Positions 1 through 64,000 of a DNA stretch of 64,000 nucleotides are shown here, piece by piece. Under the pieces are notes generated by a model that worked only from the letters and a program-made list of their open reading frames with translations, was not told the DNA's origin and did not search any database. A program made the translations under genes and the position numbers. Position 1 is the first letter of the stretch. Every line of letters begins with the position of its first letter. Origin of the DNA: an uncultured Gammaproteobacteria bacterium (GTDB lineage Bacteria; Patescibacteriota; Patescibacteriia; UBA9570); NCBI GenBank assembly GCA_964385285.1, contig CAYLOJ010000005.1:493-64492 (forward strand), written 5' to 3'.

Positions 1-333
1 AATGACGAAGATTTCTATATTACCTCTATCCGCGTGCGCGGAGATTTAGTAGAACCTAAGTTTTCTTGCCCAGAGATTGTGCAGATAGCTCAAGCCACTG
101 ACAAGACGCTAGAAGGGAATGCTATGTTATTTAGAAACGAGGAGCAATACTTGAGACGTACTGCAGATTATACTCCTGATCAGAATGATATGGTGGTGAG
201 GTTTTACAGTGAGCGCAAACCTTGTGCAGAGAATGGGATGCTCAGTGAGAGCTATAATGCTGTTTATGTTAGTATCACCACGGGAGAAATTGTACGCCAG
301 AGTAAAGAAGGCTGTCAGTTGATGATGGATTAA
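1..333 (+). CDS. C-terminal fragment of a hypothetical protein (reading frame open at window start)
   Basis: Frame 1 is open from nt 1 to the TAA at 331-333; no recognisable domain; normal low-GC composition. Confidence 0.35.
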   Translation, partial: NDEDFYITSIRVRGDLVEPKFSCPEIVQIAQATDKTLEGNAMLFRNEEQYLRRTADYTPDQNDMVVRFYSERKPCAENGMLSESYNAVYVSITTGEIVRQSKEGCQLMMD

Positions 334-398
334 TAGTTTAGCCCCATTAAAATAGCACTTCAAAAAATGTTATGGACAATAATTAATCGATTACTACT

Positions 399-1763
399 AT
401 GGATACATCAAAATTAGGTTGGTTCGGCAAAGATAATTATCTGGTTATTAAATACATCGGTCTAGGCATTATCCTCTCGATGGGTATTGGATTTTTTAGT
501 TTAATCATGATGGCGGTTGCAGAGCGCCGCAGTGGTGTGACGTATAGTAATTACGAAGCGATTGGCTCTGTCTACAATGGCCCGCTCACGCAAAATTCAC
601 CGTCCTTAGCTGTACTAGATGAAGCTGAATCGATCTATCAAACGCGTAATCTTAACACTGCTAAAGCGCAAGAGTATCTACAAAATACCTCGCTCAGTTC
701 AACTTCTGGCCATGTGGAGATGACCGCAGAATTCGTGAAAAAAGGATTGACCTATCAGCCCACCTACCGCACTGCGTTTACTGCCGAATATGTGCTCAGC
801 AATGCGTTGGATGAATCAGCCGCTGTTTCATTCCGCTTTCCATTCCCGGCAGAAGCCAGTGGGAATGAAATTAGTAATGCGATTTTAACGGTAGATGGTG
901 TGGAAATTCCTGAGGCAAAAACGACAATTCCAGTAGAATCTGCCAACGTAGATAGTTATTATTATGATGACTACACTACTACGCCCGATGCCCTCGGTTT
1001 AGAATGGAATGGTGAGATTCCTGCTAAAGGCGATGTGACAGTAAAAGTAACTTACGACACAGTTGGTTTAGCGGTATTTACCTATGAAGGTATTGATAAT
1101 CCAAAAGGGGCACAGGATTTCTATTTCACAGCGCGTATTAATGGCATTCGTTCGTATGATGTTGCCCAAGGCTTATCGGTTGATCAACGGAAGTTTGGTG
1201 ATCATAATGTTGAACTTACTTGGGATAAGCCAGATCTCTATTCCAAACCAACGATCTCCGTTGCGATCGGGGATAAGGTCAATCCTTCGTTACAAGTGTC
1301 ACGGATCTACATCTTGATGTTGCCGATCTACATTGTCTTCATGGTTATTGTCTTATTCTTGGCATACAAGTTTGGACGTAAACCATTACCATTAATCGAC
1401 ATGTTCTTGTTTACCATCCTCTTTGTCTTGTTCTTCCCGTTACTGCATTATCTCTCTGGCTTTACCATTGATCCTACCATTGAGCTGTTTGCCAACATTG
1501 ATGCTGTGCCTTATTTCTCGATGCCGCTCTATGGAGCCTTTGCGATCGCTTGGTTGGTCATTGGTGGTTTACTGCTTTACCTGGTTGCACGCATTGAAGG
1601 GATGGCTTTCGCCGTTAAGTTTTTACTCCCTACCTTAGTGCTATTTTTAGGCTTCTTCCCATTAGTGGTCACTATTCCAGAATATTCTGTCTTGTTAGCA
1701 TTACTCGGTGTAGTGGCCCTCATGGTGATTATCATTCAAAGCCGTATTAAGCTAGCGCGCTAA
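399..1763 (+). CDS. CreD-like inner membrane protein (N-terminal TM, large extracytoplasmic domain, C-terminal cluster of 4-5 TM helices)
   Basis: 454 aa. N-terminal TM followed by 'VAERRSG'; C-terminal hydrophobic cluster. Size and topology match the CreD family. The family assignment is from memory of the architecture, not a motif search. Confidence 0.45.
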   Translation: MDTSKLGWFGKDNYLVIKYIGLGIILSMGIGFFSLIMMAVAERRSGVTYSNYEAIGSVYNGPLTQNSPSLAVLDEAESIYQTRNLNTAKAQEYLQNTSLSSTSGHVEMTAEFVKKGLTYQPTYRTAFTAEYVLSNALDESAAVSFRFPFPAEASGNEISNAILTVDGVEIPEAKTTIPVESANVDSYYYDDYTTTPDALGLEWNGEIPAKGDVTVKVTYDTVGLAVFTYEGIDNPKGAQDFYFTARINGIRSYDVAQGLSVDQRKFGDHNVELTWDKPDLYSKPTISVAIGDKVNPSLQVSRIYILMLPIYIVFMVIVLFLAYKFGRKPLPLIDMFLFTILFVLFFPLLHYLSGFTIDPTIELFANIDAVPYFSMPLYGAFAIAWLVIGGLLLYLVARIEGMAFAVKFLLPTLVLFLGFFPLVVTIPEYSVLLALLGVVALMVIIIQSRIKLAR

Positions 1764-1787
1764 CTAAATAATTGCTAGAATAGGGTT

Positions 1788-1910
1788 ATGAAAAGCGCAC
1801 TCAAAAACCAAGTAGGCATGAGCCTGACCAGCATGATTGCACTCGGCTTTGTAGCCGCAGTTGTACTCGTGTTCATCATTGGCTTAGTAGCTTACATGAT
1901 GAATCGTTAA
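1788..1910 (+). CDS. small (40 aa) single-TM membrane peptide
   Basis: ATG at 1788, TAA at 1908-1910. Hydrophobic core 'MIALGFVAAVVLVFIIGLVAYMM'. Immediately followed by an intrinsic terminator. Confidence 0.3.
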   Translation: MKSALKNQVGMSLTSMIALGFVAAVVLVFIIGLVAYMMNR

Positions 1911-1931
1911 ACACGATTACTATACAAAAAT

Positions 1932-1964
1932 AGCCGTTTCTATTGACGAGACGGCTATTTTTTG
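1932..1964 (+). terminator. rho-independent terminator
   Basis: AGCCGTTTC (1932-1940) and GAGACGGCT (1948-1956) form a 9-bp stem with one mismatch and a 7-nt loop, followed by a T6 run. Confidence 0.6.
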
Positions 1965-2023
1965 TTAAGATTAAGCTATCGCGTCGCAAAAAAAGTAAAA
2001 TAAAAATCAGTAACAAAAAAATT

Positions 2024-2407
2024 ATGAGCGAGCCTCGTAGTGAACATCGTCCAATACCACCTCGAACTGAGGTCCGAAAGTTGTTATCGGATTCCCTATG
2101 GGAGCGTCATCCAATGGCGCCAAAGCCTGATCCAGCACAATTAGAAGAGAAGCGTGATGCCTTACTCGCAGCGAGTACGCCAGATGGTAAGCGCGTTCAA
2201 TTAATTGTAGAGGTGATGCGCAGTAAAGAATCCACTGGCTTTACAGTCACAGTGGAGCCGACGGGTGGTGCGATGACGGCTAATCCAGATTTACACGTGC
2301 GTTTTGAAGTAGCCGGTGCGGCCACTGTTCGGGACGGACTAAAACAACTCTTTGATAAAATGCGTGCAGCTGAATACTCTCCAGAGGTCAGCGGATTAGA
2401 TTTATGA
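2024..2407 (+). CDS. hypothetical protein (127 aa)
   Basis: ATG at 2024. The ORF-track TTG start at 1943 lies inside the upstream terminator hairpin and A-rich spacer, so it is unlikely. Stop overlaps the start of the next gene. Confidence 0.5.
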   Translation: MSEPRSEHRPIPPRTEVRKLLSDSLWERHPMAPKPDPAQLEEKRDALLAASTPDGKRVQLIVEVMRSKESTGFTVTVEPTGGAMTANPDLHVRFEVAGAATVRDGLKQLFDKMRAAEYSPEVSGLDL

Positions 2408-3804
2408 ACAGACTAGGGGGAATAGTCGCGTGCGTGGCTAGTAGTTTTTTTGTCGCTTCGCAAGTGGCGGCGGCATCGTATCTGCACTCGCCAGAGGTAA
2501 AATTATTTACAGCTGAGGTTACAGATTTTTCTGAAGCGAAACATTTTTTTGCTTATGATCAAAGTTTCAACGGGGGAGGCAGCGTGGCCATTGCTGATTT
2601 AGGGAACGACAGTACAGCCGAAATTATTACGGCTGCTGGCTTGGGAGGGCGTGCGCAAATTCGCACGTTTCGCCTGGATGGTTCTTATATCCACCAGTTC
2701 TTTGCGTATGATCAATCAATGGCCGCTGGTGTTAATGTAGCCGCCGGTGATGTTGATGCCGATGGTAGTGCAGAGATTGTGACCGCTCCAAAAGCTGGCG
2801 CAGCTGCGCAAGTGCGGATATTTGATGGCGCTGGTCGGATTGATCAAACGGTTGGGTGGTTTCCCTTTGCTGAAGACTACAGTGGTGGAGTTAATGTGGC
2901 TGTGGGTGATGTTGATGCCGATGGCAAAGCAGAAATTATTGTGGGCAGTGGTGAGGGGATGGAGCCAACGGTCAAAGTGTTTAGTGCTACGGGTGAGCCT
3001 AAAGCCATTGATTTTTATCCATTTGCAAAGGATAGTCAGGGCGGGGTTTCCGTATCCGTCGGAAATGTTGACGCGGATGCAGCTATGGAGGTGATTACTG
3101 CTGTGCAACAATCTGGGGATGCTTGGGTAAAAATTTATGATTACAACGTAGAACGCACGATTGTAAAAGAGTTCAAAGTACTAGACGAAGGTTTTCAGGG
3201 AGGGGTCAATGTGGCTGCCGGTGATGTCGATGCCGACGGTGTCGCTGAAATTGTAGTAGCTGTGCATGGGAAGGGTGAGCCACAGGTCAAACTGTATGAG
3301 GCAGACGGCACAGAGATGAATCCGAGTTTTTTTGCTTACGATGAGACCTTTCAAGGTGGCGTGAATGTAGCGGTAGGGGCGGTGAATGCGGATGGTTATG
3401 CGGATATTGTGACCATGCCTAACCAGTTGAAACCCGAAGGCCGCACCACTGAACATCGCTATGTGCGCGTTGATCTGAGTGAACAACGTTTATATGCCTA
3501 TGAGGATGGTTATCTCATCAATACCTTTTTAATCTCCTCAGGCTTACCTGCCACACCTACGCCTCCAGGGGAGTACCATATTCAACGGAAGATTTATAAT
3601 AAACTATATTCAGGTCCGGATTATTACCTGCCAAACACCTTATATAATTTACAATTCCGGACGCACTACTATCTACACGGTGCCTATTGGCATCATAACT
3701 TTGGACACCCCATGAGCCATGGTTGTATTAACATTGCTTATGAAGATGCCGCCTGGATCTATGATTGGATGCAAGAGGGGGATTTAACCGTGATTGAAAT
3801 ATAG
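2404..3804 (+). CDS. secreted FG-GAP-repeat protein with C-terminal L,D-transpeptidase (YkuD) catalytic domain
   Basis: N-terminal signal peptide. Six or more repeats of the 'F(A/P)YD..F.GG..VA.GDVDADG.AEI' type (FG-GAP/VCBS-like). C-terminus 'HGAYWHHNFGHPMSHGCINI' matches the YkuD His/Cys motif. Confidence 0.75.
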   Translation: MNRLGGIVACVASSFFVASQVAAASYLHSPEVKLFTAEVTDFSEAKHFFAYDQSFNGGGSVAIADLGNDSTAEIITAAGLGGRAQIRTFRLDGSYIHQFFAYDQSMAAGVNVAAGDVDADGSAEIVTAPKAGAAAQVRIFDGAGRIDQTVGWFPFAEDYSGGVNVAVGDVDADGKAEIIVGSGEGMEPTVKVFSATGEPKAIDFYPFAKDSQGGVSVSVGNVDADAAMEVITAVQQSGDAWVKIYDYNVERTIVKEFKVLDEGFQGGVNVAAGDVDADGVAEIVVAVHGKGEPQVKLYEADGTEMNPSFFAYDETFQGGVNVAVGAVNADGYADIVTMPNQLKPEGRTTEHRYVRVDLSEQRLYAYEDGYLINTFLISSGLPATPTPPGEYHIQRKIYNKLYSGPDYYLPNTLYNLQFRTHYYLHGAYWHHNFGHPMSHGCINIAYEDAAWIYDWMQEGDLTVIEI

Positions 3805-3879
3805 CTTGAAGGATAAGCTATTTTTAGTTGCACATTATTTGATGTTTATGTAAATTATGCACGCACTTTGGAGGGATAG

Positions 3880-4776
3880 GTGCAGTACATTGTTCTCACG
3901 GTTGGTTCCTACTTGATCTTCAACCTCGGCGTCTGGTTCAGCACCCGAGGTGGAAGCGACTTTGCACTGCCGCTCGGCTACATGCTTGGGTGCACGTTCA
4001 TCCGCTTGCGGTTGGCCGGGCAAATCAAGCAGCAGGCGAATCACCCCATCCAGTGGTGGGTGGTCATCGGCAACACCGCTTCGATCCTGATCACGGCGAA
4101 CGCGCTGCGCTACGCCCATGCCCGCATCCCGCTCAGCCTCAGCATGGAGGCGGTCTACAACGGGCTGGCCATGGCGAGTTGGTTCGTTTTCCTGTTGCTG
4201 GGTCGCTACTGGCCGAGGCAGTTTAGCGATCAACCCAAGTGGTTCGATCTTGGCTGTCACGGTGTGATGTTCATGCTGGTGGTCACGCGCTTCAGCACCT
4301 ACGGTCAGTTCCACCTCACGGGTGATACCATCGTGGCACTGATCTGCGGCATCCTCGGCTACATCGGTGTCAACATCACCATCAAGCTGATGGCCGGGCA
4401 TCGCCTCAGCAGCGTTTACGGCATCCTCGGCGCGGCAGCTATCTTGCTAGGGGTGCAGATCACCAGTGGCCTTCATCACGAGTGGCATTGGAGTAGCGAT
4501 TCGATCATCAGCATACTGTTGGTGTCCATCGCCAGCTATGGTGTTCCAGTCTACCTGGCCGGTGCCTACGGGTACTTCAAGGGCCTCGCTTCGCTGGTAC
4601 CGCCTCTGGTCTACGATTCACTGCTGGTGGCCTCGCCGCTAGTGATGATCGTACGTCAGGAGTCCATCTCCTACTGGACGATCATCGTCGCCATCAACAT
4701 GCTGATCGTCACGGTGGTGCGCTACCTGTACCACACCGGCGGCTGGCGCAAGCTCAAGTCCAAGTTCCGAACGTGA
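3880..4776 (+). CDS. polytopic integral membrane protein, unknown function (high-GC island gene)
   Basis: GTG start with GGAGG 7 nt upstream; about 63% GC with strong GC3 bias; 7-8 predicted TM segments. The antisense ORFs here are typical high-GC shadow ORFs. Confidence 0.55.
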   Translation: MQYIVLTVGSYLIFNLGVWFSTRGGSDFALPLGYMLGCTFIRLRLAGQIKQQANHPIQWWVVIGNTASILITANALRYAHARIPLSLSMEAVYNGLAMASWFVFLLLGRYWPRQFSDQPKWFDLGCHGVMFMLVVTRFSTYGQFHLTGDTIVALICGILGYIGVNITIKLMAGHRLSSVYGILGAAAILLGVQITSGLHHEWHWSSDSIISILLVSIASYGVPVYLAGAYGYFKGLASLVPPLVYDSLLVASPLVMIVRQESISYWTIIVAINMLIVTVVRYLYHTGGWRKLKSKFRT

Positions 4777-4932
4777 GTGGCCCGGGGCGACCATCTTCGC
4801 CCCACCCCCCCCCTGAACCTAGCATTACGCTGGTAGGTTGAGGTGAGTTTTTCCCTGGACAATTTTTATAAATAGTTTACTCTGCTAGCGCTCAGTACGC
4901 TTAGGCGTTCACCCACTGAGTCGGAGTTTCCA

Positions 4933-5187
4933 ATGCTTCCTCCTGACACTAGTGTTTCTGCATACGACCCCGACGACGACTACACCACCGACTCCCAGGG
5001 CTGTGGCGCCGGCGGAACGCCGCCCCGCCTGCCCACCGTCGATCCGGACGACGAGTCCGACGACGTAGCGATCCCCGAACCCACGGTGATCGCTGCGGAT
5101 GGCGAGCCTGTCGACCCACCCGTCGTCGCTGAGGATGACGACGAGCCGGAGTCCGATGACCCCGCCTATTGGGGGCACCACGAGTAG
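4933..5187 (+). CDS. small acidic Pro/Asp-rich low-complexity ORF (doubtful)
   Basis: 84 aa, GC3-rich, but low-complexity sequence in a high-GC region with overlapping ORFs on both strands. Confidence 0.2.
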   Translation: MLPPDTSVSAYDPDDDYTTDSQGCGAGGTPPRLPTVDPDDESDDVAIPEPTVIAADGEPVDPPVVAEDDDEPESDDPAYWGHHE

Positions 5188-5489
5188 CTACTGAGCTACG
5201 GAGGATGGCCAGGGGAGCGCACACGTGCTCCCCACCACTCTTGAATGTAACCATGCGTTGCTTTGAAGAGTGGTCTAAACGATTTCTCGCTAAAGCGCAT
5301 GATGGTCATTGACTGGATGGCATTTTTTCAGTAATGTCTGAACGCTATATTGTTCTTTTGAGTTTAGAGAAAGATTATATTATGGATCATCAGCGGACAT
5401 GTGGTGAGCTAAGTGGAGATAATGACTATCTCTAGCTAGCTCACTACAGAGTTCGGATTCCACCGGACCTGTTTTCACATGGAGCGTTC

Positions 5490-6761
5490 ATGAGTCACCT
5501 GATCGGAGATCCTGCCATTGCTGCGTTGATCGCGGCGGAAGAAGAGCGCCAGCGCAACGACCTCGAGCTCATCGCTTCGGAGAACTACGTCTCTCCGGGC
5601 GTGCTCGCGGTCGTCGGCAGCATGCTCACCAACAAGTACGCTGAGGGTCTCCCCGGTAAGCGCTACTACGGCGGCTGCGAGGTCGTCGACAAGATCGAGG
5701 AGCTGGCCCGCGCCCGCGCCCTTCAGTTGTTCGGTCTGTCCGACACCAACTGGGGGGTAAACGTGCAGCCTCACTCCGGTGCCAACGCCAACCTGGCGCT
5801 GTACCTCGCCACCCTCCAGCCGGGCGACACGCTGATGGGGCTGAACCTCTCGAATGGGGGACACCTCACCCATGGATCCACCGCCAACAGCTCCGGCAAG
5901 CTCTACCGGGCCGTCTACTACGGCGTCAACGAGTCCGGCTACATCGACATGAACGAGGTCCGCGCGATCGCCCTGCGCGAGCGCCCGAAGCTCATCATGA
6001 CCGGTGCTTCCGCCTATCCGCGCACCTGGAACTTTGCCAGCTTCCGGGCCATTGCCGACGAGATCGGTGCCATCCTGGTCAACGACATGGCTCACATTGC
6101 GGGGCTGGTCGCCGCTGGGCTGCATCCGTCGCCGTTCGAGTACTGCGACTACGTCACGACCACCACACACAAGACCCTGCGGGGTCCGCGTGGTGGTCTC
6201 GGCTTCGCTCGCGGCAGCGAGAGGATCAAGGCCTACAACTCTGCGGTCTTCCCGGGTTCCCAAGGTGGTCCGCTCATGCACGTCATCGCCGGCAAGGCGG
6301 TGGCGTTCCACGAGGCGCTCCAGCCTGGATTCCAGATCTACCAGCAGCAGGTGCTCGCCAATGCCCAGGTGATGGCGCGCGTGCTCATGGATTGGGGCTT
6401 CGACCTCGTCTCCGGCGGCACCGACAACCACCTGATGCTGCTCGACCTCTCGAATCGCGACTACTCCGGCAAGGAGGCAGAAGCGATCCTCGGGCGGGCT
6501 GGTATTACCGTCAACAAGAACACCGTACCCAACGAGAAGCGCTCGCCCTTCGTCACCTCCGGGGTCCGCATCGGCACCCCGGCCATGACCACCCGCGGCT
6601 GCAACTCCACGGACGCGGTCGACGTGGCGAACTGGATCGCGGACGCTCTGGAGCATCGCACCGACGAGGCACTGCTCAGTCGTGTTCGTGACGAGGTCCA
6701 CAAGTTGATGGCCAATCGGCCGATTCCGGGCTTCAAAGGGCCGAAAGTCGACCACGAGTAA
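5490..6761 (+). CDS. glyA: serine hydroxymethyltransferase
   Basis: Motifs 'ELIASENY', '[17 protein letters not shown]', and PLP-lysine motif '[14 protein letters not shown]'. About 65% GC with extreme GC3 bias; GGAG SD upstream. Confidence 0.95.
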
Positions 6762-6934
6762 TTCCTGATCTTCTCTCTACTTCCACCCAGGAGGTGACCA
6801 TCATCTGATGGCCGCGAGGAGAGACCAGTACATCTCTCCTCAACGCCCTTGAGATAACCTAACTAGGTTGTTTGAAGGGCGTGATAGAACCGATTCAGGT
6901 TGAGTTCTATAAAGTAAGATGTTATCATTCTGTC

Positions 6935-8353
6935 ATGAAAACTTCTTCCCAAGTATATTTAATCGTTAGCTGTTTAGCCGTAGCTACCCTGGCCCTACCC
7001 GCAACCACTTTAGCCTATGATTCCATGGGTCCAGAAGTGAAGGTCTTTGATCGTAGTCTTGCTGAAACCAACAGTTTTAATGCCTTAAATGGCACCTTTG
7101 AAGGCGGCTTAGATGTGGCAGTTGGTGATGTGGATGGTGATGGCGTAGATGAAATTGTGGTGGGAGCGGGCCGTGATGGTGGTCCAATGGTGCAAGTATT
7201 TGAAGGTGATGGTAGCTTAAAAGCGCAGTGGTTTGCCTATGATAGTAATCTGCGGACTGGTATCAAAGTAGCAGTCGGGGATCTCAATGGAGATGGTAAA
7301 GCTGAGATCGTTACAGGTGTCAGTGCTGGAGGCGGTCCTCAAATACGGATTTTTGATGCCAATGGGAAGAGTAAATTTGGTACGGGTTTTTTTGCCTTTG
7401 ATAGCAGTTTCCGTGGCGGGTGTGATGTGACGGTGGGTGATTTTAATGGCGATGGCAAAGCAGAGATTGCGGCTGCAGCCGGCCCAGGAGGAGACCCTCA
7501 TGTGCGTGTCTTTTCCAGAAAAGGTCGTTTTCTAGGTACAGAATTTCGTCCATTTGCGTCCGATAATAAAGGTGGAGTAGCCTTAGCGACGGCCAATGTT
7601 GATGGTGGCAGTGACGATGAACTGGTCATGTCCATTTACTCAGCCGGTGAAGATTGGGTGAAAGTATATAAAAACAATGGAACAATCTTGGGCGAGTGGA
7701 AGAATTTTGCAGGTCTGTATACTGGAGCGGTTGTCGCTGGTGGTGATATTGATAAAGATGGCAAGGATGAGGTAGCAGTGACACCACGCCAAGGAGCCGG
7801 ACCACACATTCAATTTTATGAAGGTCACGGTGCCTATACCGGCAAAAGTTTTTTTCCGTATGATTCAGATTTTCGTGGGGGTGTAAATATGGCCATGGGC
7901 GATGTAACCGGCGATGGCAAACTGGATGTCGTTACTGTGCCTGGTAAAAATCGCTCGGCTGGTCGAGTAGATCTCGTGCGTTACATTGATACAGATATCT
8001 CTGAACAAACTACGCGCGTATATGAATATGGCGAGCTTGTGCGAGAATTTAAGATCTCCTCGGGTGTGTCCGGTCATGAGACTAACCTCGGCACCTACTC
8101 TGTGCTGCAAAAAATTTACATGAAAGATTACAAATGGGAGTATGGTGAAAATGATCCTGACAACTACGATATTAAAGATGTAAAGTGGAATCTACTCTTT
8201 AATCCAACTGAACGGGAATATTTACACTACGCCTATTGGCATAATAATTTTGGTCACCCCATGAGTCATGGTTGTGTGAATATCAATGCTGAAAATGCTG
8301 AGTGGTTATACAATTGGGCTCAAGTTGGAGATCCAGTGATTATTCACAGTTAA
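6935..8353 (+). CDS. secreted FG-GAP-repeat protein with C-terminal L,D-transpeptidase domain (paralog of 2404-3804)
   Basis: Signal peptide from the ATG at 6935; the track start at 6872 lies inside a hairpin. Repeats of the 'VAVGD.NGDGKAEI' type. C-terminus 'HYAYWHNNFGHPMSHGCVNI'. Confidence 0.75.
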   Translation: MKTSSQVYLIVSCLAVATLALPATTLAYDSMGPEVKVFDRSLAETNSFNALNGTFEGGLDVAVGDVDGDGVDEIVVGAGRDGGPMVQVFEGDGSLKAQWFAYDSNLRTGIKVAVGDLNGDGKAEIVTGVSAGGGPQIRIFDANGKSKFGTGFFAFDSSFRGGCDVTVGDFNGDGKAEIAAAAGPGGDPHVRVFSRKGRFLGTEFRPFASDNKGGVALATANVDGGSDDELVMSIYSAGEDWVKVYKNNGTILGEWKNFAGLYTGAVVAGGDIDKDGKDEVAVTPRQGAGPHIQFYEGHGAYTGKSFFPYDSDFRGGVNMAMGDVTGDGKLDVVTVPGKNRSAGRVDLVRYIDTDISEQTTRVYEYGELVREFKISSGVSGHETNLGTYSVLQKIYMKDYKWEYGENDPDNYDIKDVKWNLLFNPTEREYLHYAYWHNNFGHPMSHGCVNINAENAEWLYNWAQVGDPVIIHS

Positions 8354-8356
8354 GGT

Positions 8357-8902
8357 ATGATTTGGCTATTCATTTTGTTGCTTCCGTTGGTTGCCCAAGC
8401 TGCTAATTTACCTCAGCCATCTGATGTAGTGTTTGTGCATGATGGCGTCTCTGAGGATAAACAAGACAGTTACAACTATATCTTCACTGTAGATGGTGAT
8501 GACAGAATTCACACTTGTCAGGCCAATCGCTGCAGCTTACTACCCTTTCGAGAGCAGGCGAGCGTAGCAGCTACCTTTTACCAGTTGCCCGAGGGCTATC
8601 AACGCGTCGCGGGGGTGGTTGATCAAGGCGTATTACAAGAATATGTGGCAGCAGCAGCGGCCCAGTATCGATTGACCGATTTAGAGACTGAATTGTCTGC
8701 TACCACCACAACGCGTAGCTATCATACGGTCACTATTCACACTGATGGTTCCTATGATCGCGATGCTACTTCCCAAGAGAGGAATTTAAAACCGGAGGAT
8801 GCTGACAGCAAGAATCGGTCTGTTTGGCTATGGTGGTTAGCTGGAGTCATAGTGGTGATGGGTGGTGGAGCGGGTTGGATATTGTGGAAACGCCGGAATT
8901 AA
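8357..8902 (+). CDS. secreted protein with C-terminal membrane anchor, unknown function
   Basis: Signal peptide 'MIWLFILLLPLVAQA'; C-terminal TM 'VWLWWLAGVIVVMGGGAGWILW' followed by KRRN; 4 nt after the upstream stop. Confidence 0.5.
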   Translation: MIWLFILLLPLVAQAANLPQPSDVVFVHDGVSEDKQDSYNYIFTVDGDDRIHTCQANRCSLLPFREQASVAATFYQLPEGYQRVAGVVDQGVLQEYVAAAAAQYRLTDLETELSATTTTRSYHTVTIHTDGSYDRDATSQERNLKPEDADSKNRSVWLWWLAGVIVVMGGGAGWILWKRRN

Positions 8903-8918
8903 CCTATACTAGCGCGGT

Positions 8919-10583
8919 ATGACTGTCCGTAGTAAATTATGGCTTACCTTTAGTGGCATCATCTTGCTGGCGGCAGTGTCTGCAGTAGTGGTGTATCCTA
9001 ATGCTCCCGACCTTACTTGGAAAGGTAAGTTAGTACGGGAAATCAAGGTGCAATTGGGCTTGGATCTTCAAGGTGGTACAGCATTAGTTTATGAAGCTGA
9101 TCTATCTAAAATCACAGCCGGTGAAGAAGCTGAGGCATTAGCCGGTGTACGCGATGTCATTGAGCGACGCGTGAACGCTTTTGGTGTGTCTGAGCCTTTA
9201 GTACAAACTAGTCGTTCCGGTACGGCGTGGCGTGTCTTAGTAGAATTGCCAGGCATCACTGATGTGAATGCTGCGATTAAACAAATTGGTGAAACTCCAA
9301 CCTTAGAATTTAAGACGGAAGCCGCTGATCAATCCCTCAGCGACGAACAGGCAACCTTTATTACAAGCCTGAACGATCAAAACAAAGAGCAGGCCAATAC
9401 GTTATTGGATCAAGCAAAAGGTGGTTCTGATTTTGCCACGCTTTCGGCCGATTATTACACAGCGTTAGGTTATGTGGCACGTGCCACGCTAGACCCTGTG
9501 GTTGCCGATGCGGCCTTTGCAGCGAATAGTGGGGAAGTAGTGCCAACTGTCGTAGAAACCGCGGATGCGTATTATGTCTTGAAAGTGGAAGACAAAACTA
9601 CCGGTGTTTTGGATGTCTTAAATGGGATCAGTACTACTGCCCCAGAAGGTGCCGCTACCGTTGAGGCGGTCAAACTGAGTCAGATTGAGTTAGCAAAATA
9701 TCCCTTAGATGCCAGTTTGTTTGGTCCTCAATATGATGATACGCAGCTAACTGGGCAACAACTCGATCAAGCGACCGTTACTTTTGATCAAACGACTTCA
9801 GCGCCGATTGTTTCACTACAGTTTAACAGTGAAGGAGCTGATCTATTTGAACAGATCACCTCAAATAATATTGGAAAAACTATTGCCATCTATTTAGACG
9901 GTCAAGCGATTAGTACGCCGGTTGTGAATCAGGCTATCTCTGGTGGCCAAGCTGTCATTTCTGGAAACTTTACCTTGGACGAAGCCAAAACATTAGCACG
10001 TCGCTTAAATGAAGGAGCTCTACCAGTGCCTGTGACGTTGGTCAACCAGCGTAATATTGGCCCCAGTTTGGGGGCAGAGGCCTTAGAGCGTAGTGTATTT
10101 GCAGGTTTATTAGCCATGGTCTGTTTAGCAGTCTTCATGATTGGCTACTACCGTTATCCAGGTTTATTAGCCATGGCAGCACTTACCATCTACGGAGTAG
10201 TGTTGCTCGCGATCTTTAAACTTTGGCCGATCACATTAACCTTATCCGGAATCGCCGGCTTTATATTGTCGCTTGGGATGGCCGTAGATGCTAATGTGTT
10301 AATTTTTGAACGCACAAAAGAAGAATTGCGTAGCGGCAAAGATCTTCAAACTGCTATTAATGATGGCTTTAAACGGGCTTGGCTATCCATTCGTGATTCC
10401 AACGTCTCCTCGTTGATTACTTGTATTATTCTGAGTTGGTTTGGTACCTCAGTGATTAAAGGATTCGCGGTCACGCTAGCCATTGGTATCGTCCTCAGTA
10501 TGTTTACGGCTATTACGGTGACTCGGACATTCTTAAAAATCTTACCCGTCAAACATACCCGCTGGTACGGTGTAAAACAATAA
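8919..10583 (+). CDS. secD: protein translocase subunit SecD
   Basis: 'LGLDLQGGT', periplasmic domain, and a C-terminal 6-TM SSD-type domain 'NIGPSLG...'. Confidence 0.9.
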   Translation: MTVRSKLWLTFSGIILLAAVSAVVVYPNAPDLTWKGKLVREIKVQLGLDLQGGTALVYEADLSKITAGEEAEALAGVRDVIERRVNAFGVSEPLVQTSRSGTAWRVLVELPGITDVNAAIKQIGETPTLEFKTEAADQSLSDEQATFITSLNDQNKEQANTLLDQAKGGSDFATLSADYYTALGYVARATLDPVVADAAFAANSGEVVPTVVETADAYYVLKVEDKTTGVLDVLNGISTTAPEGAATVEAVKLSQIELAKYPLDASLFGPQYDDTQLTGQQLDQATVTFDQTTSAPIVSLQFNSEGADLFEQITSNNIGKTIAIYLDGQAISTPVVNQAISGGQAVISGNFTLDEAKTLARRLNEGALPVPVTLVNQRNIGPSLGAEALERSVFAGLLAMVCLAVFMIGYYRYPGLLAMAALTIYGVVLLAIFKLWPITLTLSGIAGFILSLGMAVDANVLIFERTKEELRSGKDLQTAINDGFKRAWLSIRDSNVSSLITCIILSWFGTSVIKGFAVTLAIGIVLSMFTAITVTRTFLKILPVKHTRWYGVKQ

Positions 10584-10587
10584 TTTT

Positions 10588-11472
10588 ATGGGCATTCTTC
10601 GTTTACGTTACATCTGGTACACCATCTCTGCTCTGCTTGTAAGTGCGAGCATCGTTGCCATGTTTGTGTATGGGTTCAAATTAGGGATTGATTTTACTGG
10701 TGGAACCTTACTACAAATACATTACACAGTTGAGCGCCCTACGATTACTGAACTTACTGAACAATTACAACCGTTAAATCTTGGTGAGACACTTATTGAA
10801 CCAGTGAATGCAGACGGCTACATTATTAAGACTCAGTTCATTAATGATGATCAGCGAGTGGCTATTCTGCAAGCGTTAGGGAGCAACGCGGTCGAAGATA
10901 GTTTTGAAACGGTTGGTCCGACCATTGGTCAAGAATTGCGTCAGAAAGCGGTGACCGCGATTGTGCTCGTGATGTTGGCTATTGTGATCTATATCGCCTG
11001 GGCCTTTCGAGGCGTTTCAAAAGGGCCGGTGCCATCCTGGGCCTTTGGCTTGTCCGCGATTATCGCCTTATTCCATGATGTTCTTATCCCGTTGGGTGTG
11101 TTTGCTGTATTAGGGGAGTGGCTCGGCGTGGAAGTGAATGTGATGTTTATTACGGCTTTGTTAACCATCCTGGGTTTTTCTATACATGATACGATTGTAG
11201 TGTTTGATCGTATTCGAGAAAATTTGCGTCGTAGTAGTCAAGTTACCTTTGCAGGCGTCATTGGTGAGAGTATTCAACAGACTTTAATGCGTTCATTAAA
11301 TACCTCAGTTACCGTAGTCATTGTGCTGGCAGTATTACTACTCTTTGGTGGGGAGTCGATTCGCTATTTCATCCTAGCCTTAATGATTGGCATTGGAGTT
11401 GGTACCTATTCTTCTATTTTTATTGCTTCGCCATCGCTATTGATTTGGCAAAAATTGTTACGCAAGCACTAG
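10588..11472 (+). CDS. secF: protein translocase subunit SecF
   Basis: 'GIDFTGGT' motif; 6 TM helices; immediately downstream of secD. Confidence 0.9.
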   Translation: MGILRLRYIWYTISALLVSASIVAMFVYGFKLGIDFTGGTLLQIHYTVERPTITELTEQLQPLNLGETLIEPVNADGYIIKTQFINDDQRVAILQALGSNAVEDSFETVGPTIGQELRQKAVTAIVLVMLAIVIYIAWAFRGVSKGPVPSWAFGLSAIIALFHDVLIPLGVFAVLGEWLGVEVNVMFITALLTILGFSIHDTIVVFDRIRENLRRSSQVTFAGVIGESIQQTLMRSLNTSVTVVIVLAVLLLFGGESIRYFILALMIGIGVGTYSSIFIASPSLLIWQKLLRKH

Positions 11473-11545
11473 TCTTGCGTTATGAAACATATTTGACAGT
11501 TTGTAAAAGAAATGATATACTATTAAATGTAGTTATCATTAGATT

Positions 11546-12673
11546 TTGATGTTTATGGATAATGCAGGTTCAATTTTGGATCGTATTATTGCCAGCAAAG
11601 AAGATCAAGAGAAGCAGGAATTTCAGCCTTTAGAGGTGATTCGTGGTTTGCTTAGTGTACTAAGTGAAAAAGAAGCCGATGTCTTACAGCGACGCTACGG
11701 ATTAAATGGAGTGGCCAAAGAAACGTTAGAGGCGATTGGTGCTTCATACCACGTGACACGTGAACGCATCCGTCAAATTGAAAACTTGGCGGTGAAGAAG
11801 ATTAAAGACGATTCCACATTTCTCTCAGTCATTAAACCCGTTGAGCATGTAATTATCAGCACCATCGAGGAGCATGGTGGAATTATGCAGGAAGAGCATC
11901 TACTCAATGAACTGATGCCAAGCAACCGTACAGCTGCCTTTGATCAAGCCTTAGTCTTCCTACTCACTGAATTATTAGATGATCGTGTTTCTAAGGTTGG
12001 ACCTGATAAGGTTTTCATGAAAGGTTGGCGTGTTAAAACTGCCGATCTCCATTTTATTGGAGATGCTTTAGAGATGTTAGCCAAAACGATTCGTGAAGCT
12101 AATCTGCCGCTAGATTTGGCTGCTTTACTAGAGCGTATTCAGACCGATAGTTTTTATCTGCAGCATGCGGAGCGGCTGAGTGAAAAAACCATCCTCGCTA
12201 TTTTGGAAGTCAGTGCGGTGATTGATCATAACCCGTTTGATGAATATGGTTTGCGTGAGTGGGGTAGTGTAGTGCCTAAACGCATGAACGATAAGATCTA
12301 TCTCATTTTAAAGAAAGTGGGCAAGCCGATGCATTTCATTGATATTGCTAAACAAATTAGTGAAGTGTTTGGCAAAGAAGCTTACCCTCCCACCGTGCAT
12401 AATGAGTTGATCTTAAATAGTCATTATGTGCTGGTCGGACGTGGCATTTATGCCTTGTCGGAGTGGGGGTATGAAAAAGGTGTTGTAGCTGATGTGATCT
12501 CCACAGTATTGCAAGTGAAAGGCAGTCCAATGACACGTGATCAAATTGTCCAAGCGGTGTTAGAACGTAGAATTGTCAAGAAAAACACTATTCATTTAGC
12601 GCTCACTAATAAGAAATTATTTAGTAAGTTGCCCGACGGCCGTTACACCTTAGCGCCGCAGGCAGCCGAATAG
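11546..12673 (+). CDS. protein with N-terminal sigma-70 region-4-like HTH, unknown C-terminal domain
   Basis: 'ADVLQRRYGLNGVAKETLEAIGASYHVTRERIRQIENLAVKKIK' closely matches the sigma-70 region 4.2 consensus. The remaining ~280 aa are unassigned. Confidence 0.5.
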   Translation: MMFMDNAGSILDRIIASKEDQEKQEFQPLEVIRGLLSVLSEKEADVLQRRYGLNGVAKETLEAIGASYHVTRERIRQIENLAVKKIKDDSTFLSVIKPVEHVIISTIEEHGGIMQEEHLLNELMPSNRTAAFDQALVFLLTELLDDRVSKVGPDKVFMKGWRVKTADLHFIGDALEMLAKTIREANLPLDLAALLERIQTDSFYLQHAERLSEKTILAILEVSAVIDHNPFDEYGLREWGSVVPKRMNDKIYLILKKVGKPMHFIDIAKQISEVFGKEAYPPTVHNELILNSHYVLVGRGIYALSEWGYEKGVVADVISTVLQVKGSPMTRDQIVQAVLERRIVKKNTIHLALTNKKLFSKLPDGRYTLAPQAAE

Positions 12674-12677
12674 CAAT

Positions 12678-14237
12678 ATGCCGATTTGGCTGGAGACGAT
12701 CATTACTGAATATGGCAGCAACCCGTTCAAGGCGTTGTGGTTTGTGTTGGGTCACGGCGGTGCCTTGATTTTCATTCCAATCATGATCAAGATGGCCACT
12801 ACTGGCTGGATCTTTTGGTTGCAGGAAGTGTACAAACACCATATGCCTCATACGATGTATCGAGTAGAGGTGCCGCAGAACAATGAACAGAGTATGAAGG
12901 CCGTTGAACAGATTTTTGTGCAGTTGTATGGTTCCTACAATGAACCAGACTGGTGGGAAAAATGGTGGCTTGGCTTTGTGCAGGAAGAGTTTTCGTTTGA
13001 GATTGTTAGTGATGGTGGCTATATTACTTTTTATGTTCGCACTCCCACTAAATACAAAGAAATTTTGCAGTCAGCTTTTTATTCGCATTATCCAGATGCT
13101 ATCTTAACTGAGGTGGAGGATTATACCAAAGAAATTACAGTAGACATGATTAATGACGGGAAGGTGAAAGTCTGGGGCTCGGAAATGAAATTAGAAAACG
13201 ATGACGTTCAGCCAATTAAACCGTATCCGGCATTTGAACATCAGCTAACCGGTAAGGCAGTGGATCCGATGGCTAATATGTTAGAGTTGATGAGCCGCAT
13301 GCAACCTGGAGAAAAATTGTGGTATCAAATTATGGCCCAACCTACCAGTTTGGCACACTTGAAGCATCGTTCAGAGGCAGCGATCACAGCAATTGTTGAT
13401 CCTGGTAAAGCGGCGCATCATGGTGGGCCAGATATCTTAGACCACGTGACCAAGTTTGTCTGGATGGTCTTGGGTGGTATCCATAAAATTCTTTTTGGTG
13501 GCGAGGATGATGGTGGTGGTCATGAAGAAAAACCGGCCGGCCGTGAACGTTTAACTGGGCCAGAAAAAGAGTTTGTGGAGGAAGTCGATAAGAAAGCTTC
13601 CCGCTGGCCGTATCATACCAAAATTCGCTTTATGTATTTTGCTGCTCCTAAAATTTATGATGCAACGAAGGCACGTCGTGGTATGTTGGGTGCGTTTCGA
13701 TTGTATCGTTTTATTAATGCCTTTGCTGAAGGAACATTAACGCGCACAGATTGGGGTTGTTTACCGTACCGCTATATTCGTCCTGAACCACGATTACTGG
13801 CTCGAGCGCGCCATATGTTTTGGGCATATCGTTCACGGGACATGGAGCGTGGCGAACATGAAGGGTTTATACTGAGTACCGAAGAGTTGACTGCGATCTA
13901 TCACTTCCCATCGATTGATGTACGTGCTCCGTATGTGGCCAAAGCCCAATCACGTGGTGTGGAGCCACCAACGCTATTACGCTATGACGAAGGTGAGGCG
14001 GAACCGGGTATGGGGGTACAGATGGAGAAGGGTAGTACAGACCGAGTAATGACATCTGGTAGTGGAGTACTCTTAGAGCCGCCTACCAGTGTACTAGGTA
14101 GTGAACCGCCGCTAGTAGCACGACCCCGCGTGACCTTAGCGCAACCTGAAGATGTCCCTACGGAAGGTAGCTCTGAAGACCGTGCTGGCGTTCCCGGAGC
14201 AGATAGTGACGCCCCATCTAATTTACCGTTTGTATAA
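12678..14237 (+). CDS. hypothetical membrane-anchored protein (N-terminal TM pair, large soluble domain), immediately upstream of the VirD4-like ATPase
   Basis: N-terminal hydrophobic pair 'FKALWFVLGHGGALIFIPIMI..TTGWIFWL'; acidic Gly-rich stretch; Pro/Glu-rich tail. 5-nt gap to the next gene. Confidence 0.5.
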   Translation: MPIWLETIITEYGSNPFKALWFVLGHGGALIFIPIMIKMATTGWIFWLQEVYKHHMPHTMYRVEVPQNNEQSMKAVEQIFVQLYGSYNEPDWWEKWWLGFVQEEFSFEIVSDGGYITFYVRTPTKYKEILQSAFYSHYPDAILTEVEDYTKEITVDMINDGKVKVWGSEMKLENDDVQPIKPYPAFEHQLTGKAVDPMANMLELMSRMQPGEKLWYQIMAQPTSLAHLKHRSEAAITAIVDPGKAAHHGGPDILDHVTKFVWMVLGGIHKILFGGEDDGGGHEEKPAGRERLTGPEKEFVEEVDKKASRWPYHTKIRFMYFAAPKIYDATKARRGMLGAFRLYRFINAFAEGTLTRTDWGCLPYRYIRPEPRLLARARHMFWAYRSRDMERGEHEGFILSTEELTAIYHFPSIDVRAPYVAKAQSRGVEPPTLLRYDEGEAEPGMGVQMEKGSTDRVMTSGSGVLLEPPTSVLGSEPPLVARPRVTLAQPEDVPTEGSSEDRAGVPGADSDAPSNLPFV

Positions 14238-14242
14238 TACTT

Positions 14243-16621
14243 ATGTCTGCAGATATTACAGTCTTTGCCGAAACTAATTTCCGTAACCAACGACGTAAGT
14301 TTGGTATTAAGCGCGATGACCGTCGTCGTCATATGTACGTGGTGGGTAAAACCGGTATGGGTAAATCGACCTTGCTGGAAAATATGATTATTGCCGATAT
14401 CCGCGCTGGTAATGGGTTGGCAGTCGTTGATCCGCACGGCGATCTGGCGGAAAAAATTCTAGAATATATTCCGAATAATCGGGTAAACGATGTAATCTAT
14501 TTTAATCCATCGGATACAAAATTTCCGATCGCCTTCAATATTTTGGAGAGCATTGGCGAAGATTACAAACATTTAGTGGCCTACGGCTTAGTCGGTGTGT
14601 TCAAGAAAATCTGGGCAGATTCGTGGGGTCCTCGTATGGAATATATTATGACCAACACTATCTTGGCGCTGTTGGAGTATCCCGGTAGTACGTTGTTAGG
14701 GTTAATGCGCATGTTGGTAGACAAAACCTATCGCAAAAAGGTTGTTTCCAAAATTCAGGATCCGGTCGTAAAAACCTTCTGGGCAGATGAGTACGCAAAT
14801 TATTCTGAAAAGTTCCGTACAGAGGCGATTGCTCCGATCCAAAACAAAGTCGGTCAATTTTTAGCTTCTGCCATTATTCGTAATATCGTTGGACAATCGA
14901 AAAGTACGATTGAGATGCGCGATATTATGGATAAGCAGAAGATTCTGATTATGAATCTAGCGAAAGGCCGTATTGGTGAAGAAAACTCCGCGTTGTTAGG
15001 CGCAATGATGATTACAAAATTGCAGATTGCCGCGATGAGTCGTGTGGATATTCCAGAACCAGATCGTAAGGATTTTTATCTCTATGTTGATGAGTTTCAG
15101 AACTTTGCCACCGATAGTTTTGCGGGAATTTTATCTGAAGCGCGTAAATATCGGTTGTGTTTAATTATGGCTCATCAGTACTTTGAGCAGCTGGGAGATG
15201 TGGTGAAAGCCGCTGTGTTCGGTAACGTTGGTACGATGATTGTATTTCGCGTAGGTGCGGCGGATGCTGCGGAATTAGAACTGGAATTTGCTCCGCAGTT
15301 CTTGCCAACGGATATTGTAAACCTGAAAAAGTATACTTTTTGCTTGCGTCTGATGGTGGATGGCGTTGCAACCGAACCTTTTTCTGGCATTGGTTTAGCG
15401 CCGGCGTCAGGTGCTACTAGTAACCGAGATAAAATTATTAAGGTGTCACGTGAACGCTATGCGCGTCCACAGGAGATGGTAGAAGATCGTATCATTCGGT
15501 GGAGTGGTGTAGAAATTACCAAACCCGGTGCTACTCCGGTTGATGGTGCACCAGTTGATGATAACAATGATGAAGGGGATGATATGAACTGGCCTGAACC
15601 CACTTGGAAAAATGATCTGCCAGATGATGAGTTAGCGGATATTAGTCCGATTGTGGCAGTGCCAGGCGGTGTGAATGTGGAAGCACCGGTAGCTAATACT
15701 AGCAGTGCCTTTGTAAATGCGGATGGATTTATTCCTGGTGATCACGCTCCTACAATCACAAAAACCCCTACTGAGATGCCAGTGGTCAAAGCTGAGCCTG
15801 TTGTGAAATTGGCTCCCGAGCCGATCAGTGAGGTGCCAGCCGCAGTAACAGCTAGTACAACAGAAGCCAATCGTCCGCGGATTAGCTTTATTAACCATCT
15901 ACCATCTTCTTTGGCGACTGAACCTGTGGAAGAACCTCAACCGGTTGTTGCTGTACCGGTAGTGGATACACCCACACCTACAGTTATGCCTGTTCAACCT
16001 ATTGCACCGACCAAACCACAGCCGCAGGTGAAACAGGCCGTTACTCCACCCACATCTGTTCCGGTAGCACCACAACCTAAAGTGCAACCGATTGCGTCAA
16101 TCAAACCCCCCGTGGTGGCTCCTGTGCAATCCGCCGCACCGATCAAGCCAGCCGCGCCACGTGTTGTACTTGAAACAGAGCCAGACGCTACGGATGATGA
16201 AGGCGATGAGGATACTGACGATGAGGATACTGAAGGTACTGACACTAGTGGTCCAAGTGTTTCTTTGCAGGCACTCAAACAGGGTAATGTCCAATCCGTA
16301 AAATTTTCTGGTGCTCAGAATACTAGTGGTAGTAATAATGGGGTAGGTAATAGTAATTCTGGTGGTGGCGATCCAGCAAAACGTAAACGGAAGCGTAAAC
16401 GGAAGCGTGGAAATGGCAGTGGTAATCCTAGTACCCCTGGTGTTAATCCCGTTGCTGCAACGAGCAACCCTCAACCTAAACAAACTTTTTCTGCGGAAGC
16501 CAGGCCGCGTGCTCAAACTCCTCAACCTAGCCCTGCAGCTAAGCCTGTGGCTCCAGCGCCAACTCCTAAACCAGCCGTCAGTGCTGATACCACTAAAGTA
16601 CAGTGGGGCGATCTATTATGA
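14243..16621 (+). CDS. VirD4/TraG/TraD-like type IV coupling-protein-type ATPase with long disordered Pro/Val/Ala/Thr-rich C-terminal tail
   Basis: Walker A 'VVGKTGMGKST' and Walker B 'LYVDEFQNF' in the TraD/T4SS-DNA-transfer arrangement. The last ~330 aa are low complexity with an acidic 'TDDEGDEDTDDEDTEGTDT' stretch and 'KRKRKRKRKRG'. Confidence 0.6.
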   Translation: MSADITVFAETNFRNQRRKFGIKRDDRRRHMYVVGKTGMGKSTLLENMIIADIRAGNGLAVVDPHGDLAEKILEYIPNNRVNDVIYFNPSDTKFPIAFNILESIGEDYKHLVAYGLVGVFKKIWADSWGPRMEYIMTNTILALLEYPGSTLLGLMRMLVDKTYRKKVVSKIQDPVVKTFWADEYANYSEKFRTEAIAPIQNKVGQFLASAIIRNIVGQSKSTIEMRDIMDKQKILIMNLAKGRIGEENSALLGAMMITKLQIAAMSRVDIPEPDRKDFYLYVDEFQNFATDSFAGILSEARKYRLCLIMAHQYFEQLGDVVKAAVFGNVGTMIVFRVGAADAAELELEFAPQFLPTDIVNLKKYTFCLRLMVDGVATEPFSGIGLAPASGATSNRDKIIKVSRERYARPQEMVEDRIIRWSGVEITKPGATPVDGAPVDDNNDEGDDMNWPEPTWKNDLPDDELADISPIVAVPGGVNVEAPVANTSSAFVNADGFIPGDHAPTITKTPTEMPVVKAEPVVKLAPEPISEVPAAVTASTTEANRPRISFINHLPSSLATEPVEEPQPVVAVPVVDTPTPTVMPVQPIAPTKPQPQVKQAVTPPTSVPVAPQPKVQPIASIKPPVVAPVQSAAPIKPAAPRVVLETEPDATDDEGDEDTDDEDTEGTDTSGPSVSLQALKQGNVQSVKFSGAQNTSGSNNGVGNSNSGGGDPAKRKRKRKRKRGNGSGNPSTPGVNPVAATSNPQPKQTFSAEARPRAQTPQPSPAAKPVAPAPTPKPAVSADTTKVQWGDLL

Positions 16622-18210
16622 TCTTGGCGACTTGTTCGCAGTGCCAACAAGCGTTTTCCATTTTTGAGCAAGATCAGACCTTTTACAAGCGTCTTGGAGT
16701 GCCAAATCCTGTACGCTGTCCGCAATGTCGATTTCAGTTGCGCATGTCATTTCGGAATGAACGGTTTCTCTACCAGCGGAATTGTGCGTTGTGCCATAAG
16801 GTCACTTTGTCACAATATTCACCAGATAAACCCTATGTCATTTATTGTCGTGCCTGTTGGTGGAGCGATCAATGGGATCCACTATCATTCGGACAGCCTA
16901 TCGATTGGTCTAGACCTTTTTTTGAGCAGCTGGCGGAGCTAAAGTTGCACACGCCGCGACTTGCATTACTGAACGATGGTGATAGTGAAAATAGTGAATA
17001 TTGTAACCGTGTGAATAAGCTGAAAAATTGCTACATGATCTTTGATGCTGTGGGGAATGAAAATTGTAGTTACGGTGCTGGCTTATACGGCAATCGAGAC
17101 AGCGTAGATTGTGATTATTGTGATCGCGTTGAGTTATGTTATGACTGTAGTTATTGCACAGAATGCTATAACCTAAAATTCAGCCGGGAGAGTGTGAATT
17201 GTCGAGACAGTGAGTACTTACTCGATTGCGTTGGTGTCTCTAATTCATTGATGTGTGTTGGTTTGCGGAATGTAGAGTATCATTATAAAAATAAACCGGT
17301 CACACCAGCGGAACTGAACCGACTACGACAGATGCCCCACAGCAGTGCTGAGTTTGAGCAATTTGCTTTAAACATGCCACGGCGCTACTACAATGGTGTA
17401 AATAACGCTGATAGTAGTGGTGATCATTTGGTAAATACACACGCTGTCCAAAACTCCTTTCAAGTGCGAGATTCTGAAAACTGTAGCTACTGTTATGGCG
17501 TGCATCACAGTAAGGATTCTTACGATTATACGATTTGGGGCGAACAAGCCGAACTGATGTATGAAGCGCATGCCTGTGGTGGACAGACAACACGCACCTT
17601 ATTTGGCAATGTGGTTTGGTACGGACACGATACCTATTATTGCGACCACTGCTTGAATGGAGCTGTAGATTGTTTTGGCTGCATTGGTTTAAAGAATCAA
17701 TCAAACTGTATTCTGAATAGATCATATTCTCCCGAAGTGTACCAAGCCACCAAAGATAAATTAATTGAACACATGAAAGCGACGGGTGAGTGGGGTCAAT
17801 TTTTTCCGGAGCGTTTGAGCGATTTTGCATATAATGAAACGATGGCTCAAGAATTCTTTCCGCTGACCAAAGCACAAGCTCTAACCCGAGGTTGGCAGTG
17901 GCAGGATCACTTACCCGGTATCTATGGTAAGGCTGATGCGGGTAAGCAGATCTATGATTGCATCGATTGTAGGAAGAATTTTAAATTGGTGACAGCAGAG
18001 CTAGAGTTCTATCAAAAACAGGGTATTCCTGCACCATCGCGCTGTCCGGATTGTCGGCACGCTGCCAGAATGCGATACAGGCCACCCTACCAACTATGGG
18101 AGCGCAGCTGCATGAACACGGGCTGCACGAATCGTTTCCAAACCGCTTATAGTCCAGAACGTAAAGAGATCATCTATTGTGATAGCTGCTATAAACAGTT
18201 AGTCTATTAA
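16618..18210 (+). CDS. Cys-rich tandem-family protein A (N- and C-terminal zinc-ribbon-like modules, Cys-rich repeats)
   Basis: ATG at 16618 overlaps the TGA of the upstream ATPase (ATGA). About 10% Cys. N-terminal 'CSQCQQ..FY..LGVPNPVRCPQCR..LRMSFRNERFLYQRNCALC..VIYCRACWWSD'. C-terminal 'FYQKQGIPAPSRCPDCRHAARMRYRPPYQLWERSC...IIYCDSCY'. Confidence 0.7.
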   Translation: MILATCSQCQQAFSIFEQDQTFYKRLGVPNPVRCPQCRFQLRMSFRNERFLYQRNCALCHKVTLSQYSPDKPYVIYCRACWWSDQWDPLSFGQPIDWSRPFFEQLAELKLHTPRLALLNDGDSENSEYCNRVNKLKNCYMIFDAVGNENCSYGAGLYGNRDSVDCDYCDRVELCYDCSYCTECYNLKFSRESVNCRDSEYLLDCVGVSNSLMCVGLRNVEYHYKNKPVTPAELNRLRQMPHSSAEFEQFALNMPRRYYNGVNNADSSGDHLVNTHAVQNSFQVRDSENCSYCYGVHHSKDSYDYTIWGEQAELMYEAHACGGQTTRTLFGNVVWYGHDTYYCDHCLNGAVDCFGCIGLKNQSNCILNRSYSPEVYQATKDKLIEHMKATGEWGQFFPERLSDFAYNETMAQEFFPLTKAQALTRGWQWQDHLPGIYGKADAGKQIYDCIDCRKNFKLVTAELEFYQKQGIPAPSRCPDCRHAARMRYRPPYQLWERSCMNTGCTNRFQTAYSPERKEIIYCDSCYKQLVY

Positions 18211-18211
18211 T

Positions 18212-19867
18212 ATGTCGTCGAACTGTCGACACTGTCAGTCTGCATTTGTAATCACGAGCAGTGACCAAGCTTATTATGATCGCATCGCCGTACCGGCACC
18301 AACCCTATGCCCGCGTTGTCGTTTGCAGCGTCGCCTAAACATGCGCAATGAACGTGTCTTGTATCGACGCTCATGCGATTTGACCAGTGAATCAATCGTG
18401 ACCATTTTTTCACCGGATAGCCCATATACGGTGTATAGCCAAAGCGCTTGGTGGAGCGATCGTTGGGATCAACTAAAATTTGGCCGGGAGATGGATTTTA
18501 CTCAGCCCTTCTTCGCGCAGTTAAAAGCTTTGCAACTACAGCAGCCGCGCATGGCCTTACTCGCCAAAGATAGCGAGAATTCTGAATATACTAATCATTC
18601 TGCTTACAACAAAAATTGTTATTTAGGTTTTTCTGTGGTGAATTGTGAAGACGTAGCGTACGGATTCATGAATTTTAAATGTCAAAATTTAGTGGATTGC
18701 AGTTACATGTATGATCATAGCGAGCTGTGTTATGAATCTTTCTATGGACACGGAAATTATCGCTGTGCTTACACCACGCTTTGTCGGAATTGCACGAATG
18801 TTTGGTTTAGTTTTGATCTAAGTGGTTGTAAGGATTGCTTCTTGTCATATAACCTGCGCAATAAGCAATATTGTTTTTTAAATCAGCAATTAACTGCCGT
18901 TGAATATCAGCAGCGCGTGGCTGAGTATCAAACCATGACCTATGAGCAACAGCAGGGTCTTATTCAACAATGGCGGATGCTAATGGCTACGCAAGCCGTG
19001 CATCAAGCAACTCATCAAATTCATTGTTCAGACACCACGGGTAATTATCTGGCGCGGTGTCATCAAGTGCACGAAGGATATTATGTATCCGAGGCAGAAA
19101 ATTGTAGTTATGTAGCGCAAGCGGAAAATATTAAAGATTGTGTTGATGTAACCAATGTAGCACCGGCCGAAGCCTGTTATGAGGTTGCGGCTATTATTAA
19201 TGATAATCATTGCAAGTTTACCAACTACTCATATGATGATAGTTTCTTAGAATATTGCGATCACGTATTTAATTCACAACATCTCTTTGGTTGTGTTGGT
19301 CTAAATCGCCAGAAGTATTGTATTTTGAATCGGCAATATACGGAACCAGAATACGAGCGATTAAAAGCCAAATTAATCGCTTACATGAAAACGACGGGGG
19401 AGTACGGTGAGTTTTTCCCCTTAGGATATTCACCCTTTGCGTATAACGAAACGGTTGCCCAGGATTTTTTCCCTCTCACCAAAGCGCAAGCCCTAGCCTT
19501 GGGTGCTCAGTGGAATGATGCACTCGATCTCTTATCGCCAATTACCAATGGAGTAGATGCAAGTACATTGCCAGATACGATTGCTGGTGTTGAGGATGAT
19601 ATCCTGACTAAAACGTTGATATGCATTGTCTCTAAACGTGCCTATAAAATTCAACCCACTGAACTGTACCTGTATCGACAGCTGGGAATACCGTTGCCAC
19701 GTAAACATCCCGAAGTTCGGTTGAAGGAGCGCATGACCCAACGGGTCACCCCCGGTTTATTTGAACGCCAGTGCAACAAATGTTTACGGTCAGTGGCATC
19801 CAGTTTTGCAGCCGATCGTTCAGAGCGGATCTATTGTGCAAGCTGTTATCGCGAGGCCGTTTATTAG
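18212..19867 (+). CDS. Cys-rich tandem-family protein B (partly degenerate zinc ligands)
   Basis: Starts 1 nt after A's stop. N-terminal 'CRHCQ...YYDRIAVPAPTLCPRCRLQRRLNMRNERVLYRRSC', but the second knuckle is lost ('VYSQSAWWSD'). The C-terminal module has 'RKHPEVR' in place of CPxCR. Confidence 0.7.
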   Translation: MSSNCRHCQSAFVITSSDQAYYDRIAVPAPTLCPRCRLQRRLNMRNERVLYRRSCDLTSESIVTIFSPDSPYTVYSQSAWWSDRWDQLKFGREMDFTQPFFAQLKALQLQQPRMALLAKDSENSEYTNHSAYNKNCYLGFSVVNCEDVAYGFMNFKCQNLVDCSYMYDHSELCYESFYGHGNYRCAYTTLCRNCTNVWFSFDLSGCKDCFLSYNLRNKQYCFLNQQLTAVEYQQRVAEYQTMTYEQQQGLIQQWRMLMATQAVHQATHQIHCSDTTGNYLARCHQVHEGYYVSEAENCSYVAQAENIKDCVDVTNVAPAEACYEVAAIINDNHCKFTNYSYDDSFLEYCDHVFNSQHLFGCVGLNRQKYCILNRQYTEPEYERLKAKLIAYMKTTGEYGEFFPLGYSPFAYNETVAQDFFPLTKAQALALGAQWNDALDLLSPITNGVDASTLPDTIAGVEDDILTKTLICIVSKRAYKIQPTELYLYRQLGIPLPRKHPEVRLKERMTQRVTPGLFERQCNKCLRSVASSFAADRSERIYCASCYREAVY

Positions 19868-19989
19868 CGTATACTATTAATTGACATGTGACTGAATAAT
19901 TTATACTAAGGTTAGGTGAAAATAAATATTCGAACGCTAAAAATCTAATTCCATTTGACCACGTTAAGCCATTCCATTACGCTTCTGTT
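19868..19989 (+). repeat. duplicated intergenic block, copy 1 (after family gene B)
   Basis: Shares 'TAGCGTATA..T..ATTGACAT' and 'AAAwATCTAAwTmCAwTTGACCACGyTTAGC' with 23258-23395. Confidence 0.55.
19881..19909 (+). promoter_or_regulatory. sigma70-type promoter for family genes C-D
   Basis: TTGACA (19881-19886), 17-nt spacer, TATACT (19904-19909); lies in the intergenic block duplicated at 23258-23395. Confidence 0.5.
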
Positions 19990-21567
19990 ATGCCAACTCG
20001 TACATGTACCAATTGCTCCGGACAATTTAATCTCTCATCTGCAGATGAAAAATTTTATCAGTCCATCAGTGCACCACTACCCAAACAGTGTCCGCGTTGT
20101 CGCCAGCAGCGGCGCTTAGCGTATCGTAACGAACGCGCATTATTTGCTGATCAGTGTGCGAAATGTCAAACAAAGATTTTGTCATTGTATCAACCCACGG
20201 ATGGTTTGACGGTCTATTGCCAGACGTGTTGGTGGAGTGATGATTGGGATGCAGCCGATTATGGACAGGAGATCGATTGGAATCGTTCATTGTTGGAGCA
20301 ATATCAGGAAGTACGCAAACGTGTACCGCGCCTAGCCATTGTCAATTTGAATAGTGAAAATTCAGATTACACCAACATGTCAGCGGACAACAAAAATTGT
20401 TATCTATTGTTCGCATCAGAAAACTGTGAGAACTGTTCCTATGGAAAATTAGTTCAACACTGCAAAGACTGCTTTGATAATGCTTTTCTGTATGATTCTG
20501 AATTGTGTTATGAATGCATTAATTGTCGCAATTGTTTTCAGTGTACATATTTGCAGGATTCCCAAGACTCACGAGATTGTCATTACTCGTTAGGCTTAAA
20601 AGGTTGCAGTAATGTTTTTTTAAGCAATGATTTGCATAATAAAGAGTATTATATTCGTAACCAACCCGTTGCCCCGCAGGAATATGCAGCCAAGGTAGCA
20701 GAGTTATTAAAGGATCAACCGCAATGTCAGCGAGAATGGGATGCGTTATCACAAAAACGGATTGTAAAATACGCCGGAATTTTGAATAGCCCAGATTGCA
20801 CTGGTGACGCACTGACCAATTGTAAACGTGTGTTTGACTCGTATGATATTACCGATGGTCAAGATATCCGTTATTGCAGTGATGCCCTCACTCCGAAAGA
20901 TAGTTATGATTGTTCATTCTTCTATTACAATCCAGAATTGTGTTACGACTCACTCAGCATGCTGGAAACATACAACGTGCATTATTCAACCTTTATTTTT
21001 TATAGTCGTGATGTTGAATATGGTGATCAGATCCACAATAGTCATGACGTCTTATTATCTTCTTGCCTCCGTAAAAAAGAGTACACCATATTAAATAAAG
21101 TTTACTCTCCTACGGAATACGCAGACTTACGGAAGCGAGTGATTGCTAAAATGACCGAAGATGGTGAATACGGAGCCTTGCCGCCACTGAAGTATAGTTT
21201 GTTTGCCTATAATGATACTGTCGCTAACGAATACTTTCCATTGACCGCTGATCAAGCCAAACAAAGACATCTACGTTGGAACCAATCCGCAGATGCTGTA
21301 ACTACTAAGCCCTTTAACCTGACAGCGGCCGAAAAAGCCTTTTACGCTCAATTACATTTAACCGAACCTACTGTACATCCCGAACTGCGTCATCGTCGTC
21401 GCATGGCTAAACGTAATCCACGCAAATTATGGGAGCGCCAGTGTATGTGCGTGGAGGCAGATCATCAGCACGCCGTACAGTGTCCTAAGAAGTTTCACAC
21501 TACGTATATGCCTGATCGTTCAGAAAGTGTCTATTGTGCCGAGTGTTATCAAAAACGTTTTTACTAA
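19990..21567 (+). CDS. Cys-rich tandem-family protein C
   Basis: N-terminal 'CTNCSG..FYQSISAPLPKQCPRCRQQRRLAYRNERALFADQCAKC..VYCQTCWWSD'. C-terminal '...VHPELRHRRRMAKRNPRKLWERQCMC..DHQH..VYCAECY'. Confidence 0.7.
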   Translation: MPTRTCTNCSGQFNLSSADEKFYQSISAPLPKQCPRCRQQRRLAYRNERALFADQCAKCQTKILSLYQPTDGLTVYCQTCWWSDDWDAADYGQEIDWNRSLLEQYQEVRKRVPRLAIVNLNSENSDYTNMSADNKNCYLLFASENCENCSYGKLVQHCKDCFDNAFLYDSELCYECINCRNCFQCTYLQDSQDSRDCHYSLGLKGCSNVFLSNDLHNKEYYIRNQPVAPQEYAAKVAELLKDQPQCQREWDALSQKRIVKYAGILNSPDCTGDALTNCKRVFDSYDITDGQDIRYCSDALTPKDSYDCSFFYYNPELCYDSLSMLETYNVHYSTFIFYSRDVEYGDQIHNSHDVLLSSCLRKKEYTILNKVYSPTEYADLRKRVIAKMTEDGEYGALPPLKYSLFAYNDTVANEYFPLTADQAKQRHLRWNQSADAVTTKPFNLTAAEKAFYAQLHLTEPTVHPELRHRRRMAKRNPRKLWERQCMCVEADHQHAVQCPKKFHTTYMPDRSESVYCAECYQKRFY

Positions 21568-21586
21568 CTTCTGAGCTGGTTGAAGT

Positions 21587-23257
21587 ATGAATATCCAATG
21601 CCAACAGTGTCACAAAACGTTTCAGGTCACGCCCGATGACCAGTCGTTTTACGAACGGATCAAAGTACCTGCACCGACACTATGTCCAGATTGTCGCTAT
21701 CAGCGGCGCATTGTGTGGAGGAATGAGCGAACGTTATATAGTCGCCAGTGTGATCTTTGCCATAAAGGTATTATCTCGCTCTATCATCCGGCAAGTCCCT
21801 ACACGGTCTATTGCTATGAGTGCTGGTACTCTGATCAATGGAATCCATTAGATTACGGGCAGGAGATCGATTTTAGTCGTCCATTTTTTGAGCAGTTCAA
21901 AGCGTTGCAGCTAAAAGTCCCTCGGTTGTATGCCTTGATGGTTAACAATGAAAATTGTGAATATACCAATGGTACTCAGCAATGCAAAGATTGTTACATG
22001 ATTTTTGCTAGTGATCATGACGAACAGTGTATGTATTCCTATGGCACCTTTAATTCTGTGCAATCATTAGATCTAATGAGTAGTACTAAATGTGAGCTGT
22101 GTTATGAATGTGTTGGTTGCAGCAATTGTTATGATCTGCAGTATTCTGAGGATTGCAGTAATTGTCACTCCTCACTATTTCTGATTGACTGCAAGGGGAG
22201 TAGTGATTGCTTCATGTCGTATGGATTGCGAAATAAACAATATGTTTGGCAAAATCAGCAATTAACAGCTGAACAGTATCAGACAAAGCTGGCAAATTTA
22301 AAACGCAGTAGCTATCAAACGATTGCTCGGCTAAAAACAGAGTTTGCTAATCTGAAAAAGAAACACATCTTCAAATATTATCATGGCCAGAATAATGAGA
22401 ATTGTTCTGGTGACTACCTGGAGCGGTGTGTCAATAGTACTCACTGCTTTGAAAGTTTTGGGATTCAAAATTGCAAGTATATTACACATGGTAACCAAAT
22501 TAAAGATACCTATGATGGTTATATGAATGTGGATGGAGTGGAGCTCGGTTATGAATTAGTGGGGGCGATTGGTTCCTATAATGTGAAGTATGCGATTGCC
22601 TATTATGGTGGCCGAGATTGTGACTATATGGATACGGCCAAACAGGTGAATAACAGTTTTGGTTGTGTGGGATTGCAGCACCAGCAGTATTGTATTCTGA
22701 ACAAACGCTACAGCCCAGAAGACTATGCCCAGTTGAAGAGTCGTCTGATTGAACATATGAAAACTACGGGTGAGTATGGTCAGAATTTTCCAGTGACCTG
22801 TTCACCATTCGCGTATAATGAAACAGCAGCTCAGGACATGTATCCTTTGACCAAAGCTGAAGTGGAGGGTCGGGGATGGCAATGGCGTGATCCAATCGTC
22901 AAAGAGGCGCGCTATAGTACTTATCGTGTAACGGATGACATCGCTAAAACTAATGATGATGTCTTGCAAACATTTTTGACCTGTGCGCAATGCCATAAGC
23001 CTTATAGAGTTGTAGCAGCAGAATTGGCGTTTTACCGTACGCAACAGATTCCGTTGCCACGCTGCTGTTTTGAATGTCGTCATCGCCAGCGCTTAGATCA
23101 CCGCAACCCGAGAGCTCTCTGGCATAGGCAGTGCATGTGCACTCAACCAGATCATGGCCACGCTGCAGTTTGTGCCAACACCTTTGAAACGGCTTATCCA
23201 GAGAGTAATGCGGCAATTGTCTACTGTGAACGCTGCTACGATCAAACCATTGCTTAA
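21587..23257 (+). CDS. Cys-rich tandem-family protein D
   Basis: N-terminal 'CQQCHKTF..FYERIKVPAPTLCPDCRYQRRIVWRNERTLYSRQCDLC..VYCYECWYSD'. C-terminal 'FYRTQQIPLPRCCFECRHRQRLDHRNPRALWHRQCMC..DHGH..VYCERCY'. 19 nt after C. Confidence 0.7.
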   Translation: MNIQCQQCHKTFQVTPDDQSFYERIKVPAPTLCPDCRYQRRIVWRNERTLYSRQCDLCHKGIISLYHPASPYTVYCYECWYSDQWNPLDYGQEIDFSRPFFEQFKALQLKVPRLYALMVNNENCEYTNGTQQCKDCYMIFASDHDEQCMYSYGTFNSVQSLDLMSSTKCELCYECVGCSNCYDLQYSEDCSNCHSSLFLIDCKGSSDCFMSYGLRNKQYVWQNQQLTAEQYQTKLANLKRSSYQTIARLKTEFANLKKKHIFKYYHGQNNENCSGDYLERCVNSTHCFESFGIQNCKYITHGNQIKDTYDGYMNVDGVELGYELVGAIGSYNVKYAIAYYGGRDCDYMDTAKQVNNSFGCVGLQHQQYCILNKRYSPEDYAQLKSRLIEHMKTTGEYGQNFPVTCSPFAYNETAAQDMYPLTKAEVEGRGWQWRDPIVKEARYSTYRVTDDIAKTNDDVLQTFLTCAQCHKPYRVVAAELAFYRTQQIPLPRCCFECRHRQRLDHRNPRALWHRQCMCTQPDHGHAAVCANTFETAYPESNAAIVYCERCYDQTIA

Positions 23258-23395
23258 TAGCGTATAAGTTCAATTGACATTCACGTATTTTTTGCTAACC
23301 TAAAATTAGGTATTTTTTGAATTTTCCCCAGCTAAATATCTAAATACAATTGACCACGCTTAGCACTAATATTACCGTAAGATCATTGCACCACT
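23258..23395 (+). repeat. duplicated intergenic block, copy 2 (after family gene D)
   Basis: See copy 1: same conserved ends, internal indels. Confidence 0.55.
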
Positions 23396-24172
23396 ATGAT
23401 TACTAGCAAAGTTAAGAAAGATCTTTCCCAACTAGGTTTAACCGACAACGAGATCAAATTCTATGTGGCCGGATTGGAGTTAGGCTTGGCGACGATTCCA
23501 CAAATTGCTGAACGCGCCGGTTTATCCCGCATGACTGGTTATAACATTTTTAAAGTGTTGAGCCAGAAAGGGATGGCCGATATGGATGTACGTAGTTATG
23601 GTCAGAAATGTAAAGTGGCGAAACCAGCAAAATTACTCACTTTGTTTGAGCAGGAACGCAAAAGCTTAGATAAATTGGCCACCGACATGCCCAATTTAAT
23701 TGGGGAGTTGAATGTGTTGTATTCCTCAGTACCAGAGGATTTAGAGATCCATTACTTTCGCGCGAAAGAAGCGATCACTAAAATTTGGGACGAGGCCTTA
23801 ACCAACACAAAAAAAGGGGATGATCTATTAGTGCTATCCGCTGTAGATCTAGCGCCTACTCTGGGTGAACACTATCTGGAATTCATGGAAGAGCAACTGT
23901 TGCGTAGTACAGAGAAAGGGATTCACCTGAAAATGATTTTGGAAAAAACAGGTACCTATACCATCGCGCGAAGTGAGCTACAGCAACTTATTCCAGAATC
24001 AATGCAAATGAAATTAGGCGCTACATGTGATCAATTGATTTATGCTGATCACGTGGCCTACATATTTCCAGGCCGTGAATTGTTTGGCATCACTATTCAC
24101 AATAAAGAATTGGCTAATCACCATTCCAGAATTTTCTACACGTTGTGGAATAAAACCTATTCGTTAAATTAA
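23396..24172 (+). CDS. TrmB-family HTH transcriptional regulator
   Basis: N-terminal 'LSQLGLTDNEIKFYVAGLELGLATIPQIAERAGLSRMTGYNIFKVLSQKGM' fits the TrmB wHTH pattern (GL..E.KVY..LL..G..T..EIA...G..R..VY..L..L..KG). Embedded between family genes D and E. Confidence 0.6.
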   Translation: MITSKVKKDLSQLGLTDNEIKFYVAGLELGLATIPQIAERAGLSRMTGYNIFKVLSQKGMADMDVRSYGQKCKVAKPAKLLTLFEQERKSLDKLATDMPNLIGELNVLYSSVPEDLEIHYFRAKEAITKIWDEALTNTKKGDDLLVLSAVDLAPTLGEHYLEFMEEQLLRSTEKGIHLKMILEKTGTYTIARSELQQLIPESMQMKLGATCDQLIYADHVAYIFPGRELFGITIHNKELANHHSRIFYTLWNKTYSLN

Positions 24173-24258
24173 TTACCGTTTAGTAATGGGCATAAAGCCC
24201 ATCCCTCTCAATTATTTCTGGAGACCCCGGGTTTATCCTGGTGGTCAAACGATTATTT

Positions 24259-25887
24259 ATGCAAACTTCCCAATGTCAAAATTGTAGTAAAACCTTCCGT
24301 ATCACTGATACTGATTTAGCATTTTACAAAACGATCGATGTTCCATCACCCACACATTGTCCAGATTGTCGACAACGTCGGCGGTTAGCCTGGCGCAATG
24401 AGCATACGTTATATAACCGGCAGTGCGATCTCTGTAAAAAAGCCATTGTCTCGATTTATCCGGCCAACTCCACGTTTACAATTTATTGCCATGACTGCTG
24501 GTGGAGTGATCAGTGGAACGCTTTAGATTATGGACAGGCGATTGATTGGGAAAGACCATTTTTTGCGCAGTGGAATGAACTGCAGCAAAAAGTGCCCAAG
24601 ATTGCCTTGTACGCAGCTGACAATGAACAATCGGATTATGTGAATATGACCGGATACAGCAAAGGTTGCTATTTAGTATTCGCCGGCGATTACGATGAGG
24701 ATTGCATGTATTCCACGCAAGCCATTAAATCGATTAGTTGTGTGGATACGTTGAATTGCACCGAAAGTGAGGATTGTTACGAAGTGGTCGATGTGGAGCG
24801 GTGTTACCGATTGTTTTGGTCACAGAATTGCAAGCATTGCACGGATAGTATGTTTTTATTTGATTGTCGTGGTTGTACAGATTGTTTATTTTCTACTAAC
24901 TTACGCAACCAACGCTATTACATTTTTAATAAGGAATATACACCAGAACAATATCAACAAAAAAAAGCTGAGTTAATTGCCGAAATCCGTTCTGGTAAGT
25001 TGCCGAGCCTGTTAAGACAGTTTCAAGACTTATGCATTAAAGCCATCCATCGTCCCTTGGAACAAGCCAATAGTGAAGCGATCTCCGGTGACTTTATCTT
25101 TAATTCTCAGGATGCGCAGCAATGTTATGACGTAAATGGTATTGAACATTGCCGCTATGTGTACACAGGATTTCATGTGAAGGACCTTATGGATGTCTGT
25201 CATACCACTGATATCGAATTAGGCTATGAGGCCACCAGCATTGGCTATAACGCATATAATTGTCAGTTTGTGATGACCGCTTGGACTGTACGAGATTGTT
25301 ATTACAGCACTGAGATTTTTCATAGTCATGATCTCTTTGGCTGTGTTGGCTTATCCAAGCAACAATTCTGTATATTAAATACACAGTACACCGAAGAGGA
25401 GTATCATCAGCTCAAGAAAAAATTGGTGGATCAGATGCGTGCAACAGGTGAGTATGGCGAGTTTTTTCCTATGTCACTCAGCCCGTTTGCCTATAACGCT
25501 AGCATGGCACAGGTGTGGTATCCGTTAACACGCGAGCAAGTTCAGGCTGAACAATTGCAATGGTATGAAGAGCCGGCCAAACTGAACACCAGCGGTACAG
25601 ATGTGCTGAGGTGCACCAAGACTGGTAGGTCATATCGTGTTATTCCACAGGAGCGTGCTTGGTATCAGCGAATGGGATTACCGATTCCAGTAGTGTGCCC
25701 TGATGAACGTCGCCGTCTCCGTTTTATTCAACGCAATCCACGCCAATTATGGCAACGGCAGTGCATGTGTACACAAACTGATCATCAACATCATGGACGT
25801 TGTAGCGAAGAGTTTGCCACTACCTATGCTCCAGATCGGAAAGAGCTAGTATATTGTGAGCACTGCTACCAGAAAGAGGTGCTTTAA
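24259..25887 (+). CDS. Cys-rich tandem-family protein E
   Basis: The ATG at 24259 ('MQTSQCQNC') aligns with the paralog starts; the track GTG at 24241 is an alternative. C-terminal 'GLPIPVVCPDERRRLRFIQRNPRQLWQRQCMC..DHQHH..VYCEHCY'. Confidence 0.7.
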   Translation: MQTSQCQNCSKTFRITDTDLAFYKTIDVPSPTHCPDCRQRRRLAWRNEHTLYNRQCDLCKKAIVSIYPANSTFTIYCHDCWWSDQWNALDYGQAIDWERPFFAQWNELQQKVPKIALYAADNEQSDYVNMTGYSKGCYLVFAGDYDEDCMYSTQAIKSISCVDTLNCTESEDCYEVVDVERCYRLFWSQNCKHCTDSMFLFDCRGCTDCLFSTNLRNQRYYIFNKEYTPEQYQQKKAELIAEIRSGKLPSLLRQFQDLCIKAIHRPLEQANSEAISGDFIFNSQDAQQCYDVNGIEHCRYVYTGFHVKDLMDVCHTTDIELGYEATSIGYNAYNCQFVMTAWTVRDCYYSTEIFHSHDLFGCVGLSKQQFCILNTQYTEEEYHQLKKKLVDQMRATGEYGEFFPMSLSPFAYNASMAQVWYPLTREQVQAEQLQWYEEPAKLNTSGTDVLRCTKTGRSYRVIPQERAWYQRMGLPIPVVCPDERRRLRFIQRNPRQLWQRQCMCTQTDHQHHGRCSEEFATTYAPDRKELVYCEHCYQKEVL

Positions 25888-26450
25888 CGTTTGTCCAAGT
25901 ACCGCTTGATCTGTTCAAGTAGCAATGGAAAAGTTTGATAACCCGCAGCAGAGTTTAAGTGTCCACCAGCTGGAATCATCGTAACTGGTACTTGCAAACC
26001 CTGACTGATTTGTTCTGCACATTGCTGTGACACATACGGATCATTATCGCCGTGGTATAGCCTAATTACTGAGCAATGTTCCTTAATAGCTGGCCAGTTA
26101 AATGCGTGATCTACAAATGTAGCATTGATTAGATCAAACTTTGGATTATTGAGGCGGGTGGCAAAACCGGCTACTAAGTAGGCCGCCCCTACAGTGTATT
26201 GCTCCAGGAGATGAAGTACGAAGGTTGCTCCCAAACTGTGTCCAATTAAAATGCTGTCGGGTTGAATTTGTTTTTTGTAAGGCGTTAGTACTTTTAACCA
26301 AGTGTCCAAAGATTGTTCATTCGGGGTCGGAAAAGTGGGAGTAATCACTGAACAGCCAAGATGTTCTAATTCCTGTTTTAACCACGGTATCCAGTTTTCG
26401 TTTGCATTTCCGTAGGCTCCATGTAAGATAAAGACAGTCATAGGTTTCAT
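25884..26450 (-). CDS. alpha/beta-hydrolase-fold serine hydrolase, YdeN/RBBP9-like
   Basis: 188 aa; 'ILHG' N-terminus; nucleophile elbow 'GHSLG'; size typical of the family. Confidence 0.65.
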   Translation of the reverse strand: MKPMTVFILHGAYGNANENWIPWLKQELEHLGCSVITPTFPTPNEQSLDTWLKVLTPYKKQIQPDSILIGHSLGATFVLHLLEQYTVGAAYLVAGFATRLNNPKFDLINATFVDHAFNWPAIKEHCSVIRLYHGDNDPYVSQQCAEQISQGLQVPVTMIPAGGHLNSAAGYQTFPLLLEQIKRYLDKR

Positions 26451-26561
26451 GATTGATGAAGTTAACTGACCATTAAAAGCAATACAAATAGTTAAAGTGG
26501 TAGTTAGTAGAGATTGTATAGTGCTTTTATAAATTTTACTAGTTAGTGATATAACTCCATC

Positions 26562-27584
26562 ATGAAAAAACGGGTTCAGCGTAAAAAGGAATCGTTAGTG
26601 CTCGGCAAGATGCTCAAAAAGATTGCACCGCAAATCGGTGCTAGTGTTGTGATAGAACCAGAGTGGGGGATGACCGGACGTATTACGTTTAAGAGCGGTC
26701 GTCATTCCTACTTTCGCTATAACACGCTTGATCTGAATCCGGTGGGTAGTTCCGATATTGCTAAAGATAAAAACTTTGCTGATTATTTCATGCGCTCACT
26801 CGGCTACCAAACTGTGCCCGACAGCAAAACGTTTTTTTCGCAGGCCTGGGCAGAGACGATCGGTCTGCCTAGTCGAACCATCGATGCCGCTTATCGTTAT
26901 GCGTGCGGATTAGGTTTCCCCGTGGTCGTCAAACCGAATAGCGGTAGCCAAGGTTCCGGTGTAGCATTGGTCTATAATCAACGTGAATTTTACACCGCTA
27001 TGCGAGCCATTTTTAAAGCGGATCGCGTCGCTTTAGTGCAACGCCCTGTACGCGGTAATGATTATCGCTGCGTCGTACTCGACAATCGTGTAATCTCTAC
27101 TTACTTGCGCAAACCGTTAGAAGTGGTTGGCGATGGCCGTTCTTCGATTCGTCAATTATTGAATCGGAAGCAACTTGAGTTTCGTGCAGCCAAACGCGAT
27201 ACCCAGATTAATGCCGCTGATCCTAGAATTGCTCGCAAACTTAAGCATTTACGACTAACGTGGAGAACCGTACTGGCGAAAGGTCAGCAGCTGTCTTTGC
27301 TCGATAATGCCAACTTATCTACCGGTGGCGAGGCAATCGACGTGACCGCAAACGTGCATCCTGCTTTCAAAAAACTCGTCATTCAACTGACACGTGATAT
27401 GGGACTGCGGTTATGTGGTGTTGATTTAATGGTCGATGGAGAAATTAGTAGTCAGCCGGACAAATATACAATTTTGGAAATCAATGCTGCACCGGGTTTA
27501 GACCACTATGTCAAAATGGGCAAACAACAAGAGCGAATTGTGGAGCAGCTCTATTTAGAAGTATTGAAACATTTGGAGCGCTAA
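26562..27584 (+). CDS. ATP-grasp fold ligase (RimK/cyanophycin-synthetase-like)
   Basis: 'VVKPNSGSQGSGV', 'NLSTGGEAIDVT', 'GVDLMVDG....ILEINAAPGL'. Confidence 0.55.
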   Translation: MKKRVQRKKESLVLGKMLKKIAPQIGASVVIEPEWGMTGRITFKSGRHSYFRYNTLDLNPVGSSDIAKDKNFADYFMRSLGYQTVPDSKTFFSQAWAETIGLPSRTIDAAYRYACGLGFPVVVKPNSGSQGSGVALVYNQREFYTAMRAIFKADRVALVQRPVRGNDYRCVVLDNRVISTYLRKPLEVVGDGRSSIRQLLNRKQLEFRAAKRDTQINAADPRIARKLKHLRLTWRTVLAKGQQLSLLDNANLSTGGEAIDVTANVHPAFKKLVIQLTRDMGLRLCGVDLMVDGEISSQPDKYTILEINAAPGLDHYVKMGKQQERIVEQLYLEVLKHLER

Positions 27585-28390
27585 CGTGCACTGCTACGCG
27601 CGCGGATAGCCATGAACAGAGGAAACTCTTGGCGCGATCGGTTTTCAGCTTTGGCACGGGCACCGGGCAAACTGGCTCGATCTGATGTCCATTCTTCGAG
27701 TGCATCAATCATGAAGCCTGCTTTGGCTAAGCCTTGAATATAATCTTGCAAAGGATGATGAAATGAAATCGTACTTTCAGATTCACGTTTACCTGGATGC
27801 GCGGATAACGCCACGTGATAGGGTGACAGGTAAGTATCAATACGACGGTATTGTAATTTGCGTTGCTCATCAAAGCCCCAACCACTTTGTTTGGGTGGTC
27901 GAAAGGCAGGATGATTGAGCACAATCACGAATGAGGCACCGGGTTTGAGCACTTCTGCGGCTTGATCAAATACAGCTTGATAATCGGCAATGTTCTGCAT
28001 TGCCAGGATGCAGGTAGCACCATCAAATCGCAATTTCATAATTTCACGAGGAAAGTGGGTTGCATCGCCGACGAAGAATTCAGCTCCACGGGCATGTTTT
28101 TGTCTGGCTTGGGCAATCAGATCACGCGCTAAATCAAATCCCGTGACTAAGGCTTTGTGCCGTTGGGTTAATTTTAAAGCAAACGAACCCTCGCCACAGG
28201 CAATATCCAAATAATGTTTCCCAGCTTTCGGTTGTAATAGGGCCAGGGTTTTTGGGAAAATCAAAGTACTTTGGTAAGTGCCTTTATCTTGCAGATGTTT
28301 CCCGTACCAACCAGCCACAGAGTTCCAATCCGTCCGTTTTGGGCGATCTTCTACATGACGACGATTATTTTTGGGATAACGCGGGCGCAT
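27581..28390 (-). CDS. class I SAM-dependent methyltransferase
   Basis: Motif I 'YLDIACGEGSFALKL'; motif post-I 'VTGFDLA'. Confidence 0.65.
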   Translation of the reverse strand: MRPRYPKNNRRHVEDRPKRTDWNSVAGWYGKHLQDKGTYQSTLIFPKTLALLQPKAGKHYLDIACGEGSFALKLTQRHKALVTGFDLARDLIAQARQKHARGAEFFVGDATHFPREIMKLRFDGATCILAMQNIADYQAVFDQAAEVLKPGASFVIVLNHPAFRPPKQSGWGFDEQRKLQYRRIDTYLSPYHVALSAHPGKRESESTISFHHPLQDYIQGLAKAGFMIDALEEWTSDRASLPGARAKAENRSRQEFPLFMAIRARSSAR

Positions 28391-28394
28391 AAGG

Positions 28395-29369
28395 TTATTG
28401 CGGTAAAGTAACTTTAGACTGTCGATAAGATACTAACCCATCTTTGGCCATTGTGGCAATGACTGCTGTTAGCCAGGGCAACCGTTCCGCTTTCCAGTCA
28501 GGCTGAATGGCTTTGCCAATTTGCGTTAGGGTAGCTACTTGGTGCGTCTGTAAATACTGCAGAATCTTGCCGCGCCAGATGCGTCTTGGTTGCCCGAAGT
28601 AGAGTGGTTCTGTCCGTTTGGTTTTTACCCGTAGCTGCTCAGGGTTGGCTTTGAGAATGGACGGATACGATTTACAGATAGTTTGCATCGGGCAAACTGC
28701 ACACTTTGGACGCTTGGCAATGCAGATGGTTGCTCCGAAATCCATCATCCCTTGATTGAAATCGTAAGGTGATTTAGCCCGTTCAATGATCATCCGGCTC
28801 AGTGTCCAGAAGAGACCGTGCTCATCACGCAGCTGTTCTAATTTTTTGAAGCCAAAAAAAATTCTCCCTAAGACGCGTTTAATATTTGTATCTACTAATG
28901 GAGCGCGCTGTTTAAAAGCAAAGCTAGCAATCGCGTGAGCGGTATATTCACCAATTCCTTTAAAGGTTTGCAGTTCGGCAATGTCGGTGGGGAACTGACC
29001 CGCATAATCTCGTAGTACTCGTTGGGCAATCTGATGCAATGCTAAGGCGCGACGGTTGTAACCTAGGCCTGCCCATTCTTGTAGTACTGCGGCGGTTGGA
29101 GCTGCAGCTAAACTTTGCACCGTTGGAAACCGTTTGAGCCAGCGTTCGTAACGCTCAATCACTGTGATCACCTGAGTTTGTTGTAGCATCACTTCAGAGA
29201 TCAGAATGCGATACGGATCGTGCGTATTACGCCATGGCAAATCGCGTCCGGACTTTTGATACCAGCTAATCAGTTTACGTGGAAATTGTGCCAATTGCGC
29301 TGAATCGACTGTAAAACTTTGCAAGTGAGTTGACACCTTAATTCTTGGCATGGTTGGATAATACCACAT
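28395..29369 (-). CDS. mutY: A/G-specific adenine DNA glycosylase MutY
   Basis: HhH-GPD region 'LPWRNTHDPYRILISEVMLQQTQV'; 4Fe-4S loop 'CIAKRPKCAVCPMQTIC'; the absence of an Asp-Lys pair is consistent with MutY rather than Nth. An alternative start is at Met-7 (29351). Confidence 0.75.
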   Translation of the reverse strand: MWYYPTMPRIKVSTHLQSFTVDSAQLAQFPRKLISWYQKSGRDLPWRNTHDPYRILISEVMLQQTQVITVIERYERWLKRFPTVQSLAAAPTAAVLQEWAGLGYNRRALALHQIAQRVLRDYAGQFPTDIAELQTFKGIGEYTAHAIASFAFKQRAPLVDTNIKRVLGRIFFGFKKLEQLRDEHGLFWTLSRMIIERAKSPYDFNQGMMDFGATICIAKRPKCAVCPMQTICKSYPSILKANPEQLRVKTKRTEPLYFGQPRRIWRGKILQYLQTHQVATLTQIGKAIQPDWKAERLPWLTAVIATMAKDGLVSYRQSKVTLPQ

Positions 29370-30429
29370 GTCCCAACATCTCAGTGAACAGCTTATCCAC
29401 TACGCTCAGGATCATCTTGGGTTTACGCGTGTTGGAATTGTGCCTGCAAGTGCAGCTACTACTTTCCCACAGTTTAGTGACTGGCTAGATCATCGCTATC
29501 AGGGTGAGATGGCATGGTTAGAAACCGAGGGGCGCAAGGAGAAGCGAGCGGATGTACGGACAATCTTACCGGGTGCGCAGAGTGTCATTACTTTGGCTTA
29601 TACCTATCGTACCGAAGATCTTCCGTTAGAGATTCGCAACGATCCATCCCGAGGTCTATTTTCACGCTATACCTGGGGTCGTGATTATCACACTGTGCTA
29701 AAGAAGCGTTTACAAGCCTTATTGGATTATCTGGAAGAGCAGCTGGGCGTAGAGGTGCAGGGCAGAGCTTATGTTGATACTGGTCCAATCTTAGAACGTG
29801 AGTTAGCTGAACGCGCAGGAATCGGTTTTGTGGGAAATAATAGTATGTTGATTAGCCCGATGTTTGGCTCCTATCTTTTTTTAAGTGAAGTGATTGTGAA
29901 TATTCCGTTAGAGCCCGTGACGTACAAAAAAGTAGGTGGTTGTCGTACGTGTCATAAATGTGTAAAACGTTGTCCGACCAAAGCCATTGTAGATAATAAA
30001 GTTATCGATGCACGGAAGTGTATTTCGTATCTGACTATTGAAAGCAAAGGGAGCATCCCAGTGGAATTAAGACCACTGATGACTAATCGTATTTACGGTT
30101 GTGATATTTGTCAGGAAGTCTGCCCATGGAACGGTACACCTAAGGCTAAACAGACCCAGAATGATTGGTTAGCAGCTGCTTTGGATCGCCAAGCACCCCA
30201 TTTAGTCGAGCTGGCACAATTAACGGATGAAACGTTCTTGCAACGTTTTCAAGGGACGCCGATTATGCGCGCTAAGCGGGTTGGTTTACTGCGTAACGTA
30301 GCCGTTGCGCTAGGAAATTGGGGGAGTGACGAAGCGATGATTGCGTTGGAACAGTTAGCTCAGGATTCTTCCGCATTGATTCGGGAGCATGCTTATTGGG
30401 GTTTGAGTCGCAAGCAGGCCTTGCAATAA
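29368..30429 (+). CDS. queG: tRNA epoxyqueuosine reductase QueG
   Basis: Ferredoxin-type clusters 'CRTCHKCVKRCP' and 'CDICQEVCPWN'; HEAT-like C-terminus; typical length. Confidence 0.8.
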   Translation: MSQHLSEQLIHYAQDHLGFTRVGIVPASAATTFPQFSDWLDHRYQGEMAWLETEGRKEKRADVRTILPGAQSVITLAYTYRTEDLPLEIRNDPSRGLFSRYTWGRDYHTVLKKRLQALLDYLEEQLGVEVQGRAYVDTGPILERELAERAGIGFVGNNSMLISPMFGSYLFLSEVIVNIPLEPVTYKKVGGCRTCHKCVKRCPTKAIVDNKVIDARKCISYLTIESKGSIPVELRPLMTNRIYGCDICQEVCPWNGTPKAKQTQNDWLAAALDRQAPHLVELAQLTDETFLQRFQGTPIMRAKRVGLLRNVAVALGNWGSDEAMIALEQLAQDSSALIREHAYWGLSRKQALQ

Positions 30430-30809
30430 CCATACACTGTCACCACGTGCATCGTAGGGACGAAATCTTTGAATTTGGGTAGGGTTAACTCACAATCAAT
30501 ATCGGTCATTTTTCCACAAGCCTGACAGATTGAATGGTGGTGATGATGGTGGTAAGGAGAAGCCAATTCAAAATACTGTTCTTTTCGGTCATGCATTAAT
30601 CGTTCGACGATGCCATCCTGTTCTAGATGCTCGAGCATGCGGTACAAGGTGACGATATTAATCTTGGGTAGGGCGTGTTCGATCTGTTTTACACTCACCG
30701 GGCGTTGTTGTTTGCAGAGGAATTCTAGCACCGCTAACCGATTCTTAGTTAAACGATCTCCGTGGTTTTGTAATTTCTTCACCACTGCAGTGAGGTGAGC
30801 ATGAGCCAT
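30393..30809 (-). CDS. Fur-family metalloregulator (Fur/Zur/PerR)
   Basis: N-terminal wHTH 'RLTKNRLAVLEFL....PVSVKQIEHAL.....TLYRMLEHLEQDGIV'; metal sites 'HHHHHHSICQACGK' and 'DIDCE'. Start is 1 nt after the stop of the upstream ferric-reductase gene. Confidence 0.8.
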   Translation of the reverse strand: MAHAHLTAVVKKLQNHGDRLTKNRLAVLEFLCKQQRPVSVKQIEHALPKINIVTLYRMLEHLEQDGIVERLMHDRKEQYFELASPYHHHHHHSICQACGKMTDIDCELTLPKFKDFVPTMHVVTVYGYCKACLRLKPQ

Positions 30810-30810
30810 A

Positions 30811-32115
30811 CTAATTTAGAGCGAACTCTTCAAAGTGAATATGATCAGCAGTTACACCCATCGTAGCTAATAATTGACGCATGCCACGCATCATTGGTTT
30901 AGGGCCGCAGATGAAATAATGTTGCTGTAGTGGTTCTGGAATAGCCGCTTCATAGTTCTGACGTGTTAATCGTTCAGTAGTGTAGACGACTTTAAAATTA
31001 GCATGGGTACGCGCCAATTGATCAAACGTTTCTTTGAAAGCAAAATCTTGTTCACTTCTAGCACTGTACAATAGTGTTAATGGTCGTTTAGTATCTGTTG
31101 CTAACAGAGCGGTGATCATGGCGTGTAGTGGTGTAATACCGATACCACCAGCTACAAACACATAACCCATATCATCGTGTGGTAGGCGTTGGTAGCTGAA
31201 TTGACCATAGGGTCCTTCTACTTTAGCAATCGTGTCTACCTGTACGCTGTTCAATTGTTTGGTCCAATCACCAGACTCTTTCATGGTTAGTGTTAGTACG
31301 GAGCTATTCGGTCGGCTAGAAATAGTGAAGGGATGCCATTCACGACTAATGCCTGTAGATTTAAATTGTACAAAAACGAACTGCCCAGGTTGATAGTCTA
31401 ATACCTTTCCGTGGACGGGAACTAACTCTACATGGTGCACATTTTGTGCAATTACTTGGTGGGCTTGTACGCGATACGAGCGAGCCATCAGCGGCACTAG
31501 CATCCGACGGTGCAGTAAGGATAATCCGGCAATCGCTCCCAAGATTGTCCAATACCATCGCAATGTGCCGCTGACCAAGTGTGAACCGAGATACAAACTG
31601 TGCAGGAATCCGCCTAGAATGGCAACGTACATAAAAAAGTGCACACGCTTCCACCAGTGATACGGAAGATGTAATCGGCGATAAATCAGTGTTAGTAATA
31701 CGATCAACACCATGGTATCGAACGAAAGCATACCTAATGTTTCCCAACGCCAACCGGGTTGAATGAACGCCCACAGTGTTGCGAAGCCAAAATCAAAGTA
31801 GTACAAGCTAATGCCCAGGGCATGTAAGGCGATGCAAGTTAATCCGATTATGCCGGCCCATTTATGGACACGTGTTAAACGATCAAAGCCAATCATGCGA
31901 TCTAACCAAGTCCAGCGAGTGGCCAATACTAACTCCATTAATAATAAACTTGCACCAGTAAAGCCAAATAATTGCGCGGTGGTATAGCGCCAATCAAACC
32001 AAGTGGCGGGTTCAAAGAAAATCAGCCAGCAACTGGGGAAGAGGATAATGGCGGCATAAGGTAGTAGTAACCAATAACGTTTGAAATAGTACATACGAGA
32101 ACGATTAAGCTTCAT
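30811..32115 (-). CDS. NOX-like ferric reductase family protein (6-TM bis-heme domain fused to FAD- and NAD-binding domains)
   Basis: Heme-ligand His pairs 'HKWAGIIGLTCIALH' and 'HFFMYVAILGGFLHSLY'; FAD motif 'HPFTISS'; NAD motif 'GGIGITP'; 'CGP' near the C-terminus. Confidence 0.75.
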   Translation of the reverse strand: MKLNRSRMYYFKRYWLLLPYAAIILFPSCWLIFFEPATWFDWRYTTAQLFGFTGASLLLMELVLATRWTWLDRMIGFDRLTRVHKWAGIIGLTCIALHALGISLYYFDFGFATLWAFIQPGWRWETLGMLSFDTMVLIVLLTLIYRRLHLPYHWWKRVHFFMYVAILGGFLHSLYLGSHLVSGTLRWYWTILGAIAGLSLLHRRMLVPLMARSYRVQAHQVIAQNVHHVELVPVHGKVLDYQPGQFVFVQFKSTGISREWHPFTISSRPNSSVLTLTMKESGDWTKQLNSVQVDTIAKVEGPYGQFSYQRLPHDDMGYVFVAGGIGITPLHAMITALLATDTKRPLTLLYSARSEQDFAFKETFDQLARTHANFKVVYTTERLTRQNYEAAIPEPLQQHYFICGPKPMMRGMRQLLATMGVTADHIHFEEFALN

Positions 32116-33115
32116 TTAATTGATCAGTTGCTAGTCGCACTGCACCCCATACTGGAGGATGACTTGGTTTGATGACGGTCGCATGCGGTGCAATGTTTTT
32201 AATGCGTGCGGTAAAGCGCTTGAGAAAAGGGATGGTTGAAATTTCAAAGACACCGCCAGCCACAACAAGATCAAACGGCATTTTTTTCATTTGTAAACGT
32301 TGTACAACTGCGGCGACGTGCATAGTGAGTTCTTCTAAGGTTTCATTAATAATTTCTTTAGCACGCCAATCTCCCGCCGCTGCCAACGGATCCACTAATT
32401 TTCCTAGCTTGGCAATTTTGGATTTATCAAGACGTTGACCATAAATTTGCCCGTGATAGGTCAGTGGTTCCAATGAGCGAATGGAGGCAATTTTGAAATG
32501 TGCAAGTACGGCTGACTGCAGTTTAGTAGGCTTCGTGCGGCCATCACCACTACGGACAGCTGCTCGCAAGACTTTTAACCCCATATCATAACCACTGCCC
32601 TCATCGGAGAGAATGAATTCTAAGCCACCAGCATGCGCCATTTCGCCTTTGTGGTTAATGCCAAAACAATGTGAACCCGTGCCGGCAATCAAGGCGATAC
32701 CGTAGGGGTCATCGCTACCGCTGCGACGTACCAAATGAATATCATTGAGCACCTCTAAATGACTTTGATGATTTAACCACGGGGTTAAAGCTTTTTTTAC
32801 GATGCGCTCCGCTCGTAATTGATCATTCGGCGAATCGATTCCGGCCATTCCAACTACGACGGAACGGAAGGCTAACCGACTGCGCGTTTTAACGTGCTGG
32901 ACAGCTTGTTCTGTTGCAGTTCGAAGATTGTGAATAATCTCCTCGGCTTTGACCGTGTGCAAATTACCAGGACCACCCTTGCCAACCCCATAGATTTTTT
33001 GATCATCACCAACTGCCGCGGCCGTTTTGGTGGCGCCAGAATCAATGCCTAAGACAAACTTAGCTTGCTTGAGCAGTAGGGCTTGCGGTTGAGTTTGTGT
33101 AGCGATACGGGCCAT
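32105..33115 (-). CDS. BadF/BadG/BcrA/BcrD-type ATPase (N-acetylglucosamine-kinase-like)
   Basis: 'VLGIDSGATKTAAAV' phosphate-1 motif; 'IAGTGS'; ASKHA fold length. Confidence 0.65.
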   Translation of the reverse strand: MARIATQTQPQALLLKQAKFVLGIDSGATKTAAAVGDDQKIYGVGKGGPGNLHTVKAEEIIHNLRTATEQAVQHVKTRSRLAFRSVVVGMAGIDSPNDQLRAERIVKKALTPWLNHQSHLEVLNDIHLVRRSGSDDPYGIALIAGTGSHCFGINHKGEMAHAGGLEFILSDEGSGYDMGLKVLRAAVRSGDGRTKPTKLQSAVLAHFKIASIRSLEPLTYHGQIYGQRLDKSKIAKLGKLVDPLAAAGDWRAKEIINETLEELTMHVAAVVQRLQMKKMPFDLVVAGGVFEISTIPFLKRFTARIKNIAPHATVIKPSHPPVWGAVRLATDQLNEA

Positions 33116-33118
33116 AGA

Positions 33119-33640
33119 TTAGTGCCAACTGACCTCAACGGTATCGGTTTTGATATTAATGTAGCGAGCCAAAGTAAATAACCAATCAGATAGCCGATTC
33201 ATATATTGAATGACTAATGCATCGACATGATCTGTTGTGGTAAGACTAATAATCAAACGTTCTGCACGTCGACAAATTGTGCGGGCAATATGGGCTTGGC
33301 ATGCGGCCGCGTGGCCACCGGGTAAAATGAATTTACGCAACTCAGGAAGTGCCACCGTCATTTCATCAATCGATCGTTCCAGCTGTAGAATCATAGCTAT
33401 CGCCAGGCCACTATCTGTCTGCTGTGGGGTGGCCAAATGAGAACCGATCGTAAAGAGCATGCGTTGAATCTCCATTAGTTGGTCTGCAGCTTGGGGCCAT
33501 TGAGTTGCTAACAAACCAATTTGACTATTGAGTTCATCAATTGTGCCGTAGGCTTCCAAGCGGGGATGATTCTTAGCGACGCGTTCACCGCCAAATAATC
33601 CAGAGGAGCCTTTGTCGCCGGTTTTTGTATAGATCTTCAT
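33119..33640 (-). CDS. PduO-type ATP:cob(I)alamin adenosyltransferase
   Basis: 'MKIYTKTGDKGSSGLFGGERVAKNHPRLEAYGTIDELNSQIG' is the hallmark N-terminus of the PduO/MMAB family. Confidence 0.8.
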   Translation of the reverse strand: MKIYTKTGDKGSSGLFGGERVAKNHPRLEAYGTIDELNSQIGLLATQWPQAADQLMEIQRMLFTIGSHLATPQQTDSGLAIAMILQLERSIDEMTVALPELRKFILPGGHAAACQAHIARTICRRAERLIISLTTTDHVDALVIQYMNRLSDWLFTLARYINIKTDTVEVSWH

Positions 33641-33652
33641 ATGAACACTATA

Positions 33653-34894
33653 CTACTCGTAGCGCAGAGCTTCAATCGGATGCAACTTAGCGGCTTTTAA
33701 CGCAGGATAAAGACCAAAGATAAACCCAGTCGTCATTGAAACTGCGCATGCTAAGAACACAGCTGATGGCACGAAGACAAATTGGATATCCCAGGTGGGT
33801 TGTACTAGATTCACGACAATGACCGCAGCATAGGCCAATCCTAATCCAACTCCGATACCGATCAAACCACCGAGCGTAGTGAGAACAGCAGCTTCAATTA
33901 AAAATTGAACTAGAATAGAACTATTTTTGGCACCAACCGCTTTACGCAAACCAATTTCTTTAGTCCGTTCTTTCACTGTTACTAACATGATATTCATGAT
34001 ACCAATTCCACCAACGAAGAGTGAGATTGCAGCAATGGCCGCAACGAACATCTGAATACCTACTAGAACGGTGTCAAAAATACTTAAGGCCTGCTCACGA
34101 CTTTGAATAAAAAGACGCTTAGCTTGCTCCTCGTCTAAATTTTTAATCCGTTTAATTTCAAACGCGATGCGATCTTTAAATTGATCCACATCCGCAGTGG
34201 GGTCAATCGCTACTAAGAGTAGTGTAACTTTATTATAATCTTCAGCTGGAGCGAGATACGCATAGACAGTGGTGATAGGAATATAGACGTAGCCACCACC
34301 AAACGCACCGCTTAATGGGGGATCATTCACTACACCAATCACAAGCAAGGATCGTCCTTTAATCGTAATCGTATTGCCAACTGCAGCACCGGCAGCACCA
34401 AACACATCGTTAGCCACACTTTCTGATAACACAATTACGTTATCTGCCCGGTTCACTTCTGCGTCGGAAAAGCCACGACCTGCCAAAAACTTCAAATTAT
34501 TCACATTAAATACTCCGGTGCGATCTCCCCAGACAGATACCTGATAGGTTTCACTATCATATTCTAAATTACCAGACAGCGTATAAGCCGTAGAGATATC
34601 CTCTAAATCAGAAAGTAGGCTAGAAGAACGGAGCTCATCAGCATCGCTCAGTGTAAAGGTAATGGGTTCGGAATCGGCAAATGGACCGAACGAACCTTGA
34701 TCGGCTACCTCGATTACGTTGGTGCCAAATTGGCTGATTTGACCAAGCAAAAACTGTTTGGCGATTTCGCCGAGCGTCATAATCAGAATCACAGATCCAA
34801 TTCCGATAATAATCCCTAACATCGTCAAGAACGATTTGCCTTTATTGGCCAGCAATTGGCGGACTGAAGTTTGAACGTGCGTAAGTAATAGCAT
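33653..34894 (-). CDS. ABC transporter permease, MacB/FtsX-like
   Basis: N-terminal TM, large periplasmic domain, and C-terminal FtsX 3-TM bundle 'ERTKEIGLRKAVGA'. Confidence 0.8.
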   Translation of the reverse strand: MLLLTHVQTSVRQLLANKGKSFLTMLGIIIGIGSVILIMTLGEIAKQFLLGQISQFGTNVIEVADQGSFGPFADSEPITFTLSDADELRSSSLLSDLEDISTAYTLSGNLEYDSETYQVSVWGDRTGVFNVNNLKFLAGRGFSDAEVNRADNVIVLSESVANDVFGAAGAAVGNTITIKGRSLLVIGVVNDPPLSGAFGGGYVYIPITTVYAYLAPAEDYNKVTLLLVAIDPTADVDQFKDRIAFEIKRIKNLDEEQAKRLFIQSREQALSIFDTVLVGIQMFVAAIAAISLFVGGIGIMNIMLVTVKERTKEIGLRKAVGAKNSSILVQFLIEAAVLTTLGGLIGIGVGLGLAYAAVIVVNLVQPTWDIQFVFVPSAVFLACAVSMTTGFIFGLYPALKAAKLHPIEALRYE

Positions 34895-34896
34895 AG

Positions 34897-35589
34897 TTAT
34901 TTCTGGATTTTACCATCACGCATAATAATTTGACGGGAAGCGTAGGCAGCCACTTCATCTGAGTGGGTCACCATAATGACTGTCTTGCCTTCGTCATGCA
35001 GTGCACTAATTAATTCCATGATCTCATGTGATGTTTTGGTATCCAGATTACCAGTCGGTTCATCGCAGAAGAGAACGGTGGGATTATTAACCAATGCTCG
35101 AGCGATGGAGACGCGTTGTTGCTGTCCACCGGAAAGTTCATTGGGCTTATGATAAATGCGGTTAGACAAGCCGACGCGCTTTAACAATTGATAGGCGCGT
35201 TCCCGGGCCGCCTTTTTTTTGACACCAGCATAGAGGAGGGGAAGTGCAACATTATCTAAGGCTGAGGTACGAGATAAGAGGTGAAACTGTTGAAACACAA
35301 ATCCCAGCACTGCATTGCGTAGTTCTGCTAGGTAATTATCACTGAAGGAGGTAATGTTTTGACCAGCAAACCAGTACTCGCCACTGGTGGGGGCGTCTAG
35401 AAATGCCAGTACATTCATTAATGTTGACTTGCCTGATCCGGATGGCCCCATTAAGGCTAAGAATTCTCCTTCATGGACTGTCAGGTTGATACCACGCAAC
35501 GCTGGTACTTCCAAAGTACCATTCCAGTACGTTTTAACAATATCCACTATGCGGATGACTTCGTTCGTTGATTTTTTCATTGAGTCCAA
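34897..35589 (-). CDS. ABC transporter ATP-binding protein (MacB/LolD-type)
   Basis: Walker A 'GPSGSGKST'; signature 'LSGGQQQRVSIARAL'; Walker B 'LFCDEPTGNLD'. Confidence 0.9.
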   Translation of the reverse strand: MDSMKKSTNEVIRIVDIVKTYWNGTLEVPALRGINLTVHEGEFLALMGPSGSGKSTLMNVLAFLDAPTSGEYWFAGQNITSFSDNYLAELRNAVLGFVFQQFHLLSRTSALDNVALPLLYAGVKKKAARERAYQLLKRVGLSNRIYHKPNELSGGQQQRVSIARALVNNPTVLFCDEPTGNLDTKTSHEIMELISALHDEGKTVIMVTHSDEVAAYASRQIIMRDGKIQK

Positions 35590-35597
35590 AGCTAGAG

Positions 35598-36572
35598 TTA
35601 AAAGATGGAGGCACTGCTAGACTTTGGGATATTGAGAATCACGGTAGCGCCATCGGTTAATCCAGAGGTAATTTCAATATAGTCGTCACCGTCGAATCCT
35701 GTAGTCACGGTTTGTTCAATCGGTGCAGCATCTGTTGTGGCACCTGGCAGCCATACAAAGGCAGTGCCATCATCGTGATACTGAATAGCAGCACGCTCTA
35801 ATGACAGCACTTGATCACGCTGATCCACAAGTACTTTAATATTAACCGTCAATCCAACTAAATTACCAATCTCTTCTGGTAAATCTGATGGTCGAATGCG
35901 GGTAAGATAACCACTTTCCGTGCCACCGGATTGAGCTAGCTGACTACCGGATGTGCTTTTCTGTGTATCAACGGATTCCACGGTACCATGATAGGTATCA
36001 CTACCATTACGATAAGTGGGTATGGTTAATTCAACAGCCTGATCTTTACTGAGATCAAATACTTCAGATTCAGTAGCAACAAAATCGACAAAATTCGAGC
36101 GATAGCCAACTTCGAAGACGGGGTTACCGGCTAGGGCTGTACTGCCTACAAAGGTGTTTACGGCTAATACTCGACCATCAAATGGGGCTTTTAATTGTTG
36201 ACTGCCAATTTTTGCCAAGACATCATCCTTATCGACTAAATCACCAATAGCCACATTCACTTCAGTGACCTTGCCACCAAAACTGAAGGCTAGCTGTTCG
36301 GTATGCTCAGGGGCAATTTTCCCATTAGTGCTGATAGCTTTATTCAGATCACGCACATCTGCTACCACAGTTTGATTCGTATCAAGCGTTGTGGCACTCA
36401 TGGATGAGGAGACCATTTGTATGACTATTCCTACACCCGCAAGCACTACACATACGATGATCAACCAGATCCACCAACGTTTATACCAACTGACGCGCGG
36501 AGGTTTGGGAAGCATGGCCATAGCAATAGAATAAAAGTTAAGACGATTATTTAGAATGGAAAACGGATACAA
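35598..36572 (-). CDS. periplasmic adaptor (HlyD/MacA-like membrane-fusion protein)
   Basis: N-terminal TM then a beta-barrel/lipoyl-like region; operon position upstream of the ABC ATPase and permease. Confidence 0.6.
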   Translation of the reverse strand: MYPFSILNNRLNFYSIAMAMLPKPPRVSWYKRWWIWLIIVCVVLAGVGIVIQMVSSSMSATTLDTNQTVVADVRDLNKAISTNGKIAPEHTEQLAFSFGGKVTEVNVAIGDLVDKDDVLAKIGSQQLKAPFDGRVLAVNTFVGSTALAGNPVFEVGYRSNFVDFVATESEVFDLSKDQAVELTIPTYRNGSDTYHGTVESVDTQKSTSGSQLAQSGGTESGYLTRIRPSDLPEEIGNLVGLTVNIKVLVDQRDQVLSLERAAIQYHDDGTAFVWLPGATTDAAPIEQTVTTGFDGDDYIEITSGLTDGATVILNIPKSSSASIF

Positions 36573-36593
36573 CTATATCACAGTTGCCAGTCA

Positions 36594-36622
36594 TTGACAA
36601 TTTGCTAAACTTAAGTTATATT
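36594..36622 (+). promoter_or_regulatory. sigma70-type promoter for the small-ORF and giant-protein operon
   Basis: TTGACA (36594-36599), 17-nt spacer, TATATT (36617-36622), in the divergent intergenic region. Confidence 0.5.
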
Positions 36623-36666
36623 TAGTCGTTCAATCAATTTTTTCTCTAACAAAAAACATTAAAACT

Positions 36667-36975
36667 ATGGCATCACCAACATTACCGCTCGACACGAAAA
36701 CTGCGGAACGCTTAGCATGGTTGTTGGCTCAGTCAGTGATGCCGGAAGAGCAAAAGTCAGCTTGGTTAAATTTGTTGCCGTTAATGTCTGTGGAACAGGT
36801 GCAGCGCCTAATGCAAGTGTTGGAGCAGGAACAGGCGGCCTATCAAGCGGTTAGTGCTAGTTTTTTCTCTGACTTGGATGCAGTGGTGAAAGAGATGAAT
36901 ACGAGCTTAGAACGATTGCAAGCCAAAGAACGCAAGGAGATCGAACGTTATATCCAAAAACTACTCCATGAATAG
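36667..36975 (+). CDS. small all-helical hypothetical protein, translationally coupled to the giant gene
   Basis: 102 aa; its stop overlaps the giant gene's start (ATGAATAG). Confidence 0.5.
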   Translation: MASPTLPLDTKTAERLAWLLAQSVMPEEQKSAWLNLLPLMSVEQVQRLMQVLEQEQAAYQAVSASFFSDLDAVVKEMNTSLERLQAKERKEIERYIQKLLHE

Positions 36976-39900
36976 TATTGATCGTCAATGGATTGATCTC
37001 CCTGATGCATTACCTCAGGTCGATCTCAAGGCTGAACGTGTCGTTCCAGATGCTGCCGAAGTGAACGCTCCTGAATTAGGTTTGCGTAAACGTTGGACAA
37101 CCTTAGTACAAGGTGTCCGTGAGCAGTATAAAGGTTGGAAGGAGCGATTAATGGATCGTACTGATGAAACCTTAACTGAGATCGCTGACCAATATGTTGG
37201 TGATTGGCGTGAGACACAGCCGACGACCATGTGGCAATCGGCCAAGCGTGCGGTGGAAGCAACGCGTAAATCGCTGACTTTACGCAAAGCCATGGATTTA
37301 TCTGTGCGAGGTGCATTGGTTGGAATTGAGTTTAATGCCCAAATGGCCGCCAAACAATTTTTAGTGGACATTGCGATTCGTCAGGCCGATTGTGATACCT
37401 TAGCAGAAAAATATGCTGGCCACGGTGGGGTTGCCGCAGTGGAAGCGGAAGCGATGAAATTTGCGGATCAAGTACGTCAACATTTTGCAGAGCTACAACG
37501 CGTTTCAGAGCGCATGATGCCAGCAGAGGGTGGTGACCGTGAAGCCTACCGGCAGCAGCACATTGAACGTGGCATGAAGTATGCGCACGAATTATTACAA
37601 GGAGTAACCATCATTCCGGAGCAACGTCGCCAGGCGATTTTGGGAGATATCCATCGGCATCTAGATACAGTAGTGTTTGATGGTGAGAAATCTTCATTGA
37701 TGCGCGGTTATGAAAAATTATCTGGGCAATGGAGCAATGCTATACAGGGTATTGTCGAGCGCCACGTGGATATTTATCAAGCACGTAAAGCACGCAATAC
37801 GGCGGTGTTAACGACCGGTGCGCGCTGGCTAACGCTCGGCGTAGAAAGTTTCGTCATTGGCAAGGCGATGTCTACTTACAGCACTGTATCAGTAAATTAT
37901 GAGAAAGCATTGCAACAGCGTCCCGCGCACGAACGGACCACTGGAAAACGACTAGAAGCGTTGGCCGAAAGCGTGCGTACTAGTCTGCGTCAATTCGCGC
38001 TCCATGACAGATTTGAATTAGCTTTACGAAATAATAAAACTGTGAGTGCGAGTGTTGAGCGTTTGATTACTCCCGAACAACAAGCTGCCGACTTTGAAAG
38101 TTTTGCTGTGGATCAAATTGCGATTAGCTTATGGACGGAGTATGGTGAGCAGCTCAAAGCGCGTGGAATCTCTGAAGATGATTTGTATGCACGTGTGGAG
38201 GATATAGCCGCCTTTCAAGGTGATCGTCGCCAAGCCCTAGAGCGGCTGTTGAAGCATAAGTTGCTGGGAATGCATCGGGAAGTAGTGAAGGCAAGTGCCA
38301 AACAGTATGAGCATCTGTTTAATCAGTTTAATGCTACGGTTACTACCTTGGGAATGTTAGAACACCTCGATACCACTTTAGAGGCTAAATATGTTCCGGC
38401 CGTTGATGCCACAGCGGCTAATATTGAAACCGTATTAACACATCTGCAGGATGCCGTGCAGGAAATTACAGTCACGCGGGTGACCTCGACGGATTCGGCT
38501 AGTGCGGTTGTTACGATACCCGATTCTTATGATTATTCCTATGATGCTTTGCATCAATCGGTTGATCCTGAAGCTTTTGCCGCTGGTGAAGAGGTTCCGC
38601 CGGAGAATACCGTTGCCAATGTACATTATGTAGTGGAGTCTGGCGAAACTACCTGGAAGATTGCCAGTGATCATTTGGAGTGGTACCGCCAACGCGAGGG
38701 TAATGATCACTTAACCGTTCCACAGGCAGTGGAATTATTAGCACGAGATAATCATCTCACAAACGCGGCGCGTATCGAAGTAGGTCAAACATTAGTCTTA
38801 CCAACGGAGCTACCGCCTGCAGTGGATGACAGCGATGATCCTTATGGCGAATCTGTAGAAGAAGCGCCACGACTGCCAGAAGGGATGTGGGAACAAGATC
38901 GCGTCATGTCACATGAGCAAGCGGTGATGGCAGCCAAAGGAGTGGATCATCATTTAGCGAACGACCATTATGTCTCCGGCGCTACGCGTGAAGATCTGAA
39001 TAAATTGCCACCGGGTGATTATGTGACGATCTTTGGTGAGCGTATGGGTAAGCGGAACAATACGATGGGTGTATTTTATGATCAAGTGTATGACTTACAT
39101 GTGGACGCCACTGGTGCAGTAACCGCCAAAGAGCATGGCGTGGCCGATACCACGCCGATGGATTTGAGTGAGTTACTGAGCACGGAACAAGCTCCAATTG
39201 TGCGAGTATTTAGTTTGGAGGCGACGGATTTGACGATCGATCATGGACGTCTCAATTCAGCGGAATGGTCTGACTATAATTTAGCCATGATTGAATCGTT
39301 AAAACATGAGGCGGTCCGTGTTGAAGATAAAGATGGCGCCTATTGTGCGAAGGATATGGCTGGTCGTTTTAATCTAATGGCAGAACAGCTGGCTGCAAAA
39401 ATTGGTGTAAACATTATTGATGGTCGAGGTGAATTATCTGGCGTGACTGTGCATGCCCCGATGGTGGCAGAAGCGATTATTACGAATGGTGGTCAAGAAC
39501 TAGCCACACTGAAAACATATTTTACTGTGGATGCTGGCGGTGCACACCCACAAGAGAACTTAAACAGTGACAATGCCGTGTATCGCTACGGTGTGGATCA
39601 GTGGATTAAAGCTGCAGCCGCTAATCCGTTAGAAATTGGAACATTTTATTTTACCGGTACCCATATTAACGATATCATCGCTGCCAATCGCGAGATTGGT
39701 GGTGAGCCCAATTCACATGTGGTTACATTGTTGGGTGAGCAGAATCATGAATTGACCGTTCCCAAAGACACAACGATGGCGGCTTTGTTGCATAACCGTT
39801 TTGGCCTGAGTAAGACTGATTTGGCAGAACGTGGCTATTTGTTTGAAAGTTTAGGCATCGAAGTGAATGGTCAAGTCATTACCAATCAGGCGGAATGGTT

Positions 39901-41839
39901 GCAGCAACCGGTGCAAGCTGGTGATGAAATTGTGATTCATGATGTAGCCTTGAATCATCGCTTTAATGGTGATCATGCCGATACGTTAGTCACTATGTTG
40001 GTGAATGATGAGCGTCTGATACCCGTTAGTATCTTAGAGCCGAATGCTGAAATCATGAATGCAGCGTTGCGTGGTGATCCGACGATCGACAATGCGGTCA
40101 TGGTGGATCAATTTATGCAAGTCAAAGCTGGTCAGGGGTTAGCGGAGTTAATGGGTGAAGCTGGATTATCATCAGACTTATGGAAGGCGGCAGAGTTTGT
40201 ATTAGCTGAACGTGGTATTAACCCAGAAACGGTACGCACGGGTGATTTAGTGCCAATCTACAATGAGGAGGCATTACGGGCGCAACTCGATACGATCTAT
40301 GAACGTGCGGAACAGCGCATGGAGGCAGCTGATGGCAGTGGTGTGCAGGTACATATTGTGCGTCCGCATGAAAGCATGGATGATCTTGCAGCCGGGTTCT
40401 TTGACCGCGAGCGTTACTCCGCTGCAGAGTGGGCACAGATCCGTGATCAGATTGCTTACAAGGCTCAGATTCCTAATGGGGAAAAAGCGATGCCAGGGGA
40501 TTTACATACCATGCCGTATACGATCAAAGAGTATCATTTGCAAGCCGATGCAGTGATTAAGCTAGACGATAATACTTTAGCAGATTTCGAGAAACACATT
40601 TGGCAGCAGCGCGCTGATGAACGTGCCTACTTGCCTGATACACTACCCATTGCTGTCGAGGACGGTATCGTTGAGCAAGCCATTCCAGATGAGATTAGTC
40701 GTTTGATTGATACCGTTGTGGATAGTAATCCAGAATATGGAGAGCAGGTACGGATAGCGTTAGCATTGGTTTACGCCAATGAAGGGATGCGCGAAACCGC
40801 TGATCAAAATTGGTTGACTGAACAACTTGCCTGGGTGAATGCACATTTAGTTGATCGCTCAGCGACGTTAGAGCAGGCGATGATCTGGTCGGAATATCTC
40901 ACTAGTCGCCAAGCTCAGAAAGATGTAGCTTGGGCCATCCAAGATCAGCCCATGGCCAAAGCTGTACTAGACAGTGTGATTGCCCAAGCCAAAGTAGGTT
41001 CTGCAGAACGACGGGCACTCGTTGAAGCTTATCCTACGGCATTATGGTTACCAGGAGAGTTTGGAGATAGTATTGTTGATCCGATCATTGGCCAAATGGA
41101 AAAAGTAGCGGGTGTTTCTTCCGCTGGTTTGTTTCAAGTCCGGGCTAATAACTTCTTCGAGAAAACGGATCCCGCGCATGATCAACTGGAAGTAGACTTG
41201 CGTGCTGACCCGTTGTTGAACACTCACGCTGCTGCTGAAATTTTACATCGCAATGAGGCGGCTATAGATACCTATGTTGCAGCCTTTGGTGATCCGCAAG
41301 CGAAGAGTGAAACTGCTCATGTACTGGCACTGGTGAACTCTTACAATGGCGGGCCTTACAAAACCATGTTAGGTAGTCTACAAGAACGCATTCTATATTT
41401 TGCGGATCATGAACACGTACAGATCCCGTTAGAGCAAGCTAGCGGCCGCAACACCGAAGCTACCCAAGCAGCCTTGCTGGCAATGTGTGATCAATTACGC
41501 AGTGAAGGTAAACTAATGGTTCCACAGGATCAGGTTGAGCGTGATGTGGCGTTGTTGGGGAAGGAAACGATTGGTTTCTTGCGTAGTGATACTATGCAGC
41601 AATTAAAAGGTGCATACGAAGAAAGTACTGGTCAGTCACTTAGCATTTTACCTACCGCTGATCGTTTAACGGACGCTAAGGTTTCCTATGCTAATTATGC
41701 ATTACTATCCACTCGTGGTGGTAGCTTAGATGCAATTATTGAGCACTCTCAAAATGTTCGGATTGCTCAAGGCAACGCGGTTGTGAAGGGTTATGCACGT
41801 AACCTTGCGATTCCTTATTCCAGTGTTACTCCAAGCTAA
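36968..41839 (+). CDS. giant hypothetical protein (1623 aa) with an internal LysM-like segment
   Basis: Uninterrupted ORF with uniform host-like composition. Residues ~546-606 '[23 protein letters not shown]...[10 protein letters not shown]' fit LysM. No signal peptide recognised. Confidence 0.7.
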
Positions 41840-42477
41840 AGTTTGCGACCAGCGTCTTGCAAAAATTTAGCCAGGCCACTTTCTGTTAGTGGATGCTGAA
41901 ATAGTTGTTCGAATACTTTATAAGGAATCGTGGCAACATCAGCACCTACTTCTGCTGCTTGCTTTACATGTTGAGGGTGTCGGACAGATGCTACTAACAC
42001 TTGAGTAGAGAATGCATAGTTGCGTAGTACGTGTAGTATATCTGAGACCACTGCCATTCCATCTTGGCCGATATCATCTAGGCGACCAACAAATGGTGAG
42101 ATAAACGTGGCGCCGGCTTTTGCAGCCAATAATGCCTGGTTAGGAGTGAATACTAATGTGACATTGGTCATGATCCCTTTGGCAGATAAAGCCTGTACAA
42201 CCGGCATGGCGGCTTTAATCATGGGCAGTTTGACCGTAATATTTTTGTGTAATTTGGCTAACGCTAACCCTTCGACGAGCATTTCCTCAGTCGTCGTCGA
42301 TAACACTTCAGCGGAAATTGGGCCATCTACATATTGGCAGATCTCTTGAATGACTTCTTCGCGATTACGCCCCGCTTGTGCTACTAATGTGGGGTTTGTG
42401 GTAATGCCGTCGATTAAACCCGTACTAGCTGCGAGTTTGATCTCCTCGATGGAAGCAGTATCTAAAAATAGTTTCAT
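41836..42477 (-). CDS. transaldolase-family protein (fructose-6-phosphate aldolase/TalC type)
   Basis: '[14 protein letters not shown].....[12 protein letters not shown]' and the Schiff-base Lys region 'ITVKLP'; 213 aa. Confidence 0.85.
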
Positions 42478-42514
42478 AGACCAAAAGCATAGCGCTAAAT
42501 AGGGTGTTTGTAAA

Positions 42515-42814
42515 TTAAGATTGCTGCGCGTACATTACCCAACGTATGATGCGTTCTAATTCGGCAACTACTACTGGTGAGCGATAATCACCGGCGTGAC
42601 GTTTCAGACCCGCTAGTTTGATCGTGCTTTGCTTTTGATCAAGATGTAATGATAAATCCAAGCTAGAGGTATCGTCTCGCAAGTAGAGATGAAAGCGGGG
42701 ATAGAAGGCATTGCTCAGTTGACGCACCCAAGCATCTTGCAATGGGTGATAACCAGCCTGGCGCAGTACATTTGCTACGTTGATTTGGCGTTGCAGAGTT
42801 ACTGTTTTGTCCAT
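42515..42814 (-). CDS. hypothetical protein
   Basis: 99-aa ORF with host-like composition. Confidence 0.35.
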
Positions 42815-43413
42815 AGTTGTTGCAAAATGACTAGAACGCTGCCGGATCGCACTGTAATTAAGAGTGGCTCTTCTGTAGTTTCGTTCGAAATGCCGGAAGA
42901 TTGACCATCTAAGACTAAATCATTGCCGTTCCAGCAACAACCAGTAATCGCCACAGTAGCCGTTGTGCCTGCGACTGGCACGATTGAGAATGGGAGATCC
43001 GCTGGTAGGTCTAGTGCTAATTGATCACGGACAATTTGGAGTCGTTGGTACGGCGTATAGAGATAACGGATCTCAGGATGGAGGCTAGCAAGTTGGATAG
43101 CACTTAAGGTGTGATCTAATCGCTCAGCACTCGTGACCGATAATAGATCGACCGTATAGGGTTGGGCATAATGTTCTGCTAACCAGGCTAATCCCTTTTG
43201 TAAATCCGTCGTGGTTTGATCGGGAATCGATAGGTAGGCAGTGTCATTCGCAATTGAATCGCCATCACCCAAGGTAATGAGCGGAGTGATGCCTAGTTGA
43301 GTGCAGTGTTTGTAGCCACCGTCCAGTGCAACTACGCCAGTGTAATCGTTCATCAATGCGAAGGCTGGCACGAATGGGCCATTGCCGATGAGAGCAAACT
43401 GTTGAGCAGACAT
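42799..43413 (-). CDS. thiamine pyrophosphokinase-like protein
   Basis: 'VALDGG..........PLITLGDGDS' and 'DQTTTDLQKGLAWL' resemble TPK catalytic motifs. Start taken at Met-25 to avoid an antisense overlap. Confidence 0.45.
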   Translation of the reverse strand: MSAQQFALIGNGPFVPAFALMNDYTGVVALDGGYKHCTQLGITPLITLGDGDSIANDTAYLSIPDQTTTDLQKGLAWLAEHYAQPYTVDLLSVTSAERLDHTLSAIQLASLHPEIRYLYTPYQRLQIVRDQLALDLPADLPFSIVPVAGTTATVAITGCCWNGNDLVLDGQSSGISNETTEEPLLITVRSGSVLVILQQLWTKQ

Positions 43414-43467
43414 ATGGCCACGATAGGCTATCTTTTGCTGCTTGGCAAGGTGTGGTAAGCTAAACGC

Positions 43468-43884
43468 ATGGGAGAATTGCTTCACCGTTATGAGTATCCA
43501 AGTCAGGAGGATGTGATTGAATTATTCGCACCTAACTTAGTGCGCGTTAAATTTGGAACTATTACCGTTGCAGAAGAGGATAATACACGCGAAACCCAGT
43601 GGGTGCTACAGTGCCTACAGGATATGAAGCAACGTAGTGGTGGTCAAAAACTGAAGGTATTAATTGATCTCACTTCTATTGATTCCGGAGAATATAATAG
43701 TAAAGAATCGAATCGGCTCTATCGAGAGATGTTAAAAGATGAGGCGATTGAGCGAGTAGCTGCATTTGGTTTACATACAGGCTGGCAAATGTTAATCGAT
43801 TTGCTGCGGGTATTTGTGCCGAATAAATTGAAAACCTTTAGCACAGAACAGCAAGCCAGGAAGTGGTTAGAGGTGAACAACTAG
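43468..43884 (+). CDS. hypothetical protein
   Basis: 138-aa ORF directly upstream of truB. Confidence 0.4.
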   Translation: MGELLHRYEYPSQEDVIELFAPNLVRVKFGTITVAEEDNTRETQWVLQCLQDMKQRSGGQKLKVLIDLTSIDSGEYNSKESNRLYREMLKDEAIERVAAFGLHTGWQMLIDLLRVFVPNKLKTFSTEQQARKWLEVNN

Positions 43885-43887
43885 TCC

Positions 43888-44553
43888 ATGTTATTAGTAG
43901 ATAAAGCGGTTGGCTGGTCTTCGTTCGATGTTGTTGCAAAAGCACGCAAGGCGTTACAAGTTAAACGCATTGGTCATGCTGGTACATTAGATCCAGCCGC
44001 TACGGGTTTGTTGATTGTTCTGGTGGGTCGAGAGGAAACAAAGCAGCAGGATCGCTTCATGAAGCTAGAGAAAGAATATGAGGTGACATTTGAGTTGGGA
44101 AAGGTCAGCACTACGGATGATGCTGAAGGAGAAATTACTGTCCGAGAGATGGATCATGTGATTACTCGCTCTGAGTTTGAAGCTGTGCTGCAGCGGTTCA
44201 TTGGACCGATTCAACAACAACCCCCGATCTATTCTGCGATCCATATTAACGGGGAACGTGCCTATAAATTAGCTCGACAAGGCAAAGCGGCAGATGTAGT
44301 CATCCCGTTTCGAACCGTCATGATTCACGCAATCCAAATCATCGCCATGCAACTGCCGTTCATTACTTTGAGAGTGAGCTGCTCACACGGAACCTACATC
44401 CGTTCATTAGTGCGCGATATCGGTGAAGCGCTAAACTGCGGTGCTTATGTGACCGCCTTACGTCGCACTAAAATTGGTAGTTACCGTGTGGAGAACGCTA
44501 TGAGCGTCGACCAAATAACGACAGCACAAAACCAACCGTTGACACTAGAATAA
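43888..44553 (+). CDS. truB: tRNA pseudouridine(55) synthase TruB (short form)
   Basis: 'GHAGTLDPAATGLL' catalytic-Asp motif and 'KxY' region. Confidence 0.85.
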   Translation: MLLVDKAVGWSSFDVVAKARKALQVKRIGHAGTLDPAATGLLIVLVGREETKQQDRFMKLEKEYEVTFELGKVSTTDDAEGEITVREMDHVITRSEFEAVLQRFIGPIQQQPPIYSAIHINGERAYKLARQGKAADVVIPFRTVMIHAIQIIAMQLPFITLRVSCSHGTYIRSLVRDIGEALNCGAYVTALRRTKIGSYRVENAMSVDQITTAQNQPLTLE

Positions 44554-45310
44554 TCGTCGGTCCAGCCGGAAGATCCAAAACAAAGGATAAGATCAAGCCA
44601 ACTACGGTTGAGATGATGCTGACTAGAATGGATAGCCAGACTAATTGTCGAAACGATCCAGCTATGTTCTTAGCGATGGCAGCTGGTAGGATCAATAAAC
44701 CTGTAACTAGAATAATCCCAACCACTTTAATGCTGACTGCAATCGTCAACGCCGTCACGACGAAGAATGCATAATCTAACCATTCGCCATGGATGCCTCG
44801 CACATACGCAAAGTCCGGTGAGAAGGTAATCAATAACAGGCGCTTGCTAGTAACGAGTAGAAAACTAATGACGCCAACGGCTACGACAATACTAGCTAAC
44901 ACATCAACCCATCCTAAGGTTAAGATATCGCCAAATAATATACTAAAAAGTTCAGAGCGATAGGTAGGAAGTAGGCTCATTAATACCACACCTAGTGACA
45001 GGCCGGAGGAGAAGATCACGCCTACCACGGTGTCGAGGCCAATCCGTGATCGATTTTTGATATACACCGTGACCACTCCAATGGCAATACAAAATACAAT
45101 AGCAGCAATGGTGGGCGAGATCTGCAGTAATAACCCAAGTGCAATACCGGCTAGCGCTGAGTGTGCGATGGTGTCTGCATAAAATGACAAGTTACGGAGC
45201 GTGACAAATACTCCTAAGAACGCTGCCGTTACACCAATACATAATCCTGCAACCAGCGCGCGTTGCATGAAGGGGAGAGAAAACATTTGTTGAATGAGAT
45301 CAAACGTCAT
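44498..45310 (-). CDS. metal (Zn/Mn) ABC transporter permease, ZnuB/MntB family
   Basis: 8-TM ABC-3 family architecture; adjacent to the ATPase. Confidence 0.75.
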   Translation of the reverse strand: MTFDLIQQMFSLPFMQRALVAGLCIGVTAAFLGVFVTLRNLSFYADTIAHSALAGIALGLLLQISPTIAAIVFCIAIGVVTVYIKNRSRIGLDTVVGVIFSSGLSLGVVLMSLLPTYRSELFSILFGDILTLGWVDVLASIVVAVGVISFLLVTSKRLLLITFSPDFAYVRGIHGEWLDYAFFVVTALTIAVSIKVVGIILVTGLLILPAAIAKNIAGSFRQLVWLSILVSIISTVVGLILSFVLDLPAGPTIILVSTVGFVLSLFGRRS

Positions 45311-45312
45311 AT

Positions 45313-46023
45313 CTAATCGTGGTGATGTTGATCAATTTTGGTCAATGGAATTCCGTACATTTTCTGAAAGTTTTCTTGCGTGAAGACATCTTGCGGCCGC
45401 CCTGTGCAAACCAGTTCTTTATTCAAGCAGAGTACTTCGTCAGCATATTGAGCAGTCACATCAATATCATGTGACACCATTACAATCGTCGTACCATCTT
45501 TTTCATTCAGCTTATGCAGGTAATGGTATAACTCAGCTTGTCCACGTGGATCAATACCGCTCGAAAATTCATCTAGGAACAATACCTTAGGTTTCGTACT
45601 AAGGACACCAGCTAATAACACCCGTTGCAATTGCCCTCCAGATAATTTCCCAACCCGTTGTTTCAGTAATCCGCTGACTGCAAACAGATCATCCAATTTA
45701 GGTAAGGTGTTATGCGTCCACCAACCATTGGCGTGGAGATACATATGTAAAAATTCTTCAACTGTAATCGGGAAACTAGTATCCACGGCTAAGCGTTGAG
45801 GTACATACCCGACTTCATCGACAGCAAAGTGGCGCGTAATCGTCCCGGCGCTCGGATTAAGCAAACCGACCATAATGCGGAGCAGTTGAGTCTTTCCCGC
45901 TCCATTTGGTCCAAGAATCGAGACAAATGCTCCTTCTGGAATCACAAAGCCAACATCACTCAACACAGTAATATCACCGAAGCGGAGTTGTAGATTGTCG
46001 GCGTGTATTAAATCACCATGCAT
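45313..46023 (-). CDS. metal ABC transporter ATP-binding protein (ZnuC-like)
   Basis: Walker A 'GPNGAGKT'; 'LSGGQLQRV'; Walker B 'LFLDEF'. Start set at Met-36 to remove the overlap with the VIT gene. Confidence 0.8.
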   Translation of the reverse strand: MHGDLIHADNLQLRFGDITVLSDVGFVIPEGAFVSILGPNGAGKTQLLRIMVGLLNPSAGTITRHFAVDEVGYVPQRLAVDTSFPITVEEFLHMYLHANGWWTHNTLPKLDDLFAVSGLLKQRVGKLSGGQLQRVLLAGVLSTKPKVLFLDEFSSGIDPRGQAELYHYLHKLNEKDGTTIVMVSHDIDVTAQYADEVLCLNKELVCTGRPQDVFTQENFQKMYGIPLTKIDQHHHD

Positions 46024-46087
46024 GCGATGACTGTACTGATTAATTAGTGATTTGTCAATACTATCGGAAGGTGTATACTCACTACGT

Positions 46088-46798
46088 ATGGCAAAGAAAA
46101 ATAACTTGATTAAAGAGTCCAAATACATTTGGGTAGCCGATTTTGTCTACGGAGGCATTGATGGCTCCGTCACTACATTTGCGGTCGTGGCCGGTGTGGC
46201 TGGTGCTCAATTGCCAGTTTCAATCGTCTTAATTATGGGATTCGCCAACTTAATTGCTGATGGAATTTCCATGGCAGTGAGTAAATATTCTGGAGACAAG
46301 GCAGAAAAAGAACGCATCCAACGCATTCGGCGCATGGAATACAAATCTATTCGTGAAAATCCTGCCGAAGAACGTAGTGAGATTGAAGAAATTTTATACG
46401 ATCATGGTTTTCGGGGTAAAGCGCTAGACAGTGCTGTTCATGTGATTACGAAAGATAAAGATGTTTGGGTGGAAACGATGATGAAGTACGAATTTAATGT
46501 GGCTGAAGAGGCTATTTATCCATTAAAGGGTGCGCGTACTACCTTTATTGCGTTTAATGTCATCGGTGTTATTCCGCTGATCAGCTATCTCTTTCAGCCA
46601 GTGTTGCAGTTGAATGAATTTAACGTGTTTGCTTTAGCCTCTGCCTTTACTATGTTGGCACTGTTTATTGTTGGTGCTGTAAAATCGAAGTTTACGGACG
46701 AAGCGTGGTGGAAATCTGGATTCAAAACAGTCTTAGTAGGCGGCATTGCAGCGACATCTGCATACTTAGTAGGTTATTTCCTTCAAGGCATTGCGTAA
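46088..46798 (+). CDS. VIT1/CCC1-family iron/manganese transporter
   Basis: 'FVYGGIDGSVTTFAVVAGVAGAQL' hallmark; 5 TM helices. Confidence 0.7.
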   Translation: MAKKNNLIKESKYIWVADFVYGGIDGSVTTFAVVAGVAGAQLPVSIVLIMGFANLIADGISMAVSKYSGDKAEKERIQRIRRMEYKSIRENPAEERSEIEEILYDHGFRGKALDSAVHVITKDKDVWVETMMKYEFNVAEEAIYPLKGARTTFIAFNVIGVIPLISYLFQPVLQLNEFNVFALASAFTMLALFIVGAVKSKFTDEAWWKSGFKTVLVGGIAATSAYLVGYFLQGIA

Positions 46799-47480
46799 CC
46801 ACATACACTTATTTTGGTTGGGTATAGTGCCAGCTCTCGGCTGGCAATTTGCATTAGCGTTAGTTTATTTAGTCTGGGTTCCCAGTGATCAAACTCAATT
46901 CGCCTACGCTCTAGCTAAACTATGGTTGGTGCTCTGGCCATTACTGTGGTGGCGAAGCTTAACACACATTATCCCAAAACTACAGCCACAACGTTCATTG
47001 AGCATCCGGTATGGCTTGGGTCTGGCAGCAATGATCATGTTCTGTTTAGGCATAGTAGGGTGGTTACTGCAACCAGTACTATTAGCATTACAACCAGAGA
47101 TTAGTACAAGATTATCAGAGATTGGTTTAACTCAAACCAGTTATCTCATTTTTGCTCTCGGATTATCACTGGTGCATTCTGCCTTTGAAGAATGGTACTG
47201 GCGGGGGTTTGTATTTCGAGGATTGCGCACAAAACTAAATTGGACTGCGGCTGCTGTCATTAGCAGTGTGGCGTTCTCCGCACATCATGCGATTGTTCTG
47301 TATCAATTTGCACCACTCTGGCTGACTATCCTCGGGACGAGTGCGATTGCCGTTGTAGGGTATCTGTGGTGCAGCATGTATCAGCGGTCAGGTAGTTTAC
47401 TTGGCAGCTGGTTGAGTCACGTCGTAGCTGATCTAGCAGTGATGGCGATAGGGTATTGGATCTGTTTTTTGGCAGCTTGA
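46791..47480 (+). CDS. CPBP-family intramembrane metalloprotease (CAAX protease-like)
   Basis: 'EEWYWRGF' (EExxxR motif), conserved His 'FSAHH', and 'H..AD'. Confidence 0.7.
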   Translation: MRNHIHLFWLGIVPALGWQFALALVYLVWVPSDQTQFAYALAKLWLVLWPLLWWRSLTHIIPKLQPQRSLSIRYGLGLAAMIMFCLGIVGWLLQPVLLALQPEISTRLSEIGLTQTSYLIFALGLSLVHSAFEEWYWRGFVFRGLRTKLNWTAAAVISSVAFSAHHAIVLYQFAPLWLTILGTSAIAVVGYLWCSMYQRSGSLLGSWLSHVVADLAVMAIGYWICFLAA

Positions 47481-49061
47481 TTAGCGAGCTAAAATCGGGG
47501 TAGAGGTTAGGGTTAACGTGTCACCAGCTTCAACAGATTGCCAACTATATTCACCGGAACTGTTTGGCACTACACTGGTATATTCTGTTACACCTGTTGG
47601 CACGGTCCAATCAGCAGTCGTGCCAGACCAGGCAACGTAACGCAGCGAGCCATCTGTTTTAGTAATCGTGTAGCTGTAGGTTCCAGTCGTGGTGATGCTG
47701 GCGAGTGGTAATAGTTCACTAGTCAGTAATTGGATGCCGTAATAGGCGAGTTTAGGAGCAGTATTACTATCTACAATACCATAATATCGGAAATCATTGT
47801 CGGCATCATCATTGCCAGTGTAGGTGTGCCAGATGACTAGGGCGTCATCTGCTGCATAGGATTGTACCACTCGACGAAAGACATCACTGGCTTGAGTTGA
47901 ATCGCTATTGGGATAGTTGGTGCGGATCGTCAGGGTTGGATCTGAAGTGGTGCCTGTTTCTGTATTCCAGACAGTTTTATCGCTGATCCCTAACGCTTCC
48001 ATGGTCGTTTGCAGGTCGGCACGGGAATTGGCATAGTGTCGCCAGTCTTCATAATAGTGATAGTTCACAACATCAAACCAGTCCGTGCCACCACCGGCTA
48101 CCACTCCAGTAAGCCAGTCATCTAAGGTATTACTATTCAGACCGCCCATCCCTGGCATAATCACCACTGCATCGGGATCGTGTGCTCTGATGAGGGCAGA
48201 CACCTCAGCTAAAAAGACTCCTTGCTCTTCAGAAGTAAAGGTCTCTCCTTCGGCATAGGCAGGAATATCATCGGCGGATGAATCAGATGATAAGGCAATC
48301 CAGTGATCCATTTCATTACCAATCTCCCAATACTTTACATCATCTTTATAACGATCCACTACAGTGGTAATGTAATCTTCCGCTTCGGTGCCTACCGTTT
48401 TTTGGAATGTACTACTGGCTGTTGCCCACGGTGGTGTACCTGAGGCATATTGTGGCCGGAAGAGCGTGACGATCGGTTCAAACGGCATGCTGGGAATGGC
48501 TGCATCTGCATCGGCAAAATTCCAGTTATCATCAGTTGGCTCTACATTCGACCACAGTAAATCCACTGTAGTGATTTGGCGCAGAGTTTGTGCACCCAGG
48601 TTAGTGAGATCAGTGTAGTAATCTGTATTATCCCCATCGGCGCCATCGAGCGTAATAAAATTAAGCCCGAACTGCACAGGCACAGTTTCAGCATCGGTAG
48701 TAAAGCTCACTTTCTTTGAATAGCGTGAATGTTGTCCATCGGTATAGTATGCCTTGAGGCGGACGGCGTAGGTAGTATCCGCTGAGAGTTCCTTCACGAC
48801 TTTCTTATGTTTGCTGCCATCAATGGTATACTTTTTAACTAAGTGTTTACCTTGGGCACCAGACAATAATTTTAAAGAGAAGTGATCAACATGCTTAGCA
48901 CTGTCCCACTTGATTTTTGCACGATGTAGTTTAATTTTTGAGGTCGGCACTGTCGGTTGCGTGTAGCGACCAGTCGTTTGATTTGCTTGTGGTTGAGTCA
49001 GAGCAGTGACGGGACTAACCGTTGCACCGATGAGTAGTAGTAAGCCAAATAATAATTTCAT
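47481..49061 (-). CDS. secreted clan GH-A glycoside hydrolase with N-terminal Fn3-like domain
   Basis: Signal peptide; Fn3-like beta-sandwich; acid/base 'WEIGNEMD' and nucleophile 'VWNTETG' motifs characteristic of GH clan A (GH5/39-like). Confidence 0.5.
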   Translation of the reverse strand: MKLLFGLLLLIGATVSPVTALTQPQANQTTGRYTQPTVPTSKIKLHRAKIKWDSAKHVDHFSLKLLSGAQGKHLVKKYTIDGSKHKKVVKELSADTTYAVRLKAYYTDGQHSRYSKKVSFTTDAETVPVQFGLNFITLDGADGDNTDYYTDLTNLGAQTLRQITTVDLLWSNVEPTDDNWNFADADAAIPSMPFEPIVTLFRPQYASGTPPWATASSTFQKTVGTEAEDYITTVVDRYKDDVKYWEIGNEMDHWIALSSDSSADDIPAYAEGETFTSEEQGVFLAEVSALIRAHDPDAVVIMPGMGGLNSNTLDDWLTGVVAGGGTDWFDVVNYHYYEDWRHYANSRADLQTTMEALGISDKTVWNTETGTTSDPTLTIRTNYPNSDSTQASDVFRRVVQSYAADDALVIWHTYTGNDDADNDFRYYGIVDSNTAPKLAYYGIQLLTSELLPLASITTTGTYSYTITKTDGSLRYVAWSGTTADWTVPTGVTEYTSVVPNSSGEYSWQSVEAGDTLTLTSTPILAR

Positions 49062-49148
49062 GATTGTAGTATAACATTATTTTATGATGCCCTTGTGGGA
49101 AACTCAATAATCTGGTAAAACTGCAGCACTTCGCACGGAGGTATTGCG

Positions 49149-49811
49149 ATGACGTCCAACACTTCGGTTCCTTCCAATTCGTTCCACTGGACCGCCAACT
49201 GGATCACGATCGCACGTGTGCTGTTCGTGATCCCGATGATCTACTTCTACTTGCAGGGTGACTTGCAATGGGGAGGTATCTGTTTCATCGCCAGCATCGT
49301 GCCTGACTGGTTCGACGGCCCGTTCGCGCGTTGGCAGTCTCGTCGATACGGGACCATGCTGACTCCTGAAGACGAACACCGCCTGTCCTACTGGCAGCGC
49401 ATCAACTACCCTGGGCAAACAACTCTGGGAGCGATGCTTGATCCGCTGTTCGATAAGGTGACCAACGGTCTCGGTCTGCTACTGGCGGGCTGGAACTTCA
49501 TACCGTTGTGGCTGGTCGGCTGCGTCATCGGCATCGACCTGGTGCTGCAGTTCGTGGTGCGACCGCTCAAGTCGCACTACAAGATCGGCAGCATTAAAGC
49601 CACGGACTGGGGTAAGTACAAAACTCAGTGCCAAGGCTGGTGCGCCGGTTTCATGCCGTTTTGGCAGATCTGGCACTGGCCCTACGCGGATCTCGTGTTC
49701 ACGCTCTGGCTGACGTTCTGCATCGGCTTCGGTCTGATGTCTCTGCGCAGCCACCTGATCCCAATGCTGCGGTGGTGGCGCAACGGCACTGGAATGACGA
49801 TCGACCGGTGA
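49149..49811 (+). CDS. CDP-alcohol phosphatidyltransferase-family protein (high-GC island gene)
   Basis: 'DWFDGPFARWQ...........GAMLDPLFDKV' fits D(x)2DG(x)2AR...G(x)3D(x)3D. About 62% GC with GC3 bias; GGAGG SD; hairpin terminator downstream. Confidence 0.7.
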   Translation: MTSNTSVPSNSFHWTANWITIARVLFVIPMIYFYLQGDLQWGGICFIASIVPDWFDGPFARWQSRRYGTMLTPEDEHRLSYWQRINYPGQTTLGAMLDPLFDKVTNGLGLLLAGWNFIPLWLVGCVIGIDLVLQFVVRPLKSHYKIGSIKATDWGKYKTQCQGWCAGFMPFWQIWHWPYADLVFTLWLTFCIGFGLMSLRSHLIPMLRWWRNGTGMTIDR

Positions 49812-49886
49812 TGGGCGGCGGCGTTTCTCACGATTCGCCGCATCCCCAAACTATTATGCGTTTTAATTCATCATTAAGACACGATC

Positions 49887-50231
49887 ATGATTCAACTACA
49901 GCCTAACGAAACAATCATCAAGCAAGATCGCATCATTCAAATTCATAGTGCAATCTCTTCCACTTTTGGTACGTTGTATCTAACTAATCAACGCGTGGTG
50001 GTGGAGAAAAACAAATGGGCCATGGTGCTTGGTTTGGTTGGTTGGTTATTGGCAAAGTTTTTCCCTGGTTCTATTCAAGCCTACCCGCGCACAGAGATTG
50101 TGAGCCGTGAACAAACTAAACATGGGTTTAACACCAATGTGTTGCTACTAAAGTTTAAAGACGGCAAAACCTGGAAGTTAGGTCTGACCGCTGCCTATAC
50201 CGAATGGGACGAAGCCTTTAAATCTGCTTAG
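49887..50231 (+). CDS. PH/GRAM-like small protein
   Basis: 'GTLYLTNQRVVVEK' is a bacterial-PH-like core; 114 aa. Confidence 0.35.
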   Translation: MIQLQPNETIIKQDRIIQIHSAISSTFGTLYLTNQRVVVEKNKWAMVLGLVGWLLAKFFPGSIQAYPRTEIVSREQTKHGFNTNVLLLKFKDGKTWKLGLTAAYTEWDEAFKSA

Positions 50232-50802
50232 GCAGTTTTTTTCGGTAGACCAATAAAACCATCACTAATAGCACATCCATAGTGAGAATAACGGTAGGAT
50301 AAAACCAGGTAGTAAATTGGTAGCGTTCAAGTGCCAATAAAATAATTCCGTACTTAATCGCACTAATTAAGTACATGCTGACGCTTTCTTCCCAGGGGTT
50401 ATGGAAGCTTTTTCTAAACGTTGGGATGAATCCACAAAGATCAGCGCACACTACTAGTAGTACTGCAATCTCTGGCTGACCCGTTTGCCACCACAATACA
50501 ATTGCAATCAGTGCTAAACTAAGAGCAACTTTATCTGTGAGAGTATAGAGTTGAACTTTTTGCTTCAATCCAATTATTGCCACTACTAAACACAACAGTC
50601 CAGAGACGCCGTTAATCCATGAGGCGGCACCGGCTCCAGCCGAGAATAAAATAGCCGAATTTGTTAACTCTAAAATCGCCCAGACAAACCAAGAAAACGC
50701 ATGTGGTTTAGTATGGCCGCGCAAGATATCACGGAAATAGATTACGTAACTGATAACGGCCAGTCCAATTCCGATACTGCTCAGGATAAGTTTATAGTCC
50801 AT
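50218..50802 (-). CDS. integral membrane protein (6 TM), unknown
   Basis: Hydrophobicity pattern only. Confidence 0.45.
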   Translation of the reverse strand: MDYKLILSSIGIGLAVISYVIYFRDILRGHTKPHAFSWFVWAILELTNSAILFSAGAGAASWINGVSGLLCLVVAIIGLKQKVQLYTLTDKVALSLALIAIVLWWQTGQPEIAVLLVVCADLCGFIPTFRKSFHNPWEESVSMYLISAIKYGIILLALERYQFTTWFYPTVILTMDVLLVMVLLVYRKKLPKQI

Positions 50803-50871
50803 TACCCGTAGCTTACTGAAATTTGGTGGAATTTACCATGGGTTGCAGGTAGCGATCCCGCGGCAGGCTCT

Positions 50872-51639
50872 TTAGAATTTAAACAGCAAGGCAGGATCCG
50901 GACAAAGCGTGGTGTAGTAATTCCGTTCACTGGGTCTGGCTACGCCTGGAAAATCACCGACGTTGCCTAGCAGGTCACAGATAATTTCAGCGTGCACATG
51001 CGGTGCCCACTGACCGTTTTCATGTGTGTCGCCGACCCAAGCAAACGCCGTTCCAGCTGGAATAGTCTGGCCGATTATTTTGTCTGTTAAGGAAGTTGTC
51101 GACAGGTGACCATACAAACTATAAAAAGTAATGCCAGCAAGTTCGTGTTCTAGAATAATTGTCGCGCCGTAATCTAAGAATTGATTGTTGCATTGAGCGC
51201 CGCGAATGATTCCTGATAACGGCGCGTAGAGCGGTGTATTGACCGGCAGCCATAGATCATATGCTAAATGCACAGAGCGAGCTTCGGTTTGGTCACCGCG
51301 AAATAGATCGCTTTGATAAAGCACGCGATCCTCGTTATAGCGTCCCACGCCAAACCGTTTACCTGCCACTTGTAACGTAGTGGCAATATAGTTCTGCAAT
51401 TGTTCTGGATGAGCCATATCAATTGTTGCCAGAGCAGAATTACGACTACCAAAATCAAACCAGATCGGTTCGGTACCAAAAAACGGAGTAGCAAGAATCG
51501 GTTGAATGGCTGTTTGGTTCTGTTGTAAGGCTTGGACTACGGCCGCACAGTGTTTTTGCTGTGCTGGAGTTAATGTAGGCATAAAGTAAATGAATAATAA
51601 TTGATTACAACTGAGCGGGGAAGAGATGGTGTGTTTCAT
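50872..51639 (-). CDS. M23-family metallopeptidase-like protein
   Basis: 'HLAYD' (HxxxD), 'YGHLS', and 'PHVHAEI' (HxH) are spaced as in LytM/M23. An alternative start is at Met-20 (51582). Confidence 0.55.
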   Translation of the reverse strand: MKHTISSPLSCNQLLFIYFMPTLTPAQQKHCAAVVQALQQNQTAIQPILATPFFGTEPIWFDFGSRNSALATIDMAHPEQLQNYIATTLQVAGKRFGVGRYNEDRVLYQSDLFRGDQTEARSVHLAYDLWLPVNTPLYAPLSGIIRGAQCNNQFLDYGATIILEHELAGITFYSLYGHLSTTSLTDKIIGQTIPAGTAFAWVGDTHENGQWAPHVHAEIICDLLGNVGDFPGVARPSERNYYTTLCPDPALLFKF

Positions 51640-51694
51640 GACATCATCTCTTCCCAGTCCTCCTCAGTTCACTGGTCGCTCTGGAACGACTGCC

Positions 51695-52609
51695 TTAGCC
51701 AGCAGTCACCAGCCGACGATAGTGCTGCAGTCCAGTGATGAACAGCGGCAACTTGGCCGTCTGGTAGTTCCGGTAGCGCAACGCTTGTGGATCATCGTCT
51801 GCGTGGACAGGCGTGCCTTCGCTGAATGCCAGAATCGGCCCGTCGTCGATGACGTCATTCACCAAGTGCAGCGTCGCACCGGTCTGCATCGGTTCGCTCT
51901 GAGCGCGACGGATCGCATCCGCAGTCGGCGTAGGCCCGCGCAGGCAGTAGCGATGACCGAGTTGGGTGATGGCCGGATGGATGTTCAGTACCAGTCCGTA
52001 CAGTCCAAACGACGTGATCAGGAACTCGATGCGCGCCATGTAGTGATCAGAAACGATGATGTCCGCCTCCAGCTTTTGGAACAGACGGTAGACCTCCGTT
52101 TCGAACGCCAGCTTGCCAGCAGCGCGCGCCTCCAGTTGATCTCGACCTAATCCGCGGAACTCCGACGGGATGTTCCAGGTCGGCAGATCCAGATTGGTGG
52201 GCCACAGCCAGTCCGAACGACCATCCGGCAGCGGGCGGTAGCCATGCAGGTCCTTCGGACGATCATCGGTGATGACGCCGGCGATATGGAACTGCCCATG
52301 CAGGTCGCCGCCCGGCGCAGCGGCCAAGGCAGTGTGTTCGATCAGTCCCTGCATGTAGCGCGCACCGTCACGCGTGGCGATCATCTCACCATTGTGATCG
52401 CACAACGCCACGTCGCGCAGCGAGGTGAGGAACAGGATCCGGAGTGGACGATTACTCGGCAGGCTGGTGCCAGCGAGATTCGGGTGCAGCAGACGAGTTT
52501 GCATGGCATGGCCTCGGGTAGAAGTTGAACGCGGCATGATGTCGCGTGTCAGCTGGTTGAGTTGTAGTGAACAAGCAAGGTTGTGTAGATGTGTGGGGAG
52601 TTCATCCAC
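51695..52609 (-). CDS. formyltransferase-family protein (PurN/Fmt-like fold; high-GC island gene)
   Basis: 'ADIIVSDHYMARIEF.....LVLNIHPA' and 'GATLHLVNDVIDDGPILAFSEGTPV' align to PurN 'VVVLAGFMRIL....LLNIHPSLLP' and 'GTSVHFVTDELDGGPVILQAKVPV'. About 63% GC. The start may be Met-25 (52537). Confidence 0.55.
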   Translation of the reverse strand: MDELPTHLHNLACSLQLNQLTRDIMPRSTSTRGHAMQTRLLHPNLAGTSLPSNRPLRILFLTSLRDVALCDHNGEMIATRDGARYMQGLIEHTALAAAPGGDLHGQFHIAGVITDDRPKDLHGYRPLPDGRSDWLWPTNLDLPTWNIPSEFRGLGRDQLEARAAGKLAFETEVYRLFQKLEADIIVSDHYMARIEFLITSFGLYGLVLNIHPAITQLGHRYCLRGPTPTADAIRRAQSEPMQTGATLHLVNDVIDDGPILAFSEGTPVHADDDPQALRYRNYQTAKLPLFITGLQHYRRLVTAG

Positions 52610-52639
52610 TCAGCCCTGCAGAATAGCTACAATATGTAG

Positions 52640-52671
52640 AAATAAACAAAACAGCTGCCTTACGAGGCAGC
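52640..52671 (-). terminator. rho-independent terminator of the msrB-rhodanese operon
   Basis: On the minus strand, GCTGCCT-cgta-AGGCAGC is a 7-bp stem with a 4-nt loop, followed by 'TGTTTTGTTTATTT'. Confidence 0.6.
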
Positions 52672-52801
52672 CTAGGAACTAGGAGTGGGATAGAAAAACT
52701 ACCTCGTGTGCAGCGATGTCTTCTTACCCTTCTTATTCAATTGTGATCGAAACTGGGAAATCATGTGATGATCTTAATTGATTATAAATATTTGTCAATA
52801 G

Positions 52802-53092
52802 TTACGCCGTCCAAGCCATCATGCCGCCCGTGACACTATACAAATTATTAATGCCAGCTGCTCCCAATGTTAGCGTGACTAATCGACTACGACTACCCGA
52901 GTGACAGATAATGTAGGTTGGTTGGTCTGATTTTAATTCTGCCATACGTTGCTGCACCTCTTGCGTCGGAATATTGATCGCACCAGGAATTGCTCCTGTT
53001 TTAAACTCTTCTGGTGTGCGCACATCAATGATTCGTAGGTGTGGGTTGGCGTTGAGTAATTCGCGCAGTGCTTGAGTGGTGATTTCTAACAT
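52802..53092 (-). CDS. single-domain rhodanese-like sulfurtransferase
   Basis: Active-site loop 'ICHSGSRS'; 96 aa. Confidence 0.8.
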   Translation of the reverse strand: MLEITTQALRELLNANPHLRIIDVRTPEEFKTGAIPGAINIPTQEVQQRMAELKSDQPTYIICHSGSRSRLVTLTLGAAGINNLYSVTGGMMAWTA

Positions 53093-53098
53093 AGAGGA

Positions 53099-53458
53099 TT
53101 ATTTTTGAATAAATTTCATGGAGAGTGAATTTACGCAATGACGTGTATTTTTGGCGGTAAAACCTTCACCTTCAAACACATGCCCCAAATGACCACCGCA
53201 ATGCGCGCAGGTGATCTCGGTGCGACGTCCATCAGAATCGACGGTGCGCTTGACTGCGCCAGGAATTTCTTGATCAAAACTCGGCCAGCCACAACCGGAG
53301 TGAAATTTTGCATCAGAGGTGTAGAGCGGGGTATTGCAGCGTCGACAAATATAGGTACCTTCTTCAAAAAAGTCATCGTATTCACCCGTGCCAGGTGCCT
53401 CGGTGCCTTTATGAACTAAGATATTTTCCTCTTCGGAGGTCAGATGATTATAGGGCAT
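53099..53458 (-). CDS. msrB: peptide-methionine (R)-S-oxide reductase MsrB
   Basis: 'CRRCNTPLY', 'CGWPSF', '[17 protein letters not shown]'. Confidence 0.9.
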
Positions 53459-53473
53459 AGTCCTAGTATAGCA

Positions 53474-53941
53474 TTAATTATTCTCAATAAAAATCTGTGT
53501 GAGATAATAATAGTGGCCAGATTTCCCAACGCCCATTCCACTGACTGTATAATCAGTACCTTCAATATTCTCGCGGTGGCCCTCACTATTCAGCCATAGA
53601 TCAACAATTTGCCGGGCGACGCCAGAACTACTCGTAGTGTAGGCAACATTTTCTCCGGCTGAACGTAACTGAGGAAAGTAGGATTGGATGGCAGTGATGC
53701 GATCTGCAAAACCGTCATGACCAAAGGCAGTACGACCATGGGCCATATCCTTACTATGTTGCCGCGCTTCGTAGGCAACGTGTGTATTCCAGGTTAGTTT
53801 CTCTAACCCCGTCGCCGTTCGATGTTGATTCACTAATTTAAACGTACGTCGTTCTAAACTATGCTTAGAAATAGGTGCAGCTTGAGCAGTGACCGCAGAT
53901 AAGCTGAATAAGAGGGCACAAGTAATAGCGAGGTGTCGCAT
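53474..53941 (-). CDS. secreted CAP (SCP/PR-1-like) domain protein
   Basis: Signal peptide; 'HRENI', 'GENVAY', and 'YTVSGMGV' CAP motifs. Confidence 0.65.
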   Translation of the reverse strand: MRHLAITCALLFSLSAVTAQAAPISKHSLERRTFKLVNQHRTATGLEKLTWNTHVAYEARQHSKDMAHGRTAFGHDGFADRITAIQSYFPQLRSAGENVAYTTSSSGVARQIVDLWLNSEGHRENIEGTDYTVSGMGVGKSGHYYYLTQIFIENN

Positions 53942-53953
53942 GGGATGAATCTG

Positions 53954-54334
53954 TTACTGTTGACGCAACTCTTGATCTGCTTCTACGCTCGTGACAGGTT
54001 TACTCATTGCCAGTAGCTTCACAATGCCAGCACCAATTAATGTGTAAATCAGGATTGCGAGGAGTGTGCCCCATTCAATGACTGAATTATTAACGACTGC
54101 TAAATTGAACACATAGACAAAGGGATACGCGAATGGTGTTGAGATAAGATAGATGAACTGTGTGAAACCGGCTGCGTCATTTGCGGCAAGCGCTTTTAAG
54201 ATGAAGCGCAGTAATAAAATAATATCTACTACAGCAACCATAGCCCAAATGATTTGGATGCCACGATAGAGAGGCTTAACGCGTTGCACTTCGGACTGAG
54301 TCGGCGTTGCAGTCGAGGGCGTTGATGGGATCAT
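53954..54334 (-). CDS. YggT-like small membrane protein
   Basis: Topology and the 'ILLLRFIL' pattern; weak call. Confidence 0.3.
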   Translation of the reverse strand: MIPSTPSTATPTQSEVQRVKPLYRGIQIIWAMVAVVDIILLLRFILKALAANDAAGFTQFIYLISTPFAYPFVYVFNLAVVNNSVIEWGTLLAILIYTLIGAGIVKLLAMSKPVTSVEADQELRQQ

Positions 54335-54400
54335 AGAATGATCTTTAAAGTTAAGCTGTCTACAGTATAGACTGCGCAGCGTAAAGGCGATATAGCAAGC

Positions 54401-54784
54401 TTACCAAGCTTGGCCGGTTTGGTATCCCCAAACGATCATCATGGTAGCTAGTAGAACGATCCAAATCATTTCACCGAGACCAGCCAACATTCCAGTAATC
54501 ATCCGAAGACCATTATTACTCGTGCGCCAACCCACGAGTTGTGTACCGCCATCGATCAGTGCCGGCAGTAACAGGGGAATGGCCCAATACCAAGCTGGTT
54601 GCAGCAACAACACGAGTGGCAAACCGAACAGATATCCGATCCATATTCCGGTGCAGCGTGCACAGACAGGGAATTGCCGGCCATGATAAAACAAGGATCG
54701 TTCTGGTAAACGATGACAGTACCAAAGGTACTTAAGCATTATCCAAAATGGCACCAGCCAAGCCGATGGCAAAGAAGATGCCAA
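54401..54784 (-). CDS. DUF2085-family membrane protein
   Basis: 'CHRLPERSLFYHGRQFPVCARCTGIWIG' hallmark. Confidence 0.55.
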   Translation of the reverse strand: MASSLPSAWLVPFWIMLKYLWYCHRLPERSLFYHGRQFPVCARCTGIWIGYLFGLPLVLLLQPAWYWAIPLLLPALIDGGTQLVGWRTSNNGLRMITGMLAGLGEMIWIVLLATMMIVWGYQTGQAW

Positions 54785-55115
54785 AGATCGCTAAGCCAAT
54801 GATACCGGTGATCACTGTGACCATTAAGATATTCTTGGCGGTTTGTGGTTTTTCCTTTTTCCAAACGAAGTACAAGACAACGCCAACGATCGAACTTACA
54901 ACTGTTGGACAGGCATAACAGGTTGGCCCACAGCAGATGTTACCCACACCAATCGCTGCGCCAATCCCAGCTTGCGCGGCGCCATTCAGCTCTCCGGATG
55001 GATTGGTTGTTGAGACAGGTTGTCCAACTGTATTCACAACATTAATCACTTGTGGAGCAGGAGTTGGGGTTGAAGTAGGTTGTGCGTTGGATTGGTCCAT
55101 AACGGTAGTTATCAA
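54732..55115 (-). CDS. small membrane protein with 'CCGPTCYACP' Cys cluster
   Basis: Thr/Pro-rich N-terminus, Cys cluster, then two TM segments. Confidence 0.35.
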   Translation of the reverse strand: MITTVMDQSNAQPTSTPTPAPQVINVVNTVGQPVSTTNPSGELNGAAQAGIGAAIGVGNICCGPTCYACPTVVSSIVGVVLYFVWKKEKPQTAKNILMVTVITGIIGLAIFGIFFAIGLAGAILDNA

Positions 55116-55163
55116 AATAAGTTGTCAATAATGTACTGGATTTTGCTGAAATCGTCAACTCGT

Positions 55164-56804
55164 TTACACTGCCCAGAAACTCTCCATGGTGTATCCTAAC
55201 AGATCAATCTTTTTTCGTATTTCTGCCGCTGTCATGATGCGACTATCCTCATGACTGTTGTATAGACGCACTGGCAGATTTGATGGTCCAATAAAGTGTG
55301 GATGATCGCCGCGCTTCGTGAGCAATTTGGCACCAAGCCGAATAATTTTTTGTTTGACGCGTTTAACAGATAATTTTGTACGTTCTTCTGGTCTAGCTTT
55401 CTGTTCAGATTGAATAGGCGAAGATAGAGTGGTGATGACCGGCTCTGGAGTAACAACTGGCTCGGATTCTATGGTATTGGTAGATGTTACATCTATTTCG
55501 GTGGTTGGAGCCAACACAATCGGATCAGAAGTTTGTGTTGTTTCGAGTGGCATCTTACTGTGTGTTACCGCACTATCCGGGTTAATGGAGAGTAGTTCTC
55601 GCAGTGTGGCATGGTCTTTGAGTGGCACTTGCTCACGTTCATACTTGCGATAGACGGCCCTTAATACTTCATGCCGTATGGCATCGTACAGCGGCTTATT
55701 ATTCACGCGTTCAAACATGGATGACATTGGGACAAAATAGGTCAGGTTTACAGTCAGATCACTGCTGATACGAGAAACTTCACCTGCCAGCACCGGACCA
55801 ACTCCAGCTACGATTAACTCGAAACCAGCCAAAAAGAACGGAGATCGCTTCCGATCTGCATTATGCAAAACACCAGTGACTCGTCTACCACTAATCGTGA
55901 AGCTTGGACATTCGAACGGTTCTGTGGCACCGTCAGTTTCAAAATCAACAGTCTGTAACCACTGATAAATAGCCTCGTTGTGTAAATCTGCAGCAATCTT
56001 TTCTTTATGGATTAACGCATCATAAGCAGATAAATGCGCAAAGCTGCTAGCCCTAAAATATTGTGCATGGATACTGTCATTGTTATCTAAACCCGGAGTA
56101 TGCTCTCGCATCGCTTGTAATGTCTCAGCAGTAGTTTGTCTCCGCATCATCATCTGCTCACCGAGTGGAGTGTTATAACGTTTTTCAATATTTGCACTGA
56201 GACGTTGATCAATTTGTGCATCAATTTGTAGCGCCATGGCGGCATAGTGCGCTTCCTCAAGAATCATGGTGAGTAGCGGACGTTGAGCATCAATCGCAGT
56301 TTGACCAATCATCTGAATCACTTGTCGGTATCGTCCCATAAAACGTTCAACTTTGCCGTTAATAGTCTCCGCTAATTGACGATCCTCACGACTGCCTAGT
56401 GCCGGTGGGGAGCCATGGCTATCAATGTAACTTTGTACAGTGCGATTTTCGATAGCTAAAATTTGGTCACTATACCATTTGGCTAGTGCCTCATAATAGT
56501 TTTTTACTAGCAGATTGAGTTCGCGTGAAAATACGCCATACACTTGTAATGTTTCCACAAGATCATCAGAATCATCAGCACTACTTTCTGCAACGAACGA
56601 TTCGTATTCAGTAAAATGTTCGGCAATTCTCCCCAACAATTTTAAGACCTTTTCAGGGAATTCCAGGTTGCGGTCAATACGGTTAATAATGGTTTCGAGC
56701 AAACGTTTAGATGAACGCTGTTTGCCACGTTCTTGCAGTAGACCAGTTTCAGTAGGCGCATTGCGCGGTCCTGTAGGAACTTTAGGTTCGTATTTTTTAC
56801 CCAT
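55164..56804 (-). CDS. hypothetical protein (546 aa)
   Basis: Long ORF with host composition; no motif recognised. Confidence 0.5.
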   Translation of the reverse strand: MGKKYEPKVPTGPRNAPTETGLLQERGKQRSSKRLLETIINRIDRNLEFPEKVLKLLGRIAEHFTEYESFVAESSADDSDDLVETLQVYGVFSRELNLLVKNYYEALAKWYSDQILAIENRTVQSYIDSHGSPPALGSREDRQLAETINGKVERFMGRYRQVIQMIGQTAIDAQRPLLTMILEEAHYAAMALQIDAQIDQRLSANIEKRYNTPLGEQMMMRRQTTAETLQAMREHTPGLDNNDSIHAQYFRASSFAHLSAYDALIHKEKIAADLHNEAIYQWLQTVDFETDGATEPFECPSFTISGRRVTGVLHNADRKRSPFFLAGFELIVAGVGPVLAGEVSRISSDLTVNLTYFVPMSSMFERVNNKPLYDAIRHEVLRAVYRKYEREQVPLKDHATLRELLSINPDSAVTHSKMPLETTQTSDPIVLAPTTEIDVTSTNTIESEPVVTPEPVITTLSSPIQSEQKARPEERTKLSVKRVKQKIIRLGAKLLTKRGDHPHFIGPSNLPVRLYNSHEDSRIMTAAEIRKKIDLLGYTMESFWAV

Positions 56805-56920
56805 AGTTTATTCAATAGTATCTCAAAAAAAATGTGCTTTGTCAATCATTACAGCAGTATGGTCTAGCGACAAAGATAGCTGATTCGATCGACGTGTGAG
56901 CCAATATTGTGTAGAATGCG

Positions 56921-58198
56921 GTGATGAAAAAACTTGGTTCAACATTTGGCGTATTACTGATTATCTTATCGTATCTGCCGATTCTCTTTCGCTTAACCTA
57001 CGAGTATCCTGCGTGGTACATCTATCTCCTGAAGATGACCGTAGATACGTCTTATATTAGTTTTGGGTGGCTGATCTTAAGTGGTTTTCGTCAAGGTATT
57101 TTTCGGAAGATCTTATCACAATCGCTACATGGAAAATTCCATAATTATTTGGGATACACAGTTACTCTCGGCGTGTTAATACATCCCATTGCCTACATTT
57201 TTCTGTGGAGTGATTGGAAGATCATTGTGCCATTTCTACATTCGTATGGGTGGCTCGTCTCCTTGGGTGGAGTAGCGGTAATCCTACTACTGGTGACAGG
57301 GCTTAGCTCCTACTTTATTCGCAAGCGCTATTATGATTACTGGAATATTCTGCATTACTTGAACTACATTTTTTTTATCATCCTCTTTATTCATGTTTGG
57401 CAATCCCTGCCGCTTGGTTCACCAACTAGTGTTTACTACATCATCATTTTTGCCATCGCGTTAGGGAGCATGATCTACAAATGGATGTTTGATTTAAAGA
57501 TGCTGTCGTTCCATACGACCGTGCAATCCATTACGCTAGTAGCGAAAGATACCTATAATGTGCGCTTCAAAGTACCGGATCATGTAGAAACATGGGAGCC
57601 TGGTCAGTATGTTATGATTACAATTGATGCGATGGATGACCATCATCCGTTTTCTGTCTCCAAAATTAATACGGATCAAACCGTTGAGATCACCTTTAAA
57701 GTATTTGGAAACTTCACTAAGAAATTTTCCCAGGTCGTGGCTGGTCAGAAATTGTATTTTGCTGGTCCGTATGGCACTGCCAATAAAATGGTGCAGTACC
57801 ATAAGCAGGAGGATCTCGTATTGGTAGCTGGTGGAATCGGGATTACGCCATTCCGTTGCATTATTCATCACTTGTTAGCAAACAATGATCAACGCAATAT
57901 CTATTTATTCTATTGCGTCAGTCAACCAGATTTTTTTGCGTTTGATGATGAGTTTACCAAGTTAGCCAAACAGCATGCTAACTTTCACTATATTAAAATT
58001 TGTTCTAAACCCATGAATGATCCTTCGGTGATTCAAGGTTATATCTCTGATTTAATCATCAAAGATCAGATTGGTGATCTGCCGTCACATTCATATGTGG
58101 TATGTGGCCCTGATGCGATGTTGGCAGCAGTGAATGTGTTATTGCGCAGTCATGGAGTGCCGCGTTATCAAATCCATAAGGAGGAGTTTAGTTACTAG
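56921..58198 (+). CDS. NOX-like ferric reductase family protein (paralog of 30811-32115)
   Basis: 6 TM with His pairs; 'HPFSVSK' FAD motif; 'AGGIGITPF' NAD motif; 'CGP' at the C-terminus. Confidence 0.75.
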   Translation: MMKKLGSTFGVLLIILSYLPILFRLTYEYPAWYIYLLKMTVDTSYISFGWLILSGFRQGIFRKILSQSLHGKFHNYLGYTVTLGVLIHPIAYIFLWSDWKIIVPFLHSYGWLVSLGGVAVILLLVTGLSSYFIRKRYYDYWNILHYLNYIFFIILFIHVWQSLPLGSPTSVYYIIIFAIALGSMIYKWMFDLKMLSFHTTVQSITLVAKDTYNVRFKVPDHVETWEPGQYVMITIDAMDDHHPFSVSKINTDQTVEITFKVFGNFTKKFSQVVAGQKLYFAGPYGTANKMVQYHKQEDLVLVAGGIGITPFRCIIHHLLANNDQRNIYLFYCVSQPDFFAFDDEFTKLAKQHANFHYIKICSKPMNDPSVIQGYISDLIIKDQIGDLPSHSYVVCGPDAMLAAVNVLLRSHGVPRYQIHKEEFSY

Positions 58199-58267
58199 AC
58201 AATCCACGCCGAAAGTGATACATTCGTCTTCCTCCGCAACAGGAAACTCTTTTACAATCGGTGCGCC

Positions 58268-58864
58268 ATGCCTTCTCAACGCGTCTCCTACATCTTCTAC
58301 TACACCAACCCCGACTGTGCAGTCGCTGTGCTGCTAGAACTGCCGCAGATCGAGTTCTGCATTCTGCACTCCACTGAGCAAGTCCGTGATCTCGAACGAC
58401 GACACGGAATCTTCAAACCGGTCGGGTCCGCTACGCTTCCGTCGGTCAGCGATGAGCCGCTCCAGCGACTGTCTGGCCCTGCCGCACTACCTCTGCTAAA
58501 GGCAATCACGACCCTCCAGGCGGCGCGTCAGCTGGTTCCGCTGCTGCCTCCGCATCGTTTTCTGAGGCAGGGGGTGGTGTGGACTGAAATCCATACCGCC
58601 TTCTGCCACTGCGCGATCGTGGTGACTCATCAGCAGAATCTGTCTCAGCTGGCCATGGTCTTCTCCGTCAGCCAGTTGTTGGAACTGATCCACGTGAGTT
58701 ATAAAGCTGAACGCAAAGTGTTTGAAGCAATTCAAGCCACTGCGAGGCTACCACAGCGTCCCCGCAACGGAGAGCAGATCTTCGTGGTCTCCGGGCCACT
58801 GGCAGCGGACCTGATCCAGGGACTGATCATGGCAAAGGAGTTGCCCCTGCCCGCAGGAGTCTAG
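58268..58864 (+). CDS. hypothetical protein (elevated-GC island gene)
   Basis: 198 aa; GC about 57% versus about 45% in the flanks; GC3-rich; no SD recognised; followed by a bidirectional terminator. Confidence 0.4.
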   Translation: MPSQRVSYIFYYTNPDCAVAVLLELPQIEFCILHSTEQVRDLERRHGIFKPVGSATLPSVSDEPLQRLSGPAALPLLKAITTLQAARQLVPLLPPHRFLRQGVVWTEIHTAFCHCAIVVTHQQNLSQLAMVFSVSQLLELIHVSYKAERKVFEAIQATARLPQRPRNGEQIFVVSGPLAADLIQGLIMAKELPLPAGV

Positions 58865-58899
58865 GAGGAAGCCGGGAACATCACTGTTCACGGCAACCC

Positions 58900-58931
58900 A
58901 AAAAACCGTTTCTTAACCGATGCGGTTTTTT
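58900..58931. terminator. bidirectional intrinsic terminator between convergent genes
   Basis: AAAAAACCG...CGGTTTTTT are perfect complementary arms, with an A-run and a T-run on either side. Confidence 0.55.
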
Positions 58932-58932
58932 G

Positions 58933-59478
58933 TTAGGTTAATGTTTGCATCAGATGGAATAGTTTTTGCGTGGTATTCAGGTTACGCACGGTCATCTCTT
59001 TGTAGAGGGGGTCACCAGCTAATTTGATCATAGCACTACGGGTGAGATCGCTAGTTTTGGCGGACCAAAATAAGACACCCGGTTTATAACTGACCGTTTC
59101 AATCTCTGGCTTGGGTTTGAACTCTTTCAAAATAGTTTTGTGATCAATCACATCTCGCAAAAAGATCACATTATATTTACGCGTTGCGTCCGTAAACCAA
59201 TGATTTGGGATAGCTTTAAAAATTTGCGCTAGTTCGGCTTTAGTCCGGATCACTACTTTGGAGGGATAACGAAACTGCTTAGTTAGAGCCTGTTCAATGA
59301 TCTGTTCTAATGTTCTTGGGGATTGTGTTTTAGTATTAAAGATCACATTACCACTTTGAATATAGGTACGGACATCTGAAAATCCCAGTTGCTCGAAGGC
59401 GGCCTTCAATTTGGCCATCGGAATAATATTATTCCCACCCACATTAATGCCGCGTAATAAACAGAGGTAAGTAGTCAT
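58933..59478 (-). CDS. DUF1697-family protein
   Basis: 'YLCLLRGINVGGNNIIPMAKLKAAFEQLGFSDVRTYIQSGNVIF' is the family signature N-terminus. Confidence 0.7.
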   Translation of the reverse strand: MTTYLCLLRGINVGGNNIIPMAKLKAAFEQLGFSDVRTYIQSGNVIFNTKTQSPRTLEQIIEQALTKQFRYPSKVVIRTKAELAQIFKAIPNHWFTDATRKYNVIFLRDVIDHKTILKEFKPKPEIETVSYKPGVLFWSAKTSDLTRSAMIKLAGDPLYKEMTVRNLNTTQKLFHLMQTLT

Positions 59479-59482
59479 AAAT

Positions 59483-60748
59483 TTATTCAGCTGCCAGCTC
59501 GCCCAAACCAGCTAAAGCAGCCTGTAATTCTGGTTGATTAAAGTACTCATCACCGGCGCTGATTGCGTCAGTGGTGTCATACCACAGCTCATCACCATCA
59601 TATTCCCACATTAAGAACATCTGAACATCTGGCATGGCCAGTAATGCCTCACCATATTCTGTAATTTCTTCAGCTGACATCGCATACTTACCAGTGGACC
59701 AACCGGTTTGACCACTGGAGCCATCTCCGCCGTTAGCAATATTCAAGCCGTTGATCACGCCTAATCCTAAGCTATCTGCCGCCGCTTTTTGGGCCATGAC
59801 GTAATCTGCAATTGGACCATCTGAATAACCAGGATAATTCGTATATTGATTTACGCAGTTATCTACATAAATATATTGTCCATCATTGATGCTTGGTGTC
59901 GGCATCCGGTTACATTTCTGCCGAACAAAGGTCATTAAGCCCGGAAATTTCTCTTCGCTATAACGTGCCATCTCATCTAATTCGGCTGCAGTTGGATCGC
60001 TGCCACTGAAGGTATCGATATCATCTAGTAACATGTGGCCCACTAACGTGCCATTATCAATGTAGCTTTGAATGTTATAGCTATCCCAAGCATCTAGCTC
60101 GGTTTTCCATTTGGCCAAATCAAAATTACCACTGGTGGTGTAGTAACTATGATCACGGGTCAAGCGCAAGGTCAGTTTCATCCCCGAAGCTTCAACTAAC
60201 GGCAGTAGGGTATTAGCGGTGTAGTTCGAAGCAGAGCCAGCTACTTGAAAAACTGTAGCGTTGAAGCGCGTTTGGACATCAGCCAGTCCCTCAGTAGTGT
60301 GATAACCATTTAAGCCCCAAAAGCCAAATAGTATTGGCGTGGCTGGTTCATGAGTATCACCGGTCTCTGTCGTTTCATCTGTTTCAGTGGGAGCTGCTTT
60401 GGTGCGTGTCTCGACAGTTTTAGAATAAGCTCCAAACTGCTTGTTGTTGCCGCTGCCAGTCTGGGCTCGGACTTTAAACTGATAGATCTTATCAGCTTTA
60501 AGATCAGTCATTTCTAATGATCGTTTTTTAGTGAACTGTTTGTAGACTAAATCACCATTCTTGTTCATGACACGCACTTGATAGCGCTTGGCATGGGGCT
60601 GATCTTTCCATTTCAGGGTAACACTATAATCAGTTTTCGATTCGACACGTAAATTAGTAACTTTTTTTAACTGAGCCGCCGCCTGCACGGATTGTATACC
60701 GAACATTAAGAGAATGCTGAGTAGCATAATGTGGCGAAACAACTTCAT
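59483..60748 (-). CDS. secreted protein with N-terminal Fn3-like domain, unknown C-terminal domain
   Basis: Signal peptide; 'VTNLRVESKTDYSVTLKWK...YQFKVRA' Fn3-like; remainder unassigned. Confidence 0.5.
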   Translation of the reverse strand: MKLFRHIMLLSILLMFGIQSVQAAAQLKKVTNLRVESKTDYSVTLKWKDQPHAKRYQVRVMNKNGDLVYKQFTKKRSLEMTDLKADKIYQFKVRAQTGSGNNKQFGAYSKTVETRTKAAPTETDETTETGDTHEPATPILFGFWGLNGYHTTEGLADVQTRFNATVFQVAGSASNYTANTLLPLVEASGMKLTLRLTRDHSYYTTSGNFDLAKWKTELDAWDSYNIQSYIDNGTLVGHMLLDDIDTFSGSDPTAAELDEMARYSEEKFPGLMTFVRQKCNRMPTPSINDGQYIYVDNCVNQYTNYPGYSDGPIADYVMAQKAAADSLGLGVINGLNIANGGDGSSGQTGWSTGKYAMSAEEITEYGEALLAMPDVQMFLMWEYDGDELWYDTTDAISAGDEYFNQPELQAALAGLGELAAE

Positions 60749-60843
60749 ATGAACACGATAACATACCTAGAATTGATTGCACACCGTATGCTATGATGTA
60801 TTCATGGATACCTGTCTCAGATGCGCTACCTATTTTAGTGGTT

Positions 60844-61049
60844 GGAGAAGTCATGGACCTGACTTTCCATATCACGATTGGACCATTATCGAAAAAACCG
60901 ATATCCAGGTGGGTACACAGGCTGCAGTCGATGTAATAGAAGGTAAAGCTGCTTGTAAAGCTTGTGGCTATGTGGGTAATTTTTCCTGTCTCTATGGTGA
61001 TGGCTACTACTTTACTGATCCTGACCCTAGCCATACCATATTTGCTTAA
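60844..61049 (+). CDS. possible small zinc-ribbon-like protein (~68 aa from the internal ATG at 60844 of the 60777..61049 ORF)
   Basis: Contains a 'CKAC' pair and additional Cys; weak. Confidence 0.2.
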
Positions 61050-61074
61050 CTCGTTATGATAAGCACATACCAGT

Positions 61075-61788
61075 ATGTCTGAACGATCAAGATTTGGAAC
61101 ACTGCGCCAGTACCGTAGAGACGCACAGTCGATACAGGCCAAAGAAAAGCGAGAGGGTAAAACGCACTGGGGGCAGTATGATGTTTCATTAGAGCGTTAT
61201 CAGAGTGCATTCCGGGCCGTGTTAGATGGCAAAAATATTACGGACATTGTGCATGAACTGCGGGAAGAACAAAGACCGATCTACATTTTAGATGTCATGG
61301 GCACTGGTAGTGTTATTCATGATATTGATCAAATCAGCAAGGTAGATGGGGGAGCTGCGATTACACTGACTGATTTGCGCAGTCCAGAGCGCATTCAGCA
61401 AGATGCAGAGCGTCATATTGAATTGATTGAAGGAGAGGTCCTGAGTCCACAGACTTGGCGATTGGCAGAGGCATGGTTGCGTAAGGCTGAACATTTAGCC
61501 GAAGGCTTTAATTTAGTCTTAGCCAGACCTGAAGGAGGAATGTCTGCAATTACAAATGACCCTGCTGTACATCTGGTATTGTTACAGCATTTGTATCAAC
61601 TTACGCATCCCGATGGTGGAGTATTACTGACACAATTGCCACGGGCAGATCGACATATGGTTGCAGATCAATTCATGCCACACTGGCAGCAGTTGCCAGG
61701 CATTAGCGTGCGATTCCATAGTGGAATCAATCCAGTGATGGCGATTCGTCGGCAACGTGGTTCGCCCGAAATGTTGCCAGTGGCTTAA
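61075..61788 (+). CDS. hypothetical protein, possible methyltransferase-like fold
   Basis: 'ILDVMGTGSV' resembles SAM motif I; otherwise unassigned. Confidence 0.4.
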   Translation: MSERSRFGTLRQYRRDAQSIQAKEKREGKTHWGQYDVSLERYQSAFRAVLDGKNITDIVHELREEQRPIYILDVMGTGSVIHDIDQISKVDGGAAITLTDLRSPERIQQDAERHIELIEGEVLSPQTWRLAEAWLRKAEHLAEGFNLVLARPEGGMSAITNDPAVHLVLLQHLYQLTHPDGGVLLTQLPRADRHMVADQFMPHWQQLPGISVRFHSGINPVMAIRRQRGSPEMLPVA

Positions 61789-61811
61789 ACGCGCTTGCTT
61801 TGTATTCTAAT

Positions 61812-62558
61812 TTAATTGCGCGTATACGCTTGTACGATGGTGCGTGAATGTGTGTTGTGCGGACTACCATCGTATAATCCGCGCGAGCCTGTAATGACTG
61901 TCTCGCCAGTGGAATGGTCTGGGGTTGTTAATTTATGACAAGTAAATCCAGAGTCGGCCGGTAAATACCAATCAGCACCAAAGCCGGCGGTACGGAAGGC
62001 ATCACCGATTAAGAGATATTCAAATACTTGAGGCGCGCGTCGAAAATCCGCAGTCCATTCACCAAAGCAGGTCATCCAGCACGATATGACGATCGTGGGT
62101 TGGCCAGCAGCTAGGGTGAGGGCAGTCAGGTAGTCTAGTTTTTCTACCTCAGAAGAGACATTGGTTTGCTTGTTTTCTTCCCATTCTTTGGTATCGACCG
62201 CTCGACAAACGAGTTGATCGGCAGCAATCAGTTCAGCTAATTTAGGTTTTAAAAAATGAGTTAAACGACCATCACCAGCGCCAACTTCTAAGAGTAGTAC
62301 CGTTTGACTAGTGGTGTCGTAGGTCACCTTAATGCGTTCCGCTAAGTAAATGGCTAATGAGGCAATAAACTCTTGCGTGTAGACTTGAAAGTTGTGTAGC
62401 TCAGTTTGAAATTTACCGTAACTGGGAGTTATCCAAGGAAATTCGACGCTATCAGTTGGGTAGCTTTCCGACAAAGGAAAGGCAATTTTGAGTTCAGCTA
62501 GGGTAGGTAAGTAGAGTGGATCACTCATACTCGCTAACAGAGTTTCTTGTGGCGTCAT
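61812..62558 (-). CDS. putative SAM-dependent methyltransferase
   Basis: 'LLLEVGAGDGRLTHFL' motif I. Confidence 0.5.
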   Translation of the reverse strand: MTPQETLLASMSDPLYLPTLAELKIAFPLSESYPTDSVEFPWITPSYGKFQTELHNFQVYTQEFIASLAIYLAERIKVTYDTTSQTVLLLEVGAGDGRLTHFLKPKLAELIAADQLVCRAVDTKEWEENKQTNVSSEVEKLDYLTALTLAAGQPTIVISCWMTCFGEWTADFRRAPQVFEYLLIGDAFRTAGFGADWYLPADSGFTCHKLTTPDHSTGETVITGSRGLYDGSPHNTHSRTIVQAYTRN

Positions 62559-62675
62559 ACGATAGGTAGCTTAGAGATTAAGAGAACAAGCAGACCAGGT
62601 GTATGACGAGTTCAAAGAACATGATGTTTACCATGAAAGGCGGCTCTGGTCAATGTATTCAAGATCTGGTGTATA

Positions 62676-62906
62676 ATGATCATAGCTATGGCTAAAGAGT
62701 TATTAGAACAAGAAACTTGGTTTTATACCTTAGAGCGCGATGGCACCCAGTATACCCTAGATGTCATCTGTGGTTCGGTTGGCTTATTTAATCGCGTCAT
62801 CACCTTAACTTCGGAAGAGGTACAGCAATATGAAATGCGCGGTAAGCCATTTATTACAGAACTCGCACAACGCATTAGTGACCAAGCAGTCTCACATCCA
62901 AACTAG
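62676..62906 (+). CDS. hypothetical small protein
   Basis: 76-aa ORF with its own upstream region. Confidence 0.3.
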   Translation: MIIAMAKELLEQETWFYTLERDGTQYTLDVICGSVGLFNRVITLTSEEVQQYEMRGKPFITELAQRISDQAVSHPN

Positions 62907-63000
62907 ATCATTCTGCATGATACTAGGTTCTGGTCAAACCTTTGTCCCACAGAGTCGATCACATGCTCAGTACGCGCAAGATTGACAAAGTGCCTTAACA

Positions 63001-63495
63001 ATGATAAAAAAGTGCACTATGCCAAAGTTTGTTGCCCAGGCTTTACTGATCGCATCATCCGCAGGTTTCACTGTTGTCTATCTCATTATAGTGGTGTACA
63101 TGATCTCAATACAGTTTGCGGCTCCAGTAATCCCTGATGGCAAAGGCGGCTCTCATGGGGCTCGTGAAAATTATAGTTTGATTTGCTTAGGTAGAAGTAG
63201 TTCTATTTATCCAAATACACCAGAGGCCTGTACATTAGCGGCTGTGCTGCGGCAAACCCTATTTTTTTTAACGATCGGTGTGATGGGATTCATTGCTGTG
63301 CTCATCATTCCAAATGTTGGCATGGTCTTATTCTATGGCTGGGTGATTATGCTGAGTATAGGGCTTCGGAAACGCGCTACTACCGATGGAGAGATGTTTT
63401 ACCTGAGGTCTTGGGGCTACTCACTTTTGGTAGCGATTGGCTGTTTAGTCCTTGCTGTCTGCAGTGTATTCATAAAAAACGGATTATGGAAATAA
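63001..63495 (+). CDS. integral membrane protein (4 TM), unknown
   Basis: Hydrophobicity pattern. Confidence 0.4.
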   Translation: MIKKCTMPKFVAQALLIASSAGFTVVYLIIVVYMISIQFAAPVIPDGKGGSHGARENYSLICLGRSSSIYPNTPEACTLAAVLRQTLFFLTIGVMGFIAVLIIPNVGMVLFYGWVIMLSIGLRKRATTDGEMFYLRSWGYSLLVAIGCLVLAVCSVFIKNGLWK

Positions 63496-63635
63496 TTCCA
63501 GAATTTAAAACTCAGCCCATAACTAAGGCTCCTCAACCCCTGTCGAATCGAAAGGTTTGGATTATCATTGCTTCGCCGGTAGTCTTCGCTGGCATTTTAT
63601 TAATCATCGGCTTGGTAACAGTACTGATGATGTAG
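63487..63635 (+). CDS. small single-TM peptide (49 aa)
   Basis: ATG at 63487 overlaps the upstream stop (ATGGAAATAA); TM 'VWIIIASPVVFAGILLIIGLVTVLMM'. Confidence 0.3.
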
Positions 63636-63638
63636 TCC

Positions 63639-63992
63639 TTACCATGCATCACGAGCAGAGTGAGCGTCGTGAGAAGTTTGATGGGTATGCATGCTATGAA
63701 TTACAAGGCTGATGAGCACTCCCGTTGCATACATCACGATATCCATCCAATCAAAACTTGTCCCTGCCAGAGTGGCGGCCACCGAATTGTGTGAGGTTAG
63801 GACTCCCCACCACAACTGGTTCCCTTCAATTAAGCAGGCAATGGAAAAGGCCATCACGGCTGTTTTCCAGCTGGATAACTTTGTAACTAATTGGATCGGG
63901 AAATAGACAAACACTGCAGCCACAATGTCACCGCCGTAATTGCGTATCCATCGCGCGGCAGGCCAATTGAGGTAGCGATAGAGCAATATCAT
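63639..63992 (-). CDS. VanZ-like family membrane protein
   Basis: 'LIEGNQLWW.........GTSFDWMDIVMYATGVL' resembles the VanZ-family motif. Confidence 0.5.
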   Translation of the reverse strand: MILLYRYLNWPAARWIRNYGGDIVAAVFVYFPIQLVTKLSSWKTAVMAFSIACLIEGNQLWWGVLTSHNSVAATLAGTSFDWMDIVMYATGVLISLVIHSMHTHQTSHDAHSARDAW

Positions 63993-64000
63993 TAAGCCAA

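Follow-up and report, generated by a model that had tools for sequence, protein, structure and literature searches.

We find that the 792-aa protein at the centre of this analysis is a widespread orphan VirD4-type ATPase of Patescibacteria, which pairs with the DUF8128 protein encoded immediately upstream and may have arrays of zinc-ribbon proteins as its clients. Patescibacteria account for a large part of bacterial diversity and are reduced, host-dependent cells. The ATPase is kept by nearly all of them at 60-94% identity, and the sole published comment on it concerns possible exaptation. To this orphan ATPase we can now add an obligate partner with a predicted fold similar to that of the front half of VirB4, a conserved setting in the chromosome consisting of SecDF and a sigma-r4/HARE-HTH protein, and a candidate client family, namely arrays of zinc-ribbon beta-solenoid proteins; what had been an annotation puzzle is thereby open to concrete experiments. 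The window referred to below is the whole 64-kb stretch of DNA that was analysed, and the features located in it are listed in Table 1.

Table 1 Features of the ATPase locus, with positions in the window
Feature	Residues	Positions	Strand	Evidence or description
secD		8919..10583	+	Conserved upstream neighbour (tblastn, ORF clustering)
secF		10588..11472	+	Conserved upstream neighbour (tblastn, ORF clustering)
Promoter-like TTGACA-17-TATACT with TG extension		11493..11521	+	11/12 consensus positions; ahead of sigR4 gene
sigR4 protein, 375 aa		11546..12673	+	Sigma-70 region 4 and HARE-HTH/RNAP-delta-like domains
DUF8128 (PF26449) protein, 519 aa		12678..14237	+	Upstream of ATPase; ~85-aa low-confidence tail ends in conserved NLP motif
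ATPase ORF, 792 aa		14243..16621	+	Confirmed as real
ATPase core	1-426	14243..15520	+	VirD4/TrwB-type P-loop NTPase domain by sequence, without transmembrane segment
Walker A, GKTGMGKST	35-43	14345..14371	+	Sequence and regex; invariant in 11 homologues; aligned to TrwB GATGTGKS
Walker B, FYLYVDE	278-284	15074..15094	+	Aligned to TrwB LWLFIDE; D283 and E284 invariant (11-homologue alignment)
C-terminal tail, ~365 aa	427-792	15521..16618	+	Low complexity; composition, variable length, poor conservation outside short motifs
Tail motif 1, FIP	496-498	15728..15736	+	Nearly invariant across 11-sequence alignment
Tail motif 2, RPRISF	544-549	15872..15889	+	I547 and F549 invariant; R544 and P545 at least 90% conserved
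Acidic block	650-668	16190..16246	+	Read in tail
Tail motif 3, SLxxLKQGxVxxVxF	674-688	16262..16306	+	L675, L678, G681 and V686 invariant; F688 at least 90%
Tail motif 4, poly-basic KRKRKRKRKR	713-722	16379..16408	+	Single run
Tail motif 5, C-terminal TKVQWGDLL	784-792	16592..16618	+	K785 invariant; D790 at least 90% conserved
ATGA stop/start overlap, ATPase/CysA		16618..16621	+	TGA 16619-16621 over ATG 16618-16620; read from sequence
CysA		16618..18210	+	zf_Tbcl 39.0 bits, cut-off 24 (Pfam)
CysB		18212..19867	+	zf_Tbcl 28.5 bits, cut-off 24 (Pfam)
CysC		19990..21567	+	zf_Tbcl below cut-off 24 (Pfam)
CysD		21587..23257	+	zf_Tbcl 27.2 bits, cut-off 24 (Pfam)
TrmB-like HTH regulator within paralog array		23396..24172	+	TrmB 5.7e-9 (Pfam)
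Fifth Cys-rich paralog, 548 aa		24241..25887	+	tblastn cross-hits; 38% identity to CysA; zf_Tbcl 8e-4, below cut-off

The ATPase core belongs to the VirD4/TrwB family

Judged by its sequence, the core is a member of the VirD4/TrwB family and fits the coupling proteins (T4CPs) better than HerA, FtsK or VirB4, as the original prediction of a VirD4/TraG-like ATPase had it. In Pfam searches, where neither HerA nor FtsK fitted better, TrwB_AAD_bind matched core residues 25-344 with an E-value of 4.3e-13, above the 20.5-bit cut-off, whereas DUF87/HerA (6.9e-6) and TraG-D_C (5e-5) gave weaker matches and neither FtsK_SpoIIIE nor the VirB4-type ATPase domain (AAA_10/CagE_TrbE_VirB) matched at all. Consistently, BLASTP aligned the core with TrwB at an E-value of 1e-13 (24% identity over 308 aa, with GKTGMGKS and YVDEF aligned), whereas the comparison with TrwK/VirB4 was not significant (E = 2.2); TrsE aligned with the ATPase at the P-loop only (E about 1e-4). 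TrwB is also the best PDB match of the core (E = 8e-9), with a DotL structure among the weak ones. The Pfam and BLAST alignments cover TrwB residues 117-394, a region that contains the all-alpha domain inserted in the nucleotide-binding domain of T4CPs and within which identity is low.

The nucleotide-binding domain of T4CPs (VirD4, TrwB of R388, TraD and TraG; Pfam TrwB_AAD_bind and T4SS-DNA_transf) is homologous to the core, and TraD and DotL share with the ATPase a long C-terminal extension. However, T4CPs carry an N-terminal transmembrane domain that anchors the hexamer, work with a T4SS channel and/or a relaxase and partner the relaxosome, whereas the ATPase displays no TM-like hydrophobic window across all of its 792 aa (the P-loop begins at residue 35), adjoins neither channel nor relaxase in the window and has DUF8128 as its obligate partner. 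It further differs from them in being chromosomal and conserved across a phylum-level radiation: more than 8000 homologues of the core were found, the top 120 all at least 68% identical, and core identity amounts to 60-94% across the Kerfeld-, Jackson-, Harrison- and Wolfe-bacteria and Parcubacteria (CPR lineages).

Quinonero-Coronel et al. (2025) collected 5,713 VirD4-type T4CP homologues from 2,918 Patescibacteria genomes and suggested that the orphans among them were exapted to other functions (PMC12102498). The ATPase described here is almost certainly one of these 5,713 proteins. That study does not mention the pairing with DUF8128, the fused forms, the SecDF/sigma-r4 synteny, the motifs of the tail or the link to Cys-rich arrays, and a full-text literature search for DUF8128, zf_Tbcl and the accession numbers retrieved no papers.

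DUF8128 is the partner of the ATPase and may resemble VirB4 in its predicted fold

Two partners had been proposed for the ATPase, a membrane-anchored 519-aa protein and a sigma-r4-like protein, and both proved to be conserved. The former is assigned to DUF8128, since PF26449 is the precomputed annotation of P0121, which is 100% identical to it, and of most homologues; the family profile finds 3,958 representative clusters. The protein has one N-terminal hydrophobic helix (residues about 16-54) followed by an alpha/beta domain (about 55-435), and its gene lies immediately 5′ of the ATPase gene in all 19 loci having upstream sequence. In other lineages, the two are fused (P0217-P0223, L026 and L029) into proteins of 733-866 aa, in which the DUF8128 domain is joined straight to ATPase residue ~2-13. 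The DUF8128 protein is predicted to be both partner and anchor of the ATPase, the TM helix sitting on it alone. Among the relatives, dnaX adjoins the TM-fused forms in three loci (L022-L024), and a gene for a TPR protein comes after the fused ATPase in another (L026).

When the AF2 model of the DUF8128 protein (pLDDT 80.8) was compared with the PDB using Foldseek, the top 14 matches were all TrwK/VirB4, with E-values from 1.4e-5 to 3.5e-2; 13 of them had E-values of at most 1.5e-4 and a Foldseek probability of 1.00, and the 14th (7o41_A) an E-value of 3.5e-2 and a probability of 0.80. Neither CTD-only VirB4 entries nor TrwB appeared in this list. The TM-scores of the VirB4 matches are low (0.27-0.36), identity is 8%, and profile and sequence comparisons of DUF8128 with TrwK, TrsD and TrsE scored no better than shuffled sequences. 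DUF8128 looks like the front (N-terminal) half of VirB4 at the fold level alone. Because the model matches VirB4 alone in the PDB, the pair appears to mimic the architecture of VirB4 around a VirD4-type motor, and the likeness makes a split VirB4/VirD4 hybrid, rather than the lone coupling protein initially pictured, the closest analogy; the earlier picture was correct as regards the VirD4-like core and missed the likeness of its partner to the VirB4 N-terminus.

VirB4 (TrwK of R388, TrsE of pGO1) consists of an N-terminal alpha/beta domain and then a P-loop ATPase, and this sequence of parts is reproduced in order and size by the gene pair as well as by the fused relatives; the N-terminal helix of DUF8128 could act as VirB3 does. 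VirB4 is, however, a single protein with a VirB4-type ATPase, whereas here two genes are involved and the ATPase is not VirB4-type by sequence. The TrsD-TrsE pair of pGO1 (MPF-FATA) follows the same logic, a separate small protein being encoded just upstream of the ATPase, and TrsD is said to resemble the VirB4 N-terminus. Yet, TrsD is 227 aa long, no similarity between it and the DUF8128 profile could be detected, and its partner TrsE is a genuine VirB4 rather than a VirD4-type protein. The coexistence of split and fused forms may inform the divergence of VirB4 and VirD4; the combination would be a natural chimera, in which a motor of the VirD4 type carries an N-terminal domain like that of VirB4.

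The locus is a conserved chromosomal block next to SecDF

The SecDF genes, the sigma-r4/HARE-HTH gene and the DUF8128-ATPase pair recur together as a conserved block. The secD and secF genes are found immediately 5′ of sigR4-DUF8128-ATPase in 13 loci, the window included, and the sigma-r4/HARE-HTH gene directly precedes DUF8128 in 15 of the 16 genome loci that are informative. Its product matches Sigma70_r4 (4e-13) and HARE-HTH (8e-7) in Pfam and the RNAP delta domain at residues 246-307 in NCBIfam. The promoter-like site ahead of this gene is a possible start of the operon, going by its match to the consensus, although such sites are no more numerous in the region than shuffling leads one to expect. 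The genes that follow are separated by four consecutive tight junctions (+4, +5, -4 and +1 nt along sigR4, DUF8128, ATPase, CysA and CysB). The ATGA overlap between the ATPase and CysA genes is present as first read, and the ATG start of CysA agrees with homologue lengths and with the position of the first Cys. The co-translation that had been deduced from the overlap is no more than ordinary operon packing, and the overlap is not kept in relatives, where the spacer measures 3 nt (L006), about 220 nt (L005) or about 630 nt (L001).

The absence of VirB4, VirB6 and other T4SS parts was borne out: no VirB4, VirB6, VirB8 or relaxase domain was found in the scanned ORFs of the window, which also contains no second large Walker-A protein and no ComEC or Xer-type partner. 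The window is chromosomal Patescibacteria DNA, and the GC content of the region is the same as that of its flanks. Housekeeping synteny beside SecDF and the high core identity across CPR classes indicate that the locus does not belong to a conjugative element, and in this respect the original prediction, which had argued against a full conjugation system, holds. Its description of the locus as a minimal DNA/protein-translocation module is overstated and has the standing of a hypothesis.

The C-terminal tail carries short conserved motifs

The Pro/Val/Ala/Thr-rich composition reported for the tail is real (P 16%, A 11%, V 11%, T 8.6%); the length of ~330 aa given for it needs to be extended to ~365 aa, because conservation stops at about residue 424. 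The tail is presumably disordered, to judge from its composition, length variability and poor conservation. Aromatic and aliphatic residues account for 3-17% of 40-aa windows in the tail versus 23-45% in the core, and the length of the tail ranges from 60 to 370 aa among homologues. An alignment of 11 sequences of close homologues was used to read the five motifs of Table 1. All 11 contain a K/R run of 8-10 residues, and all 11 share the C-terminal pattern TK(V/I)x(W/L/I)xD(L/I/F)(L/M/F). The acidic block TDDEGDEDTDDEDTEGTDT and the KRKRKRKRKR run exist as had been noted, whereas the second basic unit does not, "KRKRKRKRKRG" and "GGGDPAKRKRKRKRKRGNGSGN" being one stretch. The acidic block is an insertion found in this sequence alone among the 11 close homologues, the others having acidic runs at different tail positions. 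In a broader set of 120 homologues, a K/R run of at least 6 residues is present in 36 and a Zn ribbon in 37, and none has both, so that the two represent mutually exclusive endings; tails of ATPases from other lineages terminate in a zinc ribbon (zf_Tbcl_2 type) plus a basic tail, the ribbon being of the type present at either end of the Cys-rich proteins.

The C-terminal extensions of T4CPs recruit substrates or adaptors, as in TraD-TraM and DotL-IcmSW/DotN. Those of DotL and TraD are flexible regions with short docking elements, as we propose for the tail of the ATPase, but they share no sequence similarity with it (FIP, RPRISF, SLxxLKQGxVxxVxF, K/R run, DLL).

Zinc-ribbon paralogs are genomically linked to the ATPase

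The paralogs CysA-CysD, which span positions 16618..23257, each have a beta-solenoid core flanked at both ends by a treble-clef finger together with a CxxC-x17-CxxC ribbon. In its AF2 model (pLDDT 86.5, pTM 0.89), CysA is a compact beta-solenoid with terminal ribbons. The family comprises 2357 homologues, every one of them from a CPR lineage. An HMM of the ribbon that ends other ATPase tails (zf_Tbcl_2) matches CysA, CysB, CysC and the fifth paralog, with best E-values from 9e-6 to 3e-4, and does not match CysD. Both ribbon regions are matched in CysA, CysC and the fifth paralog (the weaker match at E = 0.008-0.023), whereas CysB is convincingly matched at its C-terminal ribbon only. A signal peptide and a charged C-terminal tail typical of T4SS substrates are absent from the Cys-rich proteins.

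The ATPase adjoins a Cys-family gene in three of five single look-ups. Among 80 metagenome loci sampled independently via the Cys-rich family, it is present in 20, including 17 of the 44 loci of at least 10 kb, whereas random placement would give about 1-2 ATPase matches in 0.9 Mb. The ATPase is thus genomically linked to Cys-rich arrays far above chance. This supports the functional tie between the two that had originally been read from the ATGA overlap, and is firmer evidence for it than the overlap. Eight of the 20 Cys-array-linked ATPases are fusions without a TM helix, and these TM-less fusions end in a conserved docking-like motif, F/E-x-x-P-[ILM]-[IVL]. For most of the SecDF-linked orthologues (L007-L020), a Cys array does not occur within 8 kb.

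Possible function of the ATPase

Our best guess is a client-recruiting, membrane-tethered motor, and we tentatively favour a reading in which the ATPase is the motor subunit of a two-part, chromosomally fixed, Patescibacteria-specific ATPase with DUF8128 as anchor, the tail as recruiter and zinc-ribbon proteins as clients. DUF8128 would take the part of the VirB4 N-terminal domain, supply a VirB3-like anchor and tether the hexameric VirD4-type motor to the membrane, whereas the disordered arm, with its five conserved short motifs including the 10-residue K/R run and the C-terminal DLL, would be a flexible recruiter of clients or adaptors, comparable to the extensions of TraD and DotL. The likeliest clients would be the zinc-ribbon paralogs encoded just downstream, which the motor might hand on, unfold or export, either alone or into a Patescibacteria T4SS encoded elsewhere. 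Several observations count against this client-motor reading. The VirB4 resemblance of DUF8128 is confined to the fold, with low TM-scores; the TM-less fusions at Cys arrays mean that a role in membrane export cannot apply to all members; the Cys-rich proteins lack a signal peptide and the charged C-terminus of T4SS substrates, and the four predicted metal-binding modules of each would resist unfolding; most SecDF-linked orthologues are not accompanied by a Cys array; the t4cp homologue of S. epibionticum is dispensable (PMC12102498); and the K/R run, the zinc ribbon, the sigma-r4/HARE-HTH neighbour and the TrwB ancestry would equally suit a nucleic-acid substrate.

Such a substrate is central to one alternative, a membrane-tethered TrwB-like hexamer that pumps or holds DNA, be it for uptake together with ComEC/T4P, for segregation of the chromosome or for export; nucleic acid would be bound by the poly-K/R run or the zinc ribbon, with the sigma-r4/HARE-HTH protein as the DNA-targeting partner. 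The TrwB-family ancestry, the two mutually exclusive tail endings, both of them basic, the conservation of the sigma-r4/HARE-HTH gene and the dnaX neighbours of TM-fused forms are all in line with a DNA motor, but we consider it unlikely, given that relaxase, ComEC and Xer-type partners are absent from the window, the strong linkage to Cys-rich arrays would be left unexplained and basic runs bind acidic lipids or proteins too. Equally unlikely, in our judgement, is a canonical coupling protein that is encoded apart from its machine and recruits substrates for a chromosomal MPF-FATA-like T4SS, DUF8128 merely being its membrane anchor. Membership of the ATPase in the T4CP family and a long C-terminal extension reminiscent of the substrate-recruiting tails of TraD and DotL would agree with such a role, as would the frequent remoteness of T4CP genes from virB4 and the fact that most Patescibacteria encode a T4SS of this kind, with VirB4, TrsD, VirB3, VirB6 and pilins (PMC12102498, PMC12857230). 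However, of the 5,713 Patescibacteria T4CP homologues just 148 are close to virB4, and in S. epibionticum, where the T4SS is essential, Tn-seq showed the t4cp homologue to be dispensable (PMC12102498); Wang et al. report no recognizable coupling protein in that T4SS (PMC10633639). Furthermore, core identity across CPR classes, at 60-70%, is far above the T4CP norm, soluble fused forms exist, and the likeness of the predicted DUF8128 fold to VirB4 itself points to an autonomous VirB4-like unit.

A further alternative is a cytoplasmic assembly or remodelling ATPase, that is, a VirB4-like unit that polymerises, depolymerises or metal-loads the beta-solenoid zinc-ribbon proteins without membrane transport. 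The docking-like ends of the TM-less fusions, the compact CysA model and the TPR protein encoded after one fused ATPase point in this direction. On the other hand, a hydrophobic helix is clearly present at the N-terminus of the DUF8128 protein of the window, the module lies alongside SecDF and we know of no VirD4/VirB4 relative that acts as a soluble remodeller, all of which makes this explanation quite improbable. Close to refuted is the view that the locus is left over from a conjugative or mobile element, or that it is a component of anti-phage defence with a MADS mad8-like or HerA-like ATPase. PADLOC did return a mad8 match (E = 1.7e-13) and weak HerA matches, and NCBIfam weak matches to the TraD and CD1115 conjugation models, but every NCBIfam match is far under its curated cut-off (best scores 43.5 bits against 366 and 35.2 against 250), the neighbours have no meaningful PADLOC matches, and integrase, relaxase and other MADS components are absent nearby. 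The housekeeping context, with its synteny across CPR classes, and the GC content also speak against a mobile or defensive origin.

The client-motor reading can be carried further, to a more doubtful proposal: DUF8128 and the ATPase might represent a third, CPR-specific branch of VirB4/VirD4 motors, independent of the canonical T4SS, which together with the expanded family of ~550-aa zinc-ribbon/beta-solenoid proteins and the TrmB regulator would constitute a hitherto unrecognised ATP-driven system exporting, delivering or assembling these proteins, possibly for interaction with host cells. The arrangement of a paralog array plus TrmB is also encountered in three other loci (L005, L026 and L030).

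An orphan VirD4-type ATPase in ordinary chromosomal DNA

The ORF listing of the window includes a 792-aa ATPase, of which residues 1 to ~424 (the core) are the well-conserved part. Pfam searches matched it to TrwB_AAD_bind (4.3e-13, residues 25-344), DUF87/HerA (6.9e-6) and TraG-D_C (5e-5), with no match to FtsK, and the only meaningful sequence matches in the PDB were TrwB (8e-9) and, weakly, DotL. In BLASTP comparisons, TrwB of R388 aligned at E = 1e-13 (24% identity over 308 aa), including both Walker motifs (A, GKTGMGKST, residues 35-43; B, FYLYVDE, residues 278-284), whereas TrwK/VirB4 gave E = 2.2 and TrsE of pGO1 aligned over the P-loop alone. Because HerA and FtsK fit less well than the T4CP families, the core is, as judged from its sequence, VirD4-type, in agreement with the original prediction of a VirD4/TraG-like ATPase, and HerA/FtsK membership is ruled out by the relative scores. 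Unlike T4CPs, for which a transmembrane segment is a defining feature, the protein has none, its P-loop beginning 35 residues from the N-terminus, and all NCBIfam conjugation models score far under their cut-offs.

The surrounding window is ordinary chromosomal Patescibacterium DNA, encoding SHMT, SecD/SecF, TruB, transaldolase, QueG, ABC transporters and L,D-transpeptidases. The predicted lack of VirB4, VirB6 and other T4SS parts in the window was borne out by Pfam scans, which matched no VirB8 or relaxase either, nor does the window encode another large Walker-A protein. More than 8000 homologues of the ATPase were found; the best 120 share no less than 68% identity with it across the core, and those with a named organism all derive from Patescibacteria (Kerfeldbacteria, Uhrbacteria and others). 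That orphan T4CP homologues exist in this group is already known: 5,713 VirD4-type homologues are reported from 2,918 Patescibacteria genomes, just 148 of them near virB4 (PMC12102498), and the VirD4-type copy of S. epibionticum is dispensable, whereas its T4SS is essential (PMC12102498; PMC10633639). According to the authors, exaptation of such homologues "cannot be ruled out" (PMC12102498). The ATPase studied here belongs to this unexplained orphan class.

Operon structure and synteny

ORF clustering across loci placed SecD-SecF directly upstream of the ATPase module in 13 loci, and a sigma-70-region-4 plus HARE-HTH protein precedes the gene upstream of the ATPase (DUF8128, see below) in 15 of 16 informative genome loci; loci with this context span Kerfeld-, Jackson-, Harrison- and Wolfe-bacteria as well as Parcubacteria. 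In the window, the spacings from the sigma-r4 gene (sigR4) through DUF8128, the ATPase and the first two Cys-rich paralogs (CysA, CysB) are +4, +5, -4 and +1 nt; none of these junctions shows an obvious Shine-Dalgarno sequence, and the best promoter-like site is situated just upstream of sigR4. Such tight junctions are typical of a polycistronic unit. The predicted ATGA overlap between the ATPase stop codon (TGA, 16619-16621) and the CysA start codon (ATG, 16618-16620) is present, and the resulting 530-aa CysA, with its first Cys at position 6, fits its homologues. Since all of these spacings are tight, the overlap is one link in a chain rather than a special coupling, and it is not conserved in relatives. 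In the sigR4 product, a sigma-70 region 4 unaccompanied by region 2 is joined to HARE-HTH/RNAP-delta-like domains; the protein could be a DNA- or RNAP-binding partner.

An obligate DUF8128 partner

Out of 20 genome loci recovered with the ATPase core, 19 include upstream sequence, and in all 19 a homologue of the 519-aa protein lies directly upstream of the ATPase. This protein is a member of DUF8128 (PF26449) with a single N-terminal hydrophobic helix. In seven homologues (P0217-P0223, 778-866 aa), as well as in loci L026 and L029, DUF8128 and the ATPase are fused in one polypeptide, the core beginning where the DUF8128 domain ends; by the classic fusion argument, the two window genes would be expected to work together. 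Four loci (L022-L025) carry TM-anchored fusion genes, and ahead of each lies a conserved protein of ~165 aa that matches no Pfam family. Downstream lies dnaX in L022-L024, separated by one 222-aa ORF in L022 and L023; L025 stops short of where dnaX would lie.

An AlphaFold2 model of the 519-aa protein (pLDDT 80.8; 378 residues at ≥70) was compared with the PDB using Foldseek. The top 14 matches are all TrwK/VirB4 from R388 T4SS structures (E 1.4e-5 to 3.5e-2), 13 of them at E ≤ 1.5e-4 with probability 1.00 and the last, 7o41_A, at 0.80; the entries below are unrelated (E > 0.08). Alignments extend over 411-457 columns, although with low TM-scores (0.27-0.36) and without printed matched residues. 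Because the list contains neither VirB4 entries comprising only the C-terminal domain nor TrwB, all of which share the ATPase fold, we infer that the match concerns the VirB4 N-terminal domain. Sequence methods give no support: hhalign of the DUF8128 family alignment against TrwK gave a probability of 0.4%, a profile search of the PDB returned nothing, Pfam at E ≤ 10 over all 57 members yielded nothing recurrent, and hmmsearch against TrwK, TrsE and TrsD was no better than shuffles. A sequence-level link to the VirB4 N-terminal domain or TrsD is thus not supported, and on the fold-level match alone the resemblance is probable, not established. If it is true, the pair and its VirB4-length fused relatives would represent a VirB4 architecture around a VirD4-type motor. 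The model ends in a low-confidence ~85-aa tail closing with a family-conserved P-x-N-L-P, possibly a tether to the ATPase.

Tail endings and the zinc-ribbon family

The ATPase tail (residues 427-792; about 60 to 370 aa in orthologues) is rich in P (16%), A (11%), V (11%) and T (8.6%) and nearly devoid of aromatic and aliphatic residues. Its predicted composition, acidic block and KRKRKRKRKR run were all recovered; the supposed second, partial basic unit is the same stretch with its flanks, leaving one basic run in all. Across 11 Kerfeldbacteria-type homologues, five short conserved islands punctuate otherwise free-drifting sequence, and the acidic block is an insertion in the focal sequence alone. 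Among the best 120 homologues, 37 tails end in a CxxC-x17-CxxC zinc ribbon (zf_Tbcl_2) and 36 carry a K/R run of at least six residues. No homologue combines the two, whereas independence would predict about 11. Given the relatedness of the sequences this contrast carries no formal probability, but it suggests that the two are alternative tail endings. The SLxxLKQGxVxxVxF island is not a ribbon that lost its cysteines, as a ribbon HMM scored tails no higher than 200 shuffles.

The five Cys-rich paralogs, four directly downstream of the ATPase and one past a TrmB-like regulator, belong to a family of 2,357 detectable members; all those with organism names are CPR, to which the family appears restricted. 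Arrays comprise 5 to 12 paralogs of ~550 aa with 35-45% identity (the window, L026, L027 and L030), often with a TrmB-like regulator in or beside them. The CysA model (pLDDT 86.5, pTM 0.89) has a beta-solenoid core with treble-clef and CxxC-x17-CxxC zinc modules at both ends. No significant relative emerged among solved or viral structures: PDB matches to left-handed beta-helix enzymes are weak and non-significant (probability ≤ 0.16), BFVD matches are short phage zinc-ribbon proteins, and neither database provides a functional lead.

Three observations tie this family to the ATPase. Of five look-ups, each started from a Cys-family protein of another lineage, three showed the ATPase adjoining the array (L026 of Peribacteria, L027 of Jorgensenbacteria and L029 of Falkowbacteria). 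Among 80 loci from a metagenome scan with a 10-sequence alignment, picked by Cys-family homology alone (0.9 Mb in total), 20 carry a homologue of the core (17 of 44 loci ≥10 kb), against about 1-2 under random placement. An HMM built from tail ribbons matches four of the five window paralogs (best E 9e-6 to 3e-4), in both ribbon regions of CysA, CysC and the fifth paralog and convincingly only at the C-terminus of CysB; CysD is unmatched. DUF8128 fusions lacking a TM helix make up eight of the 20 ATPases linked to arrays; they end in a different conserved motif, F/E-x-x-P-[ILM]-[IVL], which could be a docking peptide. These fusions miss the first ~100 DUF8128 profile positions, helix included, and a TPR protein follows the one in L026. 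Most SecDF-linked orthologues have no Cys array nearby.

Coordinates of features in the window, the ATPase and related loci
Feature	Position	Strand	Details
FG-GAP/YkuD paralogs	2404-3804; 6872-8353		FG-GAP repeats, YkuD L,D-transpeptidase domain
High-GC island	4000-6800		GC 0.54-0.59, about 0.45 elsewhere
Antisense shadow ORF	5475-6755		overlaps SHMT nearly full-length
SHMT	5490-6761
sigR4	11546-12673	+
DUF8128 protein	12678-14237	+	low-confidence tail, residues 435-519
ATPase	14243-16621	+
Cys-rich array	16618-25887	+	CysA-CysD 16618-23257; fifth paralog 24241-25887
Ferric-reductase/NOX-like	30811-32115	-	Ferric_reduct, FAD_binding, NAD_binding
Cell-wall hydrolase	36968-41839		LysM and SLT domains
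CAP-domain protein	53474-53941	-	small; cysteine-rich secretory protein domain
Ferric-reductase/NOX-like	56921-58198	+	Ferric_reduct, FAD_binding, NAD_binding
Tail island FIP	residues 496-498		alignment of 11
Tail island RPRISF	residues 544-549		alignment of 11
Tail acidic block	residues 650-668		focal sequence alone
Tail island SLxxLKQGxVxxVxF	residues 674-688		alignment of 11
Tail island K/R run	residues 713-722		alignment of 11
Tail island TKVxWxDLL	C-terminal		alignment of 11
Array-linked fusion, L026	17280-19523
Array-linked fusion, L029	8110-10332	-
Array-linked fusions, L039, L044, L045, L071, L074, L098

Possible function

We tentatively propose, with somewhat less than even confidence, a membrane-tethered motor with a recruiting tail and zinc-ribbon clients. 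DUF8128 would anchor a hexameric motor to the membrane as VirB3 does together with the VirB4 N-terminal domain, the presumably disordered tail would serve as a recruiting arm like the extensions of TraD and DotL, and the zinc-ribbon paralogs would be the probable clients. What the data show directly is the family of the motor, its obligate pairing with or fusion to DUF8128, the synteny, the Cys-array linkage, the common ribbon type and the conserved tail motifs. The main caveats to the proposal are the TM-less fusions, the array-less SecDF-linked orthologues and the basic run or ribbon together with the sigma-r4/HARE-HTH neighbour, which would suit a nucleic-acid substrate just as well. Taken as a whole, the original observation holds in part and its interpretation gains partial support. 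A literature search found no description of the DUF8128 partner with its probable VirB4-like fold, of the split and fused architecture, of the SecDF/sigma-r4 synteny, of the tail motifs or of the statistical link to a large zinc-ribbon beta-solenoid family.

Among the rival readings, we think a DNA motor unlikely. The same standing is given to a remote coupling protein for a T4SS, a role that the similarity to TrwB would suit. A cytoplasmic remodeller, which the TM-less fusions would suit and the hydrophobic helix of the split DUF8128 protein would not, seems distinctly improbable. Derivation from a mobile or defence element is very hard to credit: the window has no tRNA/Rfam features, integrase or relaxase, its GC content is even, and the PADLOC match to mad8 reflects generic ATPase similarity, the partner components being absent.

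Other genes of the window

A giant 1623-aa cell-wall hydrolase encoded 20 kb from the ATPase brings to mind the large VirB1-like enzymes found in monoderm T4SSs. The SHMT gene, situated in a local high-GC island, may have been horizontally acquired. A homologue of the two FG-GAP/YkuD paralogs is also found upstream of SecDF in related loci. The two ferric-reductase/NOX-like membrane flavoproteins would not usually be expected in a CPR genome, reduced as it is.

Follow-up and report, generated by a model that had tools for sequence, protein, structure and literature searches.

What does a giant protein that carries wall-binding modules and lacks an export signal do, and what does the small gene immediately upstream of it contribute? 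We addressed this question in a stretch of 64,000 nucleotides (hereafter, the window), in which a small ORF (36667-36975, plus strand, 102 aa) precedes a giant ORF (36968-41839, plus strand, 1623 aa, 180 kDa, pI 4.9). Our preferred answer, given tentatively and with a confidence slightly short of even, is that the giant protein remodels peptidoglycan as an enzyme anchored to the wall, which it reaches independently of Sec, and that the small protein is its dedicated partner.

A two-gene unit in a narrow set of CPR bacteria

The organism is a Kerfeldbacteria-like, reduced CPR bacterium, in agreement with the reduced host assumed in a preliminary description of this DNA. The two-gene unit is confined to Kerfeldbacteria and relatives, which are a narrow set within the ultra-small CPR/Patescibacteria. 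The two ORFs are genuine genes: full-length homologues of the giant protein exist at 34-58% identity, and for the small ORF there are 22 homologues (97-123 aa) at 45-87% identity. The giant gene is directly preceded by a homologue of the small ORF in all the related loci (11/11, identified below by numbers such as L001), across very different gene neighbourhoods and with either overlaps of 4-23 nt or gaps of at most 27 nt. The tight coupling of the two ORFs, for which synteny in relatives had been suggested as a check, is thus borne out. The small ORF is absent from three Peregrinibacteria loci that carry homologues of the core of the giant protein. These Peregrinibacteria relatives are shorter, and have the same core fused to YkuD (with SH3), LCP, or NodB deacetylase domains. 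Relatives of the giant protein also adjoin M23 and YceG genes. Interruptions of the giant ORF, which the preliminary description had regarded as potential counter-evidence, are rare: about 1 in 12 relatives is affected, namely L018, which has a single in-frame TAG at around codon 171 and 1575 other codons intact. The giant gene is single-copy and evenly conserved, and it has no hypervariable region.

The stop of the small ORF overlaps the start of the giant ORF, as first described. The overlap spans 8 nt at ATGAATAG (36968-36975, plus strand), placing the giant ATG within the last codons of the small ORF. An overlap or a very short gap is also found in L001-L004, L006, L018, L019, and L020. 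The overlap suggests that translation of the giant ORF may be coupled to that of the small one. Upstream of the pair, the sigma-70-type promoter-like site TTGACA-17-TATATT (36594-36622, plus strand) deserves its earlier description as consensus-like: 11 of its 12 positions match, and it outscores every other site between 36300 and 42600. The 30-nt block that surrounds it, TTGACAATTTGCTAAACTTAAGTTAT, is shared by the window, L002, and L003, with partial conservation in L001, and the site probably acts as the promoter of the operon of the small and giant ORFs. A divergent promoter-like site, TTGTCA-17-TATAGT with TG (36572-36600, minus strand), is the candidate promoter of a neighbouring pump operon. 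Its -35 hexamer overlaps that of the plus-strand site, and its TATAGC/TATATC and TTGACAA elements are conserved in related genomes. At the other end of the unit, a convergent gene encoding a fructose-6-phosphate aldolase/transaldolase (41836-42477, minus strand) overlaps the stop of the giant ORF by 4 nt, an arrangement common to L001-L003.

Domain content of the giant protein

The preliminary description placed a LysM-like segment at about residues 546-606 and saw no other recognisable domains. The first statement holds and the second does not, because we found an SLT-like domain, two more LysM-like modules, a beta-grasp-like segment, and a Cys/His/Asp domain. The LysM domain is located by Pfam (PF01476) at aa 554-612 (38627-38803, plus strand), with 28.1 bits for a gathering score of 20.9, and aligns with the LysM of E. 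coli MltD (hhalign P=2.5e-6). The homologues P0034 and P0038 also score above the Pfam threshold. The existence of two divergent LysM-like modules further along the protein is supported but not proven by profile alignments and structure prediction. Module 2 (aa ~1046-1100; 40103-40267, plus strand) aligns with the LysM of MltD over 43-45 of 49 columns (P=6.5e-5 to 1.1e-4; reversed controls at least 0.29), and module 3 (aa ~1126-1185; 40343-40522, plus strand) aligns with the family's own LysM (P=4.7e-6; controls at least 0.1). AF2 predicts a beta-alpha-alpha-beta arrangement at both (pLDDT 66-82); neither has a Pfam hit nor was confirmed by the fold search. Together, the three LysM-type modules would hold the giant protein on glycan strands.

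The central domain (aa 745-1026; 39200-40045, plus strand; alignment A6) was compared among 12 sequences of 15-46% identity, in which the only invariant columns are Cys793 (39344-39346), His917 (39716-39718), and Asp992 (39941-39943), all on the plus strand. The Cys-His-Asp order fits that of papain-like, NlpC-P60, and CHAP cysteine peptidases, and the three residues may form a catalytic triad. The domain would then be a cysteine amidase or peptidase acting on peptide stems. Neither by profile nor by fold could the domain be assigned to a known family of cysteine peptidases: apart from beta-grasp families, Pfam gave no hit at E≤10 for any of the 12 members, and profiles run against PDB returned nothing. 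AF2 modelled the region with a pLDDT below 50. The domain includes a beta-grasp-like stretch (aa 926-990) and has a weak match to ThiS (20.6-22.1 bits). The position of Asp992 in the beta-grasp-like segment was counted against a catalytic reading.

The C-terminal part (aa 1232-1623; 40661-41836, plus strand) was identified as SLT-like by sequence profiles. Glu1272 (40781-40783, plus strand) does not vary among 15 sequences of 21-60% identity, in which the motifs S-x-G-L-F-Q (1384-1390) and S-Y-N-G-G-P (1458-1463) are also conserved. The Pfam SLT profile (PF01464, gathering score 21.3) gives 23.4 bits with the isolated domain and 20.8 bits with the whole protein, and hits 5 of the 15 family members. 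Alignments with hhalign to five E. coli SLT domains (Slt, EmtA, MltC, MltD, MltF) have P=1e-4 to 1.8e-4, while all reversed, shuffled, and unrelated-region controls have P of at least 0.12. These alignments set the SLT catalytic Glu two residues off Glu1272, and the residue following the Glu1272 position is Gly or Gln, against Ser in the E-S motif. A lysozyme-like fold was not recovered with the AF2 model of the domain (pLDDT 74.6), for which Foldseek returned nothing significant and neither a lytic transglycosylase nor a lysozyme. Searching PDB sequences by profile gave no hits. Homology of this domain to SLT is thus supported but not proven; if correct, the domain, with its Glu1272, GLFQ, and SYNGGP elements, would cut the glycan backbone. 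The protein ends in a tail (aa 1595-1623; 41750-41836, plus strand) with conserved R1598, G1602, R1611, and P1616, the final 24 residues of which have a pLDDT below 50 and are predicted to be unstructured. One may speculate that it is a recognition or secretion signal.

This combination of wall-binding and probable wall-cutting domains supports the surface or cell-wall function that had been proposed for the giant protein. The cell's own wall seems a better candidate target than that of a host, because relatives are fused to wall-building enzymes.

A protein without export signal and its small partner

The absence of a detectable signal peptide in the giant protein, reported earlier, is confirmed and extends to membrane helices: hydrophobicity peaks at 1.17 over the full length (KD19) and at 0.53 in the first 75 aa (KD15). 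No member of the family has a hydrophobic segment. Two other wall enzymes in the window, both YkuD proteins, have classic signal peptides (hydrophobicity score 2.1-2.5). Lacking a Sec or Tat signal or a membrane segment, the giant protein would have to reach the wall by a Sec-independent route. We found no export machinery consistently linked to the pair across loci.

The small protein is acidic (pI 5.0), has no signal peptide, and contains no Pro or Gly beyond residue 38. It matches no family in Pfam, NCBIfam, or PHROG. The giant protein starts with a domain specific to its subfamily (aa 1-545; 36968-38602, plus strand; alignment A7), which has no PDB match and gives just weak HAAS hits in Pfam. 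Every locus with a clear small ORF also has this N-terminal domain, which is missing in the Peregrinibacteria homologues. In L020, the HMM of the domain finds nothing in the giant homologue (P0038) and the match of the upstream ORF is weak. We thus have a small acidic protein without signal, encoded by a neighbouring gene that is co-inherited with the giant one (11/11) and missing where the N-terminal domain is missing, as in chaperone/substrate pairs. This strict co-occurrence makes the suggested role of the small protein as a chaperone or secretion adaptor plausible, and points to aa 1-545 as its candidate docking site. The 545-aa domain and the small, putatively helical protein would be the best candidates for a targeting or chaperone module, resembling the small chaperone/large substrate pairs of type III, IV, and VII secretion. 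We infer that the small protein binds the N-terminal domain and that the giant protein is exported.

Alternative explanations

The same features might belong to a contact-dependent effector that breaches the wall of a host bacterium after delivery by a patescibacterial monoderm-type T4SS or another dedicated secretion ATPase. The small protein would then serve as chaperone for secretion, and the signal would reside in the conserved C-terminal tail with its Arg residues. The lack of a Sec signal, the small acidic partner with its apparent translational coupling, and the conservation of a tail that is predicted to be disordered all fit such a scenario. T4SS are also widespread in Patescibacteria, where VirB1-like hydrolases with LysM or M23 domains are present, and peptidase and lysozyme genes beside virB4 are essential for the epibiotic growth of S. 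epibionticum (PMC12102498). However, the other loci do not consistently have a T4SS gene close to the pair, and L004, L006, L019, and L020 have none within 8-10 kb. The window does encode one candidate, a TrwB/VirD4-like ATPase (14243-16621), but it is the sole one, lies 20 kb upstream and is atypical, with an N-terminal NTPase domain and no VirB4 signature. The relatives fused to YkuD and LCP point instead to the maturation of the cell's own wall, and a single-copy, evenly conserved gene without hypervariable region also argues against an effector. We regard this explanation as unlikely.

An improbable alternative is that the giant protein stays in the cytoplasm, with a structural or regulatory role, and never reaches the wall, its LysM-like and SLT-like segments being degenerate, non-catalytic relics. 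It would account for the lack of an export signal anywhere in the family, for a structure search that did not confirm the SLT fold, and for the very acidic, largely helical character of the protein. It is difficult to reconcile with a LysM above the Pfam threshold and with the invariance of Glu1272, Cys793, His917, and Asp992 across deep divergence. Furthermore, the YkuD, LCP, and polysaccharide deacetylase domains of the relatives (E 1e-11 to 1e-20) act only outside the membrane.

The preliminary description had suggested that the giant protein, whole or as a fragment, might leave the cell through the divergent MacAB-type pump. The neighbour was correctly recognised as a periplasmic-adaptor/ABC-ATPase/FtsX-permease set: the operon (33653-36572, minus strand) encodes a HlyD-type adaptor (35598-36572, with the true start probably at ~36524), an ABC ATPase (34897-35589), and a MacB_PCD+FtsX permease (33653-34894). 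It is outside the conserved two-gene unit. MacB-family transporters do not move substrates across the membrane in which they sit, and their known substrates are of ~10 kDa or less and delivered by Sec (PMC5985334), whereas the giant protein has 180 kDa and no Sec signal. The pump adjoins the pair in about 5 of 10 loci, namely the window, L001-L003, and L018, but not in L004, L005, L006, L019, and L020. The bidirectional promoter region, with its conserved overlapping -35 hexamers, suggests co-regulation in the former lineage. Yet where the pump is adjacent, synteny extends to the entire block (PduO, aldolase, thiamine kinase), so the two may be neighbours by common descent and not for a functional reason. 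The idea of export by the pump is thus unsupported, given the presence of the pump beside only about half of the pairs and the lack of own-membrane transport by pumps of this type, and we consider it very unlikely. The least probable origin, which we give almost no credit, is a lysin (virion-associated or endolysin-like) derived from a prophage or mobile element and reaching the wall through holin lesions or lysis: phage lysins, too, are devoid of signal peptides and join binding modules to Cys-His peptidase and glycosidase domains, but tblastn against 50,697 phage records gave zero matches, hits to PHROGs are weak (E>0.1) and due to LysM, neighbours are housekeeping genes in every locus, and holin, integrase, and structural genes are all absent.

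Comparison with known systems

The wall-remodelling enzyme that we favour can be compared with the LysM autolysins of monoderms (Bacillus LytE, LytF, and CwlS, Lactococcus AcmA), which are proteins of 300-500 aa with Sec signal peptides and NlpC/P60 or GH73 domains. Both have multiple LysM, proposed peptidoglycan-cleaving domains, and a non-covalent anchoring to the wall, here putative. Unlike these autolysins, the giant protein is 1623 aa long and signal-less, has a Cys/His/Asp domain without known family, and comes with a 545-aa N-terminal domain and an obligate small partner gene.

The chaperone/substrate pairs of specialised secretion include VirE1/VirE2 (T4SS), the class I T3SS chaperones, and Lap/LXG (T7SSb). 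As in these pairs, a small acidic, putatively helical and cytoplasmic protein is encoded just before a large signal-less protein, to whose translation its own may be coupled, and co-occurs with the N-terminal domain of the latter, but it has no sequence similarity to those chaperone families.

The family-1 lytic transglycosylases of E. coli (Slt70, MltC, MltD, MltE/EmtA, MltF) show profile similarity to the C-terminal domain over the GLMQ and AYNxG region (P ~1e-4). A hydrophobic helix that lies upstream and terminates in an invariant Glu appears to be common to both, and MltD also has LysM domains. The similarity is remote, at the level of the Pfam threshold, and the fold search does not support it. 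In the giant subfamily, by contrast, an insertion of ~100 aa separates motifs I and II, and a conserved helical stretch of 160 aa extends the domain further on.

Hydrolases controlled by FtsEX (PcsB, CwlO, RipC, EnvC-amidases; PMC6705773, PMC10694151, PMC7668044) are exported by Sec. Here too, the gene of a putative wall hydrolase with a long helical N-terminal region lies close to those of a MacB-superfamily ABC complex, but this complex consists of a MacB_PCD-type permease and a HlyD adaptor instead of FtsEX, and the adjacency is not family-wide.

Finally, hydrolases of the type of TraG (pIP501) and PrgK (pCF10) have an N-terminal membrane anchor or signal that is lacking in the giant protein. 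They are bifunctional VirB1-like hydrolases of monoderm conjugative T4SS, and in Patescibacteria, VirB1 homologues frequently carry LysM or M23 as well (PMC12102498). The giant protein belongs to a distinct sequence family, has the reverse domain order (Cys/His, then SLT-like), and is encoded in a pair that in most loci has no linkage to virB4 or any other T4SS gene. What it appears to share with TraG and PrgK is the association, in one large protein, of a lytic-transglycosylase-type domain with a Cys/His-dependent domain of the peptidase or amidase type.

Conservation of the gene pair

The window encodes a 102-aa protein (small ORF, 36667-36975, +) and a 1,623-aa protein (giant ORF, 36968-41839, +), the ATG of the latter sitting within the final codons of the former (ATGAATAG). 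The promoter-like site TTGACA-17-TATATT (36594-36622, +) is the top match of the region, with 11 of 12 positions, and is part of a 30-nt block kept in related genomes. On the opposite strand lies the divergent site TTGTCA-17-TATAGT, and the -35 hexamers of the two sites overlap. The genes divergent from the pair encode an HlyD-type adaptor, an ABC ATPase, and a permease with MacB_PCD and FtsX domains (together, the pump). The true start of the adaptor is probably near nt 36524, at Met17 or Met19, because its length then fits the 306-308 aa of its homologues. These results confirm the pair, its overlap, the promoter, and the divergent pump genes reported in the preliminary description. Downstream, a convergent fructose-6-phosphate aldolase gene overlaps the stop of the giant ORF. 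A 99-aa ORF without family match (42515-42814, -) separates the aldolase gene from that of thiamine pyrophosphokinase, with a counterpart at the same position in three related loci (L001-L003, 99-108 aa).

The preliminary description had proposed examining the synteny of the pair in relatives. The pair is kept in all loci with sufficient sequence, the small ORF being directly upstream of a giant homologue in each of them (the window and the related loci L001, L002, L003, L004, L006, L016, L018, L019, and L020, plus L005, whose sequence ends 60 codons into the gene after the small ORF). Junctions in the loci compared are either overlaps of 4-23 nt or gaps of 5-27 nt. The neighbours of the pair are unrelated: RelA/ParAB (L004), DsbA/DoxX (L006), ribosomal S6/YchF (L019), and Ppx/Fic (L020). 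The MacAB-type operon adjoins the pair in no loci other than the window, L001-L003, and L018, where the whole block is syntenic (PduO adenosyltransferase, aldolase, thiamine kinase). Since neighbours elsewhere are unrelated and pump adjacency is confined to one syntenic block, the unit is the pair, and the pump is a lineage-specific neighbour.

Distribution of the family

The nearest giant homologues are full-length, have 54-58% identity, and come from Candidatus Kerfeldbacteria MAGs; the window is therefore from a CPR/Patescibacteria genome. Of 1.84 billion cluster representatives searched exhaustively with HMMER, using a profile of residues 641-1623, only 21 clusters belong to the giant family, and a scan of 185,579 species genomes recovered four loci. 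Its named members are from Kerfeldbacteria, 'Patescibacteria group', and Peregrinibacteria: the family is uncharacterised and CPR-restricted. A 5.8-kb contig carrying the pair at 55% identity (L016, CAZSXL010000080.1) belongs to a MAG labelled 'uncultured Gammaproteobacteria' and is probably of CPR origin, binned in error. For the small ORF, there are 22 homologues (97-123 aa, 45-87% identity); a metagenome scan with it revealed one further locus, again of the small-plus-giant type, and no alternative cargo beside the small ORF. An alignment of the N-domain (residues 1-545 of the giant protein) used as homologue query gave zero matches, missing the known members too, and so carries no information on the spread of this domain.

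Frameshifts in relatives were regarded in the preliminary description as a potential objection, and the giant gene is uninterrupted in every relative except L018, from a Patescibacteria MAG. There, a single in-frame TAG (6241-6243) occurs at around codon 171 of the giant homologue, with no stop in the 1,575 codons that follow. An assembly error, a population variant, and a recent nonsense mutation are all conceivable.

Domain architecture of the giant protein

The N-domain is kept across the giant subfamily, including the distant member P0039. Its HMM gave no match in another distant member (P0038), the domain is not present in Peregrinibacteria homologues, and in Pfam it has at most weak HAAS matches (best E=0.005). 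A LysM follows (residues 554-612), with a score exceeding the Pfam threshold. In the central domain (residues 745-1026), for which no known family was found, Cys793, His917, and Asp992 are the sole invariant residues among 12 sequences with 15-46% identity, and residues 926-990 have weak matches to beta-grasp (ThiS). Two divergent LysM-like modules (residues ~1046-1100 and 1126-1185) match, respectively, the LysM of E. coli MltD (hhalign, P=6.5e-5) and the family's own LysM (P=4.7e-6), with reversed controls at P>=0.1. They are the only confident parts of an AF2 model of residues 641-1623 (six sequences, pLDDT 44), as two beta-alpha-alpha-beta units; Foldseek results for this model were meaningless.

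The isolated C-domain (residues 1232-1623) scores 23.4 bits against the Pfam lytic transglycosylase (SLT) profile, whose gathering score is 21.3. It also matches a catalytic-domain alignment of E. coli Slt, EmtA, MltC, MltD, and MltF (hhalign, P=1e-4 to 1.8e-4, as opposed to P>=0.12 in every control, whether reversed, column-shuffled, or from an unrelated region). The SLT-type motifs are kept family-wide: the invariant Glu1272 ending a hydrophobic helix, S-x-GLFQ, and (S/A)YN-x-(G/P). The first two are separated by the canonical 20-30 residues in the Peregrinibacteria relatives; the giant subfamily has an insertion of ~100 residues between them. A Foldseek search with the AF2 model of the C-domain (15 sequences, pLDDT 74.6) returned nothing significant in PDB or BFVD, so the fold is unconfirmed, and this weakens the SLT reading. 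PDB sequence profile searches with the whole protein and with the C-, central, and N-domains gave chance-level matches only, and PHROGs gave nothing besides LysM. The small ORF has no family in Pfam, NCBIfam, or PHROG.

Wall-related fusions and export signals

The Peregrinibacteria homologues (860-1,475 aa) have in common a core of Cys/His/Asp, LysM-like, and SLT-like parts. To this are added a YkuD L,D-transpeptidase with SH3 (P0049), LCP (P0044 and P0050), or a NodB-type deacetylase (P0046), and the adjoining genes encode an M23 peptidase (L007) or YceG/MltG (L008). The domains thus fused or encoded nearby all act on the wall outside the membrane. No signal peptide or hydrophobic segment was found in any family member (maximum KD19 <1.6). 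Two paralogous proteins of the window with FG-GAP repeats and a C-terminal YkuD (2404-3804 and 6872-8353) served as in-genome controls: they carry classic N-terminal signal peptides, so the signal-less state is not a peculiarity of the organism.

Other features of the window

A 792-aa protein (14243-16621) is a VirD4/HerA-like ATPase with an N-terminal NTPase domain, because of its TrwB_AAD_bind, DUF87, and TraG-D_C matches. It is followed by paralogous ORFs of ~525-556 aa (16603-18210, 18212-19867, 19990-21567, 21587-23257, and 24241-25887), a treble-clef zinc finger (zf_Tbcl) being at the start of four of these and the fifth (19990-21567) being without match. SecD (8919-10583) has a PPIase (rotamase) domain inserted at residues ~147-228, an unusual fusion. 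G+C reaches 0.59 at 4001-6800 (~0.45 elsewhere), where a serine hydroxymethyltransferase gene (5490-6761, +) lies opposite a 426-aa ORF without family match (5475-6755, -), which is probably no more than the shadow of that GC-rich gene. A search of the 64-kb window (1-64000) detected no tRNA, rRNA, or other Rfam family.

A putative wall-remodelling enzyme

Much of bacterial diversity is CPR, and most CPR bacteria are presumed to live attached to other cells. Little is known of the ways in which these bacteria build, remodel, or breach cell walls. The most likely reading of our results is that the giant protein would be a wall-anchored, multi-activity peptidoglycan-remodelling enzyme exiting by a Sec-independent route. 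A purely cytoplasmic, non-wall role is less probable, since it would agree poorly with the invariance of the candidate catalytic residues and with the fusions seen in the family. The preliminary description suggested that the MacAB-type pump could export the giant protein or a fragment of it. Transporters of the MacB family act by mechanotransmission, without moving substrates through their own membrane; these substrates arrive by Sec and reach ~10 kDa (PMC5985334). A signal-less protein of 180 kDa does not fit this model, and the linkage of the pump to the pair is not kept across loci. The earlier observation stands and its interpretation is partly supported, pump export excepted. The shared, conserved, bidirectional promoter-like region may allow some co-regulation of pair and pump within the Kerfeldbacteria lineage. 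FtsEX-type control was set aside: next to the pair are an HlyD adaptor and a permease of MacB_PCD type, and this adjacency is not conserved. A prophage origin of the giant gene is unlikely, given housekeeping neighbours everywhere and no tblastn match among 50,697 phage records.

As to the target of the putative remodelling enzyme, the fusions of its relatives to wall-building enzymes favour the producer's own wall. A host wall is possible, because the CPR lifestyle is episymbiotic and another patescibacterium is reported to need peptidase and lysozyme genes adjoining virB4 for its epibiotic growth (PMC12102498). A bolder proposal, which we regard as rather improbable, is that the N-domain and its obligate small partner form an unrecognised Sec-independent export or targeting module for large folded multi-enzyme wall proteins of CPR. 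The wider family, with its signal-less YkuD, LCP, and NodB fusions in Peregrinibacteria, would then mark a CPR-specific route placing wall enzymes or delivering them onto the host wall.

In this family, proteins uniformly devoid of export signals unite modules for wall binding with a domain that probably cuts glycan and with an unclassified Cys/His/Asp domain. If these domains are active, the family adds a new peptidoglycan hydrolase domain and hints at an unknown route of export that has its own small partner; if they are inactive, this is an ordinary lineage-specific hypothetical protein with LysM.

In specialised secretion systems, large substrates come with a small chaperone or adaptor. 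The traits of the small protein (pI 5.0, no signal, no helix breakers past residue 38) fit this pattern, and it may have such a role: it is acidic, signal-less, predicted to be translationally coupled to the giant gene, and co-inherited with the N-domain. The giant family is best filed among multi-domain peptidoglycan hydrolases, where it is unusual in its family-wide absence of export signals, its unclassified Cys/His/Asp domain, and an obligate small partner that goes with the family-specific N-domain.
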